DNA of 64,000 nucleotides from Yuukianura sp. NJ FZ-2021 (lineage: Eukaryota), in the NCBI GenBank assembly GCA_046563655.1, contig CM102285.1:1984001-2048000 (forward strand). Direction: 5' to 3'. The notes under the pieces were generated by a model. That model made no database searches. It was not told where the DNA came from and was given only the letters and a program-made list of their open reading frames with translations. This document shows, piece by piece, positions 1 to 64,000 of the stretch (positions within the stretch are counted from its first letter, which is position 1; the number at the start of each line of letters is the position of its first letter). The position numbers were made by a program, and so were the translations under genes.

Positions 1-2558
1 GAAAAGTTAACACTTTGTTCCATTGTTATTGTAACAAAGATAATAAATAACGAATCTGTAAATTTGTACATGATAAAGAAAGTTTTGCCAATAATGATTG
101 CCAGAACACCCAATATAACCAGTCCACACCATAGGTTCGAACTAAACGGTTTTAAATACGCGGTAAAATTCAAGTCATCCCGCAGATTTATGCAACCGAA
201 GAACCCAAAAGCATCCCCAGTTGATCCATGCAACACTATCATATGCCACATTAAAGCACCATAGAACACAGGTCGTCTGAAATGCAAATCTTTAACATCG
301 GATACAAACATATGTAGTCCAAGAAGATCATCTTCGTCATAATTTCCTTTACAATACTCCCAATTTTTGTACTTTCCATGCGTTAAAAATGGAGCCAAGT
401 AGTTGAACAGAATGATATGACGCATGCGCCGGTAGATATTGAACCTTTCAGGATATTTTCTCAAGGATGACGTCATGGAATGCTCACCTGCGCAGTTAAA
501 ATTAGGTATAAACTGCTTTGTTAGGTTTCTAAACCGAGAAAATATTCCGCTCAAAACGACATTTTTAATACATCGCTCCGTCATCAACATTCTCGAGTAA
601 GGTTTAAGTGATCCACCACCATTTTTGCTCTCGCCAATATCTAAAAACACATTAAGTGAAAATATTAAAATATACAAAACTAAACACATTTTAATAGCAT
701 ATTATAGTTCAACTGAAAATGATTGACAGTTTGTTGAAAGCCGAAATTTTTATTTTTGGCGTGGAGACGTCGAAGTTGCAATAACGATTGCGTGTCAATT
801 TGTACCCTTTGGAGCTTAAATCTTTGTGCAAACGCAAGTGTAACTTAAGTCGGTAATATTTATTTTACTCATTCCTAAAACCCACTCGTACATAAATAGG
901 AATTCGTACAAAGTGATAAAGGTAAGACGAGGACTGTTAAAGTTATGCCAATTGAAGAATATTTATTTGTGACAAAACAATATGGAACTTTGCTACTTAC
1001 GAGGTACACTTTAGAAACAACATTAAGGAATAACTTACACTGAATGGTATGTTTATACAAGAGAGATAGTAGAATTGAGGAAAAAATGATCAAATGATTG
1101 AACCTATTCCGAATACGAATCCGAACCTGATTCGGAATCTATACTAGCATTTTTGACCGAAATAACAATGCGCTCTTGTGTGATCCGGATAAAATCTTCA
1201 GTGATATTTTCTGCTTTCATGATGAGCTCATCAAGTTCAATTACATGGCGAACGCATGACTGCCACATTTTGGTCTATTTCTGGGGATTGAATTACAAGT
1301 TGTACGATTGGTTAAGAGAATCTTAAAAGTCTTGTTCCTTTTCTTTACAGCGTCTAATCTAAATGGATCCTCCCATAAATGGGCATATTTGAACCATTCT
1401 TAGGCTATTTATTTAATTAGTACGCAGGTTTTCATTTATTTTATTTATAAGTCGTCTGGACACAGTTGCATCGCCCGGTTTATGTCAACCATGTTGTTAC
1501 CCGGGCCAACCATGATGTTACGCGCAAAAATTCAAAATCAACAAACTGTCAATCATTTTCGGTTGAACTATAATAATCATTAATGTTCTAAAACGTTCAC
1601 ATAATACTCAGATTGATTGAACAATTACTATTAAGTAGCTAAAGTTTATGCGGTGCTCTTGTATGTCTTTGTATTTCTCTGTCTGGTGGTTAGCACAAGC
1701 GACCGTCGATGGCAATTATTACAAATTAGTACTTGTTTGTTTTCAAATATGTAAACCGTTTCACAGTCACGCGGAGACATTTAAATGTCGTGCTCAAATG
1801 CAAATGAGGTTTATCTGCAGTTGACATGTCAATGAATCTTTCGCTACTTGTGTGCGCCTCAATTACCACGGTTCCACCCTAATTTATTGATCTAATTCTA
1901 ACTTCTATTAATTTCAAGTATAGTATTTTGCGTTACGATAAGGTTAGTTACCTTGGCATGTTGGATTATTATATTCCATAAGACACTGGTTGGGTTCAGA
2001 CTGATTGTCCAAGTTATAATGTTGTAAGAAACCTCGGAGTAAACACACTCTTAGTTCATGCGTGTTTCCAAAAAATGTGTAAGTAACTGCGACAACTCTG
2101 CTTCTCGAATTAGGCCAGATAAATGGCGCTGAGGTTGAATATTTATTGGCGAATTGGCGTTTGACTTGCGAATTCACTACAGCGACTATATACGCAAACC
2201 CAATTGGTTGGTTTAAATATTTCAGTGGCGACGTCGTCTGAGCATTTAAAGAACTATTTTCATACGGCGGTGTCTCTCCATAAAAATTAATGTACTCCTC
2301 CAACTTAAAAAATATTAGATCCTCATTGTCAAGCCCAACAGTTTGAGAAAAGTTTGCCGGGAGTACGTAAATCAAGGCAAAACACGGATCTGTTTGTGCC
2401 AATTTTGCAGTTACGTACATTGTTCTGTACACTGTCCTATTGACAGATTGTGTTGCCAGTGGATGAAGGAAGGGTTCCAGTTGAACAGTTGTAGTTGGGT
2501 AGACAACCAGCAGCTTATAACAAAACTCAAATGTTGCTAGAATGTTAGCCAATCCCAT
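1..2558 (-). CDS. Divergent ionotropic receptor-like gene, copy 1; exons 1952-2558 and <1-640, runs off the left edge
   Basis: Exon 1 (MGLANILATFEFC...) ends CAAG|GTAAC (phase 1). Acceptor TTTTAG|ATATTGG at 640 continues in frame (DIGESKNGGG...MTERCIKN...RRMRH) and is near-identical in layout to copy 2. Confidence 0.75.
700..1575. mobile_element. Non-autonomous TIR element in the IR copy 1 intron
   Basis: ~38-bp inverted termini TATTATAGTTCAACTGAAAATGATTGACAGTTTGTTGA (700-738) vs 1538-1575. Accounts for most of the length difference from the copy 2 intron. Confidence 0.6.
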
Positions 2559-3053
2559 TGTGAGGATTGGTCTTGTTGATTCCGAGTAATGTGACGAGTA
2601 AAGACAACCAAAAACCGAAGTGTAACAGCTTTTTAAAAATGAGATTTGAAGACACCTCTACATTAGGATTGTTTTTATGCTTTATAAAGTAGATAGTAAG
2701 ATATGCAACATTACATGTTCAAATGTAGTAATAAGAAAGTTTACCAAACTCATTATGAGGCAAAATAGTGTGGTAAGTTGAACGTGATTATAGCAACATT
2801 TTCTCCTAATGTCTAATGTTTTACGATAGACGCTTAGAACTGACTGTTCAAGTCTGAAGGTATTTATTTGTACACTTTTACCACGTAGATATACAAGACA
2901 TGCAACATTCCATGCACACTAGGCTACACAATTACACATTCTATAAATACAGTAATTATTAAGCAAAAAATTATATGAAACTAAGGCATGTTCAAAAACA
3001 ATTTTTTTTTAATTTGTTTCGGAGAACCTTGAACAACGTCCCCATTACATAAA

Positions 3054-3586
3054 CTATAATTTCAGCATAGTTTCAGAAAAACATCCTTTGCGAATCGACG
3101 CAATTGATCCTCGTGGCTTTCATTTTAGTGCTTTTTCAATTTTTAAACAAATTCTTCCACCCCCTCCCCCCCCTCACCTCAGTTGGTCATAAATAGTTCA
3201 GCCTGAGTATCCCGAAATGATGATACATTAAACTGTTCCGTATAGATGGAGATGCGGAGTATTTTCTGAAATGAGCTTTCTGAAAAATCTGAATAGTCAC
3301 AACTGACATATATAACCTAATTTGTTAAAAATGATAATTAAACTGTGTATCTTTTGATATTGATGCAATTTACAAGGAATTCTGAATCTTACGTTCTCAC
3401 TAAACAGGCAAACTTTGCTGCATTTGTGAATGCGAGTTTTTCATTGGTTCATTTACAGGTGGAATTTTTTAAAATCTGCCTCTTCCGCTAGATCCTGAAT
3501 ACAATATGGCTTTCGGTAAAGATTGGGCTGATGTTAAAATATTCAAAACTGAAAGAAAAAATGAACCTGAAAAATATCTTCATCAT
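3054..3586 (-). pseudogene. Decayed beta/gamma-crystallin-domain gene copy
   Basis: Homologous to 6926-7693 (signal-peptide exon, ...PRGSIASIRKGCFSET tail) but with frameshifts and a large deletion in exon 2. Confidence 0.75.
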
Positions 3587-3801
3587 TCGTAATTACGAAT
3601 TATGATAACTATGAATAAACTTCAAAATTAACCGATAGAAAATTCGGATTCAACTACAGTTTTTTTACACAAAACTAACTTTCAGAGCTGACACATTCTA
3701 CACCCAAAGACTAGAAATAATTTTGAAACAGAAAAAACAATAATGATTGGATGAAGTTTTGATAAGAGAATTCGAACAGGTTTCCTTTATATAGTTTTGA
3801 T

Positions 3802-6438
3802 TTAAAGTTTAAGCACAGCGTCTTTACCTTGGAGTAAACTAAAAAGTGAATACACGCTTTTTACTACGACGTACAACTGCGAATATAAATACATAAAAAT
3901 GGAAAATGCAATTCCCGTTGCTCCAATAACAAAAACTGATCGTAGTTTTTCTAGAGTTAGGACAAGGTCTTTAATTTTGTCGTTTTTTGTAGTAGTAAGG
4001 AATTCTTGTTCCTCTTTTATAAATTTTAGGTTGTATGTCCAATTCAATGACTTTTCCCAGTAACGTAGAAATCCTGAACTGCCTAACACATCCACCCTTT
4101 TTTTCAAGTACTCCAGAACATACATGTCGTTGAACGTAAAGATATAGTCGTAGTTGTCACCGCGAATCATACCTTCATTTTCCTTGTTATTGCTTTGGTA
4201 AATGTACAGCCCCGCAGTTTTGTTGCTGTTGTATAGCTTTACCTTTTGTTCTTGCATGTTTGCTTCCCTTACAACTAGGAAGTCGCTACTACATTTCAAA
4301 AAATGACTTGAAGGAGTGGAATTTGGAAAATTTTCCGGCGGAACCAAGTTATTGATTACACTTTCCCGCCAACCAGTGTGATTAAGCCTGTCGATACATA
4401 CATCTTGTAACGAAAAGTTTTGCTTTAGCATTTTGTCTTGTATTGCAACAGCTGTCAAGTCGCCTTGCAGTGTAACTTCAATATATAAATTCTCCGTTAT
4501 TGTTTTGCACAAAGGTGTTTGTTGCAAAAAATTGGACATAAACAGTAGCATGTGACTTTCTGATTGTGGAAGTCTTTTGGGTGCCTTCGACCAATGATGC
4601 AACAACAAATCCCAGTGGAAGTAAAAGTCATTCGGAATCAAAGATGAATTTGAATTAACCGCTTCCTGAAAAGTTTTAACTTCATGTGGAGTCAGCGGAA
4701 CCAACATGTTTGTAATTAGCAAACTTTTGTAGCTGTTGGACAGGATTATAAAAACGTAGCGTACAGTTATAAATAAAATAAGAAACATAAGTGATTTAGC
4801 CAACTTTGCTGAGAATTTAACAGGTTGTTCCATCGCTACGGTTATAAAAACAATGAGTAGAGAGTCTGTAAATTTGTACATGAGGAAGAAAATTTTGCCA
4901 AGTATGGTTGCCAGGACACCAAATATGATCAGTCCCAACCAAAGGGACAAACTAAACGGTTTTAAATACGCGCTAAAGTTTATATCATCTTGCAAATTTA
5001 TGCAGCCGAAGAACCCAAAGGCATTCCCAGTTGACCCATGCAACACTATGGTATGCCACATTAACCCACCAACGATCGCTGGTCTTCGAAAATGCATATC
5101 TTTTACATCGGCGACGTAGATGTTCAGTCCGAGACGACCTTGGTCAAAATTAGCTTGTTTACAATACTCCCAATTTTTGTACTTTCCATGCGTTAGAAAT
5201 GGAGCCAAGTAGTCTAGCAGAATGACATGACGCATGCGTCGGTAGATGTCGAACCTTTCGGGATATTTTGTCAAATTTGACGCCATGTCATGTACGTCCC
5301 TGCAGTTCCAGTCATATACGAAGTGCTTTGTTGTGTTTCTAAACAGATAAAATGTTCTGCGCAAAACGGAATTTCGAATACAGCGCTCCGTCATCAGTAT
5401 TCTGGAGTTTGCTTTAATTGTTCCAACAGCAGCCCCTCTTGCGCCAATATCTAAAAAAATGTTTCAAATATTACTAATATTCAAAATTGTTTTCAAAGTT
5501 TATGTTTATCATACGATTATTATATTATTAAATAACTCCCAAAACTTAAGCACCGATCTCTTGTACGTCTGTCTGTCCGTCTGACCGTCAACTTATGTGC
5601 TCGTCGGCGGCAATTATTCATAATTACTTTTTTGTTTTCCAAGCCTTTAAGCAGTTTTGCAGTCATGCGCAACATTTGAAAATCATGTTCAATAATTCAG
5701 ATTCGCACGACAATAAATCTTTCGCTACTTATGTAGCCCTTGATTTCCACCGTTTCACCACTATTTACAGGTCTTACTTTTGCTTCTAGCAGTTCTAGTA
5801 GTTTCAAGTATATTTTAATTTATAATAATGTAGGTATTACCTTCTTGACATGTTGGATTACGATACATCAGGACACAAAGCAAAGGTTGAGACTGAGTGA
5901 ACAAATCTGAAGGCAGTAAGAAATCCTTGAGTAAGCAGATGCCTATCTGATACGTATTTGGCAACAGTGTGTAAGTGATTGCGACAACTCTGCTTCTCAA
6001 GTTAAGCCAAATGAATGGCGCTGAGTTTGAATATTTAACTTTGATTGGCGAATTCACAATGGAGACTATGTATGCAAAACCAATGGGTTGGTTTAAATAT
6101 TTTAGTGGCGACGTCGTCTGAAGATTTGTAGACATAGTTCCATACGGGGGCGTCTCCCCATAATGGTGCTTGTACTCCTCCAACTTGAAAAATACGTTAT
6201 TCTCATGAATAGCTCCAACAGTTTGAGAAAAGTTTGGCGGGAGAACGTAAATCAAGGCGAAACACGGATCTGTTTGTGCCAATTTCGCAGTTACGTACAT
6301 CATTCTGTACACTGTTGTATTGACAGATTGCGTTGCCAATGGATGTGGGAAAGGCTCCATTTGGATAGTGGTAGTTGGGTAGACAACAAGCAGCTTATAA
6401 CAAAACTCAAATGTTGCTAGAATGTTAGCCAAACCCAT
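3802..6438 (-). CDS. Divergent ionotropic receptor-like protein, copy 2 (exons 5841-6438, 3802-5450; ~748 aa)
   Basis: Phase-1 GT-AG intron 5451-5840 joins the 207-aa and 530-aa ORFs in frame. iGluR/IR hallmarks: pre-M1 KPF..LW, MEQ pore-like motif, M3-like NSYKSLLITNM, S2 end SSGFLRYW, pre-M4 LTLEKLRSVF. Confidence 0.75.
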
Positions 6439-6925
6439 TGTGGGTATTGATAGTGCTGATTCCGAGTAATGTTAACAGGATTTTGTTCAAATGTCTCAGC
6501 TTTTTAGAAATAAGACTCGAAAATACCCCTACCCCTAACTCAGGGTTATTTTTATGCTTTTGAAAGTAGTTAGTAAAGACATGCAATATTACGTGTTCAA
6601 ACGTAGCAAGAATGTTAACAAAACCCATTATGAAACAAAATAGTGTTGAAGTTGAACGTAATTATAGCAAGGTTATGTTACAATTTTTACGAAAAGCGCT
6701 TAGAAATATCTGTGCATGTCTAGTTTTTATACTTTTGTTATGGAGGTATAAGAGACATGCAACATTCTATGCAAACTAGCCAGGACATTCCCTTTTTCTA
6801 TAAATACTGGATAGCTAACCTAACCTAATTATTAAACAAAAATTACATGATACTAAGGTATGTGCAAAAAAAAAATTTTTTAAACTTGTCTCAGAGCTAC
6901 TTGTTCTACATACCCATTGAAGGGA

Positions 6926-7693
6926 CTACACTTCAGCTATAGTTTCAGAAAAACATCCTTTGCGAATCGACGCAATTGATCCTCGTGGCACTTTGGGGCT
7001 CAACATCTCCGTGCTTTGTATAAAATGGGCTTCAATTTCAGCACTTTTTGAAATTTTTAAACAAATTCTTTTCCCGCCAAATCTCGGTTGGTCGTAAATA
7101 GTCCAGTTTGAGGATCCCGAAATTATGACAGATGAAATGGTTCCATACAGATGGAGATGCGGAGTATCTCCTGAAATCAGTTCTTCTTCACCTTGAAAAT
7201 AAATTTTAGAGTACAGCGTGATTGCGTCTTTTTGAAAATCATTTTTGAATCCGACGGCGCGAACAGAAGAAACAGCGTTTCCAAGAAATTGAAAATTCAC
7301 ACAGGTTTCTTTCGGTTCAAAAATATACTCCAATCCGGCGTCTCCAGCTGCATTAAAATTTTCTCCATCGTAAAACAACCACCTTAGACGAAAGCGACGT
7401 AAATAACTCATTTATTAATAAAAATAATATGTAAATCTGTAAACTTTGGAAATTGTTATTCTGAAATAATTTGTTTGAAATTTTGAATCTTACGTTCCCA
7501 CTAAACAAACGGATTTTGCCGCGTTGTTGAATCCAAGCTTTTCCAAATTTGGAACTTGTTCATTACCTGACGGAATTTTTTGAAAACTGCCACTTCCGCT
7601 TGACCCTGAATACAATGTAGCTTTCGGTAAAAATTGGGCTGATGTCAAAATATTCAAAAATGGAAGAAAAATTGAAACTGCAAAATACTTCAT
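6926..7693 (-). CDS. Secreted beta/gamma-crystallin domain protein (exons 7494-7693, 6926-7382; ~218 aa)
   Basis: Signal-peptide-like MKYFAVSIFLPFLNILTSA. Greek-key motifs LYS...F.G, W.FYD..NF, VSSVR, ISSV, WTIYDQPRFGG, IASIR. The phase-2 GT-AG intron 7383-7493 joins in frame. Confidence 0.75.
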
Positions 7694-8397
7694 AACTAAC
7701 AAATAGAAAATCCAGTATTCACATACAGTTTCTTCACAAACTAACTTTTGGAGTCGACACATTCTATACACTGAACGACCAGAAATAATTGTGAAACAGA
7801 AAAAACCCATACTGACACATAGACCTTCATGTTGCTCATTAATGCTGCAACTGTCACTGTTATTTCATAATCTGATGTGAATAACAAATCAGATTTACAG
7901 GGAAATTAGGGATGGAAATATACAGAATTTGTAATGCTATGCTACACCAATCGGAAAAATAAATTTCATTTTCACTTGTATTTGACATTAAAATCCTAAA
8001 AATTCCTAGAATTTTTGTAAGGTTTGTGGTTTTAAAATTAAAATTTGCTACACGAAGTCCAACTAAAATCACAATAAGTTTGCGTCTCGCTTATTTGACT
8101 TTAATTGTAACTTTTTTTTCAAAACTCTCAAAACTACCGTTAAATTTTGAGACAAAGAGCAAGCACAAACTTTTTAATACGAAAGATATTCACAACCCGA
8201 AATTTTTTAAACCTATGCAGTTAACCTAAAATTAATTAACATTGAATGAACTTAATGAACTTAAACTTATGAAACTACCAGAATTCTAGTATCTACCACT
8301 AGAGTAAAATTACAATCACGTGCAAAATTATTTCGTTCCAATGTGAATTTCTTTTACTTACTTACGTTAGTTCGTGGATGCCAAATTATGTCAGATG

Positions 8398-9132
8398 CTA
8401 TTTTTCGGTAAGAAAATTCATACATTTAGGTGCAGACATTTTGAGCTGTTCGTAGGAAAATGCAAAAGCTGCCGCCATAATTCCAACCCCTGTTATTCCA
8501 AAAAATGACCTCATTTTAGACAGCGACAAGTATTCGTTTTGTTGCAAGGCGTTTTTGTTTCTAGCCTGAACTCCCTCTTCCTCTTTGGCAAATTTGAGGA
8601 TATTCGTCCAATTAATTTCTGTTCCCAATGTTGTAGAAATCCCGAAGTTACCAGAGCTTGCACCCTGTCTCTCTCGTATTCCATAACATAAATGTTAGTT
8701 GAACACGAAAATATAAGTCAATGCTTTCACCACGAATGACACCTTCATCATACATGCTATTACTTTGGTAAATGTACAACCCTTCACTTTTGTTATTTTG
8801 ATACAATTGTACTCAATTTTCTGCCATGGTCGCCGCTTTTACAGTTAGCAAATGACCTTCACATTTCAAAAGCAAGTTTTCTAGGGCTCCTCTGAATTCA
8901 TTACGATCAGGGTGAAAGAATGTCAAGTTTGGTAAAACCAAACTTGTTACAGCTTTCCTTTTCAATCCAGTCAAGTTAAACTTATCCACACACATTTTCT
9001 CTGGTAGTGTGAAATTCTTGTCTCTAATTTTCCTACAAAACTCGAAATAGGTCATTCTCGTTTTGCTCGAATCATACGCAAAAGGATTAGTTTCTAGACT
9101 AATATGACATAATGACGTCTGCTGAAGAAAGT
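8398..9132 (-). pseudogene. 3' half of an IR-like gene, frameshifted
   Basis: FLQQTSLC...LKCEGHLLTVKAATMAE...NWTNILKF...LSLSKMRSFFGI matches the C-terminal half of the IR paralogues, split over frames. It starts at a TTTTCCAG acceptor; no 5' half was found. Confidence 0.8.
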
Positions 9133-9195
9133 CTGGAAAAATATTAAATCTGCTATTAATTAATAATAATTTAGAACTATAAAGTAAATAATTAC

Positions 9196-10193
9196 CAAGG
9201 CAACTAAACAAAAAGACACACGCGCTTTCTAAGGTAGTCTCACGAGCCGTTTTTTAATTGTTTTTTGCGAAAGCTATAGTGGGGTGGTATCCAGGGAGAT
9301 TAATTTGTGCAAAAGTTGGTTGGGGTAACGATACTGTTCTGTTCATTTAACAAATGTAAAAAAAGCCAAAATGCGTCAAAGGTTAGACTCCCATAAGAAA
9401 AAAATGTCTCAAAAAAAGATCCTCGTTCCCTCCCTCCGTCATTGAGAAACAGAGAACTTCTTTCCTGACCCCTGGTCTTTCCAGAAAGTCTCCGAAATTA
9501 GAGGTTTGCGCGGCAAGCTGATGCTGTAACGATTAAATTGCTAGACGCCCAATTAAATAAACGCTATAAGCAATTTGAAAAAGTGTGTTACTATTTTAAC
9601 GTAATTTATACATATTTATTGTAGCATTTCATTATTATGGGAATAATTTGTCCAATAATTTAAGAAAGTTAACATTTTGCTTGCCGCGCAATATCTAATT
9701 TCGGAAGGTTTTTGAAAAGCCCAGGTGTCAGGGAAGAAATTCCCTCTTTTCTCAATGACTGAGGGAGGAAGCTAGGATCTTCTTTTGAGACTCCTTTTCT
9801 TATGGGAGTCTAACCTTTGACGCATTTTGGCTTTTTTTACATTTGTTAAATGAACAGAACAGTATGTGTTACTTGTAACCAGTGTTCGATATTTGGCACA
9901 AAATCAACTATTTGCCATTGAGTTGTAATGAATTTTTAGTAATTATAAGCGTAAAACTTGTATAATACAATTTTCCAATCTTTAAACCGATGTAAACTAC
10001 AGCTCTGATTATTGGTTACAACGGATGGTTACAATGGATGAATTTACTTTGTTGTCCAACATAAGAAAAACGTTGTCACAGAAATGTAAAAAACAAACAA
10101 TCCACCCCACTATAACTTTCGCAAAAAACAATTAAAAAACGGCTCGTGAGACTACCTTAGTAATGCGGTGTGTCATTTTGTTTAGTTGCCTTG
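9196..10193. mobile_element. Non-autonomous DNA transposon with ~90-bp TIRs and 8-bp TSD (P- or hAT-like)
   Basis: TIR CAAGGCAACTAAACAAAA...CTAAGGTAGTCTCACGAGCCG. TSD ATAATTAC at 9188-9195 and 10194-10201. The empty site (single GTAATTAT) is in the other arm near 38325. Confidence 0.85.
9334..9862. mobile_element. Nested MITE with ~185-bp TIRs and TA TSD (Tc1/mariner-type)
   Basis: CTGTTCTGTTCATTTAACAAATGTAAAAAAAGCCAAAATGCGTCAAAGGTTAGACTCCCATAAG... is mirrored at 9680-9862, with TA on both sides. Confidence 0.85.
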
Positions 10194-10512
10194 ATAATTA
10201 CTAGGGCGCGAATGTTGTTGTAAAAAAAAACCATAGCAACAACTAACAACATTTCCATCCAAAATCATTAGCAAATTTTTTAATTTTAGAGTTGAAGACA
10301 CAAACTTCAAAAATATAATTACGTTGATACAATATAAAATCTCGTCCTTTTTAAAGTGAGTATCCCAGGCAACATCTCTGGGAAACAGATATCTAAACAT
10401 TTCTCGGTAGGTTTTTGGCAACAAAAAAAATTGATTTGCTCGTTAATCAGAATAAGAATTGCAACGTTTACAGATTATATTTTCAAAATTGTGTTTTACA
10501 CAACACGCCGTT

Positions 10513-12033
10513 TTACAACAATATTTCACGACGTTCTTGCTCCCTTCCGTAATGAAGTACCATTGGCCAGGGGCTTTGAACTGGAACGTATTTTTCCTTT
10601 CCATTGAGAATTTTCACGTTGTCTTCAGTCAACCCTAAGGCTTCGTAGTACGTAGTCATGAATTTTCTGGAAAACGTCACGCAGTTGTTTGTCTATTTTA
10701 AAAAAAAATATTATTTTTCAAATGTTCACTACTAAAATTGTTTGTAAAAATATATTGCAAAGGATCCTCACATCAGTAGATTTTGGCATTAAACTTCCAC
10801 TGCTGTCGCCTGGCAACGAGTAAAGAAGCTGCAATTTTTTATCTGTAAAGACTTCCCTATTTCTGGAATGTGCGTTAACAGCAGCATCAAAAGTTCCTTT
10901 CACTTTTTCAACATCGACGTTCCAATGTGGTCCAACTTTGATACTTCCCCAGTTTTCCAACCTTTCTGTTACTTCCTCAGTGTTCATGTTAACAGTTGTG
11001 ACACGAAGCCTCCCTTTGCCTAGGAGAATGTGGGCTTTGGACTTTGGACCAAAGTCAAGACGTTGAAATGATCGAACAAATTTATTTGCTTCTTCGTTCC
11101 ATTCCAAGTACTCCATCATTAGGAAGGCATGGATCCCTCCAGTACACATCATCAAAACGCCTTGGGTGCTTGAAATACTTCCATGTCATTTCATCGAATG
11201 AATTACAACGAAGTCAATTAGCACGAATGAATTTCCACGAAAACAATTACAACGAAAGTCAAATCACAACGAAAGTCCAATTACAACGAAAGTTGAATTA
11301 CCACGAATGTACAACAATGTAACTATAGCCGGACTTATACAATAGAACCTACAGACGTAATCACTATTGCGTGCTTTACCAAACCTAACTCATCGCCTTC
11401 GGCGCGGTAACACATCGAAAGTTTGCCGCAATTCAGGGACTTTCGTCGTAATTGGACTTTCGTTGTAATTGGACTTTCGTTGTAATTGTTTTCGTGGAAA
11501 TTCATTCAGGGTATTTCACTTCGTTGTAATTCATTCGATGAAATGGCGTGCTTCCCTTGAAATTAACTTGAAATGTTTCTTGAGTAAAATTGAGTAAGCA
11601 GAGTCTTCATCGAACTCATTTTTGTTCTAAAAGTTACAAAGAAAATATAACTTTTGAATAAAAATTTGATAAAAATCGTGTAATTGTTTTTTTTAAATCA
11701 CGTTTTAAAAAACCAGAATTTTTGATTATTTCAAAATTACCGAATCCTGCACTGGTTCGTTTCTTGGTGTTCGGAATCTTGAAAACATTTTCTGAAACCA
11801 CTTCCACATCTGTGTTCTTTCAAAACTTTTTTCAAATTCGACTTTTCGATTACTAGTTGCCTGTTTGAACACTTTTCAACTCCACAATAAAAACTCCACT
11901 GATCACTACTTCGTTTGATCAACCATAACGAAAACTGTGGAACTTGTTGAAACATGATTCTGGAAATTTCGGATGATTCGCTTAGGAATTGAGGAGCATT
12001 ACTAATCCATGTCGTCATTTGCACGTCTCTCAT
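10513..12033 (-). pseudogene. Stand-alone permuted papain-like (PPPDE-type) peptidase-domain gene, left copy, transposon-interrupted
   Basis: Exons ~11741-12033, 10772-11626 (insertion at 11177-11555) and 10513-10692. With the insertion removed and the phase-0 intron 10693-10771 spliced: KKHFKLIS...GGIHAFLMMEYL...LYSLPG...STD|TNNCVTFSRKF, aligning with the NACHT C-terminal domain. Exon 1/2 phase not resolved. Confidence 0.7.
11177..11555. mobile_element. MITE with subterminal repeats and 8-bp TSD inserted in the peptidase-like exon
   Basis: TSD CTTGAAAT at 11169-11176 and 11556-11563. Inverted ends CATTTCATCGAATGAATTACAACGAAG plus arrays of TTACAACGAAAG. Empty site in the right copy near 35862. 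Confidence 0.85.
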
Positions 12034-12985
12034 GGCTTGATCTTTTATAAGCCCAAAAAACGTAATGATTTATTTTGAAATGACAAACATTGAACTTTGC
12101 ATGCTACCAACATTACTTTAAACCTTGAATCCTGTTTGGCAAAATTAGTAACACTAATTTAAAAGTAACTGTTTATAAATTTTCTTCTCACAATTCCAGT
12201 ATTAGGCTGAACAAGTAAATACAAAAGCAAACATCTATATGGTATATCCTTATATTAAACTTGCAGTGCATCGAAGTGCTAAAAACATCTGGGAGTTTGT
12301 CTTTTCATAAAAAAAAAATTAACACTTTGGAAACCACATTTATTTTTAGGCTTTTCGGAGTCACACCATTTCGTTTGTGCATCGTATAGCAGCTATACTA
12401 CGCTTTTAGAAGCATTCGCGCAATTCCCCAAAAAATTACATGCTCACCTTGAACCTTGAACATCCATTGGATACTAAACAATGTTTTTCTATATTTAGAA
12501 TTTTAAACTACACAGACATGTATAGTAGTTCTCTTAACTTTTTGTTTATCAGTGTTGAAAGCACTGCAATTTGCCTTATCTTCTACTAGAAAGATAAATA
12601 CTGGCCAGTGACGCCGTCATCAACCCATTTGATACTAGCCATTTTGTTGGCCACGAATGCTTTAGGGTAGGATTTATTCGAAAATGAAATATTTGTAATG
12701 GAAAGGTTTCAATAAAAATGTTGGAATATTATTTTACTATTTATGAGGAGAATGAAAAGCTTATTATTTGCATTTCCAAGTCCGCTTGAAGTGTTCGTGC
12801 ACCCTATTTTAAAAAAAAAATTAGTCGGAGCTGCCAAATGAATGTGCAAGTCACGTAAACCTTCTGACCATCATGCAAGAATTTGATCTCTTAAATATTC
12901 CAAAAATGTAGAACTCACGCTATGACCAGTCTTTGTCAAGTCTGCATTGCTTTTGGCTATCTAAATCTTTGAAATCTGCTTCGCG

Positions 12986-15256
12986 ATGGGTTTGTGCGCT
13001 GTGGTTGCCATATTTAAATTTTGTTACAACTTATTAGTATTTTACCCTAAAACTACAGTTCCAGATACACATTTCGACTCTCCAGTGGCAACTGCACAAG
13101 GAGTAAAAGACATTGTTATTGACAGAACGCAGTACGTTACCACTAAATTTGCAGAACATGAACCTTGTTTTGCAGCAATTTTTGTTTTAGCAAGGGAAGA
13201 AACATTTGAACCACGATCGGATGCAACGTCAGCAATGTCGTATTTTGAGGGTTATAATGTGCGTTATGGCGAAAACATACGAAATAGGAGGCCAAGAGTT
13301 CTGCCAGACGCTCAGTTGCAATCACCGTTGAAGTACTTGAATCACCCGATTGGATATATTTACTTGGTTTTTGTGTATCCTCAAGGGGCTCGCCCAACGG
13401 CAACGAATCAACCTGATATGACCCGGTTCATAAATACAAGAGCAGTGGCCATCACATACTTTGTGGGTTCGAATCCTGCCGACCTTAAAATTTGTCTTCA
13501 AGTTGCTTACTTGGACTCGGTTCCATTTTGGAGAAAAGTTTGGCCTTCATGTACAAAAGAGGATCCAGTTGGAGAGGTTTCTGCACCATACTTACCAGTC
13601 AGCATTTCTTTGCCAACTGACGGTAATGTTATTACAGAACACACACTGAGAAGCCAAACTATGAAACTACTGATTGCATATTGGAAAAATTCAACTTACA
13701 AATTCTTGTCGGATCATACATGCGAAGGTCTCACAAAGTTCGCACAAGATTTAGAAAAGGAAAACAATGCTAACAAATTCGACTGGTACAAGCGCATGCG
13801 TGTCGTCATTTTGAAAAAATATTTGGGTTCGTTTGTAACAGCCGAAAAATACAAGAATTGGTCGTTCTGTCCTATAGAAATCTTACCAAAACACTCCCTT
13901 GTTATGTTTGGAGCAAGTTTGGCCATATCCGACTACAGAATGTTCTATGAACGCAGGCCAACTCTGCGAGGAGGCTGTATGTGGCAATTAGTGGTTTTGC
14001 AGGGGTCGACGGGTAATGCCTTTGGGTTTTTAGGTTGTGTGAATTTGAAAGACGGAACAAATTTTTCCGCGTACGTGAAGCCATTTGACTCCACTTTGTG
14101 GATTGGACTAGGCACGTTTGTTTTTCTTTGCATTTTGTTGGGTAAAATTGGTTTGAAACTATTTGAGCTCAAGGATTCATTGTTCATGATTTTTGTTACG
14201 TTGGCTTTGGAACAGGGAACACCAATTTCAGAAAAGTTGAGAAAGGCACTTGCTTTTACTTTTTTGTTCATGACGACTCAGTACATTTTCATAATTTTTA
14301 CCAACGGTTACAAAAGTTTTGTGATTACGAACATGTTGGCACCAATCCCGCCTCCAGAAATGAAAACTTTTGAGGAAGGCGTGGCTGCAAACTTGTCGCT
14401 GATTCCATCCGAGTTTTATATTAGCAAAAATCATGAAGATAGATTCACGAAACCAGTGAAAAACAAGTCAATGGTAACGTGGCTATTTTTGTCGAATTTC
14501 CTTCAGGAGACGGAATTGTGCAACTTTCTTTCAGAAAATGTTATCAGGCCTGAGAATTTAAAAGGCTTTAATAGTTTTGAGTTTGACGACAAAATTCGAT
14601 CACAGAAATTTACACTAAAAGAAATGTGTATTGATCATAACAAGCTGGTTGGTTGGAAGGCTCAAGTTGTCAATAGCGTTACATTACCACCGGGATTTCC
14701 CAATGCGACTGCAGAGGAGCAATTTCTGAAGTGTCAAGGTCAGTTGTTGGTTGTTAAAGAAGCAAGTATGGCTGAAAAAAGAGTGCAGTTATATAATTAT
14801 AACGGAACCACTGGGTTGCACATTTATCAAAGCAACAACAAAGATGATGAAGGTGTTTTACGAGGTGAAAATAACGATTACTTGTTTACATTTAACGACA
14901 TCTATGTTTTGGACTACTTAAAACTTAGGGTAACAGCACTGGCAAGCAATGGGTTCCTAAATCACTGGGAAAAGACATTGAATTGGACAAACAACCTCAA
15001 ATTTATAAAACAGGAACAACAATTTTTGTCTAGCGAAAAAAATATTTTAAAGGAAAGTGAATTTTTGATCCTGGCGAAGATGCGATCCATTTTTGCAATT
15101 GGTGCTGCTGGAATTGCAATTTCAATTTTCGTGTTTATGTTCGAGCAATTAAAGACGTTTTTTGTAAAGTACTATCAGCCAATTTATAGAATTTGGTGCC
15201 CTATTAGGACATGTGAAATTGGAAGTTATTTCGAACTGATTATTATTCCTTATTAG
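12986..15256 (+). CDS. Divergent ionotropic receptor-like protein, copy 3 (single-exon, 756 aa)
   Basis: Full-length paralogue of the spliced IR-like genes, with KPFDSTLW, ALEQG, NGYKSFVITNM, SNGFLNHW and LAKMRSIF motifs. Confidence 0.8.
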   Translation: MGLCAVVAIFKFCYNLLVFYPKTTVPDTHFDSPVATAQGVKDIVIDRTQYVTTKFAEHEPCFAAIFVLAREETFEPRSDATSAMSYFEGYNVRYGENIRNRRPRVLPDAQLQSPLKYLNHPIGYIYLVFVYPQGARPTATNQPDMTRFINTRAVAITYFVGSNPADLKICLQVAYLDSVPFWRKVWPSCTKEDPVGEVSAPYLPVSISLPTDGNVITEHTLRSQTMKLLIAYWKNSTYKFLSDHTCEGLTKFAQDLEKENNANKFDWYKRMRVVILKKYLGSFVTAEKYKNWSFCPIEILPKHSLVMFGASLAISDYRMFYERRPTLRGGCMWQLVVLQGSTGNAFGFLGCVNLKDGTNFSAYVKPFDSTLWIGLGTFVFLCILLGKIGLKLFELKDSLFMIFVTLALEQGTPISEKLRKALAFTFLFMTTQYIFIIFTNGYKSFVITNMLAPIPPPEMKTFEEGVAANLSLIPSEFYISKNHEDRFTKPVKNKSMVTWLFLSNFLQETELCNFLSENVIRPENLKGFNSFEFDDKIRSQKFTLKEMCIDHNKLVGWKAQVVNSVTLPPGFPNATAEEQFLKCQGQLLVVKEASMAEKRVQLYNYNGTTGLHIYQSNNKDDEGVLRGENNDYLFTFNDIYVLDYLKLRVTALASNGFLNHWEKTLNWTNNLKFIKQEQQFLSSEKNILKESEFLILAKMRSIFAIGAAGIAISIFVFMFEQLKTFFVKYYQPIYRIWCPIRTCEIGSYFELIIIPY

Positions 15257-15925
15257 CTACGATTACAGCAGCATTAGTCTTAAAATTTCTTTAAAAAATT
15301 TTCTTAAATTACAATTAAGTTTTCAATGAAAAGTATTTCTAAACAAGTTTCGTTTCAATATTATTCCAAACAACCTGCAAATATAGTCACATCCGCATAA
15401 AATAAATTTCTTTTTACTAGCCGTCTTCATTAAGGATTCCTTATCAATTCACTAAAAGTGTAAAAATATTTAAAATTAAAAACTTAATAAATTAGTGATA
15501 GATTTAAGGATCACCAGAATTGCATGTTTACCTTTGCATTTAGAATTTAAACATCCATTCGTGCTTATGATATTGGTCCTCCTCCAGAAATATTGGATGT
15601 ATGATTTTCGAAAGGCGTGTCAGTACTTCTAGCATCACGCTATTTAAATAGTTTGGTGATCTTTTCGATGCAACAAAAGATTTTTGGAGCAAAAATAAGC
15701 ATACACTAGTAACTGGACACAACTCTTTTTTTTTATTTTGTCGAAATTTCTAATATTTAATTTGGTTTTCGTTATGTTTGCCATGTTGTTTGTTATGAAC
15801 AAATATATCTACAGTGGCGGAAGAAAGTTATCGAACAGCGGGAGCTAAGTAATATCTTTAGCGGAGGAATAGCTACAGACTTGTCCAATACGTCTAATTA
15901 ACGTGAAGCGCATTTGTGATTTTGT

Positions 15926-16404
15926 CATTTTATAAAAAAAAAAATTAAATTCAAATACACCCGGGTATCAGAAAACCCGGGTTTCAACGTTCAGCAGCAT
16001 ATAGTATTCTATTTACCTTGGTTCATGAGGTGAATACTTTTTTCGGATGTTTCAAATTTTTTTAAACATCTATTTAAAATTTTAAGAATTTTGAGCTATT
16101 AACCGGTTCTGAATTCTTATCCAATCAACTGTTATGATTTTTCAAAAATTTGATTTTGGGGAGGTTTTTATGAGACAAACTATGCTATTCCATAAAAACC
16201 TTCCCAAAATCAAATTTTTGAAGAATCATAACTTTTGATTGAATAGGAATTCTGAACCGGTGAATAGCTCAAAATTGTTCTCCTTTTAAGTGGATTTAAT
16301 AAAAATTTTGAAACATCCGAAAAAAAAAATCACCCGGGGAACGTCGAAACCTTGGTTTTTGATACCCGGGTGTATCTGAATTTCAATTTTTTTTTTAGAA
16401 AATG
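15926..16404. mobile_element. Foldback/MITE-like near-palindromic element
   Basis: TACACCCGGGTATCA...CATAAAAACC arms are mirrored across an ~18-nt centre near 16175-16190. Confidence 0.75.
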
Positions 16405-16528
16405 TATGCACGTTATTATTCTATAACGGTGTATTATACTATACTAAACAGCATATCATACTTTCTATGATAATTCTTTGTTCTGATCTCATTTTATTAA
16501 TTCTCTTAACCTAAAACTAACTAAAGCT

Positions 16529-19500
16529 CTAATATTCCTTTTTTATATTTAGAGTCTGTACATTTAACTTTTGCAAATGAAAGTCTTTTGGAAGACTAGC
16601 AAAAAGTTTATACAATTTAGGATTAAATTTGCTGTACAGGTTAAGGACTCTAAGTTTCTTTCTGCACCAGCTATTACAATTGCGAAACAATAAACTGTAT
16701 TTCCACTGTGGATTATACGTATCCACCCAAATATTTTTCAATAACTTCATCCCCTTATGAGGATGTACTTCAAATTGCTTCCCAAAAAATTTTTTAATTA
16801 TGGCTTCATAGTTTACCTTACCTCTATAAGGTTCACATCTGATATATATGTTATTTTCTCTATCTCGTGTTAATTCTGCTCTAATAACAAAGTGACCTCC
16901 GTGTAAAATTCCTTCAATAATTAACGCTGAATGTTGTCCCATTGAAGTACATACTGTTCTACTCATCAGTTTAAATTTATTCTTTTTAGCAATAACTGTC
17001 ACAATCCACTTTTTAGTCAAATCGACTTGTTGTTCATTTTCGGAAGTTACCAAGATGGAATGTTGGTATTCTGTTACCGGCAGAAACAAATTACAAAATG
17101 GGCGATACGCTCTGCCCACCGAAGGAGAACCAAGTGAACCATGAAATTTTAGGAGTGACAAGTTTGAACTGTTTATAAATCGTGAATATGATATGTCAAC
17201 TCCTTTCAATGAGAGTGTTGAACTCGAATTTTGACCATTATCAACCTTCCAATCTTTGAATTTACTAAATTTCCCTGTTTCGAAACATTTCCTCAGAGAT
17301 TCTGAGTTCACAGTAAGACGACTTAAATTTGCAGTTTCAGAGCTCACTACAATATGCATTTGTTTAGGAATAGTTTCAACAATTTGAAGTTTAGACACAG
17401 ATTGGAATCCTTGAAACACAAACACAGTTTTTAGTTGGATCGAATCTAAAATGTGTATGTCTCCATTAGGAAACTGAGCTACAATCCAACCTAGTTTTGT
17501 ACACGACGTCATTTGGGCTGGGATTCCAGTCTCTGACTTTTCGCTATATTCTACAACATGTGTGCAATAGAAGAACTCGGAATCGCAGTAACCTTGGAGA
17601 ATTTGGTAACTTTGGGGAACAGTATGCAAGTTCGACTTTTGCGGAAATGTTTTGGAATATTTGATCGTGAGTGTAGTGTAAGTTTTTTCATTAAGATTCC
17701 AAACCCCAATTTCATTCCTAAAATCGGGATTATAAACGTATGAAATATTTTCAATATTCGGGTCGAAAGAAAAAAATGGCAATATAAACTTTGCCTCAAA
17801 AGATAGGTCGAAAGTGAGTTCTAAGAAACTTTCTTCACCAGAACAACTTTCCGTTACACTGTAGCAAGTAAGTTGTTGTTTATTTTGAAAAACAATTTTT
17901 TGGTAATGCTGAAACATGTAGAAACTGCATGATAAGCCTGTAGTATATTCGGTTAAATTCTGATTTTTAATTGGAACAAATTTTTTTGTTTTAGCATTAT
18001 ATCCTATTAGTCTATGTTCTTCTGGAGCAGGTCTATTTGAAATTGAAATATAAAGGATCAGAATATTATTTGGAGTTATTAGAACTGAATCACAAGCAGT
18101 TCGACCCAATGCACCAACTTTATCCCGAAGGTGAAAAGAACTCGAACATTTTTTTCTTAATGTACCATTATGCGAATAATAAAAATTTAAAAAATACGCT
18201 CGACTCGTATCAAACTCATCAGTATTGAGACGAACACTTAAAAGACCATTTTCTGAAATGAAGGTTCTAGTTGGACTTGTTTGAACCGTCATTTCCTTCG
18301 TATGGGTTTTAAATGGGTTTAAACGTTCAAAACGCAATGAATTTTTGAGAACATACATCAAGTACGTTATGCAGGCACTCTTGTTATGTTCTGTATTGCC
18401 TTTTAATGAGATGAGCGTAGCTGGTGCGCCATAATTTATGAGTGCCGTTTGTACCAACTGTTCAGTATTTACGTTGTACACTTCGACGGACGTTTTTAAA
18501 TTTCTGCCAATGAAATTAAAGTCTTCAGAAATAAAACATTGATGATTTATTCCTTCGAAGATGTTGTGAGAAGATTCCCATTTCAGTTTATACTCTTGCA
18601 AAAGTGGAATTATTTGGGCAAAAAACAAAATTTGCTTAGAAGGAGATTGTTCTAAAAATTGAAGCTGCCAGTGCGAACCATTCGGGTTTCTCAATACACA
18701 GATAAATTTATTGTTTTTTAAATCGAACAAGTAAATCGCGCTTTTATCTAAGAAAGACAAATGTGACTTTCCATTGTAAAATATTCCAGAAAAGGACATA
18801 GTGTCATCGAATGTATTTTCCAGTTCTATTTCCATGTTACTAGAAACAAATTGCCAAAACAATTCGAAACAAAAACATTCTTCGTTCCACAAAATCGGTT
18901 TGTCATTATGTAACATTGAAATACGTAAAACTTTTTTCGACCCAACATCACCTCCAAAGTCATTGTAGTGAAAACGGATAGAAACGAGAATTTTAAATCG
19001 TCCAAACGCAAACCAAAAATATTTTTTGGAACACATATCTGAAGCTCCTCTATAAACTCTGAATGTTTTTTCCTCAACAAAAAACGCGTTAGTTTCATTT
19101 GGGAAAAACAGAATATATTTTTGTGCATAACCAAATTGGCTAGAATAATTCAATAGAAAATCTAAACACAAAGTACTCGGATCTAGCGCACCACAACCTA
19201 CAAGTGAGTCTCCCTTGAATACGTACCAAGAATGAAGAACAAGATCAGGAAACAACCTTCCTTCTGAAGCAAACGTCAAACTGTATACAAAATTTAGCAG
19301 CAGTATACTACCTGTGTTTTCAGTAAAGAAAAAAGAATGATCGTCATCTTCCATTAATTTTTCCAAAAAAGTTGATTTAGATTCTATTAATTCAAAATTC
19401 CCTTGAAACTTGTACCTTTTTACGTACAGATCAGTTACATCCGAATCGTCACTTCGTTCTTCATAGCATACGATAACGTGACAAAAAGTATCAACCGAGT

Positions 19501-21600
19501 AAGCCAACATAGCATACACAAAATATTGATTGGAAGATCCAAGACTTTGTGGAGGAATTTCTCCAAACGAACAATTTGAAAAATTTACACCTTGAAATTT
19601 ACACCCTTGGAACCATCCCTGACTCAAAGTCGCATTTTCAAAATTTGCGCCACTGAAATCACTGTTTCCGCAAATTGGATTTGTGAAGTGTGCTCCAGGG
19701 ACTTGAATATTTTGAAAATTATCATCCTCGTTGTTTTTTCCAGAAAAAGTGTAACCGCTTAAATTTAGAATTGTCAAAGCATTTGAAGCCATTTGCTCAA
19801 TTCCAGGAAGAGTAGCTGACTTTTTAATAGTTTTTAACAAAATATCTTGAAATTTTTCGTCTGTTTTGGCTCTGCCAACAAGCATAGACAAAACACCAAC
19901 GAAATCAGGATCGTTTATATCTTTTTGATTAATTGGAAAGTAAACCGCATCTCTTCTTCTATTCCAATTGGAATAATAATTTAGTACACCTCGAAGGCTT
20001 ACAAAAACTTCTCTGCTCAAAAAATATTCAAACAGAGACAAATGAAAAAATTCAAATGCGTAACAACCTGAATTGTAACGAAGCAGACAAGAATCCCGTA
20101 AAAATTTCAAATTTTTCTTTCTTTCCTCGTCCTCATCGTTTTCATTTTGCGGAAAAAGTATTCTTTCTAGTTTTATATTTTCCTCTCTTTTAAACTTTTT
20201 TGAGTAAGGACTCCACGGAGTCCAAAGATTCCAAAACAAAGTTTCCCCCTGTAAGATCTCACCGTTTGTCACATTTCCCTTGTTGAGCCAAGCACAACGC
20301 ATGGCCAAATTCTGTGCATAACCAACCATATAATGACGCAGAACATGTCGACTATCATAAAGAGCATGACTATGTCCAGTTGGTTCCATTCGTTCAATTT
20401 GGTATTTGAACCAAGCTCGAGTAAATTTGTCATACAAAAGAACCTCCGTTCGACAAATTTCTTCTAGTTTTTGCACAAAGTCGTCATCTACATCTCTTTC
20501 CTCAGTAGCTTTCCTCTCGGATTCTACTAGTTTTGGCAACAGTTGACAAATTGTTGTCAAAATGAAAACATTTTGTGCCAATCCTTGCAATTCTGGAAGT
20601 CTGTCTAAAAACCAATACTTGTATTCTGAATCCTCCTTTGCAGATTCCCATTTGGGATGATCCTTTGTAGTAGACTTGGTCATCATCCAGCCGTCATTGA
20701 CCTTCGAATCATACTTAATTGAGTGTAGAAATAGTGGTACTTGGCTAATATACTTCTCTACAATACTTCCCATTATTGGGGATATAAAATAAATAGATTC
20801 CTGTTTCTTTGAAAATCCAAATATTTTTGAAATGTCAACATCAACAAATGCATTCGGTCGACAAAAGACGATTGTCCGGACATGCGTAAATTCTTTAGTC
20901 TTCCACTTGTTTTCTTCCCACAAATTTGACTTGACTTTAAGTTCATCGTATCCATCCAAAATTAATATGAGTTCGCATTTGCATAAATCGAAATACAAGT
21001 TCTGCAATTCCCCGTCTTGAATTTTTGTTGGAAAGTGATTTCTATGGTTCATTATATAACTAAACAAAATGTCCGACCTGAAACTACTGAACGCTTGAAC
21101 TCTCTGCTGACTGATCATACTTTCAATTCGCCCCAGTGGAATGTAAATGGGGATTTTGTTTTGGAATTCTGGTTTTTTAGAGTCGTACAGTTGCTGTGCT
21201 AATTTGAGGGCTAACCAAGATTTCCCAGTTCCAGAATCTCCAAGCACCAGTGTTGACAATGGACCATTTGAATTTGAAATATCTTCCAGAATCGTCTCTT
21301 CCAAGTCGGTAGCCGTGGAAACGCATCCCGGTTTCGCCAGCTCCGTCTGCAGTTGAATATGAAGTCCATGACGCTGTTGAAGCTCCAGTCGCTTTGAGTA
21401 GTACTCTGCTTCAAATAAATTTTTAAACATCGCCTTCATATCTTCAAGAGAATCCCTTCCCTGCAAGAATTCAATAAAATCCGATTTCTAACTTCTAACC
21501 TGAGTCAGAAAATTTGTGCCGACCTTTTATAAAATTTTGTACAAACAGATTTTGTGAAAATTCTGTTTTTTACCAAAGAATTTTTGCGTGATGCAGCCAT
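16529..21600 (-). CDS. STAND/NACHT NTPase 1 with pentapeptide repeats, variable beta-rich region and C-terminal peptidase-like domain (exons 21574-21600, 16529-21460; ~1652 aa)
   Basis: Walker A GDSGTGKS, Walker B LILILDGYDE, winged-helix FFHLSLFEYF, pentapeptide SDFSGANFENATLSQGWFQG, C-terminal QHSALII...YSLLFRNCNSWC. The 9-codon first exon ATGGCTGCATCA...TTG|GTAAAA splices in frame. Confidence 0.85.
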
Positions 21601-22205
21601 TTGGTCGCTTGAAAATCCTCCTTATCTTGAAAATCAAAATCAAACTGGATGTTATTCGAGAATTTTAAGAATTAGATTTTGTGAGGCTCGAAAGTTGAAG
21701 GTTGAATGCAGATAAAATTATTTTAAATATATTAAACCTGTTTTTAGTGTATAGTTTTAGTCGACCAACAACGTAAGTTTGAAAATGGGAAGTGAAATGG
21801 CTAATGTGAAAATTCTTGGGCGTGGTGTCGAAAACTGTGAAAGATAAAACTCAAGTGCTTTTAACAGTTCTGCTGTACAAATACAAACAATGCATACACT
21901 AGATAATAGAATAAGTCAGTCTGTACTCTGCCAGAAGAAATTCCAAAATGTATGTAGCAAATTCCCAATTTAGCGAATTTGTGTATCAAATTCATTATAG
22001 ATATCAATTGAGATCAAAATACGGAAATAAATCTTGTATTGTTTCACGTTTTATTTCAAATCTAATTGTTAATATTCCCTATGCTTTGTTGTTCAAATAT
22101 CTACGCTACAATTATTCTACACGGGTATTATATATTAAATAATATAGTACAGGTTATAATTGTTTACTTTATTTTATTAATTATCATATCTTATTTATTT
22201 ATTCT

Positions 22206-25200
22206 TTAACTACTACAATTTCGACTTCTGTTTTTAACTCTATACTTTCGCAACTCAAAGTCAGCAGGAAGGCTAGCGAAAAGTCTATACAATTTAGTAT
22301 TAAATTTGGTTTCAAGGTTCAGGATTTTGAGTTTCTTTTTACACCAACTATTACAATTATGAAACAGTAAATTGTATTTCCACTGTGGGTTATACGTATC
22401 TACCCAAATGTTTTTCAATAATTTCATTCCCCTGTGAGGATGTACTTCAAATTGCTTTCCAAAATAATTTTTAATAATTTCTTCATACTTTAATTTTCCA
22501 CTACATCGTACACAGTCGATATATACGTTATTTTCACTGTTTTGTTTTAAGTCTGCCCTAATAACAAAGTGACCTCCGTGTAAAATTCCTTCAATAATCA
22601 ATGTTGAATGTCGTGCCATTGAAGTATACACTGTTTTACTCATCAACTTGAACTTATTCTTTTTAGCAATAACTGTTACTGTCCACTTTTTAGTCAAGTC
22701 AATTGGTTGTTCATTGTCAGAACTTACTAAGATGGAGTGTTGGTAGTCTGTTACCGGTAGAAACAAATTGCAAAACTTGCGATATGCTCTGCCCACTGAC
22801 GGAGAGCCAAGTGAACCATGAAATTTCAATAGTGACAGATTTTTTTTGTCCATTAATCGTGAATATGATATGTCAACTCCTTTCAACGAGAGTGTTGAAC
22901 TTGAACTTTGACCATTATCTACTTTCCAGTCCTTGAATTTACCTAGTTTCCCTTTCTTGAAACATTTTCTTAGAGATTCTGAGTTTACAGTAAGACAACT
23001 CGAATTTGCAGTTGTGTCAGAGCATACTACAATATGGACGTGTTCAGGAACAGTTTCAACAAGTTTAAGCTCAGACACAATTTGGAATCCACGAAACATT
23101 AACAAACTATCCAATTCGATTGAATCTAAAATATTGATGTCTCCATTAGGAAACTGAACTACAATCCACCCTAGTCTTGTAGATGATACCACTTGGACTG
23201 GGGTGCGAGAGTCACTATATTTCATCGCATGTACGCAATAAAAAAAATCGTAATCGCAGTAACCTTGCAGAATATAGTCCCATCCGGGAACAGTGAGGAG
23301 GCAATACTTATGTTGCGGAAATTTCTTGCCGTACATGATCGTAAGTGGGGTGTAGGTTTTCTCATCAAGATCCCAAACTCCAATTTCATCTAAAATTTTA
23401 AAATCACTACGAAAATCGGGATCATAAACGTATGAAATATTTTCAATGTTTGGGTCAAAGCCAAAAGCTGGTGTAGAAAAACTTAACTCAAATGACTGAT
23501 CACAAGTTAGTTCCAAGCAAATTTCTTCATCAGGACACGTTTCAGCGACACTATAGCAAGTAAGCTGTCGTTTATTTAGAAAAACAAGTTTCTGGTAGCG
23601 TTGAAACTTGGCGATATCGGAATAGTAGTCCTTAGAAACTTCACCGAAAGTCGGAATATTCTTTATTTGAACGAATTTTTTAGTTTTAGTGTTATATCCC
23701 AATATTCTATTCAAAATTGGAAAATAATGGATCAGAATATGATTTGGAGTTATTAGAACTGAATCATAATTAGTTAAACCCAATGCACCGGAAGGTATAA
23801 TTTCATCCGGAAGGTGGAAACAACTCGAAGATGCTTTCCTTAATGTTCCATTATCAGCAGAATAAAAATTTAAAAAATACGCGCGAGTGGTGGAAAAATC
23901 ATCAGTATTGAGATGGACACTCAGAAGACCATCCTCTGAAATGAATTTTCTTATTGGAGTTGTTTGAAGTCTTACTTCTTTTGTATATGCTTTAAATGTG
24001 TGCAAACTTTCAAAATGCAATGACTTTTCATAAACATACAGCAAGTAGGTTTCGCAGCTACTTGTGCCATCTTCTGTGTCGTGTTGTGGACAGAAGAACG
24101 TGGCTGGTGTGCCATAATCTATTAGTGTAGTTTGTAATAACTGTTGGGTGTTAACGATGAACACTTGAACTGACGTCTTTAAAGTCCTACCAATAAAATT
24201 AAAGTTTTCTGAAATAAAACATTTTTTATTTACTCCATCAATGATGTTCTGAGCAGATTGCCATTTGAGCTTGTTCTCTTGCAGAAGGTAAATTATTTGG
24301 GCAAAGAACAAAATTTGCTTAATTGAAGACTTTTCTAAGAATTCAGCTCCCCAGTTCAGACCTTTTGGGTTTTTCAATCCACCAAAGAAAATGTGGTGTT
24401 TTATTTCGAAAAAGTAAATACTTCTTATACTTATGAAGGTTACTCGTGACCTTCCATCGTATAATACTACAGCAAAGCGCAAATCGTCAGGAAGATCATC
24501 CAAGAAACCCATGTCTTTCTTCTCTATTTTTATTACCTCATTTGAAACAATTTGCCAAAACAATTCAAAACAGAAACTTTCCTCATCATTCCATGTAATC
24601 GGTTTCTCGTCATGCAGCATTGAAATGTCTAAAACTTGATTTAAAGCTACTGCGGCTCCAGAACCAGAGTATTCAAAGCGGATGGAAACGAGAAGTTTAA
24701 ACCGCCCAAATCCAAACCCAAAAAATTTTATGCAACACACACAATCTGACGCTGTTCCATACCCTTCGAATGTTTGTTTTTCAACAAAAACTGAATTAAG
24801 TTCGTTTGGAAAAAATACAATATATTTTTGTTCAAAGTCAAACTGGTTACTATAATTCAACAGAAAGTCTAAAGACAAATTACTCGAATCGAATGTACCA
24901 CAATCTACAAGCGAGTCGGCTTTGAATTCGTACCAAGATTGAAGAACACAAGCAGGAAACAATTGTCCGTCTGACACAAGCGTAGAAGTAGATACAAAAT
25001 TGAGTAAAATTGCACTACCTGTGTGTTCGATAAGGAAAAAAGAGTGACCGTCATCTTCATGTAATGTTGTTAAAAATGTTGCTTTGGATTCTATTAATTC
25101 AAAATTCTTTTGAAACTTGTAACTTTTCACGTACAGATTAACTACATCCGAAATTGAAGTCCGTTCTGTGTAGCAAATGACAACTTGACAAAAATTGTCA

Positions 25201-27336
25201 ACGGAGTAGCTTAACATAGCAAGCACTACATGTTGATTGAAGGTTCCTAGATTTATTGGGGGAATTTGTCCAAACGAGCAGTTTAAAAAATTTACGCCTT
25301 GAAACTTACAGCCTTGAAACCACCCCTGACTCAATGTAGCATCCTCAAAATTAGCCCCACTAAAATCACTGTTTCCGCAAACTGAATTTCGTAAACTTGC
25401 TCCAGGGACTTGAATATTTTGAAAATTATCATCCTCGTTGTTTCTTCCAGAAAAATTGTAACCGCTTAAATTTAGAATTGTGAAAGCATTTGAAGCCATT
25501 TGTTCAATTCCAGGAAGAGTAGCAGACCTTTTAATAGTTTCTAACAAAATGCATTGAAATTTTTCGTCTGTTTTAGCTCTGCCAACAAGCATTGACAAAA
25601 CGCCAATAAATTCCGGATCGTTAATATTCTTTTGATTAATTGGAAAGTAAACTCCATCCCTTCTTCTGTTCCAATTCGAATAGTAATTTAGCGCACCTCG
25701 AAGGTTTACGAAAACATCTCTGCTCAAAAAATATTCAAAAAGAGACAGATGCAAAAATTCAAATACGTAACAACATGAATTGTAATGTAGTAGACAAGAA
25801 TCTCTTAAAAATTTCAAATTTTCCATTCGATCCTTATCCTTATCTTTCTCATTTTGTGGGAAAAGTATTTTTTCTAAATTCATGTTTTCCTGTCTCTTAA
25901 ATTTTTTTGAGTGAGGACTCCACGGAATCCAAAGATTCCAAAATAAGGTTTCATTTTCTGAAATTTCTCCGTTCAATACTTTTCCTTCGTTCATAGAAGC
26001 ACAACGCATGGCTAAATTCTGTGCGTAGCCGACCATGTAATGACGCAAAACCTGTCGATTTTCATAAAGAATTTGCGCATGGCCGGTCGGTTCCATCCGT
26101 TCAATTTGGTATTTGAACCAAGCTTGAGTGAATTTGTCATACAGAAGAACCTCCGTTCTACAAATTTCTTCCAGTTTTTGCACAAAGTCATCGCCTGCAT
26201 CTATTTGCTCGGTTGCCTTCCTCTCTGATTCTACTAATTTTGGCAACAGTTGACAAATTATTGTCAAAATGAAAACATTTTGTGCCAATCCTTGCAATTC
26301 TGGAAGTCTATCTAAAAACCAATACTTGTATTCTGAATCTTCCCGTGCAGATTCCCATTTGGGATAATCCTTTGTGGTAGATTTGGTCATCATCCAGGGG
26401 TCGTTTACCTTTGAATCATATTCCATTGCATGCAGAAATTTTGGTACTTGGCTAATATACTTCTCTACAATGCTTTGAATTATTGGCGATATAAAATAAC
26501 TACATCGCTGTTTCTTCAAAAATCCAAATATGTTAGAAACGTCAATATCAACAAATGCATTCGGTCGACAAAATACTACTGTTCGAACACCCTTAAAATC
26601 TTTAGTGTTCCATTTGTTTTCTTCCCACAAATTTGACTTGACTTTAAGTTCATCATATCCATCCAAAATTAAAATCAATTCGCATGTGCATAAATCCAAA
26701 TACAAATTTTGCAGTTCCCCGTCTTGAATTTTTGTTGGAAAGTGATTTCTATGGTTCATTATATAACTAAACAAAATGTCCGACCTGAAACTACGGGAGT
26801 GTTGCTTTGTCTGCTGACTGATCATTTTCTCAACCCGCCCCAGCGGAATGTACACAGGGATTTTGTTTCGAATTTCCGGTTTAACAGAGTCGTAGAGTTC
26901 CTTTGCTAATTTGAGTGCTAACCAAGATTTTCCAGTACCAGAATCTCCAATGACCAGTGTCGACAATGGACCATTTGAATTCGAAATATCTTCCAGAATT
27001 GTCTCTTCCAAGTCGGTGGCCTTGAAAACGCTACCGGGTTTTGCTACAGCAGTCTCCAGTCGAATATGAAGTCCATGGGTTTGTTGAAGTTCTAGTCGCC
27101 TTGAGTAGTACTCAGCTTCGAATAAATTTTTAAACATCGTCTTTATATATGTCGCGGAGTTCCATTCCTGTAATAATTTCGTACAGCACAATTACTAAGT
27201 TATACCACAAGCCATACAATTCCTTTCTAGCTTTCTAGAATTTTGTAGAAGTTCATTTCGTAAAATGAATTTTGTTCGACAAATGAATCCATAGTTTAAT
27301 TTTTTTTACCAATGTTTCTTTGCATGCTGCAGACAT
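22206..27336 (-). CDS. STAND/NACHT NTPase 2, same architecture (exons 27310-27336, 22206-27167; ~1662 aa)
   Basis: Same motifs (GDSGTGKS, LDGYDE, RHSTLII, YNLLFHNCNSWC). 9-codon first exon ATGTCTGCAGCA...TTG|GTAAAA, acceptor TTACAG|GAA. Confidence 0.85.
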
Positions 27337-28722
27337 TTTGTTTTAGAATCCTTCTTGTATTGAAAATTAAAATCAAACCGTTTCTGAAGTTTAACAAATG
27401 AATTTTTCGAGGCTCCAAAACTTGTTGTTGAATTCAAATTAAAAATTAAATTAGATTTTTTGGCGTAAAGTATTACTTCGTGAAAGGAATACTAAAAATG
27501 CAAGTGAAATGGTTAATGTGGAAATTATTGGGTGTGGTGGCAAAAAACTGCGTTTATCTCTTTATTATAACAAGATAAAACTAAACTCTAACCTATCGTC
27601 ATTTTGTATTTTCATCATTTTGTATTTTCATATTTTCATCTACTTGTGTCAATTGGTTAGTCAAAAATTTGAAGTTATAAAGAAATCATTGAGTGATGCA
27701 TGTTCAAATCGAGTAAGTACTTTTTTGTGACAGTTCCATGTGAGTAGTAACATTTGTTGAAAAACGGTACCATTTAATTTAACGTTGCAAACATCAGATG
27801 AACTGTCTGCAAGGGTATCAGTTGCGTAGTTAATCCTTTTTGATTTTCCAAACCACACCAAGCTTTAAGGTGGTTTTGGTTTATATTTCTGATGTATGTG
27901 AATTGCTTAACAGCGGAAGAGATAAGTTGTATATTAATTCAGTAGTACATAGAAATTCCAACATCACTGAATTGGACAATTGTAACCTTAAATTTCTTAA
28001 ACAGGAGTAAGAATCCCTTTGAAAATGAAACAAGTTTGCTAAAACAACGCGAGTCTTTGCGACTCTCAAAGATGACATTTATTTTTTCGGTTAAGACCAC
28101 AGGAATTGCAATGTCACTGTGACCTTATACTTACAACAAATTCAAAAACGTTGGTGAAAATTGGGGTACGAATGCACAACTATTTTCAAAAAATCTTTTC
28201 CACGAGTAATTCCTGAGCGCTAGTTTTCGATTTGTACACAACAGCGAAAAGCGAACTAAAAGTTAGATCATTAAGAGCTTATTCGGTAAATTAGTCTTTT
28301 TCAATCGCCGTCAGAACCAAACGAATTTTGATGCAAGATTAAGTGAATTTGCGAATCAGATTCGCAATAATTATTAATTGAATATAGTAATCAAAAAGAA
28401 AAATACATCTTGTACACAACAAAATTCTCGTATATATTTATTCGAGATTTTATTTCTTATTCAATTCCTGTTTTTATTTTTTATATTCTCTATCTTGTGT
28501 TGTCCAAATATTTAAGTTACAATTATTATACATGGGTATTATAATATCTACGAATATTGTACACATTATGAAAATTGTATGTTTCTATCATATTTAATCA
28601 ATTAACTTAAACTCATTACACTTTCTCATTCCCTTTTTGAACTGTATACTTTTGCAACGGAAAGTCTTGTGGAAGACTAGCGAAAAGTCTATACAATTTA
28701 GGATTGAATTTGGTTTCAAGAT

Positions 28723-31700
28723 CTAGTACTTGAAGTTTCTTTTTGCACCAACTATTACAATTGTGGAACAATAAACTATATTTCCACTGTGGTTAGGTTG
28801 AAGTTTCTTTTTGCACCAACTATTACAATTGTGGAACAATAAACTATATTTCCACTGTGGATTATACGTATCTACCCAAATATTTTTCAATAACTTCATC
28901 CCCTTGTGAGGATGTACTTCAATTTGCTTCCCAAAATAATTTTTAATTATTCCTTCATACTGCAATTTCCCTTTGCATGGTACACATCTGATATTTACGT
29001 TGTGTTCTCTGTCTTGAGTTAATTCCGCTCTAATAACAAAGTGCCCTCCGTGTAAAATTCCTTCAATAATCAACGCTGAATGTTGATCCATTGAAGAATA
29101 CACTGTTTTACCCATCAGTTTAAATTTATTCTTTTTAGCAATAACCGTCACAGTCCACTTTTTAGTCAAGTCAACTTGCTGTTCAGAAGTTACTAGAATG
29201 GAATGTTGGTATTCCGTTACCGGCAGAAATAAATTGCAAAACGGTCGATATGCTCTGCCTACTGATGGAGAACCAAGTGAACCATGAAATTTTAGGAGTG
29301 ACAAATTTGTACTGTTGATAAATCGTGAAAAAGATATGTCAACTCCTCTCAACGAGAGTTTTGAACTTGAACTTTGACCATTATCTACCCTCCAGTCCTT
29401 GAATTTACTTAATTTCCCTGTTTCGAAACATTTCCTTAGAGATTCAGAATTTACAGTAAGACAACTTAAATTTTCAGTGTCACAGCTTACTACAATACGG
29501 GCTTGCTTAGGAACGGTTTCGACAATTTGAAATTTAGACACGGATTGGAACACATGAAATACAAACAACGTCTTCAGCTGGATCGAATCTAAAATATGTA
29601 TGTCTGCATTACGAAACAGAACTAAAATCCATCCTAGTTTAGTAGATGAAACCACTTGGACAGGGGCATCAGTCTCTGATTTACTATATTTTTCAACATG
29701 TGTGCAATAGAAGTACTCGGAATCGTTGAAACCTTGTAGAATATTGTCCCTTTGAGGAACAGTATGTAAGGTCGGCTTAGTACGTCGTGGAAATGTTTCT
29801 CCGTACTTAATTTCAAGTGTCTTGTAACTTTTTTCATTAATATTAAGATTCAAAACTCCAATTTCATTGCTGTCTGGATGGTAAACGTACCAAACACTTT
29901 CAAAGTTTGGATCAAAAGCAAAGCGGGGCGAGGAAAAACTTATCTCAAAAGATAGATGATCAAATGTCAGTTCTAAGCAAATTTCTTCATCAGAACAAGT
30001 TTCAGTGATGCTATAGCAAGTAAGTCGTTCATTATTTTGGTAAATAATTTTTTGGTAATGCTGAAACATGTGGAAATCGATACAAGCGTCCCATACAAAT
30101 TCAGGCAAAGTCGGTTTATTTTTTATTGGAATAATTTTATTTGATTTAGCGTTATATGCTATCAATCTATTTGAAATTAACATGCGATGGATCAGAGTAT
30201 GATTTGGAGTTATTAGAACTGAATCATAGTCACTTCGACCCAATGTACCGTGAGGTAAAATTGTATACGGGATGCGAAAACAACTCGAAGACTTTTTTCT
30301 TAATCCACCATTTTCAGCAGAATAGAAATCCAATACATACTCGCGAGTGGCCGAAAACTCATCAGGACTGAGGTGAACACTTAAGAGACCATCGTCTGAG
30401 ATGAATTCTGCTCTTGAACTTGTTTGACTTCTCAATCCTTTTGTACATGTTGTTAATTCCTGCACAGGTTCAAAATGTAACGTATTTTGAAGAATATACA
30501 TTAAGTATGTTTTACCATACTCTGTGTCATTATTTAAACATATAAACACCGCTGGTGTGTTAAAGTCTATTAGTACAGTTTGTAACAACTGTTCAGTGGT
30601 AACGCTGTACACTTCAACGCATGTTTTTAAATTCCTTGCAATGAAATTATAGTTTTCAGAAACAACACATTGTTGATTTATTTGAACATCAATGATTTTG
30701 TGCGAAGATGGACATTTCAGTTTGTATTCTTGTAAAAGGTCAAGTACTTGAACAAAAAACGATTTTTGTTTAGCTGGATCTTGTTCTACGAATTCACGCC
30801 ACAAGTCCAAACAAACTTTTGGATTTTTCAATACACCAAGATACGTTTCATTTTTTAAATCGAACAAGTAAATATTTGTCATACCTAAGAAAGTTATGTG
30901 TGACCTTCCATCGTAAAATATTCCGGAGAGGAACAAATTGTCATCAAAATTATCTTCCTGTTCTGGCTCTATGCCGTCACTTGAATCGATATGCCAAAAC
31001 AATTCAAAGCAAAAACTTTCTTCGTTCCATAAAATAGGACTGTCCTTATTACGTAGCATTGAAACGTGCACGACATCTGTTGAAACAGTTCCAGAGTCGG
31101 TGTATTCAAATTCAGGACGGATAGAAACAAGAATTTTAAAACGTCCAAACGCAAACCAAAAATATTTTTTATAATACAATTTTGAGGGTGTTTCAAAAAC
31201 CTTGAATTTTTCTTCGTCAACAAAAACTGAATTTAGCTCATTCGGAAAAAATACAATATATTTTTGTACATACTCAAATTGGTTAGAATAATTCAATAGA
31301 GAATCTAAACTCAACGTACTCGAATCAACTGTTCCCCAACTTTTAAGTGAGCCGGCCTTGAATTCGTACCAAAATTGAAGAATCAGAACGGGCTTCCTAT
31401 CTCCGGTTGGAACATGCTTTAAAGTAGGTACAAAACCTAACAAAATTACACTACCTGTATTTTCTACAAAGAAAAACGAATGATCATCATCTTCCCTTAT
31501 TTTTCTCAAAAATGTTGCTTCAGGCATTATAAATCCAAACTTTTCTTGAAAGATGTAACTTTTAAAATATAGATCCGAAAAACTTTCACTTCGTTCCTCG
31601 TAACATGTGACCAGATAACAAAATTTGTCATCAGAGTAAGTAAAAATCGCATGCATAATATTTTCATTGGAACTTCCAACAGTCATTGGAGGAATTTGTC

Positions 31701-33748
31701 CAAATGAACAATTTAAAAAATTTACACCTTGAAATTTACACCCTTGAAACCATCCCTGATTCAATTCTGCATTTTCAAAATTTGCACCACTAAAATCAGT
31801 GTTTCCACAAATAGAACTTTTTAAGCTTGCTCCAGGGACTTGAATATTTTGAAAATTATCATCCTCTTTGTTTCTTCCAGAAAAACTGTAACCGCTTAAA
31901 TTTAGAATTGTGAAAGCATTTGAAGCCATTTGTTCAATTCCAGGAAGAGTAGCTGACTTTTTAATAGTTGTTAGCAAAATATCTTGAAATTTTTCGTCTG
32001 TTTTAGCTCTGCCAACTAGCATAGACAAAACACCTACAAATTCTGGATCGTTGATATTCTTTTGATTAATTGGAAAGTAAACTCCTTCTCTTCTTCTGTT
32101 CCAATTTGAATAATAATTTAGAACACCTCGGAATTTTTCAAAAACTTCACGACTCAGGAAGTATTCAAAAATAGACAAATGCAAAAATTCAAATGCGTAA
32201 GAACATGAATTGTAACGCAACAGACAAGAATCCCTTAAAAATTTCAAATTTTCCATTCGATCCTTGTCTTTATCTTTCTCATTTTGCGGGAAAAGTAATT
32301 TTTCTAAATTCATGTTTTCCCGTCTCTTAAACTTTTTTGAGTGAGGACTCCATGGGGTCCAAAGATTCCAAAACAAAGTTTCACCTTCTGAAATTTCACC
32401 GTTCAATACTTTTCCCTCATTTAGAGAAGCACAACGCATGGCTAAATTCTGTGCATAGCCCACCATATAATGACGAAGCACATGTCTATTTTCGAAAAGA
32501 ACATGCGCATTCCCTGTTGGTTGCATTCGTTCAATTTGGTATTTGAACCAAGCTTGAGTGAATTTGTCATACAGAAGAACCTCCGTTCTACAAATTTCTT
32601 CTAGTTTCTGCACAAAGTCATCACATACATTTTTTTCCTCGGTAGCTTTCCTCTCTGATTCTACTAATTTTGGCAAAAGTTGACAAATTGTGGTCAAAAT
32701 GAAAACATTTTGTGCCAATCCTTGCAATTCTGGAAGTCTCTCTAAAAACCAATACTTGTATTCTGAATCCTCCTGTGCCGACTCCCATTTGGGATGATCC
32801 TTTGTGATAGATTTTGTCATCATCCAGGGATCGTTTACCTTTGCTTCATACTGCATTGAATGCAGAAATTGTGGTACCTTGCTAATATACTTCTCTACAT
32901 TGCTTCCAATTATTGGGGATATGAAATAGCAAGGTTGCTGTTTCTTGGAAAATCCAAATATTTTTGAAATATCAACATCAACAAACGCATTCCGCCGACA
33001 AAAAATGATTGTTCGAACTTCCTTGAAATCCTTCGTGTTCCATTTGTTTTCTTCCCATAGATTAGACTTGACTTTCATTTCATCATATCCATCCAAAATT
33101 AAAATCAATTGACAATCGCATAAATCCAAATACAAATTTTGCAATTTCCAATCTTCAAACGGAAAGTGATTTCTATGGTTCATAATGTAACTAAACAAAA
33201 TGTCCGACCTGAATCTACTGGACTCTTGATTCTTTTGCTGACTGATCATTTTCTCAATTCGCCCCAATGGAATGTACACAGGGACTCTGTTTTGAAACGC
33301 TGGTTGCGATGAGTCGTACAATTTCTTTGCTAATTTGAGTGCTAACCAAGATTTCCCGGTTCCAGAATCTCCAAGGACCAGTGTTGACAAGGGACCATTT
33401 GAGTTTAAAATATCCTCCAGAATCCTATTCTGCAAATCAATATTTTTCAAAGTACCGCCCATCTGCGTCTCCAGTCGAATATGAAGTCCAACGCTTTTTT
33501 GAAGTTCAAGAATGCGTGAGTAGTATTCCGCTTCAAATAAAGTTTTGAACATTGACTTCAGATCCTCCGGAGAATTCCTTCTCTGCAATTTTTTTTTTGA
33601 TAAAGTATAAGTTCGACTGTAACAATGTACCCACAATTTTTGTAAATTTACAGTGTAAAAGAAAACAACATTGTTTTAGAAGTATGAACTATATAGTTAC
33701 ATATATAATTTAAAATTTTACCACTGATTGTTCGCCTACTGCATCCAT
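28723..33748 (-). CDS. STAND/NACHT NTPase 3, same architecture, C-terminal tail frameshifted (exons 33722-33748, 28723-33582; ~1628 aa)
   Basis: Same motifs (QHSALII, YSLLFHNCNSWC). 9-codon first exon ATGGATGCAGTA...GTG|GTAAAA. The tail is altered by the duplication at 28730-28860. Confidence 0.85.
28730..28860. repeat. Exact 63-nt tandem duplication (period 68) in the 3' end of NACHT gene 3
   Basis: 28730-28792 = 28798-28860, separated by TTAGG. Confidence 0.9.
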
Positions 33749-34224
33749 TTTACCGCTTGTGTTTGAGATGTCTTGTTGTGTTGTAAGTCAGAATCACGCT
33801 GGGCGGTAATCGTGAAGGTATAAAAATGGAAATTTTTAGGGGGTGTAGATTTAAGGTTGAATTAAAATTAAATTAGCTTCGTGTTTAAAACTTTAGTTAG
33901 TTGAAAGTGGCAAATAAAATGGCTGGAATCAAATGGGTTGATGATGGCGTCACTCTCACTGGCCAGTCGTTTTAGTAGAAGATAAGATAAATTGCAATGC
34001 TTTCAACACTGATAAACAAAATGTTAAGAGAATTATACATGTCGCAGTTTAAAATTATAAATATAAAATAAAAGCATTGTTTAGTAACCAATGAATGTTC
34101 ATTGTTCAAGGCAAGCAAGTTGTTTCATTGGTAAGAATGCTAAAAGCGTACGTAACTCCTCCGCGATGCACGAACGAAATGGTGTGACTCCGAAAAGCCT
34201 AAAAATAAATGTAGTTTCCAAATA

Positions 34225-35084
34225 CCGTAAATGCTCTAATGCAAGCGCGTATTCTAATAGAAGCGCATACTCTAATACAAGCGCGGTTTCAGAGGCGGCA
34301 AACTGCGATATAAGCGCGGTAGCCAACTTGAGTTTAAAACAGAACCTAGAGCAAACAGACATCATCTGTTGGAATTAATATCTTTACTAATTTGACTCAA
34401 ATCAAACTGTAGCGTTTACATACCGTTTCCTTTTTGAAAATGGTGGAACCAAAAATACGACCGTTCGACATCAGTCGTAATGTTACAAGTCGTTTAGTAC
34501 GCTACTACTAATACCGCCGCTAGTACCGCGGTTCATGTCGGACACAAGTCTTTAGTTGTCGGAAGCAAAAGGATAAACTTGACAACAACTTAGCTAACTT
34601 TAAATTTATTTGGAATGAATTTTATGTTATTGTGAAATGGAATTTCAAATGACCAAATCAAAAGTCGTTCCACCTCTTCGGTACAAATCTACATACTGAG
34701 GGAACGTAGATGAAAAGATTAACTTCATCTTAAAAGCAGTGTTGCTGTATATTCTCTCTGAAGTTTCGTCCAGTGGATATCCACTGAATAATTAATTATA
34801 TTTCATCCGGTTTCATCCGGAAGAAATGGATAAAATTTGATAGTACTTCCACCTAATTTGTTGTAGGTGGAAGAAATATTTTATCCATACGACCACACTG
34901 CTCCAAACCTTTGAAAAAAGCAACAGTGAGACAAACTCAATTATTAATTAACCCAAAGTATTAATTAAATTTATCCTCACTTAAACTTGTTCATTATTCC
35001 GGTAATAAATAGTATTCCAATAGAAGCGCGCCCGAAAGGCCGAGAATTCTTATAAGCGGCGCGCTTATATTAGAGCATTTACGG
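34225..35084. mobile_element. Non-autonomous Tc1/mariner(pogo)-type element
   Basis: TIR CCGTAAATGCTCTAAT..AAGCGCG / CGCGCTT..ATTAGAGCATTTACGG, flanked by TA on both sides. Absent from the left arm. Confidence 0.8.
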
Positions 35085-36121
35085 TAGCAAAGTGTTAACG
35101 TTTTTTATGAAAAGACAAACTCCAGATGCTTTTAGCACTTCGATGCACTGCAAGTTCAATATAAGTATATACCATATAGATGTTTGCTTCTATTTGTTCA
35201 CTTGTTTAGCCAAACACTAGAACTGTGAGAAGAAAATTTATAAACAGTTACTTTTAGATTAATGTTACTAATTTAGCCAAACAGTATTCAAGGTTTAAAG
35301 TAATGTTGGTAGCGTGCAAAGTTCATTATTTGTCATTTCAAAATAAATTATTACGTTTTTTTTTTTTATAAAAGATCAAGCCATGAGAGACGTCGAAAAA
35401 GTACAAATGACGACATGGATTAGTAATGCTCCTCAGTTCCTCAGTGAATCATCCGAAATTTCCAGAATCATGTTTCAACAAGTTCCACAGTTTTGGTTAT
35501 GGTTGATCAAACGAAGTAGTGAACAGTGGAGTTTTTATTGTGGAGTTGAAAAGTGTTCAAAGAGGCAACTACTAATCGAAAAGTGAATTTGAAGAAAGTT
35601 TTGAAGGAACACAGATGTGGAAGTGGTTTCGAAAAATGTTTTCAAGATTCCGAAAACCAAGAAACGAACCAGTACAGGATTCGGTAATTTTGAAATAATC
35701 AAAAATTCTGGTTTCTTAAAACGTGATTAGAAAAAAACAATCTACACGATTTTTTTCACATTTTTATTCAAAAGTTATATTTTCTTTGTAACTTTTAGAA
35801 CAAAAATGAGTTCGATGAAGACTCTGCTGACTCAATTTTACTCAAGAAGCATGTCAAGTCAATTTCAAGCACCCAAGGCGTTCTGATGATGTGTACTGGA
35901 GGAATACATGCCTTCCTTATGATGGAGTACTTGGAATGGAACGAAGATGCAAAGAAATTTGTTCGATCATTCCAACGTCTTGACTTTGGTCCAAAGTCCA
36001 AAGCCCATATTCTTTTAGGCAAAGGGAGGCTTCGTGTCACTACTGTTAAGAAAGACACTGAGGAAGGAACAGAAAAGTTGGAACAGTGGGAAAAAAGTGT
36101 CAAAGTTGGACCACATTGGAA

Positions 36122-37596
36122 CATAGCTCGGCACTTCTCCGATCCCCGCTCTCCGCTCCTGCATTCCCCGCTCTCCGATCGCGATCGGAGAGCGGAGCCA
36201 GCCAGAGCGGAAGGTAGGGCCAGAGATCGGGGAGCGGAGAAAGTCAGAGCGGAGAAGAAGCCCAAAGAGCGGGGAGCGGAAAAAGTCAGAGCGGAAGGGA
36301 AGCCCAAAGAGCGGGGAGCGGAGAAAGTCAGAGCGGGGGCTTAGGGCAAAAGATCGGGGAGCGGGTGCTTGGGAGCGGAGGAAAAGCGCCGAGGTGAGGT
36401 TTTTCGGAATGGCAAAATCCAGGGAAAATTTAAAGCCGCAAGTTCTAAAGCAGAGTTACTATTACTTACTTTTTGTTTTTAAGTTGTTTCTGTGGCATAC
36501 AACATAATGAATTGACCGTTACACGCCTATCAGTGTTGTATATAGTATTTAAGGGTCGGGTAGTTTTTTACGTTTCAGTGAAAGATACTGAAATAAATGA
36601 AAGAAACTGAAAAATTGAAAGAAACTGAAAAAAAGTGAAATTAACTGAAAATTTCACCGATGTTTTTTTTTCATTTCACTGAAAGAAATTGAAAGAAAGT
36701 GAAAGAAATTGAAATATTGCATTCAAATATTTCAGCTTATCAGTGAAATAAATTAAAGAAGCTGAAAAGGTTTATTTCGTTTCATGTATTTTTCAGTTTT
36801 TTAATTTTTCACTGAAAAGTGAAATATTGCAGTTCTAACACTGCCGCCTATCACCGGAGTAAATGCTGTAGAGGGATATGTCGCACAAGTCAAATGTCAA
36901 CTCAAAATATGTCATATTGTCACATCAAGGCAACGTCGCCACAATATGTTGTCAAGATGAGTGTCTCCAAGCCATGTCACCTCTCACATGCGACCTGAAT
37001 GAATCCGCGTTGTCGTCCCCTGAAACCTCTGCGTCAATGTCGCCGAGGTAAATGTCGCTGTGGTAAATGTCGCTACGACTACGTGTCGCCGTGCTGTCCC
37101 AAATAAATGTCGCTGAATGAAATAGCGTCTATTCAAATGTCGCCGAGATTCCGCATCTTCCAAACTAAAATATTGCCGAAGTGAGCATTTATACAATCTA
37201 TTACGAAGTACTGTTAGGAGAAATGTCGAGGTCAAAATTTCTTGAAGAAAGAAATGCTAGTGGTGGTGTCGCCTAATCAAATTTCACTCAATGTCGCCAA
37301 ATGTTTTTGATTGGTTACGATTTAATTTAGTATAGCTTTAACAGTGCAGCATATAGATGTAATTATGGGGTTGGGATCGGAGAGCGGAAAAAGATCGCTT
37401 GGGAGCGGAGAATGTACTCGCAGAGCGGGGAGCGGAGCCAGACAGAGCGGGAGGAAAGGCCAAAGAGCGGGGAGCGGAAAAAGACAGAGCGGGGGGAAAG
37501 GCCAAAGAGCGGGGAGCGGAGCCAGCCAGAGCGGGGGGTAAGGATGAAAGATCGGGGAGCGGGTGCATGGGAGCGGAGCAAAAGTGCCGAACTCTG
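36122..37596. mobile_element. Non-autonomous hAT-type element with GAGCGGGGAGCGGA subterminal repeats
   Basis: TIR CA(T/G)AG(C/T)TCGGCACTT. Perfect 8-bp TSD CATTGGAA at 36114-36121 and 37597-37604. Absent from the left copy (HWNVDVEK is continuous there). Confidence 0.9.
36531..36843. mobile_element. Nested hAT-like MITE
   Basis: CAGTGTT...AACACTG termini, near-perfect TSD ACGCCTAT/CCGCCTAT and internal GAAAGAAACTGAAA repeats. Confidence 0.7.
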
Positions 37597-38390
37597 CATT
37601 GGAACGTCGATGTTGAAAAAGTGAAAGGAACGTTTGATGCTGCTGTTAACGCACATTCCAGGAATAGGGAAGTCTTTACAAATGAAAAACTGCAGCTTCT
37701 TTACTCGTTGCCAGGCGACAGCAGTGGAAGTTCAATGCCAAAATCTACTGATGTGAGGATTCTTTTCAATATATTTTTACAAACAATTTTAGTAGTGAAC
37801 ATTTGAAAAATAATAATTTTTTTTATAAATAGACAAACAACTGCGTGACGTTTTCCAGAAAATTCATGACTACGTACTACGAAGCCTTAGGGTTGACTGA
37901 AGACAACGTGAAAATTCTCAATGGAAAGGAAAAATACGTTCCAGTTCAAAGCCCTTGGCCAATGGTACTTCATTACGGAAACAAGCAAGAAAGTCGTGAT
38001 ATATTGTTGTAAAACGGCATGTTGTGGAAAACACAATTTTGAAAATACAATCTGTAAACGTTGCAATTCTTATTTTGGTTAACGAGCAAATCAATTTTTT
38101 TTGCCGCCAAAAAGCTACCAAGAAATGTTTAGATATCTGTTTCCCAGAGATGTTGGCTGGGATACTCACTTTAAAAAGGACGAGATTTTATATTGTATCA
38201 ACGTAATTATATTCTTGAAGTTTGTGTCTACAACTCTAAAATAAAAAAATTTGCTAATGATTTTGGATGGGAAAGTTGTTCGATATTGCTATGGTTTTTT
38301 TTACAACAACATTCGCTCCATAGTAATTATTTACTTAATAGTTCTAAATTATTATTAATTTAATTAATAGCATATTTAATATTTTTCCAG

Positions 38391-39167
38391 ACTTTCTTCA
38401 GCAGACGTCATTATGTCATATTAGTCTAGAAGTTATCCTTTTGCGTATGATTCGAGCAAAACGAGAATGGCCTATTTCGAGTATTGTAGGAAAATTGGAG
38501 ACAAGAATTTCACACTACTAGAGAAAATGTGTTTGAATTTTAACTTGACTGGTTGGAAAAGGAAAGCGGTAACAAGTTTTGTTTTACCATACTTGACATT
38601 CTTTCACCCTGATTATAATGAATTCAGAGGAGCCCTAGAAAACTTGTTTTTGAAATGTGAAGGTCATTTGCTAACTGTAAAAGCGGCGACCATGGCAGAA
38701 AAAAGAGTAACAATTGTATTAAAATAACAAAAGTGAAGGGTTGTACATTTACCAAAGTAATAGCATGTATGATGAAGGTGTCATTCGAGGTGAAAGCATT
38801 GATTATATTTTCGTATTCCACGATATTTATGTTATGGAATACGAGCGAAGCAGGGTTCAAGCTCTGGTAACTTCGGGATTTCTACAACACTGGGAACAGA
38901 AATTAAATTGGACGAATATCCTCAAATTTGACAAAGAGGAAGAGGGAGTTCAGGCTTGAAACAAAAAACGCCTTGCACCAAAACGAGTATTTATCGCTGT
39001 CTAAAATGCGGACAGTTTTTGGAATAACAGCGGTTGGACTTATGGCGGCAGCTTTTGCATTTTTCTACGAACAGCTCAAAATGTCTGCACCTAAGTGTAT
39101 GAATTTTCTTTTCCAAAAAATAAGATCTGACATAATTTGGCATCTACGAACTAACGTAAGTAAGTAA
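38391..39167 (+). pseudogene. 3' half of an IR-like gene, frameshifted (inverted copy of 8398-9132)
   Basis: Three consecutive ORF pieces in different frames reproduce the IR C-terminal half. Confidence 0.8.
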
Positions 39168-39951
39168 AAAGAAATTCACATTGGAACAAAATAATTTTGC
39201 ACGTGATTTTAATTTTACTCTAGTGGTAGATGCTAGATTTCTAGTAGTTTGATTAGCTTTAACTTCATTAAAGTCATTCAATGTTCATTATTATTACAAT
39301 GATTTTTTTCAACTTGAATACTTAATTGTTTTTAGCCGTGTTATTTAACTGCATAGGTTTGTGTAAAACCCGAAATTTTATCTTTGATACTACCTGACTT
39401 AGATTTTAGGAGTTCTCACGAAAGTATCTAAAAATGTTTAAAAAATTTCGAGTTGTGAATGTCTTTCGTATTAAAAAGTTTGTGCTTGTTCTTTGTCTCA
39501 AAATTTAGTAGTAGTTTCTGGAAGTTTTGAAAAAAAAGTTAGACTTAAAGTCACATAAGCGAGACGCGAACTTATTATGATTTTAGTTGGACTTCGTGTG
39601 GCAAATTTTAATTTTAAAACCACAACCTAACTAAAATTCAAGGAATTTTTAGGATTCTAATGTCAAATACAAATGAAAATGAAATTTATTTTCCCCGATT
39701 GGTGTAGCGAAGCATTACAAATTCTGTGTATTTCCATCCCTAATTTCCATGTAAATCTGATTTGTTATTCACATCAGATTATGAAATAATAGTCACAGTT
39801 ACAGCATTGATGAGCAATATGAAGGTCTATGTGCCAGTATGGGTTTTTTTTGTTTCACAATTATTTCTGGTCGTTGAGTGCATAGAATGTGTCAACTCCA
39901 AAAGTTTGTGAAGAAACTCTATTTGAATTCTGAATTTTCTATTTGTTAATT

Positions 39952-40154
39952 ATGATGAAGTATTTTGCAGTTTTAATATTTCTTTCATTTTTGAATACTT
40001 TGACATCAGCCGAATTTTTACCGAAAGCTACATTGTATTCAGGGTCAAGCGGAAGTGGCAGTTTTCAAAAAATTCCGCCAGGTAATGAACCTGTTCCAAA
40101 TTTGGAACAACTTGGATTCAACAATGCTGCAAAATCTGTCTGTTTAGTGGGAAC
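39952..40154 (+). pseudogene. Crystallin exon 1 only (truncated by the duplication breakpoint)
   Basis: MKYFAVLIFLSFLNTLTSAEFLPKATLYSG...CLVGT|GTAAG. The homology stops inside the intron at 40232, so exon 2 is missing. Confidence 0.8.
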
Positions 40155-40235
40155 GTAAGATTCAAAATTTCAAACAAATTACCTCGGAATAACAATCTCC
40201 ACAATTTACAGATTTACATATTATTTTTATTATTT

Positions 40236-40655
40236 AAAATCCTCCTTGTATTGAAAAACAAAATCAAACTGGATGTTATTCGAGAATTTTGACAAATAGT
40301 AGATTTTTTGAGGCTCCAAAGTTAAAATTGAATTCACATAAAATTTAGTTTTTAGTTTATAGTTTTAGCCTGCCAACGCCGGTTTGAAATGGGAAGGGAA
40401 ATGGCTAATGTTAAAATGCTTGGGCGTGCTGTCGAAAACTGTATTTATCTATTCTTTGAAAGGTAAAACTCAAGCATGCTTTCAATATTTTTGCTGTACA
40501 AATACAAAAAAATTCACAGATGAGATTAGAGAATAACTCATACATATTTTTTTAGCTAATTGCGTGTCAACTGGTTAGATAAACACTTGAAATGTAAAGA
40601 AATCACTGTGAGTGATATGCATGTTCAAACTGAGTAAGCTAAAGTTACACAGTTC
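40236..40655 (-). promoter_or_regulatory. Orphan copy of the NACHT-gene upstream/5' region
   Basis: Direct-orientation similarity to ~21611-21920 (AAAATCCTCC..AAAATCAAACTGGATGTTATTCGAGAATTTT; GAAATGGCTAATG..GGGCGTG.TGTCGAAAACTG) and to ~27345-27740. No ATG exon or CDS is attached. Confidence 0.7.
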
Positions 40656-41071
40656 TGAACAATGGCAAGAACATTCAAAAACCAAAAAAAAAAAAAAAAA
40701 AAAAAGACTGCAACAACACCCTCCGAAGACTTCTTTCTAACGTAAAAACGTAAACTCATCCAACATCCAATCAACATTCATCGTGTATTTGCTGAATTGT
40801 ACAGGATTTACTCTACAAATGTCACCGCCAATATCCAAAATAGTAAGAAAAATAGACCAAAGTATTTCTATTGAAGGAAAGTCTGTCAAGTTTCTAGAAA
40901 GTAAACTGAAACGAACAAGAAGAAACATAAGGAGTTAACACAAAGCCATACAACTGAGATTGGTTCAACATTGGCACAGCTCATAAACTGTGGATTCAAA
41001 TTGCTGGAAAAGAAAAGTGGGGCGTTTAAGTTATGTTTGGAAGAAATGGTAGGTTGCTGTTTCTTCACCCA

Positions 41072-42103
41072 TTAGCGCCGAGCTCGTCGTAATTCGATTT
41101 CCGGGTTACGAAATTCAACCTCAGCCACAACGAATTCGGCAGGATCAAATTTAGTTCTGCCGGATCGTTGAATTTCGGTTTGGTCCATGATCCAGTCGTA
41201 AATTTCTCGGTACTCCCGGCTTTTTGGCTTTTTCAAAACTTCCAGCTTCTCCATGTAGCCGTAAATGGATCCTGAATCTTCCGGGGGACAGGCCCGTCTT
41301 CCACCGAGAAGCAATGGGTAAACCTTCTCAGGATCTCGTGGAACGATCTTCTCCAACTTGATTTCGTGTTCCCAGCTGTCGCCAAAGTCATATTCGTAAA
41401 TGCAACTATTGCGGCCCCGAGCTACCAAATTGAAGTGGGTAGAGATCAGTTCTGCTTCTTCCGAAAGAGGTGGCTCTCTGTCGAACGCGTCAAGAGCGTC
41501 GACGCCTGCGTTAGAAGTCAACTGGAATTCTGGACCTCCATGGAATTCAAACCTGTGCATATGATAACCCTGTAAAACACAAATAAAAGCAGTTGTTACT
41601 CAAACAAACGAAAGTAACCTGTAACAGCCCGATGGACATGCTGCTAACAGATGAACATATAATAGGACAGGAGGGCTAATGTAATGTAAAAGGACTGGTG
41701 GATTTACAGTCAAAGGATTCAAGTACACAACTATTATGTTTAACCCTAGTCATCTCAATATTTATAAAAAGCAAAGGTTAAGGTTAGTTATTGTTAGACC
41801 AGACTCATTGTCAGTCTAATGTAAAATGAAATTTACCATCCATCCGTGCATCGCGTCTTGAATAGCGATGTGTAAGCCAAAGAACGTCGTCGAGCCCAGG
41901 ACTTGGATGCGTCGCCAAATCGGTGGCTTTGAACCTCGAATTGTAATCTTGAACTGGTACACGTCTGCCTTCAATTCCGGTTCCGAGTCTTCCTTCGGGT
42001 TTGTTTCGGACGGACCTGGAGTTGGATTGCTCGAATTATCAGCTGGTGCACCAGGCTGCACGGTCATCTTCGAATTCCTGGCTGCTGGCGTTTTACCTTC
42101 CAT
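41072..42103 (-). CDS. pRiA4b ORF-3-like family protein (exons 41837-42103, 41072-41569; ~254 aa)
   Basis: Family motifs YQFKITI..KPPIWRRIQV, LH.AIQ.AM.GWM|GYHMHRF, YEYDFGDSWEH and RRACPPEDSG..YGY. A phase-0 GT-AG intron falls inside the W..YHMH motif. Confidence 0.85.
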
Positions 42104-42734
42104 TATGGTCACAGGTGAGGACAAATACCGCAGAACAGCGTTGTTAACTGTAATTGAAAACAATACATTAGGTCGTAATTTGTTTGCTCACTTCAAATAA
42201 TATACGCAGTTGCTTTTTGGGGGGTCACATTCGCATACATTATATAAGAGGTCGCTATCCTTGTTTGCTGTTTGTCACTCGTAATACCGTCGTCTCGTTA
42301 GTCCAGAACTCCGTAACAGCGTTCCCGATCCCAACCTATATATCGTAACGTTGTTGTAAACGTTCAAAAACTAAGATTAACCTTAACTAAATTGCGTTGG
42401 CTGAATAAGGAACTCACTGCTCTTCTCTTCTGTTCTCTGTTCACACCAGCGTAAATCCGCAATCTTCCTATAGCCTGGAAATACTATAGCGATAATTTCA
42501 AGTTAAATATGATGCACATATCCACCGGTTTTCCCGCGCTGTGCGTGCGATTGCGATACCGCCAAGCTGTTGTTATCAGGTAGCTCTCAGACATCGGCAT
42601 GTTTTTTCCAGTTATGGGATCGTTTTAATCAAAAATGTGGTTAACTTGACTGTTTTTACATTTCATACATACCTTGCGGCAAGGTCCTTGCCATAAACAA
42701 AAACGCTTTCCCGCATAAATTAATTACATTTTTA

Positions 42735-44450
42735 TTACAAACTTTTTATTAGATTTTCTACAATGGAGTGCAAAGCTTCCGGAGTTGGTGTACTGCATTG
42801 ATGAATTCTTGCACCGTGTAATTTGGGAACGTTTTGCAGGGCGGCGCGTGTTGTTGGCCCAACGGCAATAAACTTTATGAAAAAGAGGAATAAGTTTTAA
42901 AATAATAATGAGCTAATAAGCTATTAAACACATTAATGCAAAAATATTTTGTCGTATTTACTATTTCACTTATCGCCTAGCTTCGACTTAAATTTATTTT
43001 GTCACTTACATGAGAATTTGTTAAACTAAATCGTAGATGAGGTAAGGCGAACTGGAGGCCGGATGGACTGAAGAACACGAAAATCTGCTTAGCATCCGCC
43101 CGATTACACTAAAAAATAATTCAACAAAAAAAATTAACTTTAACTTTGTAAGTTGACAATTCGGTCACCTTATCCACATGTAACTTTTAATTAGTTTCAC
43201 CGTTTCTAAGTTTTCAATCAACTTCGGATTCGGAATGGTCTGATAAGTTGTTATACTTCGGTATGGAATTCCCCCAGAATCAAGTATAGCTGACAGCGTC
43301 TCTGATTGTAAGTTCCCGCCAGGGTAAAGCAGCGGAAGCAAAATGGCGTTTTTCTGTGCATCTAAAAAAAAGTTCATTACAAAAAGTTGTTTTTAGTTTA
43401 CGAATGTTCAGTTTTTAGAAAAATTTGCTTTCGAACATGTTAAAACTGTAAACAAAATCTGGTTTCTGTCAAGTTCATTTTTGAAATATGGATTTAACCT
43501 TCCAAAATGACCTTTCCCAATCCGTCTGCCGTAGAAACAGAACTGGTTACTACATTCACTGGGCATTCAGTATTTCTACAACCAAATCCAAGTAAATCTC
43601 GAACGCTTTCACAAGTAGTTGGTCCAACACAGAAGATCCGCTTCGTTGTCCACTTGACCTTCAAGTTGACCTCCCACTCATGTTTAGTTTCCTCACTCAC
43701 GTCAATGCACCGACGAATACTTTCAACACAACGAGGACTTGTTAAAATCAAACCTGAAAATTCAAGACTAAAAATTAATTTTAGCATTTTAAGAAATAGA
43801 TTTGTTTTTCACCAAAATCTGTCATCAAATTTGGAAACCAAATTTAATTGTGGTCAGTGCAATTAATGCCGACCATTGGTGCTAACTATAGTTTTCTAAT
43901 TTCACTTAGGTCAATGTAATCAAATGCTTAAGTGTTTTCATAAAAACGACAGAAATTAACATAACTTAGCATAATTACTAAATTCATTGTAGTTACTACT
44001 TGACACTATTGTGAAGCATTTTTGCACTCAAGATTTTCGCTAATCTGTCTCACTTTTTTTTCTCGCTCTTGACTTTTACAATGTAAATTCCATGAAATAT
44101 GAAAAATTGAGAGAAAAGTAAAGAAAAAAAAGAACAAGCGGCAGGTTTTTAGGGTGTCTCTCTTTCTGATTCATTTTTTTGACAGAAGGAACTAATTAAT
44201 GGGTGTTAAAGTAATTGTAATAGGTTTATCCCTTATCCTTACCCTCGTAGTGTCCAGTATCCTGTAAAGCTTCGAACAAAGTACCCAAACCAGTGAATTC
44301 AAAGTCAAGGACTTCGATCATCCGGACACTGGATACCAATCGATTCTCTTCAAAAGTTTTGAGGTGGGTAAGAAACTTATCATCATTGTTTTGACTTTGA
44401 CGGGTATCAGTGGATTTGGGTGCTTTGAAAAGAATGACCGTCCAAGACAT
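42735..44450 (-). CDS. UROS: Uroporphyrinogen-III synthase (5 exons: 44243-44450, 43499-43753, 43201-43361, 43010-43108, 42735-42872)
   Basis: Motifs VLDFEF, GLILTSPR, FCVGPTT, YQT, VFFSPSG, IAVGPTT, PTPEAL. All splice junctions are in phase. Confidence 0.85.
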
Positions 44451-44842
44451 CGGTAAGAGACAGTGCAAGAGATGCAGTAGGGTGTTGGCGTAAATCAAGG
44501 TAATTGAGTTGAGAACTTTCAATTAATCAGATGTTCTGGCTTCCTGCATCTGAGTCGGAATTTTGGGAGGGTATGCCCATCCCGCCCACTTGCCGAATCC
44601 GTTCCTCCCCTTATGATCCAATTAAAACTTTTAGTGATTAACGTAATGGTTGAAGAAATCTCAGAATTTACTTGATTACGTAATTCCAATTCCTCATCTA
44701 ACGTTAAAAAAAGCAGTTCTAAGGACCATCTCTGGTTATGTAATTGGTAATCTTTACAATAATTACTATTATAACGACCGAGAATTAATTTTCTCATTGT
44801 GTTTTTAATTGCAGATAAGCGACTCATAGTGCAATTTGAATT

Positions 44843-47544
44843 ATGGACGATGGCGAACAAGCAGCCAATGAACGGCGCGGTATAATCGAACGATATGACC
44901 GTGGACGAGAAGAAGGAGCGAAGATTGATGACTGGGAAGATCCCGATCTTCCCTTGTATCATACAACCGATCGTTATGGCTTCATTCAGTGAGTTTATTG
45001 CACGTTTTAGCATTAAGACTCAGATTTTCCAGTGCCAGCCTAAGTCTAAGTAATGTCAAATGTATTGGTGCTAACTCTGGTGATTATTTTGACTTTTTCA
45101 GTGACGAGACTTTGCCAAAACTCAAGTCAGAGGAACAGAAACGAATCCTAGTGGAGACTGAACGCGTTGACAAATGGATAAAGATGAGAAGTAAATGGGA
45201 AAAGTTTCGAGGAAGTGACAAGCTGAGGTCACGCGTCTACAAAGGAATTCCGGATAAAGTTCGTGGTCCGTTCTGGGCGTTGCTGATGGACTTGGAGACA
45301 CTCAAGGTGCTTCAGAAGGGCAAATACCAGGTAACTGTTGGACAGCGTTCATCGAGATCGAAAAGTGCACGATTGATTATAGGATTATGCTGACGCGAAG
45401 AAATATGTTCGTTGATGACGGAACGACGGTAGTATAAGTAATACTCACGTTAATTTGATTTACTTTTTAGGAAATGCTTAAAATCGGGCGTGAGTATTCT
45501 CCAGACGTTCGTCAAATTGATTTAGACGTGAATCGGACCTACCGTGATCACATCAACTTTCGTGAACGTTTCAGCACCTCTCAGAAATCTCTTTTCAACA
45601 TTCTCTGTGCATATTCCGTATATAACTCAGAAGTTGGCTACTGCCAAGGCATGTCTCAAATTGCAGCTCTTCTACTTATGTATTTAGCCGAAGAAGATGC
45701 CTTCTGGGCGCTCGCACAACTGATGACACATCATAAGTATGCCATGCATGGTGAGCAAATAAATAGACATGCCCCGATTAATTCTTTACCGATTAATCGG
45801 TGCCTATTATTGGGCTAATTTCCAGAATCGGTATAATAGGCCGCCTACAAAATCGGCAGATTAATACGGCCTATTTTTGGCCTATTAATTTATGATAAAA
45901 ATCAGGCAAAATTTAACAGTAATTGTATCAATTTAATACAAAAACACATATCACGTACAACATGTCACTGCCGGAAACATGCCGTCGCCAGAAATTCCGT
46001 TTCCCAGTAAGGTTAACGATTTTTTGGTCCATTTTAGTTGAAACTAAACGACTTAATTCTAATAAAAATTAGATAAAAACCAATAACAGGGCAGGAGGAG
46101 GGAGGAATTGGGCACATGTCTGCACATTTTTACTAATCGGCCTAGTAAGCCTATTAATAGGCTATTAATAGGTTCGCCGATTCTGGATTTTTCCAAGAAT
46201 ACGTGCATCGGCGCATCGGCCAATTGATGAATCGGGGCATGTCTACAAATAAATATTTCTAGAGTTCCGAGTCACGGTGACATAACATTCATATTGACAA
46301 CCGTTAGAACTAAATTTAAATGTGAATTTATGAACTAATCTTGGATGTTTGTTTTTCCAGGATTTTTTGTGCATGGATTTCCAAAACTAGCCCGGTTCCA
46401 AGCCCATCATGACAGAATTCTCACAAAGATGCTTCCTAAACTAAAGAAACATTTTGACAAGCACGGAATCGACTCGGGCTTGTACACGCTCAAATGGTTT
46501 TTCCAGTGCTTTTTGGACAGAGTTCCTTTCGAACTTTGCCTTCGCTTCTGGGACATTTACTTTCTCGAGGGAGAGAGAATTCTACTTCGAGGAGCTTATA
46601 CCATTCTCAGGATTCATGCCAAACCGCTTTTGGCAAGAAAAAACATGGATGACATCCTTGGATTCATTCAGAGTCGCATTCCAGTCAAGTTTGGAGACGC
46701 CGGGATGGATTTTGATCGTGTGATAGAAAAGTACCAGGAATATACTGAAGAATTATTTCGAAAAGGCTTGGACGATCCTGGGCCTCCGGGTGATTCCGAA
46801 ACGGCGACAAAACCTTTCGGAAGTTTCCAAATTCCCATTCCAGCGGTGGTGGTACCTGCACCAGTACGCAATAGTCAGAGTCCAGTTCGTTCACTACCGT
46901 CATCGTCACCTCTTCCGATCTCTTCCGATGATGAAACTGAGGCTGCGGTATCGAACCCGATATCGAACCAGCGGAATCAAGAGATTCCGGTATCGATCCA
47001 ACGAAATCAAGAACCTTCATCACCGCACGAACAAAATCCAGAGGTTCCAAGGACTGCCAAGCCGAAACATAATGAACATATTATACCCATCGAACGAATT
47101 GAAGACGGTCCGACGGACCGGAACCGGACATCAGCGAAGTTATATGATCGAAACGCCGAACCTCGGACGACACCAGAACGAACTCCGACTCCAAATCATT
47201 CCACTTCGTCGTTACGCCCATCAGCCTCTTCAGTAGGTCATCATCTCATGGACTCCCGTGTGAGTCCCACCAGAATCAAAGTTCCACCGCCCGTGGCTCC
47301 ACGGAATCCAGTCTCAATAAGTCCAAACAACTCTAGCAGATCATCAGCTAGTCCACGAAACCACAGTCCTGCAAATTCTTCATCTTCACCCCCGCTGAGT
47401 CCACATCGAATTAGAAATAACTCTCCACCCAGCACTCCCAGTCCGCCGCCCCCACCGCGCTCCGTGGCTACAAATCCATCAGCGTCAACTCCAGGCGTCC
47501 TCACACTGCGAATCCACGTCCCGTACGCCGGTAGTACGAGTTGA
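44843..47544 (+). CDS. USP6NL: USP6 N-terminal-like / RN-tre Rab-GAP TBC protein (exons ~44843-44988, 45102-45330, 45471-45751, 46361-47544)
   Basis: N-terminus [24 protein letters not shown]...TDRYGFIH. TBC motifs [31 protein letters not shown]. Pro/Ser-rich tail. Confidence 0.9.
45764..46245. mobile_element. hAT-type MITE in a TBC gene intron
   Basis: TIR TAGACATGCCCCGATT / AATCGGGGCATGTCTA; perfect 8-bp TSD CAAATAAA. Confidence 0.9.
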
Positions 47545-48078
47545 TGATAACGATGCTGCCAGCATCATCGCTTCGTTCATGTTCCAAACACGACACTGGA
47601 TAAATGTCTGTCACACTCGGGTTATAATTTCCACAATATAATAGCAATACTGCATATCTCTAAAACTAAAACAGAAAGAACGGTTGGTTATCAAAAGTAA
47701 TAAATAACAAAAGTTTTACTTAAAGTCAAGGACTATTAAGGTTTAACATAATTAATTAAGATCTAGTAATTCTAATTACCGTTGACAAAGGCTCAGGGAG
47801 AAAGTATAAGCTTAAATAAATGAGAGATGTATTGTTATGTTTGAGACTTGGGTTAATCATTTTGTGAAAAGTTAGTTAGTTGGCACAGCTGAGTTATGGA
47901 AGTAGAGAGTTACATTGATTAATTAGGAAAAGAGATACAGTCTGACCAATTAATGTCAAAACTATGAACACAATGTTAAGTAGTTAAGTCATGTTAACGA
48001 TGTTTGATGCTTGCCAAAAGACATAATTTGTACAGAGTTGATTTTTGAGAGCTGCTGAGAGGAAGAAGTTTCGTCAAT

Positions 48079-48724
48079 TCAACGATTAACTTGAACGAAG
48101 TGTTTGTTCTGGGCTCTGAACCTTAGCAGCAGCATTTCGATTCTTTTGGTTTCCATTTCGTTGTTTGCCTGCTTAAAAACAAAGAAATCGAAACAATTCA
48201 AGGTTTTCACAAAATCACGAAACAACCGATTGTATTGAAATCGAGGCTGTTAGCTGCTCTTATTATGTTCACTTTTTACCTTTTTTAACCTTGCATTGTT
48301 TTCGCATAGTCTTGGTTTCGTCACAAGCCGCTGCATCTCCTTTTTTCAGTGTATAAGTTCGAGTCCTCTCTTTAGTTTGAGGGTCACAAGCTGACCATTG
48401 ACCTTTCCTGTATTTGCAAGCGCTACCTAAACAACCATTGCAAAATGTCAAATTATTGTAAAAGACTATGATTAAGATGATAATAAGTAGTTTTAATCGT
48501 AAATTACCACCGCCTCCACTCCTTCTATTCCCACCACCAGCGCCATCCCTTTCCCTGTCCCTGTTAGCAGCCTCACGGGTAATACGTTGCAAAAGATCAA
48601 TGGCTTCACTTCTACGCATTACATTTACAGCGGGTCCATTCTGCTGATCGTCATGGAACAATGGATGGGCATTGTAAACTGCTACAAATGCAGTGACAAT
48701 GAGCAAAATAAGGGCGGTCCTCAT
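48079..48724 (-). CDS. Pleiotrophin/midkine (miple-like) secreted protein, spliced
   Basis: Signal peptide MRTALILLIVTAFVAVYNA and PTN/MK domain ACKYRKGQWSACD...RT.TLKKGD...C..TK...K.CK. The last exon boundary is approximate. Confidence 0.75.
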
Positions 48725-49656
48725 CCTTGTTCAGCTGAAACTGAGAGATCCTCGATAAACTCCTTCCTGCAACAAATTACTAATGTAACTGCTGAGTGAA
48801 ACAATTAATTGGCACAAAATACGTATGATTACGATCTGTTACCGTTGTCGTTGTGTGTTTACTGCTGCGTCGTATTACCGAGAAATCCGACAGCCCGATC
48901 CGAACTTTACTACTTTATCCACTTGCTCCTTTCTTCTTTCACGCACTGCGGTTGTTGCGTTCAAAAAAAAAAATCAATTGTTTTGATTTTGTTTTATGGT
49001 TGAAGTAAGGATGAATTCCACCTGTTGTAACCAAGCAAAATTAATCTCTCGTACCTACTTTCTACGGCGCATGAGCCCCGAATTCTGTTTGAAATTGGTA
49101 TTTACAGTGAGTAACCTATATTTAGGAGGTTAGTAACTATGTTTAGTAACAAACGGATGGTTACACTAGGCGGTTCCATTACGACATTTTCTGTCCTCCA
49201 AGATCCAAGCCCGGCTCTATAGAACAAGATTTTCATCAGTTGTTTTTGCATAGTACTAAGTTTGTTGTTTTGGCATAATAAAAAAATATTTGTTCCGCTG
49301 AATAATTGACAATTGCATAAAATTCGTCAAGAAGGAAAAGACATCACAAAATTCCAAAACGTTTGTGTCGAAGATAAGAAAGTTTTTGCAATGTTCAAAT
49401 GTAATGGGGGTTATGTTGAAATCGAGGTCATACGTTGATAATAATATGACGTTAAATAGCGGTAAAGGCATTCTTACGTATGTATTGCGCATGTCTTCAA
49501 AGAGTGCGGTAGCGTTTAAACCCTGCGAGCACAATGAATATCTATAAAGCCTTGACCTTGGAGCACTTTTCCCATTGTTTTATTCAATTTTTAAGTTTCA
49601 TTCTGAAAGAGACATGAAATTTTTGTTAGTTCGAAATCCGATTTGCTCCTGGAAAG

Positions 49657-50344
49657 ATGTCGCAAATCCGTTGGTTGTCATGTGGGCTGTTGTTGGTCTT
49701 GGCCACGATCTTGGTGTCGGATATATCCGAAGTTAAAGGTAAATTAAATAAAACTTTAACTAAATTCTACAAGAATCAAAATTAATTTATTAACAACAAA
49801 AATATATTATTCAATTATTAAATATATTATAAAAAATTGCTAACTTCCGGTTTTAAATTCTAAGGCTATGACTCCTGGGAAGTTGACTCGGGCTCTTCTG
49901 AGTCTGGATCCTACGAGGGGCATTCAGGATGGCGCAGTAAGTTCACTTATATGTGTAAACATTTCAAAATGTTTGGAAATTTCAGAAATTGAATTTCAAA
50001 ATTTTGTTTTTAGGAGGATGGAGAGGCCGGGCTTATCGCTGCTTTGATCGACGACAGAGTGGACACTGCAGCGGTCACCGAGAACGATGGTACTACAGCA
50101 GGCAGCACAGGGAATGTCGGAGCTTCACTTACAGGTCAGAGGTCATCGGGAACGCAAAATTTTATTTAAAAACTCTAACAATTTTTAACTCGAAAAACAA
50201 AATTTTCAAATTTATATTTCACTTTATCAATTTTTTTTTGGTTTGACTTGCAGTGGCTGCGGTGGCAATGGAAACAATTTCAGAAGCCGCAGACACTGCG
50301 AGCGACGCTGCGAACGTCACGGAAGACGTGGACATTACTATTGA
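49657..50344 (+). CDS. Secreted single-domain Kunitz/BPTI protein (4 exons)
   Basis: Spliced translation MSQIRWLSCGLLLVLATILVSDISEVKG...CFDRRQSGHCSGHRERWYYSRQHRECRSFTYSGCGGNGNNFRSRRHCERRC: six Cys and the F.Y.GC.GN.NNF signature. Confidence 0.85.
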
Positions 50345-50615
50345 GTTCGCTATTAAGTCAACTTACTGCGCACGCGCACATGAATCACAGAATACTTATC
50401 ACAGAACACAAAAACAAAATTCAAGAAAAATGTCTTACTTTATAAGTATTTTGGGTTTTTCAATTTTTTAATCGAAATTATGAAAAATTCGAACGTAATT
50501 AAAATTTGATTTCGGTAATACACAGCAGGTGAAGGCTTTGATTTATTCATTCCAGATGATTTGAAGAAAAAAATAAATACATGCGTATTGACGCTTGCAA
50601 ATTCGTACTTTGGAA

Positions 50616-51893
50616 TTAGTACCTGCTAAGTAGCAGCTTCAATTTCTCTTCTTTTGACTGTTTCTTTGACTCCCAGAAATCATTTTCAGTTGACCTTACT
50701 TTAACAATGGTGTCCCGCAGAACGTCTCCGAATAACTTTCTGTTGAATTCGTTATTACGAAAAACGTCGATTGCTTCCGAAAGTGTTTTCGGTAACCGCG
50801 GAGGTTGTTTTTCGATCGGCAAATGTGCTGGATTGCGAGTAACTTCTTCCGGTAATTTAACTTTATTTGAAATTCCGTGTAAACCAGCACCAATCAACGA
50901 TCCCAAAACAAGATACGGATTGGAAGTGCCGTCGGGTGTTTTCAGTTCAAATCGCTTTAAATGTCCATAGGTGTCTCGAATGAGCCGAATCGGAGCTTCT
51001 TTGTTTTCTGTTCCCATACAGTGGAACGCTCCGCAACAAGTTGACGGTTGGATTCGTTCGTAGGAGTTGCCAGTTGGGGCAAAAATTAGCATCAAGTTTG
51101 GTACATTTTGGAAAATTCCCGCCAAAAATCCGTCGCCTTCTTTCGGGTTTTCTTCAAATAAATTTCTAGACTTGCGTTCCAGCGAAATGTGAATGTGAGA
51201 ACCGCTGGAAATTCTGTCCGAAAACGGTTTCGGAACAAATGTCCCTTGTTTGCCGTACTTTGCTGCGATATGGGAAATTGCTTCACGAGTCAACACGACG
51301 CTATCCGCTGCTTCTACAAGCGTTGTTCGGAATGGACCCAACGTCATCTCAAATTGTCCCTCGATCGATTCTGCATGAAACCGCCAAACTGGAATGTTGA
51401 AATCGCGTATCAGCGTTTCCACGACTTCGGTCAAAATGGACCAAGCTTCACCCCGAAGTGCTTTTGTTTCACCATATACTGTGTTGTCGGCAGGGGATCC
51501 GTCGGGGTTGAGCAGAAAAAACTCCAGTTCGAATCCCACGATCATTTGTATGCCGAGTTCACACAGCGACTTTTCTCGCTTAATCAGAAATGACCTTGGG
51601 CACAACGGACAAGGCTCGCCATTGTCGTACACGAAAGTTCCAAAGGAAACGTGACCTTTGGGGAACCAGGTCAAAGGTCGTGGAACTGTGTTTGGTTTGA
51701 AGAAGACTGTAGCTGCATCCAGCACGTGAGTCATGTCGTCCGGGTACGGATAAGTGAGCACGGCATCAAAGAAGCCATGAGATGCTTTGTTGTCGAGCAG
51801 TCTTTGGAACATGGCGTTAGTGACGACTAGGCAGCGCGTAATGCTGGACAAGTCGGTCCATGTTAACTGAATGTAAGAAATTGGGTCTGACAT
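50616..51893 (-). CDS. Glutamine synthetase-like (GSI/FluG-type) protein 1, intronless
   Basis: GFELEFFL, HAE..EGQFE, PKP...SSGSHIHISL, NSYERI, GTENKEAPIR, RFELKTPDGTSNPYL. Confidence 0.85.
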   Translation of the reverse strand: MSDPISYIQLTWTDLSSITRCLVVTNAMFQRLLDNKASHGFFDAVLTYPYPDDMTHVLDAATVFFKPNTVPRPLTWFPKGHVSFGTFVYDNGEPCPLCPRSFLIKREKSLCELGIQMIVGFELEFFLLNPDGSPADNTVYGETKALRGEAWSILTEVVETLIRDFNIPVWRFHAESIEGQFEMTLGPFRTTLVEAADSVVLTREAISHIAAKYGKQGTFVPKPFSDRISSGSHIHISLERKSRNLFEENPKEGDGFLAGIFQNVPNLMLIFAPTGNSYERIQPSTCCGAFHCMGTENKEAPIRLIRDTYGHLKRFELKTPDGTSNPYLVLGSLIGAGLHGISNKVKLPEEVTRNPAHLPIEKQPPRLPKTLSEAIDVFRNNEFNRKLFGDVLRDTIVKVRSTENDFWESKKQSKEEKLKLLLSRY

Positions 51894-52978
51894 TTTTCCG
51901 AACCGGCGTGCTGCTTATTTGTAGGGTTGTCAAAAATATGCGCTATAAACTCCTGAAATATTGAGAAAAAAAATTTTTTTTAATTGCACAAATATTTACT
52001 TACATGAAGGGCATGGGCAAATAAATAAATAATTAAAGAACCCTACAGGCAAGGAGACTAAATATGTTTGACATCCCTGCTTATTTGTTTTGTTCATAAA
52101 AACGCGGGAAAAGATTCTCTATTAATTAAATATGTTATAAGTCCGATATTTCATTTACGTTGTTACTAAATCGTATAAACTAAGTTCTGCCAAAGGGGAA
52201 TTGTTCGAAATTTTGAACAATTTAAAAAAAAAAAAAACCAAAATCTGTAAACTTTTGTTTTAACTTTTTTTTTACCTTAAATGCTGGAGTTGTCTCTACA
52301 AACGTCAATTTACAACTAAAATTTTTATCTCTTTAAATATAACTCTTTAACGCGCCGACGTTTGGCAACGTTTATTTCACATTGCGAAATGTCGTTCCAA
52401 AGTCAACATAATCTAGCTTTTCTTTGATTAGCTATGCGTTTGGTTCAGTTTTTTTGATGATTGTAGTGACACACATGGTGAGACGTATAGTGCCACGAGA
52501 TTTTGGTAATCTTCAACGTGCAGATAATTTTGTCGACATCACTTCGTGATTTTATTTTAATTGAACCGCAAATGTACGAACACAACACTCGACAAAAAAC
52601 TAAGTAAGTGTTTTCAAAAAATTATTGAATCTAAAGAATGCTTTTTATTGAGAATGACACTTTGAATAGAATTTATTTCCTGAAATACGTCGTTGTTCGA
52701 TATTTTTTTTCCTTTTATTTTGAATTTACTTTCGATAAATATAATAATTTTGTATAATAGATGATAATTTTGCTGAAATTTTGAATTTCGCAAAATTTAA
52801 TGTTTCAAAATTTTGAACTTAACTTATAACTTAGATTTGACACGCACGTAGGCAAAAGTGGAAATCAAAATTTCTAGTATTTTGTGATAAGACACAAGGT
52901 TACTTTAGTAAATGAAAAAGCTTACGAGATACGAAGATGCAAATTAGAGTTGCACGATCATGCGTGCGAATTAGTGAG

Positions 52979-54274
52979 TTAGTACCGCTGAAGCAGCATT
53001 TTCATTTTTTCTTCATGCGAATGTTCTGTGGACTCCCAAAATTCATTTTCAGTTGACCGTAGCTTCACAATGACGTCATGCAATTCCTCTCCGAATAAGT
53101 CCCGGTTGAAATTGTTGTTCCGAAATGTTTGGATCGCTTCCGAAAGTGTTTTGGGCAACCGCGGGGGTTGCTCTTCAATTGGCAAAGTTGCCGCATTACA
53201 ATTCACTTCTTCGGGCAATTCCATTTGATTTAATAGTCCTTGCACCCCTGCACCAATCAACGACCCCAGCACCAAGTACGGATTGGAAGTACCGTCGGAT
53301 GATTTCAATTCAAATCTCGTTAAAGTTCCATCGATGTCTCGGATGAGACGAATCGCTGCTTCTTTGTTTTCTGTTCCAATGCAATGGTACGCCCCAGACC
53401 ACGTTGTTGGTTGAAGCCGGTCGTAAGAGTTTCCCGTAGGAGCAAAAACTAGCATCAGATTTGGCAAATTCTGAAAAACTCCCGCCAAAAATTGGTTTCC
53501 GTCTTCCGACTCTTGAAACAAGTTTTGAGAGTTACGTTCCAACGAAATATGAATGTGCGAGCCACTTCCAAGTTTGTCAGCAAAAAAAGGCTTCGGAAGG
53601 AACGTCGCTCGTTTTCCATATTTTGCAGCGATGTGGTAAATCGCTTCACGCGCCAAAACCACTCCATCGGCTGCTTCCACAGCAGCGTATTGGAGTTCAT
53701 CTGCTTGGCGGAATGGACCCACAGAAATTTCAAATTGCCCGCTGCCTGACTCTGCGTGATACCTCCAAACTGGAACGTCAAAGTCACGCGTCAGCGTTTC
53801 TACAACTTCAGTCAAAATCGTCCAAGCGTCACCCCTAAGTGCCTTTGTTTCACAAAATAGCGTGGTGTCTACCGGAGATCCGTCGAGGTTGAGTAGAAAA
53901 AATTCCAGCTCGAATCCAACGGTCATGCGCACGTCCCAAGCATAAAGTGACGCCGTTTGCTTCACTAAAAATGACCTTGAGCAGAATGGAGACGGTCCGC
54001 CGTTGTGATCGTAGAAATTTCCAAAGGCAAATTGACCTGTAGGGCACCAGGTCAAAGGTCGTGGGACGGTGACAGGCAACAGAGTGACTGAAACTGGCCG
54101 CAATAGCGTTGGAATGTCAGCTGTGAATGGAAATGTGAGAATACACTCTGCAAAGGTATGGGCTTCCTCCTCACTAATCAATTTTTCAAACGTGGCGCCA
54201 GTCACTACTTGGCACCGGGTAATGTTGGACAAGTCCGTCCATGTTAACTGGACATGCTTAATCTCCGATGACAT
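52979..54274 (-). CDS. Glutamine synthetase-like (GSI/FluG-type) protein 2, intronless
   Basis: Same motifs; tandem paralogue of 50616-51893. Confidence 0.85.
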   Translation of the reverse strand: MSSEIKHVQLTWTDLSNITRCQVVTGATFEKLISEEEAHTFAECILTFPFTADIPTLLRPVSVTLLPVTVPRPLTWCPTGQFAFGNFYDHNGGPSPFCSRSFLVKQTASLYAWDVRMTVGFELEFFLLNLDGSPVDTTLFCETKALRGDAWTILTEVVETLTRDFDVPVWRYHAESGSGQFEISVGPFRQADELQYAAVEAADGVVLAREAIYHIAAKYGKRATFLPKPFFADKLGSGSHIHISLERNSQNLFQESEDGNQFLAGVFQNLPNLMLVFAPTGNSYDRLQPTTWSGAYHCIGTENKEAAIRLIRDIDGTLTRFELKSSDGTSNPYLVLGSLIGAGVQGLLNQMELPEEVNCNAATLPIEEQPPRLPKTLSEAIQTFRNNNFNRDLFGEELHDVIVKLRSTENEFWESTEHSHEEKMKMLLQRY

Positions 54275-55163
54275 TTTTGCAATGCAGCTTTGTTATTTCT
54301 GGGGAAATAATAGAAAATACAAAAATTAACACCTTTGAAAAGATATAGGCACAAAAATATAAAATTTCATGAGAAAATTTTTTCGTAAATTTTGACCAAA
54401 AAACTTAGAAAAAAAGTTGCATAGCCCCAGAAACGACAATCTAACCCAATTTTTGAAAAGGATTTTTAATTTAAACCTTCTCAAAATAGACGTAATTTTA
54501 CACACCAACTGAACCCACCTTCACACAATATGCTTCACTACACACTGGTGTTCTAAAAATTTGAAAATAAAAAATCTAAAAGAAGTTAGTCGGCGCTTCT
54601 TTTTTTTCACAATGCAGGTTTTTGTAGAATTGGTTGAAACCTGTATCATGTATATTGCTGCTTGAAGAACAAGTTGAAATTGAAATGCTTTCCTGTAGAA
54701 CTAGACAATACACAAACACAATTTTTGTCTTATGTTGCCTTTGATAAACTGAATTGAGTTCGGTTTATGGATTAGTTACAGGTTTTGGTTATTTGTTTAC
54801 TTTACGACCTTTTAATTAACATGTACATTTGAGTTTTGTGATGATAATTTATTATGCTTGCAAGGTAATTCCTCATGTTGCGTGTTTCATAATTCCGATA
54901 AAACAAAAATGGAAAGCAATTTTTCAATTTCTTTGCAGTTTACGGAAGGAAAGAGTGAAGCAACGCCAGTGAAAGAAGAAACTACACACTCAATGAGAAT
55001 GGAAATTTAAGAAATTAAATTTCAAAATTCAAAATTTCATTATTGGAATTTTGGAATCAAAATTATGTAAAATTCGAACTTATTTAAAATTTGAAAAAAG
55101 TGAAATCTTTGACATTCTAGATGATTTGAAGAAAAAATAAACTTCTTGCAAAGACGATGTAAA

Positions 55164-56179
55164 TAAGTATCGTCAGATCAATTATAGAGAATTCCCGCGC
55201 CAGGATATTGTTGACCTAGACCTCTGATATTGTTAGAGGTTATTTGAGGTCAAACAGCATTCGGCATTATATTAATATTAACATTAATATTATATTAATT
55301 AATATTAATATATATAATAGTAATCCTCGCCTCGTCAAACATCCATCCCCGAATTTCTGAATTGTGGAAAAAAAGATGACCTTGACCTTTGACCCTGTTA
55401 GACGTCACTCAAGCTCATCAAAATTGGATCCCCGCATACCCTTTCCGAGTCTTCCCATCCGTTTCGGTATGGAGCATAACCTTGACTTATGACACCAATA
55501 GAGGTCGCTTAAGGTGAATCCAAAAACTCATTTTTAGTCATCTGGGTTTGTATTTACACAATAAAAAAGCTGCTTAGAAATCAGTGTCGAGTTATAAGCA
55601 TTACAGACTGACGGACGGACAGACGGACGGTCGGACGGACAAGACGATCCCTAAAAGTATTTGACCTTGAACATTGACCCGGAATTTGGCCACTTCCGAT
55701 CAAACCAGAAACAGATTAGTCACCCCTGTACCATGTGAAGGTCATCTGCGAAGACATGTTGAAAATCGGTTTAGTGGTTCCAAAGTTATAGACGCGCGTA
55801 GTATGAGCGACGCCATTTTGCAACTTTCAGCGTCTATATCTCCAGAACCGTTGGTCAAAGGTCAAGGTCACCTACAGCAAAGTTGGTCCTCTCACTGAAA
55901 TGAACAACTTTTGTAGAGGCCATTTGTCCAAATTCCGTCGAAAATGTACTTGACCTTGACCTTTGACCCGGAAGTTGGTCACTTCCGGTCAAACCGAAAA
56001 CCACTGGTCCACCCCTGGACCATGTGCAGTTCATCTGTGAAGACAGATTGAAAATCGGTCCAGCGGTTCCAGAGATGTTGTGGCTAGTATAGTCGGACGG
56101 ACAGACGGACGGACGGACAGACGGACGGACAGACGGACGGACGGCCATTACGATTCCTATAAGTATCTGACGATACTTA
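55164..56179. mobile_element. Non-autonomous element with GACG/GACA microsatellites (Helentron/HINE- or MITE-like)
   Basis: Inverted ends TAAGTATCGTCAGAT / ATCTGACGATACTTA, a terminal hairpin, (GACG/GACA)n tracts near 55605 and 56095, and internal TGACCTTGACCTTTGACC repeats. It splits sequence that is contiguous downstream of GS-like gene 1 (~50550-50610). Confidence 0.65.
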
Positions 56180-56222
56180 ATAAATACATGCGAATTGATG
56201 TGTGCAAATTTGTACTTCCGAA

Positions 56223-56570
56223 TCAGTATCTGCTAAGTAGCAGCTTCAATTTTTATTCTTTGGGTATTTCCTCGGACTCTCAGAATTCATTTTCAGTTGA
56301 CCTTACTTTAATCATGCTGTCCCAAAAAACGTCCCCGAATAACGTTCGGTTGAATTCGTTATTCCGAAAATCGTCGATTGCTTCCGAAAGTGTTTGTGGT
56401 AACCGCGGGGCTTGTTTTTCGATCGGCAAAGTTTCTGGATTGCGAGTCACTTCTTCCAATATTTTAACGTTATTTGAAATTCCGTGTAATCCAGCACCTT
56501 CAGCGATCCCAAAATAAGGTACGGGTTGGAATTGGAAATGCCGTCGGGTGTTCTCAGTCCAAATCGCTTG
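56223..56570 (-). pseudogene. 3' fragment of a third GS-like gene
   Basis: GAGLHGISNNVKILEEVTRNPETLPIEKQAPRLP..LSEAIDDFRNNEFNR matches the GS-like 1 C-terminus, with stop/frameshifts and no 5' part. Confidence 0.8.
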
Positions 56571-57061
56571 CTGAATACGAATATACAACTTATTCTGTCT
56601 GAGTTTTATCTGTGGAATAGGGAGACTCAAATTCCACTTAAGCAAATGTTATTGTACTGGTGGGTTCACCTAAGGAATATCAACCGTCGTTGTAACCGTG
56701 CAGTGTTTGTGCGTAGCCACTTATGCCTTATTCTGTGGCTAGAATAGGTGGTGACTCCTACGTGGCAACTTTTTTTTGCGGTCACCTTAGCCTGGCGTAA
56801 CGTAGGCTCGCAACATGTGTTGCCACACTGTATCCGCAAAGTGGCTACAGTTTGCAAATACAAGCATGCTCGTTAGGCCATACTCCAACAGTTTGTTTGT
56901 AAGCCTAAATGAAATTACGTATGTATGTATTTATGGAAGTTTTTCGATTTGTTTGGTGTAAATTATCGTAAGTTGTAACGTTATTTTAACATTTTAAACG
57001 TTATTTTTAGAATGTAGGAACGACGAATACTGAGCCATTGAACTTCTTCGACCGGACCGAC

Positions 57062-59385
57062 ATGACAAACGAAGTTGGCCACGATTGAACAACGACGAAG
57101 AGAATACTGTCGGACAAGAAATGGAAGGCAAACCTGATGTTTCGTCAAATGATATAGTACGGTTGTATTTTACAATTTAACATCGATATTGTTATAAATA
57201 ACACTTACGATTAGTAGCCATAACATTGCATGTAACCTTCCGTCATGAGGCGGATTTTCGGGCAAGCAGATCAACGAGTAGATAGATGATATCGTTGTCA
57301 ACGACATAATAAGTCTTGTGAAGAGAAATCAATAATATCGGCATGAATTATGTTTCAGGAGTTAGATGTGGTATTCGGCCACGGGAAAATGCTGGGTGTA
57401 TCGAATTTGGGAACCGAATCAGAGGAGAAGATGCTCTTCGTTTGCGCTCAATGCAAAGTCCTATTCGATTCTCAGGAATCCTGTACTCATCATATGCGAG
57501 AACAGCATAACTTGCTGGATTTTAATTTCTCGGACATTCAGCTGACGGATGGACCTAGAAGGACTCGAGGCAAGGTCAGACAACTTTTCTTCTTAATGTT
57601 TTACCTATAAGGTTAACTTAACCTTATTGTGGTTATTTCAGATTGACCGGTCGTTGTCAACTTCTTCTCCGGAAAGCGGTGCTTTAACAGTAACAGCAAA
57701 GAAGGCTCACATTCCAAGTGAAAATCACCTCTACCGATGTCCACAGTGTCCCTACATGTTTGAAACGCTTGAAGTTTTTCAGTTCCATGAAGCATCCCAT
57801 GCCGATAGAGATACTACCCAAATGAACCGATTCATTTGCCGTATATGTCAGGGTCAGCATGAATCATTCAAAAGACTTGGGATAAGTAGAAATTCCAGTG
57901 CTCAGACAGGCATTTCTGAATCCGAACCAGCGAATAATTCGGACTTACCACAGTTGTACTATGAAAGCTGGGGTAAATGCTCTTGGCATCTTTGGAAGCA
58001 ACATAAAATTGATTGCGAACTCCCCAGTTGCCTTCATCCATTATGTGATGTAAGGAAACTTTAATATGCTCAGTCAGATCAGATTTAAAGTATCGACAAC
58101 GAGTTCCAACATGTCATGTCGTATTTTTTTTTAGTTCAAAACTCTGTTTCTTCAAAAAGTTCGAGAACATGAAGCTGTCCACTCTCCCGTTCGACACTTT
58201 CGATGCGATATTTGCCATAAGACTTTCAAACAACTCAAACAAGTAAAAAATAGAACCTTAACATTTTAAATAGTAACCTTATTAACAAACTAACAGAATT
58301 TCATGCTACTTCCGCACAGCTCCGAACTCACGAGAAGTATCACAGGACGAAGAATACAAATCTACCACCGCCAACGGAGTCCCGATGGTATGTGCGTAAT
58401 TTTTTTTCTCTAAAAACGTATCTGGTTACGTTGGATTTTGAATTTCAAACATCTGGTTGTAATTTTTTTAAATTGTCATTAGGTATACGACACAGAAGTG
58501 TGATATTTGCTCAAGAGTGTTATCAGATTCCAAGTGCTTGAAGAAACACATTGCAGTTGTTCACAACAAGCTCAAACCTCATACCTGCAACGTTTGTGGA
58601 CATCAAAGTGCCCGTAAAGCGGAACTTCAACTGCATCTTCGGACACATACGAGAGAAAAGCCACATAAGTGCCCTTGCCCTACATGTCCGTATGCCACCG
58701 GAGACCACAATTCCTTAAGGCGACATGTCCTCACACATTCGTCTAAACAGAAACCATACAGTTGTCCACTTTGTCCATTTACGTGTATTCAAAGTGCTGG
58801 ATTTAAGAAACATGTGATAGCAAGGCATGCAGCAGACGAAGCCATGAATTCACTTTTCGTTTGTCCTTACTGTCCGCATATTTCTGTTAGCAAATCGGTT
58901 CACGAATATCACATTCAAGACCACGATCAGGGACGCATTCCCATTCAAGACATGCAACAAACAGCAGAAGCAAGGAATTCAAGTGGAGGTAACCAAGTAC
59001 AGAGATTTGGAATTTTTAGAAAAAAGTTTTTAGAAAAGATGAGAATTTGAAATGGGTTTTATTGTTGATGTTGTAGATGCTTCTTCTAGCCGTGCTGAGA
59101 GGCCGTTCTTGGCTCATGAAGACAGTGTAAGTTAATTAAATTAACTTAAACCACATGTAAACAATTTTTTTATTTATAATTTATATATTTGTGATAACTT
59201 GTGTTTTTATTGAATTTCATGTCGAGCAGTCGTCCAATTCCGTAGACTTTGGAACGAGAAACTCATCCTACTGGAACCGTGAAGACGACAGCAGTGTTGA
59301 CATGGTGGTTGATACTGGCGGAATAACAATACCTGCAACTCAACCTCAACCGACACCATCGTCATCTCCAATACTCCTGGAATAG
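57062..59385 (+). CDS. Multi-exon C2H2 zinc-finger protein
   Basis: Repeated C-x2-C-x12-H-x3/4-H fingers with an HTREKPH linker and GT-AG introns between the ORF pieces. The start is approximate. Confidence 0.8.
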
Positions 59386-59892
59386 AAACCCACAATTTTT
59401 ACATCTTGTATCTGATTGTGAGATGTTTTTGATACATCATGACAATTTAGCCATAGAATTTAAAAAAATTGAGTAGTTTTTAGTAATTAGCGGTGAACGT
59501 GAGATGCAACTTTTTGGTTCCAATTTCATAGCGCACTGTGGTCAACATTTTTTATTTTGCTTTGAAGAATTTTTTTTATATTTTTGGTTTCAATTCCTTT
59601 CGAGGTTTTGAAATCATAACTTTTTCTAGTTAATTAATCTAACCATAAATAATTAGCAATGTGGTTACGTTACGAGAGGATATGTTAACAGAGCATCCTG
59701 TTCTGTCGCACTCGCAATTGCAGAGTGTAACGCGTATAACTGATTATTTGTAAAAGGAAAGTGGGAAAATTTTAATTAGGTTTGGAGGAACATATATAAA
59801 TCATCGCCAGATTAAGTTTTCATTCTACAAACGCTTTCTCTTTTAATTGAAAATTTTAGTTCCAATATTTTGAAAATCCAGTCATTTTTGAA

Positions 59893-60329
59893 ATGCATTT
59901 GTCGTCCCTTTGTGTTCTGCTGATCGTCGGAGGATTGCAGTTGCTTTCCACAAGTGTGGAAGCTGATGTAAGATTAATTTTTTATGTATAAGTTTAGTAC
60001 ACTTATTAATGGTTTATACGTTTTTATATTTGTAAACTTTGTATTATAGACGGGTTGTAGCACTCAATGCGCAGGAGCAGCAAAGGAGGCTCCCTTCTGT
60101 GCCAGCAATGGAGTCACCTACGACAGTTCCTGCAGATTCGAATGTGCTAAGAAGAAAAATTCACGTAAGATTCTTAAAAATCATGTTTTCAAAACACTTT
60201 TTTAAAATATCCAAAGTTTTAAGTTTTTAAAACTTCCTTTTTCACATAGGTTTGCGAATTGTTCAAAAAGGCAGTTGTGAAGGCGTGAATCTCAACGAGT
60301 ACCGTGAAGGTCAAAAGCGCCCCAACTAG
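59893..60329 (+). CDS. Secreted single-domain Kazal-type protease inhibitor (3 exons)
   Basis: Spliced MHLSSLCVLLIVGGLQLLSTSVEAD|TGCSTQCAGAAKEAPFCASNGVTYDSSCRFECAKKKNS|RLRIVQKGSC carries the Kazal P.C.S.G.TY...C signature. Confidence 0.8.
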
Positions 60330-60690
60330 AAAGCTAACCACGAAAAAAAAAATTCAGTATTTTGTAACAGAATAAAATATAAAAAAAATTGCACTTCAAC
60401 TAATGTTTCTTTATCGAATCTTTTCAAAATGAGGTTTTAATCGTCAACTTAATGTTAACAATCGCTTGATTTCATTTAATTAATCGCGCTTCTATAACTT
60501 CTATTGATAAATTTTTCACACCTTCAAAATTTTCGGATTCATTTTACCTACAATTTTAGTATTTTATGGATTTTGGTTTAGAAGCGTTTCGTAAGAATCG
60601 TAAAGCAAATAGTCAGGACAAATTTTGAAATCCAAAAAATTGTGAAAAGAAAATTCGCTTGGAGGTGTTCTTTTCGTTGAATGTGCTGTT

Positions 60691-60809
60691 CAGTGCGGCG
60701 CTTTCTGTATGAAGAAACTGTATTGTGGCGGGTTTTGTTTGAAGCAGCTTTTTAGTGTGGTGCTTTTTGTATGAAGTCTCTGTTTAGTGTGGCGCTTTTT
60801 GTGTGAAGG
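60691..60809. repeat. Short degenerate minisatellite (~4 x ~31 bp)
   Basis: Repeated AGTGTGGCGCTTTTTGTATGAAG core. Confidence 0.6.
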
Positions 60810-61122
60810 TGCTTGCAGGAACGTGTAATTTCGAAGGGAATATAGGAAGAATTTGAGAGAAAAACGGATATATTGAACTCTGTTGAAGATTGTAAATTTG
60901 AAATTGAAAATGATGATTGTTTAAAGAAAATTCTTAGCTTGTACTTCTGCAGTAGCAGAAAGTTTTGAATTGGCTCAAATCAGAATTTAATATTTGTCGA
61001 CAGATTCTTTTTTTTTAGATAGATGTTGAGGAAATAAGTAGAGTGTTAAATTGTATTAGTTGTAAGTTTCTGCCAATGCGCAGGTCGTTTGTTTGTGAAT
61101 ATCCGAGTGACAGGCAGAGAAG

Positions 61123-61422
61123 TTAGTGGCAGCAGTGGATTGTGTCAGGAGTTGATGGGCATTCGGCTGGTGTTGGGCTGAAGGTCTTCCCTGCAGCGGC
61201 GGCGCAAGCCTCTGCATCAGTGCAAACTCCATTTAAGGCTTTGCATTGTGGGTCTTGAGTGTACTTGGTGGCGTCCTGGGCAATTGAGGCTGAAGTGGCA
61301 AAATTTAAAAACAAATTGAGATTGAAGAATTTCAGAGTAAAAAATTTGAAATTTTTAAATTTTAGCTACTCACCCTGGACCAACAGGCAAGCGACTAGGG
61401 CAAAGATAACGACGGCCTTCAT
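61123..61422 (-). CDS. Small secreted six-cysteine peptide (beta-defensin/carboxypeptidase-inhibitor-like spacing), 2 exons
   Basis: MKAVVIFALVACLLVQ signal, then QCKALNGVCTDAEACAAAAGKTFSPTPAECPSTPDTIHCCH (C-x6-C-x5-C-x14-C-x8-CC). Confidence 0.65.
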
Positions 61423-61982
61423 TTTCAATTGACTTTTGGCAATTTGTTGCTGAAAAGAAAGAAGTAAGATGCTGTATGAGTTCTGCCAGCCGAACAAAGG
61501 CTTATATACGCTCTGTCCTAATTTTAGCGCGGCTAAATTTAAATAGACAAACAATTTAGGAAATTGTTAAAAGTAGCAAAGTCAGTTCAGCCTGGTTTAG
61601 AGGGCAGATTTAAATGGAACAAAAATGCTCCAATTACTGAACAATTAAAATTTCCAAGTTTAAATTTTCCGCATGCTAAATTTTTTCGTTTGACTCTGAC
61701 GCAAACGCTTGTCAAGGTCGCTCATACTTGGAGCTTTTCAAAGTCTTTTGGAGAGGTCGTTTTTTTAAAAAACTCGGCATTGGAAAATTTTTTAAAAGCA
61801 CGCCTTCTTGTTTGATTCATATGTACACCATTGTACAAAATATGGACGCAAAAAACATTGTACACGTCTATACATAAAGAATTCTCTAATAAATATTTCA
61901 AACATTGTAGTCAACTCCAATTTTATTTCCAATTTTTGTGTTTCTAATTTCTATTCTGTTTGACAATGATTATTTCTTTAGT

Positions 61983-63725
61983 TCACATTTCAATTATAGT
62001 TCGTATTGCTTCTCCTTTTTGTAGAAGGTCAAACGCTTCGTTGATTTTGTCCAAAGGCATTCGGTGAGTGATGAGTTTCTGCGCAGACTCGAGGCGTCCT
62101 TCGACTATTTCCTTGCAAATCAGTTTGATTCCTTCAATTGGTTTGTATTTTCCGTAATACCCGCCAGTGAAAGTTTGACCCAGCAGCAAATTTCCAGCCG
62201 ACACGGTCACCTCGGTACCTGACGGAAGTACTCCTACTATGACCAAGGTTCCCCAAGGAGCAAGTGACTTCTGCGCCTGTGCCATGCAAGCTGGCGCTCC
62301 TGAACACTCAAAAGCGAAGTCTATTCCGCCTTGAGCTTTGAGTGTAGCCAGAATCTCCTCTTCTGATTGGTCACTCGTGCTAAAAAAGTCCGTGGCGCCA
62401 AGGTCTTTAGCCAGTTTTGCCTTATGAACATATCGATCAATTGCGAAAATCTTGCCGGCTCCAGCCGCTTTGCAGCCGATGACCGTGCTCAGACCAACGG
62501 CTCCAAGGCCCCAAACTGCGCAGACGCTTCCAGGGGCCACCTTCGCAATGTTAGTTGCCGAGCCGTAGCCAGTTCCCAAGCAGCAACCAACCAACGCAGC
62601 GACGTCTAGTGGAATGGACTCATCAATTTTGCAAATTTTGGTTTCTTCCAGAATTACGTATTCAGCAAAAGTTCCGGCGCCAAGATATGTCATAGCTGGC
62701 GTACCGTCGACAACAAGTTTAATTCTTGACGTTCCGTCCTGGCGAAAAAGCTCTTTTGCAAAATTGGAATTTGCACAGAGGTTGGACATTGGTTTTTGGG
62801 TACAAACGACACATTGGTTGCATTGAACCATCCATTGTACAATGACATGATCTCCTGGCTTGACCTTTGACACGCCTTGTCCAACGGACTCCACGATTCC
62901 AGCACCTTCATGGCCGCAAATCAATGGACGGTTGACTTTGGATGCCCCTGTAACCAAAGATGTAAGAAAATTTGTTAAAACCTTAAAAATTTCAGAAGGA
63001 ACTGAAAAGTGAAGCGTAGGTTATCAGGCTTAGTGTTACGAGACGTTTTAACCAGTGTTGGTGGATATCCACTTTTTTAGCATTTCGTCCAGGATATATC
63101 CACTGGATAAATGGATAAATCCGGATGAAATCCAGTTTCCGATGGACGAAATTGAGTTTCGTCCGGAAGAAACCAAAAAAATCCGGATATATCCACCACT
63201 TTCGAGAGGAGTTGAAAAAATATTTTATTCATCCACCAACACTGGTTTTAACAGTGTACGCGGTAAGGTTAAAACATTTATCCACTTTTTAGGCATTTCA
63301 TGAACGGCTGGATATCCATTGGAAGATATGAACGAAATGGGTGAATCAAAAGGGGCGGAGCTTTGCTGGCGGGGTGGTATGAATGATTTGAAATAGAGTG
63401 GTTAAAACTCGATTACCGTAATCGCGAGATTTCTCTATTTAACGCGAGTTTGACTTATAAAGTTCTCTTAAAAGGTTTACAAAATGTGTCCGTGAAAATT
63501 AAGAATAAGAATAAAATATTTTTACTTATAAAAGTTTTCCCTTTCCTTACCATTTCCACCGATATCAATGCCTCTGATAACAAACGTGTCTGAATGACAC
63601 AAGCCAGTTGCTTTGACCTTAACCCGGACTTCTCCTGCTTTCGGAGCTTCAAAGTTGACGTCAACAATTTTCAGCGGTGTATTTGGCGCAAACAAAACTG
63701 CCGCCTTTCCCTGAATTGCCGCCAT
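61983..63725 (-). CDS. Zinc-dependent alcohol dehydrogenase (MDR family; exons 63551-63725, 61983-62947)
   Basis: [18 protein letters not shown], structural-Zn C..C..C........[10 protein letters not shown], Rossmann GLGAVG. The phase-1 intron joins in frame. Confidence 0.9.
63053..63244. mobile_element. hAT-type MITE in the ADH intron
   Basis: TIR CAGTGTTGGTGGAT / ATCCACCAACACTG; perfect 8-bp TSD GTTTTAAC. Confidence 0.9.
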
Positions 63726-64000
63726 ATTGCAACTCCTTGTAGCTTTTACGGTTTTGTTTGAGGCTTTTGAGAAGGAAATTAAAAAAAGGAATGTTTTTCA
63801 CTGTTAGTATTTTCTTATAACGCCTTGGTACATATATTACGCGGATGAAAATAATATTCTTTAATATTTCTAGTGAGACTTTTAGTATTCTTTATTATTC
63901 GAATTATTGAAGAGAGAAAGACGAGACTCGACTGGACAGTCCAAGAGTCAGAAAAGATGAGAGAAATCAAGGGACACTTTCCGAAAGATGCCACAAAAGT

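Follow-up and report, generated by a model that had tools for sequence, protein, structure and literature searches.

Animal NLRP1 and CARD8 receptors carry their output at the C-terminus, as a CARD adaptor freed by FIIND autoproteolysis. It has also been published that bacterial NACHT proteins can bear effectors at the C-terminus, and that NACHT-pentapeptide-WD40 genes were transferred into fungi. The C-terminal placement in bacteria is described in the available text of the bNACHT preprint (10.1101/2022.07.19.500537); according to the accessible part of a study of fungi, NACHT-PPR-WD40 receptors were passed from Mycoavidus endosymbionts to Mortierellomycota, with a parallel case in Gigasporaceae (PMC11291939).

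We here describe three tandem eukaryotic genes for NACHT NTPases that end in a conserved Cys/His module. In the explanation that we favor, and to which we give an even chance of being correct, this module is a Cys-His thiol enzyme, most likely a divergent helix-permuted papain-like one, and the enzyme is the output of the switch. A broader proposal, possible but on the doubtful side, is that the locus is a eukaryotic tandem NACHT array that delivers its output through a new family of C-terminal permuted papain-like enzymes, with the pair of sensor and enzyme probably exchanged with small-genome, perhaps intracellular, bacteria.

Three tandem NACHT genes

The window (the whole stretch of 64,000 nucleotides that was analysed) contains three long ORFs on the minus strand, at 16529-21466, 22206-27191 and 28723-33636. 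These represent three tandem paralogues, each of about 1,640 aa, with genes 2 and 3 being 72% and 71% identical to gene 1, respectively, and with dS values among the paralogues of about 0.4-0.65. Alignment of the three upstream regions, together with a script, predicts that each gene is composed of one long exon and a 9-codon first exon, with the ATG-initiated first exon, a GTAAAA donor and a T[TA][GA]CAG acceptor kept in all three copies. In gene 1 (16529..21600, minus strand) the predicted exon 1 spans 21574-21600 (MAASRKNSL), followed by a 113-nt intron at 21461-21573 (GTAAAA...TTGCAG) and by exon 2 at 16529-21460, stop included. The corresponding minus-strand features are 27310-27336 (MSAACKETL), a 142-nt intron at 27168-27309 and exon 2 at 22206-27167 for gene 2 (22206..27336), and 33722-33748 (MDAVGEQSV), a 139-nt intron at 33583-33721 and exon 2 at 28723-33582 for gene 3 (28723..33748). 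Position 33748, where the original prediction had ended the locus, is the ATG of this last first exon. The terminal ~40 residues of gene 3 are frameshifted after NCNSWCKKKLQ by a 68-bp tandem duplication (28730..28860, minus strand; 1.9 copies, 100% matches), and the normal tail can be read in another frame at 28619-28792 (P0033).

That these genes encode STAND/NACHT NTPases is supported by their motifs and profile matches, and the order of their domains is established: a short N-terminal helix, NACHT, pentapeptide repeats, a middle of ~745 aa, a short pentapeptide-like linker and a module of ~200 aa. The Walker A sequence GDSGTGKS, which meets GxxGxGK[ST], is found in all three genes, as is DGYDE, which fits the D[GAS]hDE signature that the accessible text of the bNACHT preprint (10.1101/2022.07.19.500537) gives for the Walker B site of NACHT. 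The NACHT NTPase core of gene 1 maps to 20909..21250 on the minus strand (P0001 residues 73-186; PF05729 E 3.9e-6), where a motif search places Walker A at 21218-21241 and DGYDE at 20942-20956. On the same strand, the Walker A to DGYDE interval spans 26649..26948 in gene 2 (Walker A 26925-26948, DGYDE 26649-26663) and 33079..33372 in gene 3 (33349-33372 and 33079-33093). The Pfam NACHT model PF05729 scores 27.2, 23.2 and 25.7 bits in genes 1, 2 and 3, so that its gathering cut-off of 26.7 bits is passed by gene 1 while genes 2 and 3 fall below it. The pentapeptide model PF00805 scores 28.3, 26.2 and 24.3 bits, respectively, all above its cut-off of 20.2, and locates the repeats at 19550..19720 in gene 1 (approximately residues 583-639), 25257-25427 in gene 2 and 31687-31857 in gene 3, all on the minus strand. 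The succession of NACHT and pentapeptide repeats proposed earlier for all three paralogues is thus borne out by Walker A, DGYDE and PF00805 in each of them.

It had also been claimed that Walker A lies within ~80 residues of the start, leaving no N-terminal effector. With the first exon counted, arithmetic from the gene models sets the start of Walker A at residues 83, 83 and 80 in genes 1, 2 and 3, in agreement with this claim, and scanning of the spacers between the three ORFs found no further frame of at least 120 aa. Because the 9-codon first exon is conserved and the intergenic spacers are short (605 bp between the ATG of gene 1 and the stop of gene 2), there is no space for an N-terminal effector. 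The same kind of start was seen in each of the 23 full-length relatives that were examined: Walker A was found at residue 62-102 in 13/13 full-length representatives that match the motif, and at position 78-124 of the stop-to-stop frame in 10/10 complete bacterial ORFs.

The middle of gene 1 (17312..19546, minus strand; residues 641-1385) and its equivalents in genes 2 (22992-25253) and 3 (29467-31683) are the variable part of these proteins, with a three-way identity of 30-58%, versus 66-86% in the N-terminal part. The dN/dS ratios point in the same direction: the middle has 0.38-0.48, as against 0.13-0.17 in the C-terminal module, 0.15-0.17 in residues ~240-570, which follow the NACHT core, and 0.21-0.26 in that core itself. 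The NACHT and C-terminal parts are therefore strongly constrained (0.13-0.26), whereas the sensor-like middle evolves fast. At the position of this middle, relatives such as P0006, P0010 and P0013 carry WD40 propellers. The middles of the window genes gave no Pfam match, and no propeller even at E <=10; they scored no better than shuffles against a 40-position WD40 model derived from 74 repeats of the relatives, and showed no similarity to the middles of these relatives.

The C-terminal Cys/His module

The Cys/His modules are located on the minus strand at 16532..17149 in gene 1 (residues 1440-1645; His 16931-16933, Cys 16676-16678), 22209..22826 in gene 2 (His 22608-22610, Cys 22353-22355) and 28726..29292 in gene 3 (His 29080-29082, Cys 28825-28827), the last being truncated after the Cys helix. 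In gene 1, H1512 and C1597 are 85 residues apart, with the Cys forming an Asn-Cys pair with N1596. The gene 1 His and Cys, as well as the motifs QHSALII/RHSTLII and Y(S/N)LLFxNCNSWC, are found exactly where the original prediction had placed them. The conserved module that it described is indeed present in the paralogues; its size is ~200 aa (204 profile positions) and not the 150 aa proposed.

An alignment of 54 non-redundant rows shows a set of near-invariant residues, namely His, Glu, Asp, Tyr, Asn-Cys and Trp, with conservation of 48/51 for His, 50/51 for Glu, 50/51 for Cys, 44/51 for Asn, 49/51 for Trp and 49/52 for Tyr. Of 48 rows, 46 retain both His and Cys. Particular to this family are a Glu six positions C-terminal to the His and a Trp three positions C-terminal to the Cys; a second His found 13 residues after the first (RHF) in the clade of the window is an Arg in most of the family. 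Such conservation is what one expects of an enzyme, and we read the module as a self-contained Cys-His thiol enzyme, perhaps a peptidase. None of the models of Pfam, NCBIfam and PADLOC passes its threshold for the module family, and no PADLOC model matches the NACHT proteins of the window.

Possible relation of the module to permuted papain-like enzymes

Helix-permuted papain-like enzymes include isopeptidases (PPPDE/DeSI) as well as acyl-transferases or phospholipases (LRAT/PLAAT, Lnb), among which Lnb_N is presumably the family earlier named DUF4105. The original prediction had seen in the module the signature of PPPDE/DeSI (Peptidase_C97, PF05903) and LRAT-related enzymes, and several traits are shared with PPPDE/DeSI: the His precedes the Cys, the Cys lies within an Asn-Cys that follows a conserved Tyr, the sizes are similar, and the module motif Y-x-L-L-x-x-N-C-N resembles what we take to be the PPPDE motif. 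When 37 module members were searched against Pfam, none reached a cut-off; at E <=1 the sub-threshold matches included C97 (5 members), Lnb_N (3), DUF2459 (3), LRAT (1) and Transglut_core2 (1), so that only the first three families recur in at least 3 of the 37, with C97 being the commonest and giving the best E value (0.0037). The C97 match of gene 1, which pairs residues 69-170 with positions 24-121 of the 151 in the profile, covers both the His and the Cys. However, with 14.3 bits for gene 1 and 13.6 bits for gene 2, versus a gathering cut-off of 29.2, these scores are only half of what Pfam demands, and gene 3 gave no match to PF05903. This model also misses the bacterial relatives of the module: it found none in the 63 genomes of the bacterial order in which the module is enriched, and its 13 weak matches in 400 genomes of the class included none of the 10 module-bearing genomes.

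Since the score is under the cut-off and the model fails to find the bacterial relatives, membership in PPPDE/DeSI proper is not supported by these sequence comparisons. We consider it unlikely that NACHT oligomerisation turns on a cysteine isopeptidase of the PPPDE/DeSI type (a deubiquitinase or deSUMOylase) in this module, as the best profile-profile match among the four families compared is Lnb_N and not a peptidase family.

These four families, Lnb_N, DUF2459, LRAT (PF04970) and Peptidase_C92 (PF05708), are helix-permuted or newly recognised papain-like families, and C97, LRAT, DUF2459 and DUF4105 are all classed as papain-like in the available part of PMC10318531. Local hhalign P values of the module were 0.0011 for Lnb_N (PF13387), 0.0065 for DUF2459 (PF09601), 0.015 for LRAT and 0.046 for C92, and the real scores beat column shuffles in 35/35, 35/35, 34/35 and 35/35 cases, respectively, with P >=0.3 in 8/8 reversed controls. 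The hhalign probabilities were nevertheless low (20% for the best match and 1-6% for the rest), as compared to 94% for the true pair C92-LRAT in the same set-up. For Lnb_N, DUF2459 and LRAT a helix-Tyr-x-x-Asn/Thr-Cys-helix arrangement is in register, such that the NC, TC or C of these families falls on the N-C of the module. The local alignment to C92 ends before the Cys, which is in register in a non-significant global alignment only. Significant similarity is confined to this helix-Tyr-Asn-Cys-helix half; for the half bearing the His, the sole alignment obtained was a global one that is not significant. Searching PDB sequences with profiles returned nothing relevant. The permuted papain-like assignment made in the original prediction is thus consistent with the sub-threshold C97 matches and with the hhalign results for the four families (P 0.0011-0.046), but the link is weak.

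If the module has this fold, it might alternatively be an LRAT/PLAAT/Lnb-like acyl-transferase or phospholipase whose attack on, or remodelling of, membrane lipids or lipoproteins would be the output, a reading for which we likewise see a low probability. Lnb_N is the best hhalign match, extending over 63 columns, and the Asn-Cys dipeptide is common to the module and LRAT; in addition, in locus L001 a patatin phospholipase gene lies upstream of the bacterial homologue, two genes away. The second His in the clade of the window is reminiscent of the His-His-Cys triad of PLAAT enzymes, although its replacement by Arg in most of the family argues against such a role, as does the LRAT match itself, which covers 15 columns and whose score was reached by 1/35 shuffles.

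Distribution of the family and comparison with known systems

The module family comprises 28 representatives at E <=1e-3 among 1.84 billion, and the 16 representatives of at least 1,000 aa also match P0001 N-terminal of the middle (NACHT and/or pentapeptide). The module is found at the end of NACHT-pentapeptide-WD40 proteins and also in stand-alone proteins of 200-405 aa, mostly ~200-250 aa; among eight stand-alone proteins the range was 223-405 aa, with seven of 223-247 aa, and one protein (P0024) carries two module copies in tandem. The family is enriched in one order of small-genome Gammaproteobacteria (11/63 genomes), where the matches are mostly ORFs of ~200-230 aa. For comparison, it was found in 10/400 genomes of the class and, in the phylum, only in the query genome among 201 genomes. 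The NACHT and module family is therefore common to a eukaryote and a narrow bacterial group, and a search for the same domain order in other taxa, which had been suggested for this locus, found it in this small group of bacteria. The tree of the C-terminal domain and the NACHT tree place the window copies with the same relatives. Because the tree is unrooted and 13 rows are of unknown origin, it indicates no direction of transfer.

At several bacterial loci (L002, L003, L006 and L010) an ORF of 233-263 aa with the same module comes immediately after the NACHT gene, and the stand-alone module ORF of L001 measures 226 aa from its ATG. In the domain tree one branch, with support of 90/88, splits five stand-alone copies from the fused ones, and the bacterial stand-alone paralogues that follow a fused gene are, judging by this tree, an old and separate lineage. 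Because such a paralogue often follows the fused bacterial gene, a pairing or adaptor role also fits, in which the module would be a domain for homotypic pairing or regulation, or a bait, and the output would come in trans, for instance from the stand-alone paralogues; the tandem pair in P0024 would agree with this. We regard this as quite improbable, since the catalytic-looking residues are retained in fused and stand-alone copies alike, and no stand-alone copy is present within the window.

Very improbable, in our view, is that these are NACHT-pentapeptide-propeller genes of bacterial type that have passed between bacteria and a eukaryotic host, with a host-symbiont or housekeeping role and not one in pathogen sensing: the concentration of the family in one bacterial order, the form of the genes (a long exon and a 9-codon exon) and an Atlas cluster of the same Pfam set labelled Mucoromycota speak for it, but the tree gives no transfer direction, and tandem expansion with a fast-evolving middle typically marks receptors engaged in conflict. 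A precedent is the endosymbiont-to-fungus transfer described in the accessible text of PMC11291939. This explanation concerns role and not anatomy, and can be compatible with the thiol-enzyme explanation that we favor.

Under the latter, the variable middle would bind a ligand, upon which the NACHT module would exchange nucleotide and oligomerise; the C-terminal enzyme modules would thereby be unmasked or brought together, and the switch would deliver its output through their action on a protein or lipid, possibly in an immune role. If the module is indeed an active thiol enzyme under NACHT control, these genes offer a single-chain model with the output behind the sensor repeats, and name a conserved enzyme family missed by current domain libraries. 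A novel permuted papain-like output, if true, would be a new effector class, in a new position, for eukaryotic NLR-like immunity. The occurrence of the family in a eukaryote as well as in one small-genome bacterial order provides a concrete case in which to study host-bacteria exchange of immune-type receptors.

Among described systems, the bNACHT proteins, as presented in the available text (10.1101/2022.07.19.500537), share with the window genes a NACHT with D[GAS]hDE and a presumed sensor made up of beta-propeller or pentapeptide repeats; those tested are bacterial antiphage proteins, whereas the window genes are eukaryotic and intron-bearing. That text also names an 'NCC-H' domain, a possible equivalent of the window module. 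The Mucoromycota NOD-like receptors have in common with the window genes the NACHT-pentapeptide-propeller backbone and the sharing between a eukaryote and intracellular bacteria; the accessible part of that report mentions no C-terminal Cys/His module (PMC11291939), and the middle of the window genes differs from these receptors in being without WD40 signal. As compared to NLRP1 and CARD8, with which there is no detectable homology, an apparent enzyme takes the place of the CARD adaptor, but in both cases the output would be C-terminal to the sensor repeats, as we propose for the window genes.

Gene structure and N-termini of the three NACHT paralogues

Three long open reading frames, with 1,645, 1,661 and 1,637 codons, lie on the minus strand from 16.5 to 33.8 kb in the window, which is eukaryotic DNA with a G+C content of ~35% (genes 1, 2 and 3; 16529..21600, 22206..27336 and 28723..33748). 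The proteins of genes 2 and 3 are 72% and 71% identical to that of gene 1, and the spacers contain no further frame of at least 120 codons. The NACHT model of Pfam scored 27.2, 23.2 and 25.7 bits in genes 1, 2 and 3, respectively, against a cut-off of 26.7. All three proteins carry, as DGYDE, the NACHT-specific D[GAS]hDE signature defined in a passage of the bacterial NACHT (bNACHT) preprint (10.1101/2022.07.19.500537), and pentapeptide repeats exceed the Pfam cut-off in each of them.

Alignment of the regions upstream of the three genes, with ~64% identical columns on average, revealed in all three copies an ATG with nine codons, a GTAAAA donor and a T[TA][GA]CAG acceptor in frame with the long exon. 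The three-way alignment places these nine-codon first exons at 21574-21600, 27310-27336 and 33722-33748 (minus strand), followed by first introns of 113, 142 and 139 nt in genes 1, 2 and 3. This arrangement points to a spliceosomal intron, in genes for which the nearest relatives identified are bacterial. The intron shared by the three genes is one sign of a eukaryotic source; another, elsewhere in the window, is a RabGAP-TBC frame that covers its Pfam model in the second half only, which implies an upstream exon.

The original prediction held that these proteins have no N-terminal effector domain, and this is well supported. With the first exon counted, the Walker A motif starts at residue 83, 83 and 80 in genes 1, 2 and 3, and only 605 bp separate the ATG of gene 1 from the stop codon of gene 2. 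The same is seen in relatives: the 13 full-length representatives with a motif match have Walker A at residue 62-102, and in the stop-to-stop frames of the complete bacterial genes fetched (10/10) it is found at position 78-124. The shared first-exon pattern, the short spacer and the position of Walker A in relatives together make an N-terminal effector domain very unlikely.

A non-coding block ~190 nt upstream of exon 1 (window ~21760-21850 and 27480-27560) is conserved between copies. It may represent a promoter or a 5' leader; a plus-strand gene was considered for this block and dropped, as neither strand holds a conserved frame.

Scanning the window for Rfam families and tRNAs gave no hit. 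Other features include two paralogous single-exon frames of 763 and 553 aa (12965-15256, plus strand, and 3802-5463, minus strand), which have hydrophobic stretches and match no Pfam family; an ionotropic-receptor-like identity of the neighbouring membrane proteins was discarded for want of Pfam support. Two tandem, apparently intron-less glutamine-synthetase-type genes (50616-51914 and 52979-54292; Gln-synt_C, E 3e-69 and 6e-66) and a frame with a beta/gamma-crystallin domain (6926-7411; E 5e-7) are found on the minus strand. The segment 35795-38000, unlike the rest of the window, reaches a G+C content of 0.43 and is strongly skewed in both GC and AT, and overlapping frames are present on both strands at 35795-36507 and 37338-37806.

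The conserved C-terminal module and the variable middle

Searching the last 207 residues of the gene 1 protein (P0001) against 1.84 billion representatives with HMMER retrieved 28 proteins at E <=1e-3. The 16 representatives of at least 1,000 aa all match, in addition, the NACHT and/or the pentapeptide part of P0001, and not its middle. In genes 1-3 the predicted architecture, from an early Walker A motif to a C-terminal Cys/His module, is real, and the proposed catalytic residues were correctly placed, with the histidine codon at 16931-16933 corresponding to H1512 of gene 1 and the cysteine codon at 16676-16678 to its C1597.

Across 54 non-redundant copies of the module, the conserved residues are this His (48/51), a Glu six residues after it (50/51), an Asp (42/50), a Tyr (49/52), an Asn (44/51), the Cys (50/51) and a Trp (49/51). 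His and Cys occur together in 46/48 rows; of the two exceptions, the relative P0004 has Gln for His, and the relative P0025 has Arg and Ser. A second His lies 13 residues past the conserved one (P0001 residue 1525, window 16892-16894), within an RHF or GHF motif that is shared by the clade of the window's copies (P0004, P0005, P0008, P0011, P0012, P0014 and P0017); elsewhere in the family this position is Arg (RRF).

The module also occurs on its own, in proteins of 223-405 aa (7/8 of them 223-247 aa) that carry no precomputed Pfam domain, both named ones being called "hypothetical protein"; in one bacterial order there are many module ORFs of ~200-230 aa. A word-indexed search gave no match for the full-length protein, and for the module profile only 3 longer proteins and 8 of similar length. 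Neither NCBIfam nor PADLOC has a model for it. The stand-alone occurrence and the lack of a library model make the module look like a self-contained, unannotated enzyme family. One metagenomic protein of 540 aa (P0024) carries two tandem Cys/His modules and lacks a NACHT part.

The ~745 residues between the pentapeptide repeats and the module behave differently. They gave no Pfam match even at E <=10, do not resemble the corresponding regions of relatives, and were not picked up by a WD40 repeat model derived from 74 repeats in relatives; a recognisable WD40 domain in the middle of these proteins was accordingly dropped. Since relatives carry plain WD40 propellers at the same position, a diverged propeller is a reasonable guess for the fold of the middle.

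Nei-Gojobori estimates among genes 1-3 gave dN/dS values of 0.21-0.26 for the NACHT core, 0.15-0.17 for the helical part, 0.38-0.48 for the middle and 0.13-0.17 for the C-terminal module, with dS between copies mostly ~0.4-0.65. Three-way identity follows the same regions, at 66-86% over residues 51-650, 30-58% over 651-1400 and 60-84% over 1401-1600. These results therefore point to old, constrained copies that are diversifying mainly in the middle, as a sensor would.

In gene 3 a 68-bp unit is duplicated in tandem without a mismatch (28730-28860; 1.9 copies), which shifts the frame just after NCNSWCKKKLQ and affects the last ~40 residues of the module, the normal tail being still readable in another frame (28619-28792). 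The duplication may reflect either a genuine truncating allele or an error of the assembly.

Probable relation of the module to papain-like enzymes

When 37 members of the module family were scanned against Pfam at E <=1, the only families matched by at least 3 members were Peptidase_C97/PPPDE (5 members, best E 0.0037), Lnb_N (3), which we take to be the former DUF4105, and DUF2459 (3); LRAT and Transglut_core2 had one match each, and none of the matches reached its cut-off. A passage of PMC10318531 places C97, C92 and LRAT among the circularly permuted papain-like enzymes, and DUF2459 and DUF4105 among newly recognised papain-like families.

We compared a 58-row alignment of the module with alignments of Peptidase_C92, DUF2459, Lnb_N and LRAT taken from bacterial loci, using hhalign. 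The local P values were 0.0011 for Lnb_N (63 columns), 0.0065 for DUF2459, 0.015 for LRAT and 0.046 for C92. In Lnb_N, DUF2459 and LRAT the conserved Cys aligns with the Asn-Cys of the module, past an aligned Tyr; the local C92 alignment stops short of the Cys, and its global alignment, which is non-significant, matches the His and the Cys of the two families. Reversed controls gave P >=0.3 in 8/8 cases, and real scores lay above those of column shuffles in 35/35, 35/35, 34/35 and 35/35 comparisons. The hhalign probabilities for the module were 1-20%, against 94% for the true pair C92-LRAT in the same set-up. PDB searches with one sequence and two profiles returned only chance-level matches, to ENTH, polyphenol oxidase and serine hydrolase.

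We consider it very likely that the module is an enzyme of the Cys-His type, probably one of the helix-permuted papain-like kind. The more specific assignment to PPPDE is not demonstrable and appears improbable: the PF05903 model matches none of the module's bacterial relatives in 400 + 63 genomes, and these genomes hold no PPPDE member above the cut-off. Of the C-terminal cysteine peptidase in the original prediction, the module does look enzymatic; the PPPDE label is unproven, with no module member reaching that Pfam cut-off. Its putative chemistry may equally be that of a peptidase, an acyl-transferase or a lipase.

Distribution and comparison with known NACHT systems

A related-locus search with the relative P0007 retrieved one bacterial MAG, from the Gammaproteobacteria, in which P0007 is encoded on a contig of 2.9 Mb. 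The module was found in 11/63 genomes of the order of this MAG, in 10/400 genomes sampled from its class, and in the query genome only among 201 sampled from its phylum. One bacterial genome has four full paralogues inside 17 kb. Several bacterial loci (including L003, L006 and L010) have a stand-alone module paralogue directly after the NACHT gene; at the bacterial locus L001 this paralogue has 226 aa (11626-12306) and follows a NACHT-propeller gene, two genes upstream of which lies a patatin-like phospholipase gene (6024-7148). In the ESM Atlas, the clusters nearest to the relative P0032, searched as a whole protein, are of NACHT/pentapeptide/WD40 type, and one cluster that has this Pfam set bears the label Mucoromycota.

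Trees were built for the NACHT part (27 rows) and the module (47 rows); both are unrooted and most rows are of unknown origin, so that the direction of transfer is not readable from them. The window's copies group with the relatives P0008, P0011 and P0014 in both trees (support 100/99 and 90/88), which indicates that the two ends of the protein were inherited together. The five stand-alone bacterial copies in the module tree fall apart from the fused ones.

Among the matches listed by our literature searches, no paper joins NACHT with PPPDE, LRAT or NlpC, and a search for NCC-H together with NACHT returned the bNACHT preprint only. Compared by name alone, the NCC-H domain of bNACHT proteins may correspond to our module. 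It is possible, if rather doubtful, that eukaryotic NLR-like sensors bear in this module a new family of permuted papain-like C-terminal effectors, one that they share with perhaps intracellular bacteria. Within the NACHT clade, a C-terminal output domain as such has precedents, and a passage of PMC11291939 describes NACHT-PPR-WD40 receptors common to Mortierellomycota and their Mycoavidus endosymbionts, citing a parallel case in Gigasporaceae.
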